Assembly (NCBI GenBank): GCA_002269645.1
Contig: NIVC01000587.1
Location: 124,001-188,000 of the forward strand
DNA length: 64,000 nt
From: Macrostomum lignano
Taxonomy: Eukaryota
Direction of reading: 5' to 3'
A model generated the notes under the pieces. The model was not told where the DNA came from and searched no databases. It saw nothing but the letters and a program-made list of their open reading frames with translations. The position numbers were made by a program, and so were the translations under genes. Shown here piece by piece: positions 1 to 64,000 of this stretch; the stretch's first letter is position 1, and each line of letters opens with the position of its first letter.

Positions 1-2508
1 CAACTCAGAGACGTCCTTAAGAACCACTGCTCACCTGCTCCTTCCGAGATTGCTGCCAGATTCAAGTTTCAGCGCAGGATGCAGCAAGAAGGCGAATCGT
101 TCACAATCTTCCTGGCAGGTCTCAAGTCTGCGGCGGTGCACTGCAATTTCGGCTCAACACTGAATGAGCGACTTCGTGATCAGCTGGTATTTGGCATGAG
201 TAGCGATGCAATGCGCTCCAAGTTGTTGGAGAGTGCGAACAACTCCTACGAGGCGCTGACCACCCTGGCTATTTCCTTGGAGACTTCGCAGAGATCTTCA
301 AGCGAAATGTCGCTACCGTCGTCTGCACACCGAGTCACAGCTCAACCAGCTCCAACCGCACGCCCCAGCAGCAGGCAAGCCAATTCGATGAGACCATCAG
401 CCGGCGCGGCATCGCCCAAGACTAACCGTTGCGACAGCTGCGGAGGCTCTCATTCGCGACAGACCTGCATGCATCGCAGTGCCAAGTGCCACGGCTGCGG
501 CAGGCTCGGTCATCTCAAGAAGGTCTGCCGTTCATCCAATGCTTCCATCAAGATGGTAGACGAGTCTGACTCCGCCACAGAGGACGAACAGGAGGAGGAG
601 CCCATCTTCCACGTATCGAGCGCCTCCCGGTCGGCCATCATGGTGCCTCTGCAGGTGGAAAAGACGCTGACGCAGTTTGAGCTGGACACCGGATCAGCTG
701 TCAGCTTGGCACCAAAGTCCTTCTACGACCAGCATCTCAGCCACCTACCGCTGCGCCCATCGAGGACCACACTGCGTACCTACACTGACCAGGAGTTTTG
801 CCCGCTCGGCGAGGTGACTGTCAGTATCAACTATGAGGGACAGTCCTATGCGCTGCCACTGCTCATCGTGTCCGAAGGCGGCGCTCGGCTCCTTGGCCTC
901 AACTGGCTGACGGCCATCCGACTGGACTGGCCCCACTTGACTGCTCCAGTCAACGCCGTAGCGGAGAACCCCAACGACATCGCTGCAGAAATAATTCAGC
1001 AGTTTCCAGACGTCTTCGCGGACAACCTGGGCAAGTACCGACTGGGGGAGGTGAAGTTGCACGTCCAGGACAGCGCCACGCCCCGTTTCTACAAGGCCCG
1101 GCCAGTACCTTACGCCCTACGTGACAGCGTAGACAAGGAACTGCAGCGAATGGAGGCAGAGGGCGTCATCACTCCAATCACCACCTCCGACTGGGCGGCG
1201 CCGATTGTTCCGGTCGTTAAGAAGGATGGCTCGGTGCGCATATGCGGAGACCACAAATGCACCTTCAACCGCGTGGCCAAGCAGGAGCACTATCCATTGC
1301 CGAGGATCGAGGACCTGTTCGCACGGCTGGGCGGCGGCTACAAGTGGAGCAAGCTCGACCTGGCCAAGGCGTTTATGCAGCTGCCGATCTCCGAGGATAG
1401 CAAGCAGTTCCTCGTCGTCAACACCCAGCGAGGACTGTTTCAAGTCAACCGCTTGCCCTTCGGCATCTGCTCGGCCAGCGCCATCTTCCAGCGCGTGCTC
1501 GACACCCTGGTGGGGCACCTCGACGGTGTTCAAGTCTACCAGGATGACATCTTGGTGACGGGCTCTACATTGGCTGCGCACAAGGCCAACCTGATGCAAG
1601 TGCTGCACAAGCTGCAAGAGGCCGGTCTGCACATCAACGTGACCAAGTGCGCCTTCTTCAGAGATTCGATCGACTACCTGGGTCACCGGATCGACCGTCA
1701 CGGTTTGCGGCCACTCGCTGACAAGATCGAGGCCGTGCAGCGTGCGCCGGCGCCGACCGATGTGAGTCAGGTGCGCTCCTACCTGGGCATGCTGACTCAC
1801 TATGCAAAGTTCCTGCCCAACTTGGCGTCGGTTGTAGCACCTCTCAACCACCTGCTTACCAAGGGCGCAACTTGGAAGTGGGGCGATCCCGAGGACCAGG
1901 CCTTCCGTGCTTCAAAGCAGCTGTTGCTGGACTCTAGTGCCCTGATGCACTTCAACCCGGACTTGCCTCTTCGGCTGGAGTGCGACGCGTCAGCATACGG
2001 CATTGGCGTCGTGCTCAGCCACCGCGTGAACGGCCAAGACCAAGCGATCGCGTTCGCCAGCAAGTCTCTGACCTCAGCCCAGCGCAATTACTCCCAGCTG
2101 GACAAGGAGGCGCTGGCAATCATCTACGGCGTGCAGCGCTTTCACCAATTTCTTTACGGTCGCCACTTCACCATCGTGACGGATCATCGGCCGCTCCTCG
2201 GACTGCCTGGCCCGGACAAGGAAATCCCGACGCGTGCTGCTGCCAGAATGCAGAGGTGGGCCATCCGACTATCGGGCTACCAGTACTCCATGGAGTTCCG
2301 GCCGACCGAGAAGCACGGAAACTGCGATTCCCTCTCCCGCCTGCCGCTCAAGGGCAACTTCGTCGAAGAAGCCGCGGTGCACTCGCTCACTCTAGAGGAC
2401 GATTCGAGCGTCGCAGTGACTGCTGCTGCCATTGCCAAGGCAACTCAAGCCGACACGGCAGTCAAAGCTGCTGTGGGCCCTGCGGTCGGGACAGGAGCTG
2501 CCAGCTAA
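1..2508 (+). pseudogene. gag-pol: gag-protease-RT-RNase H reading frame of the Gypsy element (open from base 1)
   Basis: Zinc knuckles CDSCGGSHSRQTC and CHGCGRLGHLKKVC; protease LDTGS; RT LDLAKAF, PFG and YQDD; RNase H CDAS, ELALI-like EALAI, TDH and NCDSLSR. The frame is lost near 2455. Confidence 0.95.
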
Positions 2509-3229
2509 CGACTTCCCGGACTTCGCCCATCGTCAAGCAGAGCTTTCAGTCGAAGCCGGTTGTGTGCTGATGGGATCTCGCGTCGTTATCCCGGACACCC
2601 TGCGCCAGTCGGTGCTGCGGGAGCTGCATCTGGCACATCCCGGTGCGAGCCGAATGAAGGCCCTCGCACGGAGCTTCGTCTGGTGGCCTGGGCTAGACAA
2701 GGAACTAGAGCAGCTCGGGAGAGAGTGCGACACCTGCAGAGCTCATCAGGCAGACCCAGCAAAGGCTCCAGTGCATCCCTGGCTGTTCCCCAACGAACCA
2801 TGGAGCCGCCTACATGTCGACTTCGCCGGCCCAGTAAACGGTCGAATGTACATAGTCATTGTCGACGCCTACAGCAAATGGCCCGAAGTTCGCCTCATCA
2901 GCGACACGTCTGCTGGCGGGACCATCGGGCATCTCCGTGACGTATTCTGCAACTTGGGCCTGCCAAGGATTCTCGTCTCCGACAACGGCCCCCAGTTCGC
3001 CTCTCGTGAGTTCGCTGACTTCATGCGTAGCAACGGGATCCGGCACGTGACTTCAGCGCCCTACCACCCGGCCACCAACGGACAGGCCGAAAGATTCGTG
3101 CAGACGCTGAAATCTCACATCAGGAAGTCGGGTCACTCTGCGGAAGCCATGCAGCGCTTCCTGTTTGCCTACCGGATCACGCCGCATTCGAGCACCGGTG
3201 CCTCACCAAGCGAACTGCTATTCGGACGT

Positions 3230-3474
3230 TGTTGTTGTTGTTGTTACTCCCGGCCGGAGATCCGGGGGGCGTGTCTGCGCCCCTACCGTGCGGAGGAAAT
3301 CGAGCGCGCGGAGGCCGTCCGTCGAGAGGACGGCCAGCGGGGCGCTCGAAGACCCTCGCACGGGTCCAGGGTGGTGGCTGCACTTGGCCGGGCGAACCCG
3401 GACGGTCCCGCCGCGTGAAGGCGGCAGCCATGGGAAGCGCGCGAGCGCGCTCCGGGAGGCGGAACCTCCCGACC
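3230..3474 (-). mobile_element. 5'-truncated non-LTR retrotransposon 3' end with (AAC)n tail, inserted in the integrase
   Basis: 13-bp TSD GCTATTCGGACGT at 3217-3229 and 3475-3487. On the minus strand it ends in (AAC)5-6. One minus frame reads LAVLSTDGLRALDFLRTVG, resembling a LINE ORF2 C-terminus. Confidence 0.88.
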
Positions 3475-3595
3475 GCTATTCGGACGTCGCCTGCGATCCC
3501 GGCTGGACCTCCTGCGACCGTCCCTGGCTGAACAGATGCGACACCGTCAGAGTGCGAGCACCAACTCGACGCCCCGCCAAGCCCGGTCCTTCGAA

Positions 3596-3661
3596 CGAAC
3601 CCACGCGGGGAAACCCCAATGGATTAGCAATCCATTGCCATAACCACTCGGCCACCTCGTC
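3596..3661 (-). pseudogene. tRNA-Ser(GCT): 3'-truncated tRNA-Ser(GCT) copy (nt 1-57) embedded in the Gypsy integrase region
   Basis: Minus strand reads GACGAGG TG GCC GAGTGGTTAT GGC A ATGGA TT GCT AA TCCAT T GGGG TTT CCCC GC GTGGG TTCG. This matches eukaryotic tRNA-Ser(GCT), including the anticodon stem-loop and paired variable arm. The 3' T-stem and acceptor strand are absent. Confidence 0.92.
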
Positions 3662-4107
3662 GGCTGGCGGCCTGGCCTCGTCATGGCGGCGGGCAAGCGC
3701 AACTACGATGTCAAGGTCGGCGAGGGCATCGTCCAGCGCCACATCGACCAACTCCTGCCAGAGCAGCGTCAGCAGCCTCCAGCAGTACCGGCTGTCGCGG
3801 CACCCGACCGAGTACCACCATCAATCTCCGAAACGACACCGCCGTCTGAGGTGGGCCCGGACAGCTCAACTTCGGAGACTTCGGCAGCGGCCCCGACAGC
3901 TGCTCTCGCTGGACCTGCTCCTGCTCCGATCACAGAAGTCGCCGGACAGCAGGCCGGAGCCATGCGCCGATATCCAGAACGCATTCGGCTCGCGCCTGCC
4001 AGGTTTCAGGCGGGCAGTGATTGAACCTTGTGACACTGACTTCACTCACAAACTAATCTTGAATCACCATGCTTTTTTTCGAGTTTTAACTCCCTGTGGG
4101 GAGGAAG

Positions 4108-4386
4108 TGTCGTGTAGCTCCCAGTATGTGCATGCACTCAGTACGAGTATTGATTTGTATTTGTACTTTCCTATTATTTCTTTCTCTATTATTATCTACG
4201 CAAGCTTGGCACGTTAGGTTTGAGTTATTGCTATTTGAGTTATGGGCAAATTGTGTACGCTTAAATTATGTCATCACTCTCGCGCACGCAGCATCGCTTT
4301 ACAATATAAATACAGACATCAGAGCTTTGATAGCTCTCTCGTAGTCTTCAACCACTTTAAACAAGCAGCATAGCTGATTTACTACA
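4108..4386 (+). mobile_element. 3' LTR (~279 bp)
   Basis: Starts with TGTCGT directly after the PPT. The best terminal inverted match is ACTACA at 4381-4386; an alternative end is GTTACA at 4400. Contains AATATAAA at ~4303. Confidence 0.75.
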
Positions 4387-4615
4387 ATAGTAGTGTTACA
4401 TCCTTTAATCATCAGAAGCAATACTGGATATGCCTTTAATATGCTTATGGATTGATGTGTGTCGTGCTTGTCAATAATGCAAATTGATGACTTATTGTTA
4501 ATGCAGTAATTTCGATTAACAGTAGGAGGACTTTTTATTACGAGCATATTGGCAGAGTATCTCTATAATTAATGCTTATTCTAAGCAGGGTAATTCTCTC
4601 AGATTATCCGCCGGT

Positions 4616-5420
4616 TCAACAGCTGATTCCAGTGTCCAGAATCCAACAAATTCGGTTCATTCCAGTGTCCAGAATCCAACAAATTCGGTTCATTCCAGTG
4701 TCCAGAATCCAACAAATTCGGTTCATTCCAGTGTCCAGAATCCAATCAATTTGGTTCATTCCAGTGTCCAGAATCCAACAAATTCGGTTCATTCCAGTGT
4801 CCAGAATCCAACAAATTCGGTTCATTCCAGTGTCCAGAATCCAACAAATTCGGTTCATTCCAGTGTCCAGAATCCAACAAATTCGGTTCATTCCAGTGTC
4901 CAGAATCCAACAAATTCGGTTCATTCCAGTGTCCAGAATCCAACAAATTCGGTTCATTCCAGTGTCCAGAATCCAATCAATTCAATTCATTTCAATGTCC
5001 ATAATCCAATCAATTCAATTCATTTCAATGTCCATAATCCAATCAATTCAATTCATTTCAATGTCCATAATCCAATCAATTCAATTCATTTCAATGTCCA
5101 GAATCCAATCAATTCAATTCATTTCAATGTCCAGAATCCAATCAATTCAATTCATTCCAATGTCCAGAATCAATCAATTCAATTCATTTCAATGTCCATA
5201 ATCCAATCAATTCAATTCATTTCAATGTCCATAATCCAATCAATTCAATTCATTTCAATGTCCAGAATCCAATCAATTCAATTCATTTCAATGTCCAGAA
5301 TCCAATCAATTCAATTCATTTCAATGTCCATAATCCAATCAATTCAATTCATTTCAATGTCCATAATCCAATCAATTCAATTCATTTCAATGTCCATAAT
5401 CCAATCTATTCGGTTCATTT
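4616..5420. repeat. 33-bp minisatellite with two sequence variants in blocks
   Basis: ATTCCAGTGTCCAGAATCCAACAAATTCGGTTC units switch at ~4975 to ATTTCAATGTCCATAATCCAATCAATTCAATTC. Confidence 0.95.
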
Positions 5421-5565
5421 CAGTTAATTACCTGCCATCAACTTTAAGCATCATTTTGCTTTCAGCAAGAAATTGTCAGCTATCATTTATCAGTTTCTCC
5501 CTTGTAGGGTTTAGGCTTTCATTGTTACCTTTACAATAATTGAGTATTATCGATCTAGTCAATTT

Positions 5566-5777
5566 GGGTTGCTTTCACAAGCGCGAAATTTCACAACCGC
5601 TAAAATTTTTGCACTTACTTTCATATACGACAGTCTTTTTAGCAGTTCATTCATCTATAGATGACATTTCGCGGTTGTGAAGTTTCGCGGTTGTGAAGTT
5701 TTGCGTTTATGAAATTTAGCGCTTATGTAAGTAGTTGATTTAGCGGTTGTGAAATTTCGCGTTTATGAAATCCACCC
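5566..5777. mobile_element. small MITE-like element with imperfect terminal inverted repeats
   Basis: GCGCGAAATTTCACAACCGCTAAA (5581-5604) is inverted at 5738-5761. The match extends imperfectly to GGG (5566) and CCC (5777). Internal repeats of GCGGTTGTGAA. Confidence 0.6.
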
Positions 5778-5800
5778 GTCAATTTTATCGTGTTTCACAG

Positions 5801-18582
<12,782 letters not shown>

Positions 18583-19914
18583 CTACTCGGCCAAGTAGTA
18601 GTCTGAGCTGTGCATATAAATCCATATTGCTGATGCCGAATGCTTATTAAATTGTTAAGCATGCAATTCGATCGCTATCCCACTGCAGCTAAATCATCAC
18701 CAATTCGGTTAGATCGAATCAAAAATGTTTATTACTTTCTTGATTAATAAATAAATATCCATATATCTGATTTCAAGGCGTTGGTATTCTGTTGTCTGCG
18801 CGCGTGTTGTTTTTCGTTTTCTCTCTTTAGTTTCGAATTTAATCATCATTTCTATAGCTGTTTGCTTTTCTCTCATATTGTTGCTTTTGAAACAAAAATA
18901 ATAAATATGAATAATTAATCCAAGTCTGCTTCTGTGTTTTTGTTTCTTTTGCAAAGCGTCAAGTCTTTAATTGTTTAATTGGTTAGAGCGGTTAAGATCC
19001 ATAAGAACGAATATGAAAAGCGAATTTGTGCATGAAAAATGGATTCTTCAAAATAAAATTTCGATGGAGATTGCGCCCAAGGAAGCCGACTACTGCTTCT
19101 GTGGCACCAGTTTTTGCATGCGCTGTACATGTCTAAATTTCACTTGCTGGCCTGACGTGGCTACTGTTAGTAGTCTGGAGAGTGAGTTGGCTGCCGTAGT
19201 TATTCGGTAGCCACCTTATTAATTTAAAAAAAACTGTTTCGATAAAAATAGCCAAGTTCAGTAGATTTAAATTTCAGTATTTTGACTCTGTGTTCAAAAT
19301 GGTTTCATATTTCTTTACTCTCCTATACGTCTAGAAAAGTCTTAATGTTTATTCAGCCCGCCAGATTCCTCGTTTTTTCATGCTTTCCCTGAATTTGTCA
19401 TCTGCAATATAGTTACTACTGTTACCTCTACCTGCCATTTTGTTTAAACCTACTTCACGCTTGTTTATCTGTGAACATTTAGAATCAGTGGCTTTTGTAA
19501 CGAATTTGTCTTCGTTTTCTTGTTTTACATCGACGGGTTATTAATTCTCTTGTTGAGGCTCGTCAGTGATTTTTGCTAGAATAGTATTTTATATACTGTA
19601 TTTTCATTGTCGCAATATTTCATTTTTGTCTCTAATTAATGTCCCTTATATCTTATTGGTTTTTTACTAGTCAAAAGCAATCCAGAATTTTGTACAATGT
19701 ACAATGCTCCTTGCATTTACCCGAGTGATACGAGCGAATGAAAGCGATTTTCAAGCTCAATACGACTTGGTGATGATGATTAATCCATCTTGAAAACACA
19801 CCCTAACCGCCCAAAATCTAAATCTAATTTTAACTCGTAACCCAAAACCATCAATTTAACTTTAATATACTACTGATCTGTCAAACGTAACTAATAACTT
19901 CCTATCTCTTAATG

Positions 19915-20375
19915 CACCTGTACACCCGCCCTGACCAAGCCTATACCAACCCCATTTCCCTCTCTCAGTGTACAGTCGCCTGCCCCCACCAAGCCTATGC
20001 CAACCCCATTTACGTCTCTCAGTGTACACTCGCCTGCCCCCACCAAGCCTATGCCAACCCCATTTCCGTCTCTCAGTGTACACTCGCCTGCCCCCACCAA
20101 GCCTATACCAACCCCATTTCCGTCTCTCAGTGTACACTCGCCTGTCCCCACCAAGCCTATGCCAACCCCATTTCCGTCTCTCAGTGTACACCCGTCTGCC
20201 CCCACCAAGCCTATGCCAACCCCATTTCCGTCTCTCAGTGTACACTCGCCTATCCCCACCAAGCCTATACCAACCACATTTCCCTCTCTCAGTGTACATC
20301 CGCCTCCACCAAGTCTATGTCAACCCCATTTCTGTCTCTCGATGTACACCCGTCTGCCCCCACCAAGCCTATACC
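19915..20375. repeat. 54-bp minisatellite
   Basis: GTGTACACTCGCCTGCCCCCACCAAGCCTATGCCAACCCCATTTCCGTCTCTCA units. Confidence 0.95.
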
Positions 20376-22087
20376 AAAGCGACTGCACTCATTCCAACCC
20401 TTGTTAAAGTTTTCAATCTGATGCGATACTTTTTGGCATCAAATTTGAAGGGTGTTATTTGCAAATCTAGCGAAAGAACGATGGCCTTAATGTTTTAGTC
20501 CCTTGCATTTTCCCTTTGGTTGGTGTATTGTCTCCTATCTGTAATTGAAACTGATAGTGTTCCATTCGGTATTCTAGGCAGTTTTTGTATTTGCATATAA
20601 AGTCCATATTAACCCCAGCATGGCTTTAATCCAGGCAAGTTTTTCCTCGTGTTGCTGCTCAATGTTTGGTCAACAAATCTGCTGAAAATTTATCTACTTA
20701 TAACTTAAAATGTAAGTTCATCTCAGCGTTTTTTATATTTAAGTTTTTTTATATCGCTTGTTTGTGTTAAGCATATCGTTGCTAAAATTTTCAGCAAACA
20801 TTTTGTTTAACCTGCAGCACTGTTTATATTATACTTGTTTCTTTAGTATATCAAAAACCGTTTAAAAATAAATTGTCGACTTTTTAGTTTGTTTGTATTG
20901 TCCAGTTTTTGTCTAACAGTTATTAACCTCCCATTCCTTACAAAGCTTTGCGGATAAAACAACAAAAATGTTAGATGCTTCTTTCGCGGCTGTTTTTTTT
21001 TAATTTAGTGACTTTGACTTTAGCGAGTTGGTACTAGTGGTGCAATAGACTGATGCAAGAAAATATAGGCAAAAATGATCCAGCACCGAAAACAAAAAAA
21101 AACAAAATTCGCACCACCTCCCTTAAATCGCCTGGGCCATAGTCGCCTGGTGTCATCTTTTGAAAGTGCCGACGGAGTCGGACTGACGACTGAATGCTTG
21201 AGAGACTAGCTGAGGATGTCCAGCAGTTGAGGCTTGCCCACTGTCGAGGCTTGATCAGCGAAACTAGAGAAATTCGCAACGGGGTGTCCATAGTCACCTG
21301 GTGCCATCTGTTGAAAGTCCAGAAGCTCCGCCTGGGTGAAAACCAGTGACCAACGAAGTCAGAGCTGATGCAGGCACGTGTTCGACGTGCTGATGAAATT
21401 TGGAGGCTTGGCAAGGCTGCGCTGAGGCGCAGTGCTGATTGGCGCACAGGGGTGTACTGAATACCCTAGCGCTTATGGGAAAAATCTGACCTGACAGAAT
21501 CGTTGAATATCTCGCCGATCCGGAGGGCTAGCGACTTGAGTCTTGTTTAAAAAGGTGCGCAACAAAAAAGTTACTGGTAATTATTTACGAGTAAAACAAC
21601 AATAAAATTACATTACACGCTCCTTTAACCTAAATTACATTGAACTAATGAACGATAGGTAAGAGTACTAATAAACAATTGCAACACAGATATGAAAATC
21701 AATATTTACTATTCGTGTGAATCAATCTTTCCAGGGGTTCTTTTCTTTAAGGGATTAATCAAACTGGTGTTTAATGGAGACAATAAGGTTTAAATTAACA
21801 AGGATCCAAGATTTTAAGTCTCTAGCGGTATTCGTCCATGCAACGGACAGGAGTAGTGGAGGAGATGGGGACTTCTATGCCACTATGGAATTCTGTGCAC
21901 AAATTCCGACCGACGATAAGATCAATACGATCATCTTGCTTGACATCTGACTTATACATTGTACATTATACGAGCTTATCGTACGAGTATTTTTAGCTAC
22001 AGCTGCAGCTGCGAGGTTGGCATTCTTGTCTTATTCTTTGTATCCTTTGCTTGCCGCAGACCCAAATGTTGACGAAAACCCCTCCTA

Positions 22088-22985
22088 TCAGCCGGGCGCT
22101 CTCTGATTGGCCCAGCCGAGGGGGTGTCGACCTGGGGCAGACTTGAAATCTTGGCCTTGTATCTCGCGCCCGGCGGCTAGCCGTGAAATCCACTAGTCAA
22201 AAATTCCCGGCTCAAGCCGGTGGGTCCACCGTGGACCCACGCTCGGCTAGGCGTACTGGCTGTGGACTTGCGATTTTTTTATTGCCTCATGCGCTACTAA
22301 AAAAGGGGGCGGGAAACTGACCAAATCATGCAGAAAATAGTTGGAGACAGGTTTTTTCTAATGCTCCCTGCTACGCTAGTAGTTTTTTCACCATCTTGTA
22401 CAGAATTTATCTCTCAACAACTCTATTTTTGTCAATCTTCACTCTGAGAGGAGCAGTGAGCTTTTTTGTACAGTATTCCCTTTTTCTAGGGAGTTTAACA
22501 TAGCAAACGCCTTATAGAAATGTGCATTTAGACTTACTTGTTGTCTAGGCTTTCTGCACAAGCATCATCGCTATTCAGTTTGTCGCCGCTTCTGTTACGT
22601 CGTCTAAAAATTTCGAAATTAGTCTTCAATAACGTTGTAAAAAATTTAAATTACCGTTTTTTCTTCATTACATTATAATCAGTGAAAGAATTAAAACGAT
22701 TCGATCTTTTGCTCATGATTTTTCACTAAAATCATTCACAATCCATAATCCTACTTAGCGATCAGACTAATCTCTGTCAGCAAAATTTCTCTTATTTTAT
22801 ATACAGTGCAATGAGTGTTTGCTATATTTATTATGTTCTACTCAAACTAGTACGGAGTAGCGCATAGGGCAATAAAAAATCGCAAGTCCACAGCCAGTAC
22901 GGCTAGCCGAGCTGTGGCCTTGATCCGGGGGTTGGCGTAGCTAGCGCGGCTTTCCCTCAAGGTCGATCACGCGTGGTCCGGCTGA
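22088..22985. mobile_element. non-autonomous DNA transposon (MITE) with TA target duplication
   Basis: TA|TCAGCCGG (22086-22095) ... CCGGCTGA|TA (22978-22987). A ~60-bp internal inverted repeat lies at ~22250-22308 and ~22857-22912. No coding capacity. Confidence 0.65.
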
Positions 22986-23825
22986 TAAGATAAGAAGATA
23001 ATAATAGACTTGAATACTCGCACTAATAATACGCACGCGGCACGCGTGCGAACAAACAGCTAACTAATGGCACTAAACTAAACTAAACTAACTAACTAAA
23101 CTAAGCTAAACTAAAATAAACCAAATAATCAATTAATTAGACGTGACTCAAACTCGTCAGAAAGAAATAATTACGTGAAATAATACAATATTCATGAACA
23201 CATTCTTTTACTCAACTAAAAACACAATTTACCTTCTATTTCTATGAAAACATGATCACACTGCATTGATTTAGAATTGTTGTCATTGTTTAAATCATTA
23301 GAATTGTCAACATGAAGTATCAGCATCCTGTGCATGAAACATTAATCAATATATTTTATTACAGACTTAACACATCTGCGATTGTAGGTCAGTCAATAAA
23401 TACTTCGCCTAGCAAAGACAAAATCCAGAAGCGCCTGAGAATAGTCTATGGCAACAAGCTGTCGTGTTGCGGCTCCTTATTTAACGTATTTTAAAGCTAT
23501 AAAAGTACATTTTTAAGCCAACGTCTTTTGTAAAGATTATGGCTATACCATAGAGACTCTGACCATACATTCATCTTAAGAAGCAATTCCGCACCAAGAA
23601 ACTTTTGTCAGTGAAAAAATTCAACCCTTTTCTAATCGAAGCCTTGCCCTACATGTATTATTATACCCCACTATAACTTGGAATCAGGCATTTACACAGC
23701 GCATTGCTCGCCAATGAAGTGTGCAAGTTGAAAGTCACACAGCTTATCTATTCAATTGAATGGGCGGGCCCGCCCATCAACAGCTGCCACTGTACACAGC
23801 CTGAGGCTGTGGAGCTACTCAATCC

Positions 23826-26823
<2,998 letters not shown>

Positions 26824-27289
26824 CTGACAGCAACAGACAAACAAACAGGCAGACTTTAACTATTAGCTAGCTCAAAGAGATAGTCTAAGATGAATGATCA
26901 TCTGCTTATTTGCAGCGAATCGTTTCTTGATTTTGTCTCAAAATTGACTGTCGCGGATTTACGAGCCCCTAAGTCCTCCTACCGAAGGAATAGCTTTGCG
27001 CCCCATCTCCCCACTACTGCTCTAGGCTGAACCACTTTAAGTACATGTGCGAGTAATTTAATAAACGCTTGAAATCGTTTAGACACTCCCTTTTTTCTAC
27101 CCATTTTCTGGATTGCCTCACTAATTGCTGCGTCAGAAAAGCCCGTTTGCGCTTTGCTTTGAATCTTGTGACGACCTTAGTTTTTTGCATTAATTAGAAT
27201 TTCCGCTATCGCTTGTTTTTTGAAGTAAGAATTTGAGAAAAATGTTAGAGAACACTGCAAATATATTCTAGGACTCGGGCACGGCAGGA

Positions 27290-28328
27290 TGTAATTAGTC
27301 TATGATCAAGACAAGCGAGAATGCAATTAGTCTATGACCAAGACAAGCGAGAATGCAATTAGTCTATGACCAAGACAAGCGAGAATGCAATTAGTCTATG
27401 ACCTAGACAATTGAAACTGTAATGATTATATGACCTACACAAGCGAGAGTGTAATTAGTCTATGACCTAGACAAGCGAGAGTGTAATTAGTCTATGACCT
27501 ACACAAGCGAGAGTGCAATTAGTCTATGACCTACACAAGCAAGATTGTAATTAGTCTATGACCTAGACAAGCGAGAGTGTAATTAGTCTATGACCTACAC
27601 AAGCAAGATTGTAATTAGTCTATGACCTAGACAAGCGAGAGTGTAATTAGTCTATGACCTACACAAGCAAGATTGTAATTAGTCTATGACCTACACAAGC
27701 AAGAGTGTAATTAGTCTATGACCTAGACAAGCGAGAGTGTAATTAGTCTATGACCTACACAAGCAAGATTGTAATTAGTCTATGACCTAGACAAGCGAGA
27801 GTGTAATTAGTCTATGACCTACACAAGCAAGATTGTAATTAGTCTATGACCTAGACAAGCGAGAGTGTAATTAGTCTATGACCTACACAAGCGAGAGTGT
27901 AATTAGTCTATGACCTACACAAGCAAGAGTGTAATTAGTCTATGACCTAGACAAGCGAGAGTGTAATTAGTCTATGACCTACACAAGCAAGATTGTAATT
28001 AGTCTATGACCTAGACAAGCGAGAGTGTAATTAGTCTATGACCTACACAAGCAAGATTGTAATTAGTCTATGACCTAGACAAGCGAGAGTGTAATTAGTC
28101 TATGACCTACACAAGCGAGAGTGTAATTAGTCTATGACCTACACAAGCAAGATTGTAATTAGTCTATGACCTACACAAGCGAGAGTGTAATTAGTCTATG
28201 ACCTACACAAGCGAGAGTGTAATTAGTCTATGACCTAGACAAGCGAGAGTGTAATTAGTCTATGACCTACACAAGCGAGAGTGTAATTAGTCTATGACCT
28301 ACACAAGCGAGAGTGTAATTAGTCTATG
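27290..28328. repeat. 32-bp minisatellite
   Basis: GTAATTAGTCTATGACCTACACAAGCGAGAGT, about 32 copies. Confidence 0.97.
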
Positions 28329-28699
28329 AACTGGCCACAATCAAAAATAAGATCGAGTATCTCACATAGAACAGATGCTTCACAAATAAGCAGCCTGTCA
28401 AATTTTCACTCCACTTACGCATTTGTTGTAAACAAATGCTTGAATTCTGCTTGCCTTCAACCTGCTGGCAGTGACGCAGGGGACTAAAAATAAACCAAAA
28501 CCCTTGTGCCTTGTTTTCTTGCCTCAGATTGGCTTGAGAGTTTTCCGCGGGGTTTCTCTGGTATATTTTTGAAAACAACTCTCCGCTGGGGTCGAGGCGG
28601 GGTAGAAATTCTGCTACTCTGCTGTGGCCTTTAAAAGCAATGCAGCTGCTTAATGTAAGAAAGCTTTAACCTCAGCCACTTCAGTAGCAAGTAGACAGC

Positions 28700-29275
28700 A
28701 TGCGTCTTAGCCAGGTGGTTTTCCTGTGCTCACTGCTGCTGCTGCTCACCAGCGCCCAGTCACCGCCCGGGCCCCGCCGGCTGCTCCGCTGTCCCGCCGA
28801 GTTCGCCGTCCTCGTTGAGCCGCTGCCCGACAAGCCAGACGTGCAGCCGGTGCTCACAACCGGCCCCGGTGTCCGGCTGCAGACTGTCCGGTTCCTGCGC
28901 GACTCCAAGCTGCGGCTGGACTCGACCGGCCGACTGTGGCTGAGCGGTGGCACCTCCAGCGGGCCGCACTTCGTGCTGTGCTCCGACACTCAGCACCACG
29001 GCCTCGCCACCTTCTCGCTGTTCGTCAGCCACCAGCCTCCGGGCGACCTGTCATTGTCGTCATCTTCTTTGCAAGCAGACCGGTTTTTAGTTGACGGCAA
29101 GACCACCAAAATTGCCTTGGCCGCAGTCGGAGTCCTCGCCGCCGTCCTGACGGCCGCCCTGGCCTGCGCGGCTGGACTGCGGGATCGGCGAGTTCGCAGC
29201 CAGAGCGCCCGGCCCTACCGCGACTTTCGACACTTCACCGCGGCGGCGAGCAGAGCTCAGAAACTGCCAGTTTGA
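28700..29275 (+). CDS. intronless type I membrane protein, paralog 1 (191 aa)
   Basis: Signal peptide MRLSQVVFLCSLLLLLTSAQ; shared ~95-aa domain (RCPAEF...LRLDSTGRLWL...LCSD); short stalk; TM; tail ending KLPV. Confidence 0.85.
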   Translation: MRLSQVVFLCSLLLLLTSAQSPPGPRRLLRCPAEFAVLVEPLPDKPDVQPVLTTGPGVRLQTVRFLRDSKLRLDSTGRLWLSGGTSSGPHFVLCSDTQHHGLATFSLFVSHQPPGDLSLSSSSLQADRFLVDGKTTKIALAAVGVLAAVLTAALACAAGLRDRRVRSQSARPYRDFRHFTAAASRAQKLPV

Positions 29276-30053
29276 TTTCTGCGACACGGAATCGATAAAA
29301 GATCGATTTATATCGCCGTTGACAATATTTTGTATGCAACATAATAGACGTATTTTTGTAGCACTTCGTAATGAATTGTCATTTTAATTGTACATGCCGG
29401 AAGTAACTGCTTCACGAATCATTTCTGTGAAATATACTTGGCTTGGCATTCCGTTCAAAACATTGCAAATACAAGCGTTTGTAAGGCCGAAATTATTGAA
29501 AGTTTCTCAGCAATCGGACGTTCCTAGCACTTCATTAAGATTTTTTTGGAAGCTAATGAAAATTTTCGGGCAAAAAACACATTGACGAGATAGGAGTTTG
29601 TTCGACTTTTCAGTATTGAATTATTATGGCGGTTTTAAATGCCTTTGGGACTTTGAAAGGGAAGACATGAAAGGTAATTTCAAAGGCTTTGAAAGGTAAG
29701 AGTGTAACTAACAGTTAAAAAGTTAAACAAAATTTTCTGACGTCAATTGCATCAACCGTTAGTTTAGCTACTAGGAACAAACCGTTGTGACATAAGCAGT
29801 CCGTTCCATGTTCTGCATCAGAAATTAGAACAGATTTGTTACTATTTTTAGATTTACGCAAGATATTCATCCGCTTGTAGTGGCCAATGAGCGCGGCTGG
29901 ATTTCCCGCGGGTAAAGGGCTGGAATTCACGGGGTAGTGCCAGCTTCCAAACCACAAGTATATAGAGGCCCGCTGCAGCTGACACTATTTTATACACCCT
30001 GCCAGGTCTGCGAGAACTCTGACGAATATTTTATTCAACTGTTAGTTTAAATA

Positions 30054-30830
30054 ATGCTCAGCGTCATCAAGCTGCTGGCAGTGTGGCCCCTGCTGCTGCT
30101 GCTTGCCAGCGCCCAGTCACCGCCCGGGCCCCGACGGCTGCTCCGCTGTCCAGCCGAGCTCTCCACCCTCGTGGAGCCGCTGCCCGACAATCCGGACGTG
30201 CAGCCGGTGCTCACGACCGGCCCCGGTGTCCGACTACAGACTGTCCGATTCATGCGGGCCTCCAAACTGAGGCTGGACTCGGCCGGCCGACTGTGGCTGA
30301 TCGGCGGCAACTTCAGCAGGTCGGCTGGCAATCGCTTCAGCGGGCCGCACGTGCTGCTGTGCTCCGACACGAAGCACCGCGGCTTCATCACTTTCTCGCT
30401 GTTCGTCAGAATGGCACCGGACATCACCGAGGTCGACACTTCAGACTCTCTGCCTGAAGCAACCGCGACATCAGCTGCTCCGTCTGCAACCACCAAGACC
30501 TCCGCTGTTCCGTCTACAGCTGTCAAGGCATCAGCCGCTCCGGAGAGGCTCGCCTCCGCTCCCGCCTCCGCCGCCAACCGAGCCGTCAGCCGCATCGACG
30601 ACCCGCTGTTCTGCGCTCTCGCCGCTGCCGTCCTGTTGCTCCTCGCGATCTGCGTCGCTCTCGCCTTCGCCCTTTTAGCCGTCGGCCGTCGCAGCCACCG
30701 TCGCACCACCCAGCGAGGTCTGAAGGGTCCGATCTTCAAACCGATCGTCAAGGGCAGCGCCGAGCCGCTGTTCCAGCAGAGCAAGCCAACTTCGCATGAA
30801 GTCGTGATCCTCGAGCGCGATCAAGTCTAA
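30054..30830 (+). CDS. intronless type I membrane protein, paralog 2 (258 aa)
   Basis: Signal peptide, same ectodomain, S/T/A-rich stalk, TM (LFCALAAAVLLLLAICVALAFALLAV), tail ending RDQV. Confidence 0.87.
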   Translation: MLSVIKLLAVWPLLLLLASAQSPPGPRRLLRCPAELSTLVEPLPDNPDVQPVLTTGPGVRLQTVRFMRASKLRLDSAGRLWLIGGNFSRSAGNRFSGPHVLLCSDTKHRGFITFSLFVRMAPDITEVDTSDSLPEATATSAAPSATTKTSAVPSTAVKASAAPERLASAPASAANRAVSRIDDPLFCALAAAVLLLLAICVALAFALLAVGRRSHRRTTQRGLKGPIFKPIVKGSAEPLFQQSKPTSHEVVILERDQV

Positions 30831-31304
30831 TTGCGATGGTTACTAATGACAGTTTTGCCTAGTCTCTTTCAGTGCTTCATTGACGGCTCAAACTTGTACA
30901 TATCTTTGAGTTCCAGGCGTTCCTTATTGCGAGTATGATTTTATTCATCTGAAATATCATTCAGACTCATTGATGTATTACATTATTATTCTTCTTCTTA
31001 TTAGCTTACACGTTTCCAATCCATACACTACGAGCGTTTATAATACATACTACATACATACAATACTACATACTATAATACATACATACAATATGTATTT
31101 TACGAATGATACATACTGACATTCGTAAAAATGTTTTGTCAGTACCTAACTGATACCCAAGTATGTGATCGATTTCCGAAATATACAACTAATATTCAAT
31201 AATTATCCAGATTTTGCCTTTCTATTGATTTGTTATTCAATTCAACAAGTTGAGGTTAACAAAATCTTTTGTTGGGTAAAACAAGCTTTCGCGCCTCAGA
31301 TATC

Positions 31305-34300
31305 AGCATCCCCCTGTGTCATGGCACCTCAGAATTCCCCTGTGTCATGGCACCTCAGCATTCCCCCTGTGTCATGGCACCTCAGAATTCCCCCTGTGTC
31401 ATGACACCTCAGCATTCCCCCTGTGTCATGACACCTCAGCATTCCCCCTGTGTCATGGCACCTCAGCATTCCCCCTGTGTGATGGCACCTCAGCATTCCC
31501 CTGTGTCATGGCACCTCAGCATTCCCCCTGTGTCATGGCACCTCAGCATTCCCCCTGTGTCATGGCACCTCAGCATTCCCCCTGTGTCATGGCACCTCAG
31601 AATTCCCCCTGTGTCATGACACCTCAGCATTCCCCCTGTGTCATGGCACCTCAGAATTCCCCCTGTGTCATGACACCTCAGCATTCCCCCTGTGTGATGG
31701 CACCTCAGCATTCCCCCTGTGTCATGGCACCTCAGAATTCCCCCTGTGTCATGACACCTCAGCATTCCCCCTGTGTCATGGCACCTCAGAATTCCCCCTG
31801 TGTCATGACACCTCAGCATTCCCCCTGTGTCATGACACCTCAGCATTCCCCCTGTGTCATGGCACCTCAGCATTCCCCCTGTGTCATGGCACCTCAGAAT
31901 TCCCCTGTGTCATGGCACCTCAGCATTCCCCCTGTGTCATGGCACCTCAGCATTCCCCCTGTGTCATGGCACCTCAGAATTCCCCCTGTGTCATGACACC
32001 TCAGCATTCCCCCTGTGTCATGGTACCTCAGCATTCCCCCTGTGTCATGGCACCTCAGCATTCCCCTTGTGTGATGGCACCTCAGCATTCCCCCTGTGTC
32101 ATGGCACCTCAGCATTCTCCCTGTGTCATGGCACCTCAGAATTCCCCCTGTGTCATGACACCTCAGCATCCCCCCTGTGTCATGGCACCTCAGCATTCCC
32201 CCTGTGTGATGGCACCTCAGCATTCCCCCTGTGTTATGGTACCTCAGCATTCCCCCTGTGTCATGGCACCTCAGCATTCTCCCTGTGTCATGGCACCTCA
32301 GCATTCCCCCTGTGTCATGACACCTCAGAATTCCCCCTGTGTCATGGCACCTCAGCATTCCCCCTGTGTCATGACACCTCAGAATTCCCCTTGTGGCATG
32401 ACACCTCAGCATCCCCCCTGTGTCATGGCACCTCAGCATTCCCCCTGTGTGATGGCACCTCAGCATTCCCCCTGTGTCATGACACCTCAGCATTCCCCCT
32501 GTGTCATGGCACCTCAGCATTCCCCTTGTGTGATGGCACCTCAGCATTCCCCCTGTGTCATGGCACCTCAGAATTCCCCCTGTGTCATGACACCTCAGCA
32601 TTCCCCCTGTGTCATGGCACCTCAGAATTCCCCCTGTGTCATGGTACCTCAGCATTCCCCCTGTGTCATGGCACCTCAGAATTCCCCCTGTGTCATGGCA
32701 CCTCAGAATTCCCCCTGTGTCATGGCACCTCAGCATTCCCCCTGTGTCATGGCACCTCAGCATTCCCCCTGTGTGATGGCACCTCAGCATTCCCCCTGTG
32801 TCATGGCACCTCAGCATTCCCCCTGTGTCATGGCACCTCAGAATCCCCCTTGTGTGATGGCACCTCAGCATTCCCCCTGTGTGATGGCACCTCAGCATTC
32901 CCCTGTGTCATGGCACCTCAGCATTCCCCCTGTGTCATGGCACCTCAGCATTCCCCCTGTGTCATGGCACCTCAGCATTCCCCCTGTGTCATGGCACCTC
33001 AGAATTCCCCCTGTGTCATGACACCTCAGCATTCCCCCTGTGTCATGGCACCTCAGAATTCCCCCTGTGTCATGACACCTCAGCATTCCCCCTGTGTCAT
33101 GGCACCTCAGCATTCCCCCTGTGTCATGGCACCTCAGAATTCCCCCTGTGTCATGACACCTCAGCATTCCCCCTGTGTCATGGCACCTCAGAATTCCCCC
33201 TGTGTCATGACACCTCAGCATTCCCCCTGTGTCATGACACCTCAGCATTCCCCCTGTGTCATGGCACCTCAGCATCCCCCTGTGTCATGGCACCTCAGAA
33301 TTCCCCTGTGTCATGGCACCTCAGCATTCCCCCTGTGTCATGGCACCTCAGCATTCCCCCTGTGTCATGGCACCTCAGAATTCCCCCTGTGTCATGACAC
33401 CTCAGCATTCCCCCTGTGTCATGGTACCTCAGCATTCCCCCTGTGTCATGGCACCTCAGCATTCCCCTTGTGTGATGGCACCTCAGCATTCCCCCTGTGT
33501 CATGGCACCTCAGCATTCTCCCTGTGTCATGGCACCTCAGAATTCCCCCTGTGTCATGACACCTCAGCATCCCCCCTGTGTCATGGCACCTCAGCATTCC
33601 CCCTGTGTGATGGCACCTCAGCATTCCCCCTGTGTTATGGTACCTCAGCATTCCCCCTGTGTCATGGCACCTCAGCATTCTTCCTGTGTCATGGCACCTC
33701 AGCATTCCCCCTGTGTCATGACACCTCAGAATTCCCCTTGTGGCATGACACCTCAGCATCCCCCCTGTGTCATGGCACCTCAGCATTCCCCCTGTGTGAT
33801 GGCACCTCAGCATTCCCCCTGTGTCATGACACCTCAGCATTCCCCCTGTGTCATGGCACCTCAGCATTCCCCTTGTGTGATGGCACCTCAGCATTCCCCC
33901 TGTGTCATGGCACCTCAGAATTCCCCCTGTGTCATGACACCTCAGCATTCCCCCTGTGTCATGGCACCTCAGAATTCCCCCTGTGTCATGACACCTCAGC
34001 ATTCCCCCTGTGTCATGGCACCTCAGAATTCCCCTTGTGTGATGGCACCTCAGCATCCCCCCTGTGTCATGGCACCTCAGCATTCCCCCTGTGTCATGGC
34101 ACCTCAGCATCCCCCCTGTGTCATGGCACCTCAGCATTCCCCCTGTGTCATGGCACCTCAGCATCCCCCCTGTGTCATGGCACCTCAGCATTCCCACTGT
34201 GTCATGACACCTCAGCATTCCCCCTGTGTCATGGCACCTCAGAATTCCCCTTGTGTGATGGCACCTCAGCATTCCCCCTGTGTCATGGCACCTCAGCATT

Positions 34301-35150
34301 CCCCCTGTGTGATGGCACCTCAGCATTCCCCCTGTGTCATGGCACCTCAGCATTCCCCCTGTGTCATGGCACCTCAGCATTCCCCCTGTGTCATGGCACC
34401 TCAGCATTCCCCCTGTGTCATGGCACCTCAGCATTCCCCCTGTGTCATGGCACCTCAGCATTCCCCCTGTGTGATGGGACCTCAGAATTCCCCCTGTGTG
34501 ATGGCACCTCAGCATTCCCCCTGTGTGATGGCACCTCAGCATTCCCCCTGTGTCATGACACCTCAGCATTCCCCCTGTGTCATGGCACCTCAGAATTCCC
34601 CCTGTGTGATGGCACCTCAGCATTCCCCCTGTGTGATGGCACCTCAGCATTCCCACTGTGTCATGGCACCTCAGAATTCCCCCTGTGTCATGGCACCTCA
34701 GCATTCCCCCTGTGTCATGGCACCTCAGCATTCCCCCTGTGTCATGGCACCTCAGCATTCCCCCTGTGTCATGGCACCTCAGCATTCCCCCTGTGTCATG
34801 GCACCTCAGCATTCCCCTGTGTCATGGCACCTCAGCATTCCCCCTGTGTCATGGCACCTCAGCATTCCCCCTGTGTCATGGCACCTCAGCATTCCCCCTG
34901 TGTCATGGCACCTCAGCATTCCCCCTGTGTCATGGCACCTCAGCATTCCCCCTGTGTCATGGCACCTCAGCATTCCCCCTGTGTCATGGCACCTCAGCAT
35001 TCCCCCTGTGTCATGGCACCTCAGCATTCCCCCTGTGTCATGGCACCTCAGAATTCCCCCTTTGTGTGATGGCACCTCAGAATTCCCCCTGTGTCATGGC
35101 ACCTCAGAATTCCCCTTGTATAATGGCACCTCAGCATTCCCCCTGTGTGT
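31305..35150. repeat. 27-bp satellite array (~140 monomers)
   Basis: CCTCAGCATTCCCCCTGTGTCATGGCA. This is the source of the MAPQHSPCV / PLCHGTSAF pseudo-ORFs. Confidence 0.98.
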
Positions 35151-35614
35151 TGTACGAACATTACACAGTCGCAATGGGGAGTATTGTACTTAGCGGTAGA
35201 CAGGGGTATGGGGGATTGGGATGTCGGTAGGCACCTGAAATTTTTATCGTTTGCCAAATCTGAAGCATCGTCAAGATCTGATGGACGGGTGGGTATGTCG
35301 AAATTAGGGACTCAAGCTATGCCTTTATCAAGTAGGCAGTTTATAATGGTTGTAAAAGTAAACGTAATAAAAGTAAACTGACAAAAAGTCAACAACGTAA
35401 CCAAGAAACTTCACGCTCTATTGGTGCTTGACAGTAAATTTTAAATTTATGGCAACAGTCAACAACGGATGAAACAATAATGTCAATACAAGCGTAGGTA
35501 AGAGTATGAATACAAATTATCTATAGTTATTAATATATACTTATAAAGTCAGTAATATTGAATCATCTATTTGAGTACTTTCGATATTCAAGCCGTATAT
35601 TTTGGCAGGCGTTC

Positions 35615-36225
35615 GAGGCAGATGTTCAGTAGGTGTTCAAGCCAGAAGCTCAGCAGGTGTTCAAGCCAGAAGCTCAGCAGGTGTTCAAGCCAGAAGCTCA
35701 GCAGGTGTTCAAGCCAGATGTTCAGCAGGTGTTCAAGCCAGATTCTCAGCAGGTGTTCAAGCCAGATGCTCAGCAGGTGTTCGAGCCAGATGTTCAGCAG
35801 GTGTTCAAGCCAGAAGCTCAGCAGGTGTTCAAGCCAGATGTTCAGCAGGTGTTCAAGCCAGATGTTCAGCAGGTGTTCAAGCCAGATGTTCAGCAGGTGT
35901 TCAAGCCAGATGTTCAGCAGGTGTTCAAGCCAGATGTTCAGCAGGTGTTCAAGCCAGATGTTCAGCAGGTGTTCAAGCCAGATGCTCAGTAGGTGTTCAA
36001 GCCAGATGCTCAGCAGGTGTTCGAGCCAGATGCTCAGCGGGTGTTCGAGCCAGATGTTCAGCAGGTGTTCGAGCCAGATGTTCAGCAGGTGTTCGAGCCA
36101 GATGTTCAGCAGGTGTTCGAGCCAGATGCTCAGCAGGTCTTTGAGCCAGATTCTCAGCAGGTGTTCGAGCCAGATGCTCAGCAGGTGTTCAAGCCAGATG
36201 CTCAGCAGGTGTTCGAGCCAGATGC
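35615..36225. repeat. 24-bp minisatellite (left arm)
   Basis: GTTCAAGCCAGATGTTCAGCAGGT units. Confidence 0.95.
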
Positions 36226-36274
36226 GCCGGAGGCACCACTTCTAAAACACAGCGTCTTCATTCTCTGACTTCCT

Positions 36275-36354
36275 GTTGCACTGGCGGGAGTCGAACCCGC
36301 GCCAGCTCGTTCGTTCTCAGGACGAGTTGCTCTACCGTTAAGCTACAGTGCAAC
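36275..36354 (-). ncRNA. tRNA-like Pol III unit with enlarged anticodon loop (copy 1)
   Basis: Acceptor TGCACTG/CAGTGCA, D arm GCTT..GAGC, T arm GCGGG-TTCGACT-CCCGC. A and B boxes are present, with an upstream TATAAA and a downstream TTTT. Confidence 0.65.
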
Positions 36355-36695
36355 CGGAACAGTCTGCTCTCAGCTGGACCGATTGAATCACAATTTATAG
36401 CCCAGCTTAGTTGGATAATTCCGGAGTCATGGAAAAGCCACGCCATCCTTTGTGAATTATTGAGCTAAAATTAGCGAGTATTTTAAGGAGGGCCGGCGGG
36501 GAAAGTCGCCTATTTTAAGCTCAAGCCGAATGTAAAGTCGTAGAAGTAATAAAATCGTCACAAGGAACTGGCGGCTCAAGTTGTGTTCACAACTTGCAGC
36601 GGCCACTCAGAGCTGCGGTCTATTTAGAGACAGTTTGTGTGCTAAAAATAGCCGCCACTTAGGCCCGGCTTCACTTGGAGATTAAATCTGTTGAC

Positions 36696-37365
36696 CTGTG
36701 TCATTGTACCTCAGCATTCCCCCTGTGTCATGGCACCTCAGAATTCCCCGTGTGTCATGGCACCTCAGCATTCCCCCTGTGTTATGGTACCTCAGCATTC
36801 CCCTTGTGTGATGGCACCTCAGCATTCCCCCTGTGTTATGGTACCTCAGCATTCCCCCTGTGTTATGGTACCTCAGCATTCCCCCTGTGTTATGGTACCT
36901 CAGCATTCCCCCTGTGTGATGGCACCTCAGCATTCCCACTGTGTCATGGCACCTCAGCATTCTCCCTGTGTCATGGCACCTCAGCATTCTCCCTGTGTCA
37001 TGGCACCTCAGCATTCCCCCTGTGTCATGGCACCTCAGCATTCCCCCTGTGTCATGGGACCTCAGCATTCTCCCTGTGTGATGGCACCTCAGCATTCCCC
37101 CTGTGTCATGGCACCTCAGCATTCCCCCTGTGTCATGGCACCTCAGCATTCTCCCTGTGTCATGGCACCTCAGCATTCTCCCTGTGTGATGGCACCTCAG
37201 CATTCCCCCTGTGTCATGGCACCTCAGCATTCCCCCTGTGTCATGGCACCTCAGCATTCCCCCTGTGTGATGGCACCTCAGCATTCCCCCTGTGTCATGG
37301 CACCTCAGCATTCCCCCTGTGTCATGGCACCTCAGCATTCCCCCTGTGTCAGGGCACCTCAGCAA
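36696..37365. repeat. second block of the 27-bp satellite, in the foldback spacer
   Basis: Same monomer and same orientation as 31305-35150. Confidence 0.97.
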
Positions 37366-37847
37366 TACTGAGATATACTGTAACAAGTCATATAACACCA
37401 TAGTGATATGCTCAATGATTCAGAATTTTGAATACAATAAAAAGTTGAGAGAGAGATAACTTTAATTATTGAAATGTTTTCTGTGTCTTTCAAAAGTAAT
37501 ACCTGTAAAAATGATTCATCTGCTGCAGCAGTACAGATTCAATCTCCAAGTGAAGAGGAGCCCAAGGGGCGGCTATTTTTAGCACATAAACTGTCTCTAA
37601 ATAGACTGCAGCTCTGAGTGGCCGCTTCACGTCTTGAATACAATTATTAAAAGTAATATTACTTCTACGACTGTTACACACAACTAGAGTTTAAAATAGG
37701 CGATTGCCTCTTAAAAAAGGCCCCTCCTTAAAATAGCTCAAATAATTCACAAAGGATGGCGTGGCTTTTCCATGACTCCGGAATTATCCAACTAAGCTGG
37801 GCTATAAATTGTGATTCAAGCAGTCCAGATGAGAGCAGACAGCTAAG

Positions 37848-37928
37848 GTTGCACTGTAGCTTTAGCGGTAGAGCAACTCGTCCTGAGGACGGACGAGCTG
37901 GCGCGGGTTCGACTCCCGCCAGTGCAAC
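37848..37928 (+). ncRNA. tRNA-like Pol III unit with enlarged anticodon loop (copy 2)
   Basis: GT-TGCACTG TA GCTT TAGCGGTA GAGC A ACTCG TCCTGAGGACGGA CGAGC TGGC GCGGG TTCGACT CCCGC CAGTGCA-AC. TATAAA at 37803-37808 and TTTT at 37956-37959. Confidence 0.65.
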
Positions 37929-37977
37929 AGGAAGTCAGAGAATGAAAACCGTGTGTTTTAGAAGTGGTGCCTCCGGC

Positions 37978-38510
37978 GCATCTGGCTCGAACACCTGCTG
38001 AGCATCTGGCTCGAACACCTGCTGAACATCTGGCTTGAACACCTGCTGAGCATCTGGCTTGAACACCTGCTGAGCATCTGGCTCGAACACCTGCTGAACA
38101 TCTGGCTTGAACACCTGCTGAACATCTGGCTCGAACACCTGCTGAGCATCTGGCCTGAATACTTGCTGAGCATCTGGCTTGAACACCTGCTGAACATCTG
38201 GCTCGAACACCTGCTGAACATCTGGCTCGAACACCTGCTGAACATCTGGCTTGAACACCTGCTGAACATCTGGCTCGAACACCTGCTGAACATCTGGCCT
38301 GAATACTTGCTGAGCATCTGGCTTGAACACCTGCTGAACACCTGCTGAGCATCTGGCTTGAAGACCTGCTGAGCATCTGGCTTGAAGACCTGCTGAGCAT
38401 CTGCTGAGCATCTGGCTTGAAGACCTGCTGAGCATCTGCTGAGCATCTGGCTTGAAGACCTGCTGAGCATCTGCTGAACATCTGGCTTGAAGACCTGCTG
38501 AGCATCTGCT
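37978..38510. repeat. 24-bp minisatellite (right arm, inverted)
   Basis: ACCTGCTGAACATCTGGCTTGAAC units. Confidence 0.95.
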
Positions 38511-38747
38511 AGAATATATGGCTTGAATATCTAAAGTATTTTAATAGATTATTCGATTGACAATATTGATAATATAAACATTAGGCATTGTAGATCCACT
38601 GCATTCATATTCTTACCCACACCTGTACTGACTTTTTCGTTTTATCCTTTGATGAATTTTGTAGCTTTTGTTGAATTTTTTGCCACCATACATTCACTGT
38701 CAAACATAGATAGAGCGTGAAGTTTCTGCTTTCGTGTAGTTTCTTTC

Positions 38748-39880
38748 TCAGCCTGAGAATCTGAGGGGGGCAGTGGCACAGCCTGAGAATCTGAGGGGGG
38801 GGCGGTGGCCCAGCCTGAGAATCTGAGGGGGGGGGGGCGGTGGCCCAGCCTGAGAATCTGAGGGGGGGCGGTGGCCCAGCCTGAGAATCTGAGGGGGGGG
38901 CGGTGGCCCAGCCTGAGAATCTGAGGGGGGGGCGGTGGCCCAGCCTGAGAATCTGAGGGGGGGGGCGGTGGCACAGCCTGAGAATCTGAGGAGGGGCGGT
39001 GGCACAGCCTGAGAATCTGAGGAGGGGCGGTGGCACAGCCTGAGAATCTGAGGAGGGGCGGTGGCCCAGCCTGAGAATCTGAGGAGGGGCGGTGGCCCAG
39101 CCTGAGAATCTGAGGAGGGGCGGTGGCCCAGCCTGAGAATCTGAGGAGGGGCGGTGGCACAGCCTGAGAATCTGAGGAGGGGCGGTGGCCCAGCCTGAGA
39201 ATCTGAGGAGGGGCGGTGGCCCAGCCTGAGAATCTGAGGGGGGGGCGGTGGCACAGCCTGAGAATCTGAGGAGGGGCGGTGGCACAGCCTGAGAATCTGA
39301 GGAGGGGCGGTGGCACAGCCTGAGAATCTGAGGAGGGGCGGTGGCCCAGCCTGAGAATCTGAGGAGGGGCGGTGGCACAGCCTGAGAATCTGAGGAGGGG
39401 CGGTGGCACAGCCTGAGAATCTGAGGAGGGGCGGTGGCCCAGCCTGAGAATCTGAGGAGGGGCGGTGGCCCAGCCTGAGAATCTGAGGAGGGGCGGTGGC
39501 ACAGCCTGAGAATCTGAGGAGGGGCGGTGGCACAGCCTGAGAATCTGAGGAGGGGCGGTGGCCCAGCCTGAGAATCTGAGGAGGGGCGGTGGCACAGCCT
39601 GAGAATCTGAGGAGGGGCGGTGGCACAGCCTGAGAATCTGAGGAGGGGCGGTGGCCCAGCCTGAGAATCTGAGGAGGGGCGGTGGCCCAGCCTGAGAATC
39701 TGAGGAGGGGCGGTGGCACAGCCTGAGAATCTGAGGAGGGGCGGTGGCACAGCCTGAGAATCTGAGGAGGGGCGGTGGCCCAGCCTGAGAATCTGAGGAG
39801 GGGCGGTGGCACAGCCTGAGAATCTGAGGAGGGGCGGTGGCACAGCCTGAGAATCTGAGGAGGGGCGGTGGCCCAGCCTG
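38748..39880. repeat. 31-bp G-rich minisatellite
   Basis: CAGCCTGAGAATCTGAGGAGGGGCGGTGGC(A/C), about 36 copies. Confidence 0.97.
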
Positions 39881-40426
39881 AAAAAAGCTACTTACTACTA
39901 AGTCTAAGGTGTCTAAAACTCATAAAATACATAAATTAAGTAATTTTACAGTTTTTGGTGCCTTTTTTTAGCTTCCTAGAGCACTGCTTCCGCAATTGAC
40001 AGTCTGCATTTGCCGACAAAGTAATAAAAATCTTCGATGTAAATAGAAAATCCGCGTTAAAAAAACTAGTTTTTTGTGTTCCGTGTGGCAGTCGTCAGAT
40101 ATAGCCGCAGTGAGCCTATTTTTGGATGGGTCATGCGGATGCCAACAAGAACCATCCTCCCCTCCCACTGAGCCACAAATGAGCTCTAGATATATACTAG
40201 ACTCAGCCTGCTCAACTGACAATGGCAAGGGGCAGTCGGGCTACCCAGAGAAACCCGTGAGAGGGGTTGAAACCATGAGTTATGCGGAGGCTAATTTGCT
40301 TATTCATCTATCCACGCCGCTCTACCCTCGGGTCCGCCGCGAGCACTATTTAAAGCTGTGCGAGAGCTTTGAGAACATTGAGCTCAGCTCTCTAGTAAAT
40401 CTGCGCTAGCCTCTACAGACTCTGAA

Positions 40427-41077
40427 ATGAACTTTGCTGGAATCCTTCTCGCTGCACTGCTGCTCTGCGTAACGGCAGCTGCTGCCCAGCCACCGCCCGG
40501 GCCCCACCGGCTGCTCCGATGTCCCGCCGAGTTTGCCGCCCTCGTTGAACCGCTGCCCGACGACCCGAACCTGCAGCCGGTGCTCACGACCGGCCCTGGT
40601 GTCCGGCTGCAGACTGTCCGGTTCTTGCGCGACTCCGAGCTGAGGCTGGACTCGGCCGGCCGACTGTGGCTGAACGTTGGCGCCTCCAGCAGGTCGGCCG
40701 GCAGCCGCTTCAGCGGGCCGCACCATCTGGAGTGCCAAAACGGCCAGAAAACTGTCAGCTTCGTGCTGTACATCCGCCTGAGGACAGAGGCGCTGGCAAA
40801 TCCTGTGACAACGGCACCGCATAACAGTTCAGCAGCTGCTGCTGAGAGCATCGGTGGACTCAGTCCGAGGGAGCTGGTCCTGGCTGGAACTGCACTGCTG
40901 CTCCTACTGGCCTGCCTCTGCCTCACAGCTGCTCTCGTGGTGGTGTCAACAAGGCGAACCTGCTGCTGGCAGTACAGGCAAAAGAAAATATTCGTGCCGC
41001 CCACAGGTCTGAAGAGCGGGCACCAGCAGCTGCTGGGCAAGTCGCTAGGGGAGTTTCGCGAGGTCACGGATGTCTGA
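40427..41077 (+). CDS. intronless type I membrane protein, paralog 3 (216 aa)
   Basis: Signal peptide MNFAGILLAALLLCVTAAAAQ, same ectodomain, short stalk, TM, tail ending EVTDV. Confidence 0.87.
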   Translation: MNFAGILLAALLLCVTAAAAQPPPGPHRLLRCPAEFAALVEPLPDDPNLQPVLTTGPGVRLQTVRFLRDSELRLDSAGRLWLNVGASSRSAGSRFSGPHHLECQNGQKTVSFVLYIRLRTEALANPVTTAPHNSSAAAAESIGGLSPRELVLAGTALLLLLACLCLTAALVVVSTRRTCCWQYRQKKIFVPPTGLKSGHQQLLGKSLGEFREVTDV

Positions 41078-41531
41078 CATTCTTTGCTGTTTTTTTCTAA
41101 CTCCTTGACAATGTTAAAACAAATCTGCGCTTTTTGTTATTTATTCATGGGAACGGAACAATATACCGCATCAAGACTGTTAATAATCTGTTTTATTATT
41201 TTGCACCAATGACTCGAATTGCATAACGAATTTAGTAAAATTTATTTACTCAGTTGTGAAAGTTTAGCACATGTTTACTGAATAACAATGTCTTCATTAT
41301 TTGATAACAATCAATTAAATTACTCCTGCATGCATAATGGAAAAATATATTCAGACAGACAGCTAAGTGCCTATGAGATTCAGGATAAAGCTGGAAAGAA
41401 TATGCAGTGAAAAACTTCAACTCATCCAAAAAAGAATACATGTACAGTATTGTCTATCGAGTAAAAATATCTGCAAAGAATGACAGATTAACCATAATCT
41501 TCTCAGTTCGAAAAGGTTCCTAATCTGCTTT

Positions 41532-42434
41532 TCAAACTTCCATCTTGACCTCCTCGCTCTGTTGAAACAGCGGCTCGGCGCTGCACCCCAGGTTGGAGAC
41601 GAAGATCGGGTCCTTCAGACCACGCTGGGTGCAGCGACGTCGGCGAAGGGCGACTACAAGGGCGACGACGAGAGCGACGCAAATCGCGAGGAGCAACAGG
41701 ACGGCTGCGGCGAGAGCGCAGAACAGCGGGTCGTCGATGCGACTGACGGCTCCGTTGGCGGGATCTGCGGCGAGCCTCTCGGGAGCGGCTGATACCGTGA
41801 CAGCTGCAGACGGAGCAGCGGAGGTCTTGGTGGCTGCAGACGGAGCAGCGGAGGTCTTGGTGGCTGCAGACGGAGCAGCGGAGGTCTTGGTGGCTGCAGA
41901 CGGAGCAGCGGAGGTCTTGGTGGCTGCAGACGGAGCAGCGGAGGTCTTGGTGGTTGCAGACGGAGCAGCGGAGGTCTTGGTGGCTGCAGACGGAGCAGCG
42001 GAGGTCTTGGTGGCTGCAGACGGAGGAGCTGATGTCGCGGTTGCTTCAGGCAGAGCGTCTGAAGTGTTGACCTCGGTGATGTCCGGCGCCAGTCTGACGA
42101 ACAGCGAGAAGGTGATGAGGCCGCGGCGCTCGGTGTCGGAGCACAGCAGCACGTGCGGCCCGCTGAAGCGGTTGCCAGCCAACCTGCTGCTCAGCCACAG
42201 TTGGCCGTTCGAGTCCAGCCGCAGCTCGGAGTCCCGCAGGAACCCGACAGTCTGCAGCCGGACACCGGGGCCGGTCGTGAGCACGGGCTGCACGTCCGGA
42301 TTGTCGGGCAGCGGCTCAACGAAGGCGGCGAACTCCTCTGGACAGCGGAGCAGCCGGCGGGGTTCGGGCGGTGACTGGGCGCTGGCCAGCAGCAGAAGCA
42401 GCGGGCACAGGAAAATCACCTGGCTGAGATGCAT
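41532..42434 (-). CDS. intronless type I membrane protein, paralog 4 (300 aa from ATG 42434)
   Basis: Signal peptide MHLSQVIFLCPLLLLLASAQ, same ectodomain, stalk with ~7 copies of a 30-bp SAAPSAATKT repeat (~41808-42022), TM, tail ending KMEV. The upstream 34 codons in the ORF track are AT-rich and probably UTR. Confidence 0.87.
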   Translation of the reverse strand: MHLSQVIFLCPLLLLLASAQSPPEPRRLLRCPEEFAAFVEPLPDNPDVQPVLTTGPGVRLQTVGFLRDSELRLDSNGQLWLSSRLAGNRFSGPHVLLCSDTERRGLITFSLFVRLAPDITEVNTSDALPEATATSAPPSAATKTSAAPSAATKTSAAPSATTKTSAAPSAATKTSAAPSAATKTSAAPSAATKTSAAPSAATKTSAAPSAAVTVSAAPERLAADPANGAVSRIDDPLFCALAAAVLLLLAICVALVVALVVALRRRRCTQRGLKDPIFVSNLGCSAEPLFQQSEEVKMEV

Positions 42435-42627
42435 TTTTGTATCCGAAGTTTGTGATTCGAGTGTCTGAGCGTTTTTAAATTTTTCTTTTACGCTTTTATA
42501 ATTGCTGAATAAAAAACCTTGGAACTTCTGTTTCAAAAATGCTTGGAATTTCCACGATTGCCGCTACTGTCTACCCGCAGAATGAGGCAATGAGCCCGTG
42601 GTGCTCAGTTACTGTACAGCCCTGTGC

Positions 42628-42635
42628 TATAAATA
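42628..42635 (+). promoter_or_regulatory. possible TATA box for a + strand transcript, divergent from paralog 4
   Basis: TATAAATA followed by a donor (GTAGGT, 42672) and an AG/GT-bounded segment at 42711-42814 that may be a 5' UTR exon of the 45370 gene. Confidence 0.35.
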
Positions 42636-42852
42636 GCTTAACATGGATCTAGCAGCAGTTGAATGGAGTTGGTAGGTCTGGCTTCTAAATGTTATTGTTT
42701 CTTTTTTTAGGCTGTCTGTCACCTTCTGCCCAACAATAGCAAAGTTCTACCCAGCTAATTCCAGCATACAGAGCGCGTTTGTAGCTAACTGGCCTCCACG
42801 CGAAATACTACGAGGTAATTCTATGAAAACTTTTCTGGGAAATGACACGTTC

Positions 42853-45150
42853 TTTTTTTAAACAGTTGGATGTCCAATATCCTGGATGTTCAGCTAGCCA
42901 GACGTTTCACCAGGTGTTATAGGTATATCCTGCAACGCCGTGTGGGCCGCCGCCAGCCAGAGCGTCGCCTCAGCATCCTGGGTTACGCCGATGATCTCGC
43001 TCTGCTGTCCTCAACCGTCGAGGTCGCCCAACGTCAGCTGGACCGTCTGGTTGGTGTTGCTGCGAGCGTCGGCCTGGTGATCAACACGCAAAAGACCGTC
43101 GTGCTCACCATGCCCACCAACATCCAAGCCGACATCTACTGCCGAGGCGCTGATGGGCAGGCAATGCTGCTGCCGCGCGTTCAGCAGTTCGTGTACCTCG
43201 GCGGCCTGGTACCCGACGCCTTCGACGACCTGAGGCGTCGCCGTGGACTCGCTTGGGCGGCCTTCAACTCCATGAGGACCGTCCTGCACTCTGCGGCCCT
43301 GCCAGACCGTCAGCGCTCGGCGTTGTTCCAGGCGGTGATCGAGACCGTCCTGCTCTACAACGCTGAAACATGGACGCTGACGGAGACGCTCGAGCGACAG
43401 GTCGACGCGGCGCACGCCGGCCTGCTGCGCGCTGCCTTCAAGATCGGCGGCGGCGAGCATGCCACCAACGCGGCGCTGTACGCCCGAGCTCGCCTGGCCC
43501 GCCCCAGCGATCTGCTTCGCCGCCGGCGGCTCCAGCTGGCAGGCCACCTCATCCGCGCTGAGGCGTACTGCCCCGAGCCGGCGCAGGAGGCGCTGCTGCT
43601 TGCGCTCCCGGCGCCCTTCCGGCGGGGGCAGGCGCGAACTCGGCGGTATCCGGACTGCCTGCTGGCCGATGCTGGCGCCCCCGACCAGGCCGGTGGACCG
43701 GCCTTTCTCCGCTCCCGTGCTCTGAGGCGCGACCTGTGACGCCCAACATCGACCCTGGGGCGTAACTTGTTGTTGTTGTTGTTGTATAGGTATATGCTCT
43801 CGAAGAGAACCGGGATTGGAACGAGTGAGTGAGCCTGGCCCTGGTAAAGACCGGGCAGTGGCAGATAAAGTGCTCGGCGCTTTCACTGCCTGAGCTACAG
43901 AAGGGGCACCGCTCCTCAGGTACCTGGCCCTGAAGAAAGCGATGGCGATAGAAGCAGCCATGGGGGAGTGGGCCATGCTGACTGCTCTGAGGTCGCTGCA
44001 GTGGAGCCTAAGGAGGGCTCTACGCATGAGATGGGAAGGCAGGGGACGGCAGCGCGGGATTTCCTGCAATTTTGAGTGGTCGTGTCACCTGCGGAGATGC
44101 TTGGAGTCAGCTCAGCGCTTAACGCGGGAATTGATCCCCGAGGCGAGGATAGGGGCCCCTGTGCGGAGCCAGCCTTGACCAGCAGGTCAACGCACTCGTT
44201 GCCAGTTGCGAAGTTGAGTCTAGTATGCTTGGAGTAGCTCCGCACCGCTTCTCTCTTGATAAGGACGCAAGCTCCGAAGTTTGAGAGACCAATGCCTCAT
44301 AGAGCCGTCAGTGTAACAGTGGACTTCGGAATCGCTCCAGCTGTCACTCGCCTCGTGTCGAGGCTGAACAGTGACCTTCTACCTCTGTCTCAGGAGAAGG
44401 GTGGCTTGAATCGAGTCCGTGAGGATGTTGAGCCCGCCACACTTCTCGAGAGTCTTGAGGCAGATGTCGGAGTGCGGGATAAGCGACCGCTTCTTAAAGG
44501 CCCGCACCTTTTTAAAGGCCACCCCAGCATCCAGAAGGCACCGGGTGCTCTTCGCCGCCTCTTCTTTTCATATAAATATCCAGAGAAGGATCATGTATTC
44601 AAAAGGAGCAGACAGTGGAGCGCTCATAGTCATGCGGCAGGCTCTGCCCTGGATTTTGTAGAGAGCGTCGAGGTTGCTCAGACCGCTAGCCCACACGGGG
44701 CTGGCGTAACTGATCGAGGGGTGGACAGTGGCAGCGTAAATCCACCACAGCTTCCTGGGGGTGAGCTCCCAGGTGGACCGCCAGGGCTTTTTTGCTTCAG
44801 CTTGGATGTGGGGGTCCAGTTAAGGCTGTGGTCTAGAGTGAGGCCCAGGCAGCAGACCTGCTTCTCCATAGAAATGTCACATTTCCAGAGCAGTTTGTTG
44901 GAAAACATGACCACTGTGGTTTGCAACTCTGAGAGCCTGAGACCACATTGGTTTGCTCAACGCTGCATAGCCCACTATAAATGAGGTCATGAAAATCCCT
45001 ACAAAACAACTAATTCATGACCATGTTCCAAAGAACAGGGGTAAGGACAATGAGAGGCTGGGTTGTCCTGGATTTCAAGGGCTCTGCCAAAGGCCTCGAA
45101 GATCATATTGTCGAAGGCCTCCTCAATGTCCAGGAAAAGCGCGAGCTTTT
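42853..45150 (-). mobile_element. degenerate RNase H-containing LINE (LOA/I-group-like), 5'-truncated, interrupted by an RTE
   Basis: Frameshifted minus-strand motifs in order: ALFLDIEEAFDN (~45140), CLGLTLDHSLNW, LTPRKLWWIYAATVHPSISYASPVW, VHCYTDGS (RNase H), GNECVDLLVKAG, and the CCHC finger CPFCSSGSESAEHFICHCP (~43900). A possible A-tail lies at 42853-42859; the left boundary is uncertain. Confidence 0.82.
42929..43784 (+). mobile_element. 5'-truncated RTE-clade LINE with intact RT C-terminal frame and (TTG)n tail
   Basis: GYADDL, FVYLGG, LLYNAETWTL, RRRRLQLAGH; stop at 43739; (TTG)6 tail; 11-bp TSD TATAGGTATAT at 42918-42928 and 43785-43795. Confidence 0.93.
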
Positions 45151-45369
45151 ATCGTACGCTAAAAAAATATACTTCGATTCGTGTAACTTTTAATTAAGTT
45201 TCTAAATTATGGAATAAACAAAAGCAGCTACTGCATGGTACCCGCAGTCTATGGCCGAAAGTCAATTCTCAAAACTTTGTGACTGCGTCTGTCAAATTTA
45301 ATAAAAAAACCCACCCGGAGTTGCGTCAAGTTGCTAGGCTGACCGAATATTTTGGTGCATATAAAACAG

Positions 45370-48300
45370 CAACTCGACAATCCTGGCGCAGTCAGCTGAC
45401 AGCCTGGACATCGGCCTGCTGTACCAGGAGTACAATCGTTGCTCCGCGGATGTCCAACGGCAGCAACCGTCATCGTCGCGTCAGCGGCATCAGCAGCGAC
45501 AGACGCGTCAGGAACATCATCAGCAGCAGCAGCTGTCGCAGCAGCCGCATCAGCAGCAGCAGCGCCTACCGCAGCCGGTGGCTCAAGGTCAGGAGCTCGC
45601 AATGGCCAGCTCACTGCTCAACGGCATCGGGCGGGTCATGCCCCGGCTGCTGGGCAGGGCACCATCGCCGACCAGCAGCCGCCTGACTGCCAGCCTGCCA
45701 CCGAGCGCCACCTCTGATGCCTCCACTTGGCAACCGCAACAACCGCAGCAACAACAGCAGCAGAAACAGCCAGTTCCTCAAGCAGCTCCATCAACCGCAG
45801 GGTCAGCAGCGGAAGCGGCCGAGACAGAAATTTATTCATCTAATCGAAGATCGAAACGGCGAGGTGAGTTTCTAGTATTTATAATAACATCTTTACGCCG
45901 AAGTAAAACGAGGTTGTGTCACGTGACTTTGACATGTCACGTGACACATGACTGCCTGCGTATTGGATGCTTTCCTTCAAGATTGTGATTCTATATCATT
46001 GAAATCGCGGGATTATCTCGTGTTTTACAATAGTAGAATATAATAAATTGTAATAATAATCGATTACGCCTGCCCTAATAGGGCCAGTTGTGCCACCGAC
46101 AGCTCAGCCGCAGCTATTGCGCGGCGCATCTGAAGGCTGCGTAGAGCTGTTCAGTCCAAAAACTGGGGGGGGGGTCGCCAAGGACACAAATTGTTCCAGT
46201 GGAATACGAATCGAACCCCCGACCTTCGTGTCCGGCGCTCTAGCCACTAGGCTACAACCCCTACTAGACTACAACCCCCTAATACTCGTAGAATATAATA
46301 GGATATAATTAGACTAAAGCTTCATTCTAAAATATTCTCTAAACGTATTATTTGGCTATTTCGTACATTTATAAAACTTTTAGCTTCGCCAGCCAAGAGG
46401 CATAGAAGCCTCATTGCTGAGACGCAATTGCCGTGGCATGTTGCTGACTACGACTATAGCGCTACTGCGGAGTCTGCAAAGCCGGAGCAGCAACTCAAAG
46501 ACTCGAGGACTGAGCACAGCAGCCGCAGTGCCAGCGCCGGCAGGCCTCTGCTTGTGATGGGTGAGTTCAGTGTCTGCTGGCAGCTACTTGCCTGATTTAT
46601 TTGTTAGCAAGAAAAAAAGCGATTTTAATACATCTACTATAAGTAGAGTGTACTGCAAAATAGCGAATTATGCGTAAATTCTACGAGTTCCTTTTCTGCC
46701 AAAATATGTACTGCAGATCCGCGCGAAGTGAAAAGCGTACTAACTCAGGTCGTTTCTTCGACCATGCGCGACCTGCTCTCTAGAGACCAAGAGGCTCGAG
46801 AACGCACTCTGCTACGGCAGATTCGGCAGACCCTCGGTGAATTTGAGGCATCAATTGCTGGACTTGTGAACAAACTTGCAGGTGAGGGACTGAGAGGGGC
46901 TGTGTTTTGTTTTTTATTCTGAGGTGCCTTACTGGATTTTAGAAACCAACTCAAATTCTGTTCAGCAGAAAAAGAGAAGGACAGCAGAAACGATAGGCGA
47001 CAGTCCGACAGGCCGCAGCGCGCCCGGGCGCCTGTCAACAACTCCGCAGACGTCAACAAAGCCAGACTGCCCGCTGTATCCTCGGTAGGCGCCGCGCCTT
47101 CGACCGCTTCTCCGAGCCGCGAGACCGGCCAGTCAATCAAGGAGTCATGCCGCTGTCAGTTTCAGCAGCATCAGTGCTGCTGCAGCAGCGACTGCGGCGA
47201 GGTCGGAGTGGCCGGCAGCGCTGACGACAGACAAAAAGATTGCTGTGAAAGTGGCGGCTCAGAAAAAATTGATGAGGAAAGCGCGAGCGGTCGGGTGGCG
47301 CTGGGAGACTCTGAAAGCTATGGCTGCTCAGCCCTGCCCTTGTTGTGTGAGTCAATTGGATTTTACTGTATTTTTGTCAACGAAAGACACTGAGGAAATT
47401 TTCCAAGTTACTGAAGAAAGTTTCTATTACAAAAAATGAATGCAAAGAAGGCTTTAGTTTGAATTTAAATTAAAAGCACAAGAAAAAATAGGAAATAAAT
47501 GGTCCTTCACTCGAGAACTGCAGTCGTTAAAGGTTTAAAGTCACTTTTATAGTGCAGAAAGGTCCATGGACACTATTCAACTCAAACAAGTTTCAAGGTC
47601 ACTAGAGAGAAGTAGAGGAAAGTTTCTTCAAGGTCACTAATCAACTCGAACAAGTTTCAAGGTCACTAGAGAAGTAGAGGAAAGTTTCAAGGTCACTGGA
47701 GAACTAGAGGAAAGCTTCAAGGTCATTAATCAACTCGAACAAGTTTCAAGGTCACTGGAGAATTAGAGGAATATTTCAAGGTCATTATTCAACTCGAACA
47801 AGTTTCAAGGTCACTAAAGAACTAGGCGGAAAGCTACAAGGTCACTAATCAGCTCGAACAAGTTTCAAGGTCACTGGAAAACTAGAGGAAAGTTCCAAGG
47901 TCACTAGAGAACTACGAGTAGAGGAAAGCTCCAAGGTCACTATTCAACTCGAACAAGTTTCAAGGTCACTAGTGAACTAGAGGAAAGTTTCAAGGTCAAT
48001 TGAGAAATAGAGGAAAGCTTCAAGGTCACTTTTCAACTCGAACAAGTTTCAAGGTCACTAGAGAACTTGTTTCAAGTTTCAAGGTCACTAGAGAACTTGT
48101 TTCAAGTTTAAAGGTCTCTAGAGAACTTATTTGAACTTTCAAGGTCACTAGAGAACTAGAGAAAAGTTTCAAGGTTACTAATAGGCTCAAAGTGGCTTAG
48201 GAGTCACTGGAGAAGTCGGTGAAAGATAAAGTCATTGAGGGCGACCATCTGCCTACTGTTCACCTATAATCTCATCTCCAGACCGTCCAGTCAGCAAGCT

Positions 48301-48562
48301 GGGCTGCCCAGGCTGCACCACAGTCGGTGTCGATGTTGGCATGGGAGGCAAATCCGGCAGAGGCCGACTGCAGAAGAACTTCAATCACCACTCCACTGGC
48401 CTGACCAGCAGCGACGACAGCAGCAGCTGCAGCAGCAGCGACACCAGCAGCAATGCCAGCCTCAGCAGCATCAGCTCCCAAGGTCTCCAAGGTGCGCTCT
48501 CGGGATCAGCAGATTCTGTTGTCGAGTTGTTTGGTCCTCTGAGCAACCCGGAGCTTGTGTAA
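45370..48562 (+). CDS. orphan low-complexity protein with a central helical/coiled-coil segment (421 aa if started at ATG 45602)
   Basis: Exons 45370(or 45602)-45863, 46384-46560, 46717-46881, 46966-47346 and 48282-48562. Phases are compatible (1266 nt from the ATG). The Q-rich frame is open from the acceptor at 45370. No domain recognised. Confidence 0.68.
46051..46255 (-). mobile_element. SINE copy with full tRNA head but central CORE segment deleted
   Basis: A box TAGCCTAGTGGCTAGAGC and B box GGTTCGATTC. It joins GTGTCCTT directly to GGCGACCCCC, skipping the ~8871-8956 equivalent, and has an (ATT)n tail. Confidence 0.82.
47575..48180. repeat. degenerate ~27-30-bp compound minisatellite with TTCAAGGTCA core
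   Basis: Two alternating spacer types around a constant core. Confidence 0.92.
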
Positions 48563-48659
48563 GAATAATATGCTTCTGATGTTTGATGAAGAACCCGGGT
48601 GTATCAATAAACATAATCTATTGTATTAATAAGGACCCGAATTCTGGTCTTAAATTTCA

Positions 48660-49580
48660 GCTTATCAGCTTATCACCCACTCAACTAATCACCCATTTAA
48701 CTACAATAGTTTATCCCCCACTCAAACAAGCTTATCACCCACTCAACAAGCTTATCACTCACTCAACTAGCTTATCACCCACTCAACAAGCTTATCACCC
48801 ACTCAACTAGCTTATCACCCACTCAACTAGCTTATCACCCACTCAACAAGCTTATCACCCACTCAACTAGCTTATCACCCACTCAACAAGCTTATCACCC
48901 ACTCAACAAGCTTATCACCCACTCAACTAGCTTATCACCCACTCAACAAGCTTATCACCCACTCAACAAGCTTATCACCCACTCAACTAGCTTATCACCC
49001 ACTCAAACAAGCTTATCACCCACTCAACAAGCTTATCACTCACTCAACTAGCTTATCACCCACTCAACAAGCTTATCACCCACTCAACTAGCTTATCACC
49101 CACTCAACAAGCTTATCACCCACTCAACAAGCTTATCACCCACTCAACTAGCTTATCACCCACTCAAACAAGCTTATCACCCACTCAACAAGCTTATCAC
49201 CCACTCAACAAGCTTATCACCCACTCAACTAGCTTATCACCCACTCAACAAGCTTATCACCCACTCAACAAGCTTATCACCCACTCAACAAGCTTATCAC
49301 CCACTCAACTAGCTTATCACCCACTCAACTAGCTTATCACCCACTCAACAAGCTTATCACCCACTCAACAAGCTTATCACCCACTCAACAAGCTTATCAC
49401 CCACTCAACTAGCTTATCACCCACTCAACTAGCTTATCACCCACTCAACAAGCTTATCACCCACTCAACAAGCTTATCACCCACTCAACAAGCTTATCAC
49501 CCACTCAACAAGCTTATCACCCACTCAACTAGCTTATTACACACTCAACTATCTAATATCAGCCACTCAACTAGCTAATA
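48660..49580. repeat. 20-bp minisatellite
   Basis: CACTCAAC(A/T)AGCTTATCACC, about 45 copies. Confidence 0.97.
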
Positions 49581-50234
49581 TCAGCCAATCTAGTCTAGCA
49601 GCTTAGCTCACTGTATACGATCTACACAACTGTGACACAAAGACATCTACAGCTAGACTGATAGTTAATCTGGGCAGACGATACAGTTGCATGCACTAGC
49701 TATTATCAACATTTATATTCCTTACTGTCGATCAGATCCCCAGATACACATCTAGTATTTATTATTGAATTCCAAATGTCAAATGGGGAAATAGGCGATC
49801 CCACCAGTCATTCAGTATGGGTACGAAAAAAAGTACACAGATGGATAGTCACCATCTGCCTCCGAAATCCCGCAGGCTACAGAAAATGCCCCAGTTCTGA
49901 ACTTGACCAACCGACAACTGACAGCCGAGAGTCAAGACCGCGCTGGCAAACTCCAATATGAATGGATATTTATATTCATTGTTATTCATCTGTTGTCAGC
50001 CATTGTGACTTATTTCCCTTATCTTTTTACTTAACATATTTTAATTCCTGACTGAAATTCCCGCTCGCGTTGAATTTTAATATATTCTCCAAAAAGCACG
50101 TGACTTCAATCTAGCTTCCTTTGTGAGTGACGAACTATTTGTTTAAATTACAAATACGATGAGAGTTTCACTTTTTTGCACAGAATACTCATTACATTTT
50201 CTAATGGCAGAATTGTAAGTAGTGATAGTAAGAT

Positions 50235-50900
50235 GTCATAGCGACAGTATTAGGGTCATAGCAATAGTATTAGGCTCAAAACGATATTATTAGGCTCATA
50301 CCAATTGTATTATGGTCACAGCGATAGTATTAGGGTCATACCGATAGTAGTAACAGGGTCATAGCGACAGTATTAGAGTCATAGCGACAGATTAGGGTCA
50401 TAGCGACAGTATTAGGGTCATAGCGACAGTATTAGGGTCATAGCGACAGTATTAGGGTCATAACGACATTATTAGGATCATAGCGACAGTATTAGGGTCA
50501 TAGCGACATTATTAGGGTCATAGCGACAGAACGAGGGTCATAGAGACAGAAAGAGGGTAATAGCGACAGAAAGAGGGTCATAGCAACCGAAAGAGGGTCA
50601 TAGCGACAGAAAGAGGGTCATAGAGACAGAAAGAGGGTCATAGCGACAGAAAGAGGGTCATAGAGACAGAAAGAGGGTAATAGCGACAGAAAGAGGGTCA
50701 TAGCAACCGAAAGAGGGTCATAGCGACAGAAAGAGGGTCATAGAGACAGAAAGAGGGTCATAGCGACAGAAAGAGGGTCATAGCAACAGAAAGAGGGTCA
50801 TAGCGATAGAAAGAGGGTCATACCGACAGTATAAGGGTCCTACTGACAGTATTACGGTCATAACGACATTATTAGGGTCATAGCGACAGAAAGAGGGTCA
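50235..50900. repeat. 20-bp minisatellite
   Basis: GGGTCATAGCGACAGTATTA switching to GGGTCATAGCGACAGAAAGA and back. Confidence 0.95.
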
Positions 50901-51317
50901 TTGAGCCACTTTAACTATGAAAACTACAGTGTTAGGTTCTTAGTTACAGCGACAGTGAGAGCATCACAATTGCAGTGAGAGTCACGGTGCAAAACTCATG
51001 CCTTAATCATGTAAAAAATATGCTCATAACCAACCCCTGACCCAATGAGTTTTTCCAGTCTAATTATCACGAATCGCTCGCAGTATCCAAGCATCTCTGA
51101 TCGACAGGTGAAATTTGCAATCAGCAGACAGGGTTGCCCCGGGAGACAGATACGGTAGGAATAGCGTGTTTAGACTCCCAAAGAGATAATAAATCAAGAC
51201 TGCACCACGGTACGGCTTCTATCAAAGAAGCCAATTAGAAAGAAAGGTATGTTTTTAAGGTATCACTGATCCACCAGATTGATTGACTGTTCCTTCTTAA
51301 CTTGTTTCTGTCCAGAC

Positions 51318-51514
51318 TTCTCTCTCCTCTCTCTCTCCTCTCTCCTCTCTCCTCTCTCTCTCCTCTCTCCTCTCTCTCTCTCTCTCTCCTCTCTCTCTCC
51401 TCTCTCTCTCCTCTCTCCTCTCTCTCTCTCCTCTCTCCTCTCTCTTTCCTCTCTCTCCTCTCTCCTCTCTCTCTCTCCTCTCTCCTCTCTCTCTCCTCTC
51501 TCCTCTCTCTTTCT

Positions 51515-51561
<47 letters not shown>

Positions 51562-51583
51562 CTCTCCTCTCTCTCTCTCTCTC

Positions 51584-51621
<38 letters not shown>

Positions 51622-51835
51622 CTCCTCTCTCTCCTCTCTCCTCTCTCTCCTCTCTCCTCTCTCTCCTCTCTCTCTCTCTCCTCTCTCCTCTCTCTCCTCT
51701 CTCCTCTCTCTCCTCTCTCCTCTCTCTCCTCTCTCCTCTCTCTCCTCTCTCCTCTCTCTCTTCTCTCTCTCTCTCCTCTCTCCTCTCTCCTCTCTCTCTT
51801 CTCTTCTCCTCTTTCCCTCTGTCTCCTGTCTCCTC
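51318..51835. repeat. (CT)n-rich polypyrimidine microsatellite
   Basis: Seen directly. Confidence 0.97.
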
Positions 51836-52714
51836 TCTCCCCCTCTCTTCTTTTTCTCTCCTCTCTCCTCTCTCCCTCTCTTCTTGTCTCCCTTCTCTCC
51901 CTGTATCCATCTCGCTCCCTGTCTCCCTTCTCTCCCTGTCACCCTCTTTCTCCCTCTCCTGTCTCATCCCCCAACTCTTTCTCACTCTCCTTTCTCAGCC
52001 CTCAACTCGTTCTCATTCTCTCATCCCCCAACTCTTTCTCACTCTCCTTTCTCATCCCCCAACATACTCTCTTGCTTCCTTCTCGGGCCTGGCGCAAAGC
52101 AGTTAAAACTGTGCAGCATTTAAGTCCAATAAGTTATAATTGGCCATGTCCAAAACAAAACTTGCTACTTGGTCTTTTAAAACTTCTATTATAGACACAA
52201 ATTAAGAGTAATTTTTTCAATATTTCGTTGCGTTCAGATGCGATGAAGGGTCAGCATACTCTGGTTCCGCGTGCTAGTCAGCCGACGGGCAAATGCAATG
52301 AAACTAAAAAACTAAGCGCGTTGTTTTAACAATGCGTTCAAGCTGAACAGAAAGTCTGCGATGCTAATTAAAGATGGGACACAAAAGCGAGGGAAAAAAG
52401 ACAAAAACTTCATCATTGATCATAGCGGTCGCACTAAACAGATAAGCAGACGTCAATCTTTTCGGCAAGTTTTGATGCGAAATTTAAAAGGGCGCATTTA
52501 AATACACATAATGCTTTTTTTATTTGCAAGCTCGCATTATGCATAGCTTACTGCTACGAGTGTTTGAAAATTTGTATGGGACGAATGTAGCTTCTAAGCA
52601 CTAGAATATTGCAGCAATAGGCAAGGTATCTGCAAAAGTGCGTGCTTTGAAATTAAGTTGACATCGTACGAACGTAATCATCAGAGGTGAGGTAGCTGAA
52701 CGCTTGAGGCTGGG

Positions 52715-53030
52715 AAGGGCAGGGAGTGAGGTGGCTGCAGTGGTGCGGGGTTTGAGGGCAGGGAGTGAGGTGGCTGCAGTGGTAGGGGTTTGGGACAGGG
52801 AGTGAGGTGGCTGCAGTGGTGCGGGGTTTGGGGGCAGGGAGTGAGGTGGCTGCAGTGGTTAGGGGTTTGGGACAGGGAGTGAGGTGGCTGCAGTGGTGAG
52901 GGGTTTGAGGGCAGGGAGTGAGGTGGCTGCAGTGGTGCGAGGTTTGGGGGCGGGGAGTGAGGTGGCTGTGTGTGAGGTTGGGTTGGGGAGGGGCAGGGAG
53001 TGAGGTGGCTGGGTAGGGGCAGGGAGTGAG
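52715..53030. repeat. 39-bp minisatellite
   Basis: GCAGGGAGTGAGGTGGCTGCAGTGGTGCGGGGTTTGAGG units. Confidence 0.93.
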
Positions 53031-53327
53031 GTACATAGACCAGCGTTTTGATACCAATAACTTAATTTTTGATTTAAATCAATCAGTCTGCTTCACGCAT
53101 TCTCACATGCTTGTGATACCCAAGAGCTGTTTGATATAAGAATGTCGCTGCAGCTTACGAGTTTGTCTTCATTCATACTGATCAGACACCTCTTTGCTTA
53201 GTTTAGCTCAGTAGCACTGCAGCGCGTCTTCAGCTGCAAAGATTGTTCATCTACCTGGAATGTATTCGCGAACGGGGTTGCGGCTTAAAGTACGAAGCGT
53301 TCTTTATTCATGACTCGGTAATCAACC

Positions 53328-62967
<9,640 letters not shown>

Positions 62968-64000
62968 CTGGAATTTGGGAGGTTCAGCTGGTGAAAAAAT
63001 CCGCCATAGAAGCCTTGAAAGTGTTTATTTATGTACATGTAAGTTTTAAACAGCATGGGATTAATTATCTGTAGCAGTCAGTCAGTGTGTTTGCAATGGA
63101 GCAAGAAATCTGGGCAAACGCATATGGATTACAACGACACACGCTCACACAGCGGCCTTGACTCTCGTGGCCAATACGAGTATTTATGCACGGACACCTA
63201 CACGTTCGCAGCTGTATAATTAAAAAACAATATCATAGCTTGACTCTGCAAAATTCCGTTAAGATGAACTTTTTCTAGGCTTCTCTGAGCGAAGAATATT
63301 AAGTAACCAGGTGGCCTATTTGTCTTCTGTCTGCTTGCATTGCCCTTCCCTACCACCGACTGGCACTCAAATTCTGCTCAGCGTCCAAATGTTTTGCTTC
63401 CTTTTCCACTCTAGGGGAAAGCTCTGTCTATCAGCCTACCCATCTGCCTCAGATTTTTGCCTGTCTCATCTGAGACTCAGCTGAGAAGAAGAGACCGGAG
63501 CAACCAACCTATAGAGGTAGTGTAGAGGTAGGAGAGACTAGGATGATGGAGAGGCGGGGAGGCTGGGGATGGGCTATTTGTCGATTGACGTGAAGCAGAG
63601 GGAAGCGAGAGAGGCCCACCAGAGGCCCATCAGGTATTTGCTCGGCAAACTGGTCAGGCAAATGCTAAGCCGCAACGAAGAGCAAGAAAGGTCTTTTGGG
63701 AAGAAATTTGAATTGCGTAGAAGGAAACGGTGCGGACTGGAAGATGGGAAGCAGAAATTCTTTCGCTGCATCAATTTCTTGACAAGGCTCTGTTTGGCCT
63801 GGCTTAAATTCGGTGTGCTGAAGAGGTGCAGCGGGTGTCTGCCTGGGGTAGGGGGCTTCGGCCATCGCTGCTTCATCAGGATTCTGTTCGCCCGGGCACT
63901 CGCATGTGCCAAACACTTGCAAAGGAAAAGAAGTCGTTTATGAAGGAACTCGCATAGAAACAGATTGAGGATGGGGAAGAGAATTCTGATATTAGCAGTT

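What the first reader, a model, noticed from the sequence alone, without database searches (positions are those of the whole stretch)
28700..42434. Cluster of four intronless mini-receptors with a single degenerate cadherin-like ectodomain: candidate lineage-specific recognition family
Seen: four paralogs share signal peptide, a ~95-aa domain with two conserved Cys (RCP, LCSD/LECQ), stalk, TM and a 30-48-aa tail. The N-terminal two-thirds of the domain is nearly invariant (VQPVLTTGPGVRLQTVRFLRDS.LRLDS.GRLWL), while the last strand, stalk and tail diverge. All other genes in this window have introns. Inference: the pattern PxEF..LVE...LRLDS.G.L.L...L.C.D....F.L.V resembles a cadherin beta-sandwich that lacks the DxD, LDRE and DxNDN calcium motifs. 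Clustered, intronless, variable surface proteins of this type are typical of immune, allorecognition, adhesion or gamete-recognition systems. I do not recognise the family.
Basis: partly seen in the sequence, partly recalled or inferred. Interest (0 to 1): 0.8.

Follow-up and report, generated by a model that had tools for sequence, protein, structure and literature searches.

The report
Orphan flatworm membrane glycoprotein gene cluster
Four small, intron-free genes in the flatworm Macrostomum lignano encode related single-pass surface glycoproteins found in no other organism searched; they are real genes, but the proposed cadherin likeness has no support and their function is still unknown.

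Summary
The window (Macrostomum lignano, NIVC01000587.1) carries exactly four paralogous single-exon ORFs. Each has a signal peptide, a ~90-100-aa head with two conserved Cys, a Ser/Thr/Ala/Pro stalk, a TM helix and a 31-48-aa tail.

- **Other copies:** the four-gene locus occurs twice more in the assembly.
- **Constraint:** between locus copies pN/pS is about 0.4, and ectodomain indels are in frame.
- **Expression:** GenBank models for genes 1-3 come from transcripts. Gene 4 has no model.
- **Range:** an exhaustive HMMER search of 1.84 billion representatives found relatives only in M. lignano.
- **Cadherin claim not supported:** no Pfam or PDB hit at E<=10, calcium motifs and tandem repeats are absent, two AlphaFold runs failed (pLDDT 47 and 40), and Foldseek found nothing. 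The LRLDSxGRLWL motif matches one NHL/SGL propeller blade about as weakly (hhalign probability 63%).
- **Invariant core:** paralog similarity stops at the CDS edges, core dS is only 0.13-0.27, and 18 of 43 between-locus differences recur in other paralogs. This points mainly to gene conversion.

My reading is an orphan family of mucin-like type I membrane glycoproteins. A recognition role is untested. Interest is modest.

The parts
28700..29275 (+). Gene 1 CDS, 191 aa, single exon. Signal peptide aa 1-19, head aa 20-109 (Cys31, Cys94), short stalk, TM about aa 135-161, tail ending -LPV.
   Evidence: Annotated transcript-derived CDS P0001.
30054..30830 (+). Gene 2 CDS, 258 aa, single exon. Signal peptide, head (Cys32, Cys103, one NFS sequon), 64-aa stalk with 64% S/T/P/A, TM about aa 180-214, 48-aa tail ending -DQV.
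   Evidence: Annotated CDS P0006.
40427..41077 (+). Gene 3 CDS, 216 aa, the most divergent paralog. Its own signal peptide, head (Cys32, Cys103, LECQ), 31-aa stalk with an NSS sequon, TM about aa 145-177, tail ending -TDV (class I PDZ-ligand-like).
   Evidence: Not annotated on this contig, but its copy on NIVC01001406.1 is annotated (P0004).
41532..42434 (-). Gene 4 CDS, 300 aa from the ATG, inverted relative to genes 1-3 and convergent with gene 3. It has a 121-aa stalk, TM about aa 232-268 and a tail ending -MEV.
   Evidence: No annotated model in any of the three locus copies.
41803..42036 (-). 30-bp (10-aa, TSAAPSAATK) tandem repeat, 7.8 copies, inside the gene 4 stalk. Copy number differs between locus copies, giving proteins of 300, 264 and 254 aa.
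28757..29038 (+). Conserved head-coding segment of gene 1, matched by the family consensus.
   Evidence: tblastn E 6e-49. Paralog nucleotide similarity is limited to this part of the CDS.
30114..30419 (+). Conserved head-coding segment of gene 2.
   Evidence: E 3e-61
40508..40780 (+). Conserved head-coding segment of gene 3. About 240 bp of it is the only part similar to the other paralogs at DNA level (83-87% identity).
42084..42377 (-). Conserved head-coding segment of gene 4.
   Evidence: E 1e-55
28630..28636 (+). TATA-like box (TTTAAAA) 70 nt upstream of the gene 1 ATG. Similar boxes lie about 95 nt upstream of gene 2 (TATATAG, near 29959), 80 nt upstream of gene 3 (TATTTAAA, 40347-40354) and 66 nt upstream of gene 4 (TATAAAA, 42500-42494, minus strand).
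   Evidence: These are sequence motifs only, and weak evidence in AT-rich flanks.
31303..39881 (.). Block of tandem-repeat arrays between genes 2 and 3, with periods 27, 24, 27, 24 (inverted) and 31 bp. It is not coding, and the long ORFs in it are repeat artefacts. Its length differs between locus copies.

Best explanation
These four genes form a taxonomically restricted (so far Macrostomum lignano-only) family of small type I single-pass membrane glycoproteins.

**Architecture.** Each gene is a single exon. It encodes:
- a cleavable signal peptide (A-x-A then Q);
- a ~90-100-aa head that is proline-rich at its N-terminus and beta-rich at its C-terminus, probably stapled by one disulfide (RCP...LC);
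- a Ser/Thr/Ala/Pro-rich stalk, presumably O-glycosylated, of variable length;
- a TM helix followed by basic residues;
- a short cytoplasmic tail that always ends in Val.

**Inferred mechanism.** The head is held above the membrane on a mucin-like stalk as a binding surface. The C-terminal Val (-TDV, -DQV, -MEV, -LPV) acts as an ER-export signal and/or PDZ-scaffold ligand.

**Evolution.** The family evolves by concerted evolution. Gene conversion between paralogs keeps a ~240-bp core nearly identical. The last strand, stalk (including a VNTR), TM and tail diverge.

**What is shown and what is inferred.**
- Shown: the anatomy, copy number, restriction to M. lignano in the databases searched, purifying constraint, and the signature of gene conversion.
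- Inferred: surface location, glycosylation, the disulfide, the role of the tail, and any ligand.

The head is not a demonstrable cadherin domain.
For: **Anatomy and conservation:**

**Real, constrained genes**
- Three syntenic copies of the four-gene locus exist, and 11 of the 12 ORFs are intact.
- All ectodomain indels are whole codons.
- pN/pS between locus copies is 0.39-0.42, with P about 1e-5 for an excess of synonymous changes.

**Expression:** the GenBank CDSs for genes 1, 2 and 3 come from an annotation built only from RNA-seq-derived transcripts (PMC5730564).

**Coding strand:** the CDSs are 64-67% GC (GC3 72-79%) within AT-rich flanks that carry TATA-like and poly(A)-signal motifs in the sense orientation.

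**Restriction to M. lignano:**

**Gene conversion**
- Paralog DNA similarity ends at the CDS borders.
- Core dS is only 0.13-0.27.
- 18 of 43 W-versus-H differences in the head have both alleles present in other paralogs.
- Seven of the 25 W2/H2 differences fall within 24 nt (P=0.0007).
- CDS divergence between loci is 104/2787, against 51/2126 in the flanks (my arithmetic on the counts).
Against: - There is no experimental or homology evidence for localisation, glycosylation or a ligand.
- The structure predictions were too poor to define a fold.
- Genes 1 and 3 have short stalks that are only moderately S/T/P/A-rich (39-55%).
- Gene 4 has no annotated transcript in any locus copy, and gene 3 has one in only one copy.
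- pN/pS cannot separate the sense frame from the wobble-aligned antisense frame (0.42 versus 0.41).
- The tail endings fit no single PDZ class.
- Expression tables could not be queried for these gene IDs.
Confidence: 0.6

Rival explanations
1. Degenerate cadherin-like adhesion receptors. The head would be a calcium-independent cadherin beta-sandwich that mediates adhesion.
For: The motif order PxEF..LVE ... LRLDSxGxLWL ... FSLFV loosely parallels the cadherin order PxF..v.E ... FxIDxxTGxI ... YxLxV. This rests on the sequence itself and my own recollection, not on a test. AlphaFold places 4-5 beta strands in the C-terminal half.
Against: - No cadherin-family Pfam hit for any of the four proteins at E<=10.
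- No cadherin among PDB chains at E<=10.
- No DxD, DRE or DxNDN motifs, and a single domain instead of tandem repeats (visible in the sequence).
- Foldseek gave best E 1.7 with no cadherin, although the model was poor.
- The same motif aligns equally weakly to an NHL/SGL blade.
Confidence: 0.05
2. A lineage-specific recognition system (self/non-self, mating partner, gamete or microbe). The variable last strand and stalk would confer specificity, under diversifying selection.
For: - dN/dS is 1.0-2.4 in the C-terminal third of the head between gene 1 or gene 3 and the other paralogs, against 0.3-0.6 in the core.
- CDSs diverge more than their flanks between locus copies.
- Variation is mosaic, conversion-driven and clustered.
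- The stalk VNTR varies in copy number.
- The genes are clustered and lineage-restricted.
Against: - There are only four paralogs and no large repertoire.
- The omega>1 values rest on 20-29 synonymous sites and are not individually significant.
- The three locus copies come from one inbred line with duplicated chromosomes, so they are not a population sample (PMC5730564).
- Overall pN/pS is about 0.4.
- No expression or phenotype data are available.
Confidence: 0.12
3. The head derives from, or works like, a single NHL/SGL-type beta-propeller blade that must oligomerise to form a propeller-like assembly.
For: The only non-Macrostomum hit in 1.84e9 representatives is a bacterial protein with about 12 NHL/SGL blades (P0005, E 3e-6 summed over 8 stretches). 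hhalign of the family against its blades gives probability 63% over 29 columns: GV.LQT......L.LDS.G.LW.
Against: - Only one of the very many NHL proteins was hit, and only through summed repeats.
- No NHL or SGL Pfam hit for the flatworm proteins.
- The match is 29 columns at 34% identity.
- The head holds a single unit.
Confidence: 0.04
4. These are not functional protein genes as read. Either they are neutrally drifting young ORFs, or the real product is encoded on the antisense strand, which carries 227-291-aa ORFs over genes 2-4.
For: - Antisense ORFs cover almost all of genes 2, 3 and 4.
- The antisense -1 frame shows the same pN/pS as the sense frame (0.41 versus 0.42).
- The gene 1 W/H comparison gives omega 0.92.
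- One gene 1 copy is frameshifted.
- No homologs exist elsewhere.
Against: - The sense products have a coherent architecture conserved in all 12 copies: signal peptide with an AxA site, TM, and positive-inside basic residues.
- They start at ATG with TATA-like boxes upstream and poly(A) signals downstream.
- The transcript-derived GenBank CDSs are on the sense strand.
- The antisense ORFs start at TTG or GTG, are low-complexity (R/S/A-rich), and are broken in gene 1 (102 aa).
- The -1 frame shares wobble positions with the sense frame, so it stays open simply because GC3 is high and Tyr codons are few.
- The frameshift lies in a C homopolymer of a PacBio-based assembly, and the near-identical third copy is intact.
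Confidence: 0.07

Closest known systems
Small mucin-like type I membrane sialoglycoproteins (a functional class, e.g. podoplanin, CD164/endolyn, glycophorins)
   Same: Signal peptide, a short extracellular part, a Ser/Thr/Pro/Ala-rich stalk with tandem repeats and variable repeat number, one TM helix and a short basic cytoplasmic tail.
   Different: No sequence homology to any of them. These proteins have a distinct, conserved two-Cys N-terminal head. Glycosylation is not shown.
Cadherin extracellular (EC) domain, Pfam PF00028 and relatives
   Same: Similar size (~100 aa), beta-rich C-terminal half, and a hxhDxxGxhxh hairpin motif with a loose parallel in motif order.
   Different: No HMM, PDB or Foldseek support. 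No calcium-binding motifs. A single domain instead of tandem repeats. A conserved Cys pair that is not a cadherin feature.
NHL / SMP-30-gluconolactonase (SGL) beta-propeller blade
   Same: The core GVRLQTV......LRLDSAGRLWL aligns to the blade consensus GVLMQTL......LVFDSQGHLWV.
   Different: Marginal statistics (hhalign probability 63%). One unit rather than 6 or more. No Pfam NHL or SGL hit.
Clustered protocadherin variable exons
   Same: A cluster of single-exon units, each encoding signal peptide, ectodomain, TM and proximal tail, each apparently with its own promoter.
   Different: Each ORF ends in its own stop codon with its own tail. Gene 4 is inverted. There are no shared constant exons and no cadherin repeats.

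Membership tests
Cadherin superfamily (EC domain) | Significant match to the cadherin-domain profile (PF00028 or related Pfam families), or to solved cadherin chains | tested here: not met
   hmmscan of all four proteins at E<=10 returned no cadherin family. A profile search of PDB sequences at E<=10 returned only an aminotransferase at E 1.3.
Cadherin superfamily (EC domain) | Calcium-binding motifs at domain boundaries (PE, DxD, LDRE, DxNDN) | tested here: not met
   Read directly from the aligned sequences. None of the paralogs has DxD, DRE or DxNDN.
Cadherin superfamily (EC domain) | Two or more tandem EC repeats | tested here: not met
   There is one head domain per protein, followed directly by the stalk and TM.
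Cadherin superfamily (EC domain) | Seven-strand Greek-key beta-sandwich fold | tested here: inconclusive
   AlphaFold2 gave pLDDT 46.9 for the full length and 39.9 for the head. Foldseek against PDB gave best E 1.7 and probability 0.12, with no cadherin. The models are too poor to decide.
NHL/SGL beta-propeller | Match to NHL (PF01436) or SGL (PF08450) profiles | tested here: not met
   None of the four proteins hit either profile. P0005, the bacterial hit, matches both strongly.
NHL/SGL beta-propeller | Five to six or more tandem blades closing a propeller | tested here: not met
   Only one blade-like unit aligns (29 columns, hhalign probability 63%).
Mucin-like type I membrane glycoproteins (architectural class, not a homology family) | Signal peptide, S/T/P-rich and often tandemly repeated stalk, single TM, short tail | tested here: met
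   Hydropathy and composition analysis. The stalks are 64% and 76% S/T/P/A in genes 2 and 4, and only 39% and 55% in genes 1 and 3. Gene 4 has a 10-aa repeat in 7.8 copies.
Mucin-like type I membrane glycoproteins (architectural class, not a homology family) | Dense O-glycosylation and cell-surface location | not testable with these tools
   Needs biochemistry and imaging.
Clustered-protocadherin-type variable/constant gene organisation | Variable exons in one orientation, spliced to shared constant exons | tested here: not met
   Each ORF has its own stop codon and its own tail, and gene 4 is on the opposite strand. The annotated CDSs are complete single exons.
PDZ-ligand-bearing membrane proteins | C-terminal x-[S/T]-x-hydrophobic motif (class I) or related classes, binding a PDZ domain | tested here: inconclusive
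   All 12 copies end in Val. Only gene 3 (-TDV) fits class I. Binding was not tested.

The most novel reading that the evidence does not exclude
The head is a previously undescribed extracellular fold, and the four-gene cluster is a Macrostomum-specific recognition module (for example partner, gamete or self recognition in this reciprocally mating hermaphrodite). In this reading, specificity lies in the fast-evolving last strand and the variable-length stalk, and diversity is generated by gene conversion among paralogs and among duplicated chromosome copies.
Probability: 0.1. Interest if true: 0.6.

Novelty: new variant of a known kind. Interest (0 to 1): 0.27.

Why it matters
If the products are real surface proteins, they add a flatworm-restricted membrane glycoprotein family whose head domain has no detectable relatives. 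M. lignano has RNAi and transgenesis, so function could be tested directly. The locus is also a compact example of concerted evolution: a conversion-homogenised core next to rapidly diverging segments, replicated on duplicated chromosomes.

On present evidence this remains one of many uncharacterised lineage-specific gene families in this genome. It does not bear on cadherin evolution or on any established recognition system.

Tried and rejected
**Homology searches**
- Pfam scan of the four proteins found only sub-threshold low-complexity hits: Mucin, SOG2, Stevor, DUF7074.
- A PDB sequence profile search found nothing.
- The two word-indexed homolog searches returned only the window's own protein and a frameshifted copy. 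They missed known copies, so I do not rely on them.
- The exhaustive HMMER search found only M. lignano proteins plus one bacterial NHL-repeat protein. I followed up the NHL lead with Pfam and hhalign and rated it marginal.
- Scans of viral and metagenome contigs found no relatives.

**Structure**
- AlphaFold2 on the full length and on the head alone gave unusable models.
- Foldseek on the poor head model gave nothing meaningful.

**Expression**
- I looked for the gene IDs Mlig010170, Mlig008551 and Mlig009548 in full texts and in the held supplements of four M. lignano papers. None was found.
- A search for a single-cell atlas returned none for M. lignano among the ten listed papers.

**Other points**
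- dN/dS cannot be used to choose the coding strand, because the wobble-aligned antisense frame scores the same.
- The UniProt model A0A1I8IJA8 ('ZU5 domain-containing', 1147 aa) is a chimera that reads through gene 3 into antisense gene 4. It shows no ZU5 hit, so I dropped it.
- The g1/g2 suffixes in the gene names mark near-identical copies, not positions in a polycistron.

Full report
**Source and observation**

The window is Macrostomum lignano assembly GCA_002269645.1, contig NIVC01000587.1. Window position 28700 corresponds to contig position 152700.

- W1: 28700-29275 (+), 191 aa
- W2: 30054-30830 (+), 258 aa
- W3: 40427-41077 (+), 216 aa
- W4: 41532-42434 (-), 300 aa from its ATG

They align with 49-53% identity overall and 60-77% in the head. 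The invariant positions include both cysteines and the QPVLTTGPGVRLQTV / LRLDS.G.LWL stretch. tblastn with the family consensus finds exactly four copies in the 64 kb (E 1e-42 to 1e-61), and every other hit has E>=0.9.

Hydropathy and composition analysis gives the following:
- an N-terminal signal-like segment ending in A-x-A before Gln;
- two extracellular Cys;
- zero or one N-glycosylation sequon;
- a stalk of 28-121 aa, 39-76% Ser/Thr/Pro/Ala;
- one TM segment followed by Arg/Lys;
- tails of about 31-48 aa.

**Are they genes?**

Two further syntenic copies of the whole four-gene locus exist, on NIVC01000330.1 (L001, 'H') and NIVC01001406.1 (L003, 'T'). This fits the duplicated chromosomes of the DV1 line (PMC5730564).

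Eleven of the twelve ORFs are intact. The exception, H1, lacks one C in a C-run. Its near-identical T copy is intact, so this may be an assembly error.

All indels in the head are whole codons. Summed over the four genes, W versus H gives Sd 50 and Nd 54, so pN/pS is 0.42 (P=9e-6). W versus T gives 0.39.

The CDSs are 64-67% GC (GC3 72-79%) inside AT-rich flanks. Each has a TATA-like box 66-95 nt upstream of its ATG and poly(A)-signal-like hexamers downstream.

GenBank carries single-exon CDS models for genes 1 and 2 on all three contigs and for gene 3 on one. That annotation was built solely from RNA-seq-derived transcripts, so at least genes 1-3 are transcribed. Gene 4 has no model. One possible reason is that transcripts overlapping annotated repeats were filtered out. 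I could not find these gene IDs in any held expression table.

**A caveat on strand**

Genes 2-4 also carry nearly full-length antisense ORFs. The antisense -1 frame shows the same pN/pS as the sense frame (0.41). This is because its wobble positions coincide with those of the sense frame, and because high GC3 with few Tyr codons keeps it free of stops.

The sense strand is preferred on other grounds: the coherent signal-peptide and TM architecture, ATG starts, promoter and poly(A) motifs, and the strand of the annotated transcripts.

**What is the head domain?**

- No Pfam family, cadherin included, matches at E<=10.
- A profile search of PDB sequences gives only an aminotransferase at E 1.3.
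- AlphaFold2 with the shallow family alignment gave mean pLDDT 46.9 for full-length W3 and 39.9 for the W2 head. Only 4-5 strands were predicted, all in the C-terminal half.
- Foldseek with the head model returned no match below E 1.7.
- The calcium motifs that define cadherin repeats are absent, and there is a single domain.

The exhaustive HMMER search of 1.84 billion representatives returned only M. lignano proteins plus one bacterial protein made of NHL/SGL propeller blades. The family core aligns to one blade with hhalign probability 63% over 29 columns.

So the LRLDSxGRLWL motif is a generic strand-turn-strand signature shared by cadherins, propellers and other families. It identifies no family, and the fold remains undetermined.

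**Evolutionary dynamics**

Nucleotide similarity between paralogs starts at or just after the ATG and ends inside the CDS. For gene 3 it is a single ~240-bp island of 83-87% identity. No flank similarity is detectable, even for the closest pair, genes 2 and 4.

In this core, paralog dS is only 0.13-0.27 with dN/dS 0.3-0.6. The signal-peptide region of gene 3 is saturated. The C-terminal third of the head shows dN/dS of about 1-2.4 between gene 1 or gene 3 and the others, on few sites.

Between locus copies the CDSs differ more (104/2787 sites) than their flanks do (51/2126 sites).

Of the 43 W/H differences in the head, 18 have both alleles present in other paralogs. The W2/H2 differences are clustered, with 7 in 24 nt (P=0.0007). 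The S/P difference at alignment column 133 co-varies in genes 2 and 4 by locus.

Together these results indicate recurrent gene conversion among paralogs. The 'nearly invariant' core is therefore largely a homogenised tract, not simply a strongly constrained protein surface.

The gene 4 stalk contains a 30-bp VNTR whose copy number differs between loci, giving proteins of 300, 264 and 254 aa.

**Interpretation**

The best-supported description is an orphan family of small mucin-like type I membrane glycoproteins. A novel two-Cys head sits on a variable stalk, and the tail ends in Val, which may serve ER export or PDZ binding (inference).

A role in recognition is compatible with the variable segments but is not demonstrated. 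There are only four paralogs, and the three locus copies come from one laboratory line.

The cadherin-like label should be dropped. Lineage restriction holds for the databases available here. Other Macrostomum genomes and transcriptomes could not be searched.

**Context**

The rest of the window is dominated by tandem arrays and retroelements:
- an LTR-retrotransposon pol (RT, RNase H, integrase) at 79-3418;
- a non-LTR RT fragment at 42870-43739, next to the gene 4 promoter;
- neighbouring host genes with no Pfam domain.

Noticed in passing
window 30047-30784 (-), 40384-41067 (-), 41593-42468 (+), 28681-28989 (-): Long antisense ORFs (245, 227, 291 and 102 aa) overlap the four genes in the wobble-aligned -1 frame. 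They show the same pN/pS as the sense frame. I take them to be shadow ORFs caused by high GC3 and few Tyr codons, not genes.
   Followed up: partly
window 31303-39881; L001 about 12400-16900; L003 about 3900-9500: About 8.5 kb of tandem arrays (27-, 24-, 27-, inverted 24- and 31-bp units) lie between genes 2 and 3. The gene 2 to gene 3 spacer is 9.6 kb here, against 5.3 kb and 6.4 kb in the other two locus copies. The 24-bp arrays form an inverted pair (35605-36225 and 37979-38508).
   Followed up: partly
L001 10001-10575: The gene 1 copy on NIVC01000330.1 lacks one C in a C homopolymer (GGCCCCGG to GGCCCGG), which splits the ORF into 80 + 100 aa. GenBank annotates the 80-aa stub (PAA85390.1). 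The near-identical copy on NIVC01001406.1 is intact, so this is either a sequencing error or a very recent pseudogene.
   Followed up: partly
window 79-3418: An LTR-retrotransposon pol region with an intact-looking RT, RNase H and integrase (Pfam RVT_1, RT_RNaseH, rve, Integrase_H2C2).
   Followed up: partly
window 42870-43739: A fragment of a reverse-transcriptase ORF (RVT_1 C-terminal part, E 1e-5) lies about 440 bp beyond the gene 4 start codon, on the opposite strand to gene 4.
   Followed up: no
UniProt A0A1I8IJA8 (P0007): An older ab initio model of 1147 aa named 'ZU5 domain-containing protein' begins with the gene 3 protein and then reads through antisense gene 4 and downstream sequence. 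It has no ZU5 Pfam hit and looks like a chimeric prediction.
   Followed up: yes
window 17686-18582 (+): An ORF ends in a TM-like segment (VLILLGCCCCGLLMLLALL) followed by about 21 residues (...SISQPNGAPY, then stop). This is reminiscent of a KASH-type tail-anchored C-terminus, but there is no Pfam hit.
   Followed up: no
L003 10684-13345 versus window 41078-41531: The spacer between convergent genes 3 and 4 is 454 bp in the window and in L001, but about 2.7 kb in L003. This suggests an insertion in that copy.
   Followed up: no
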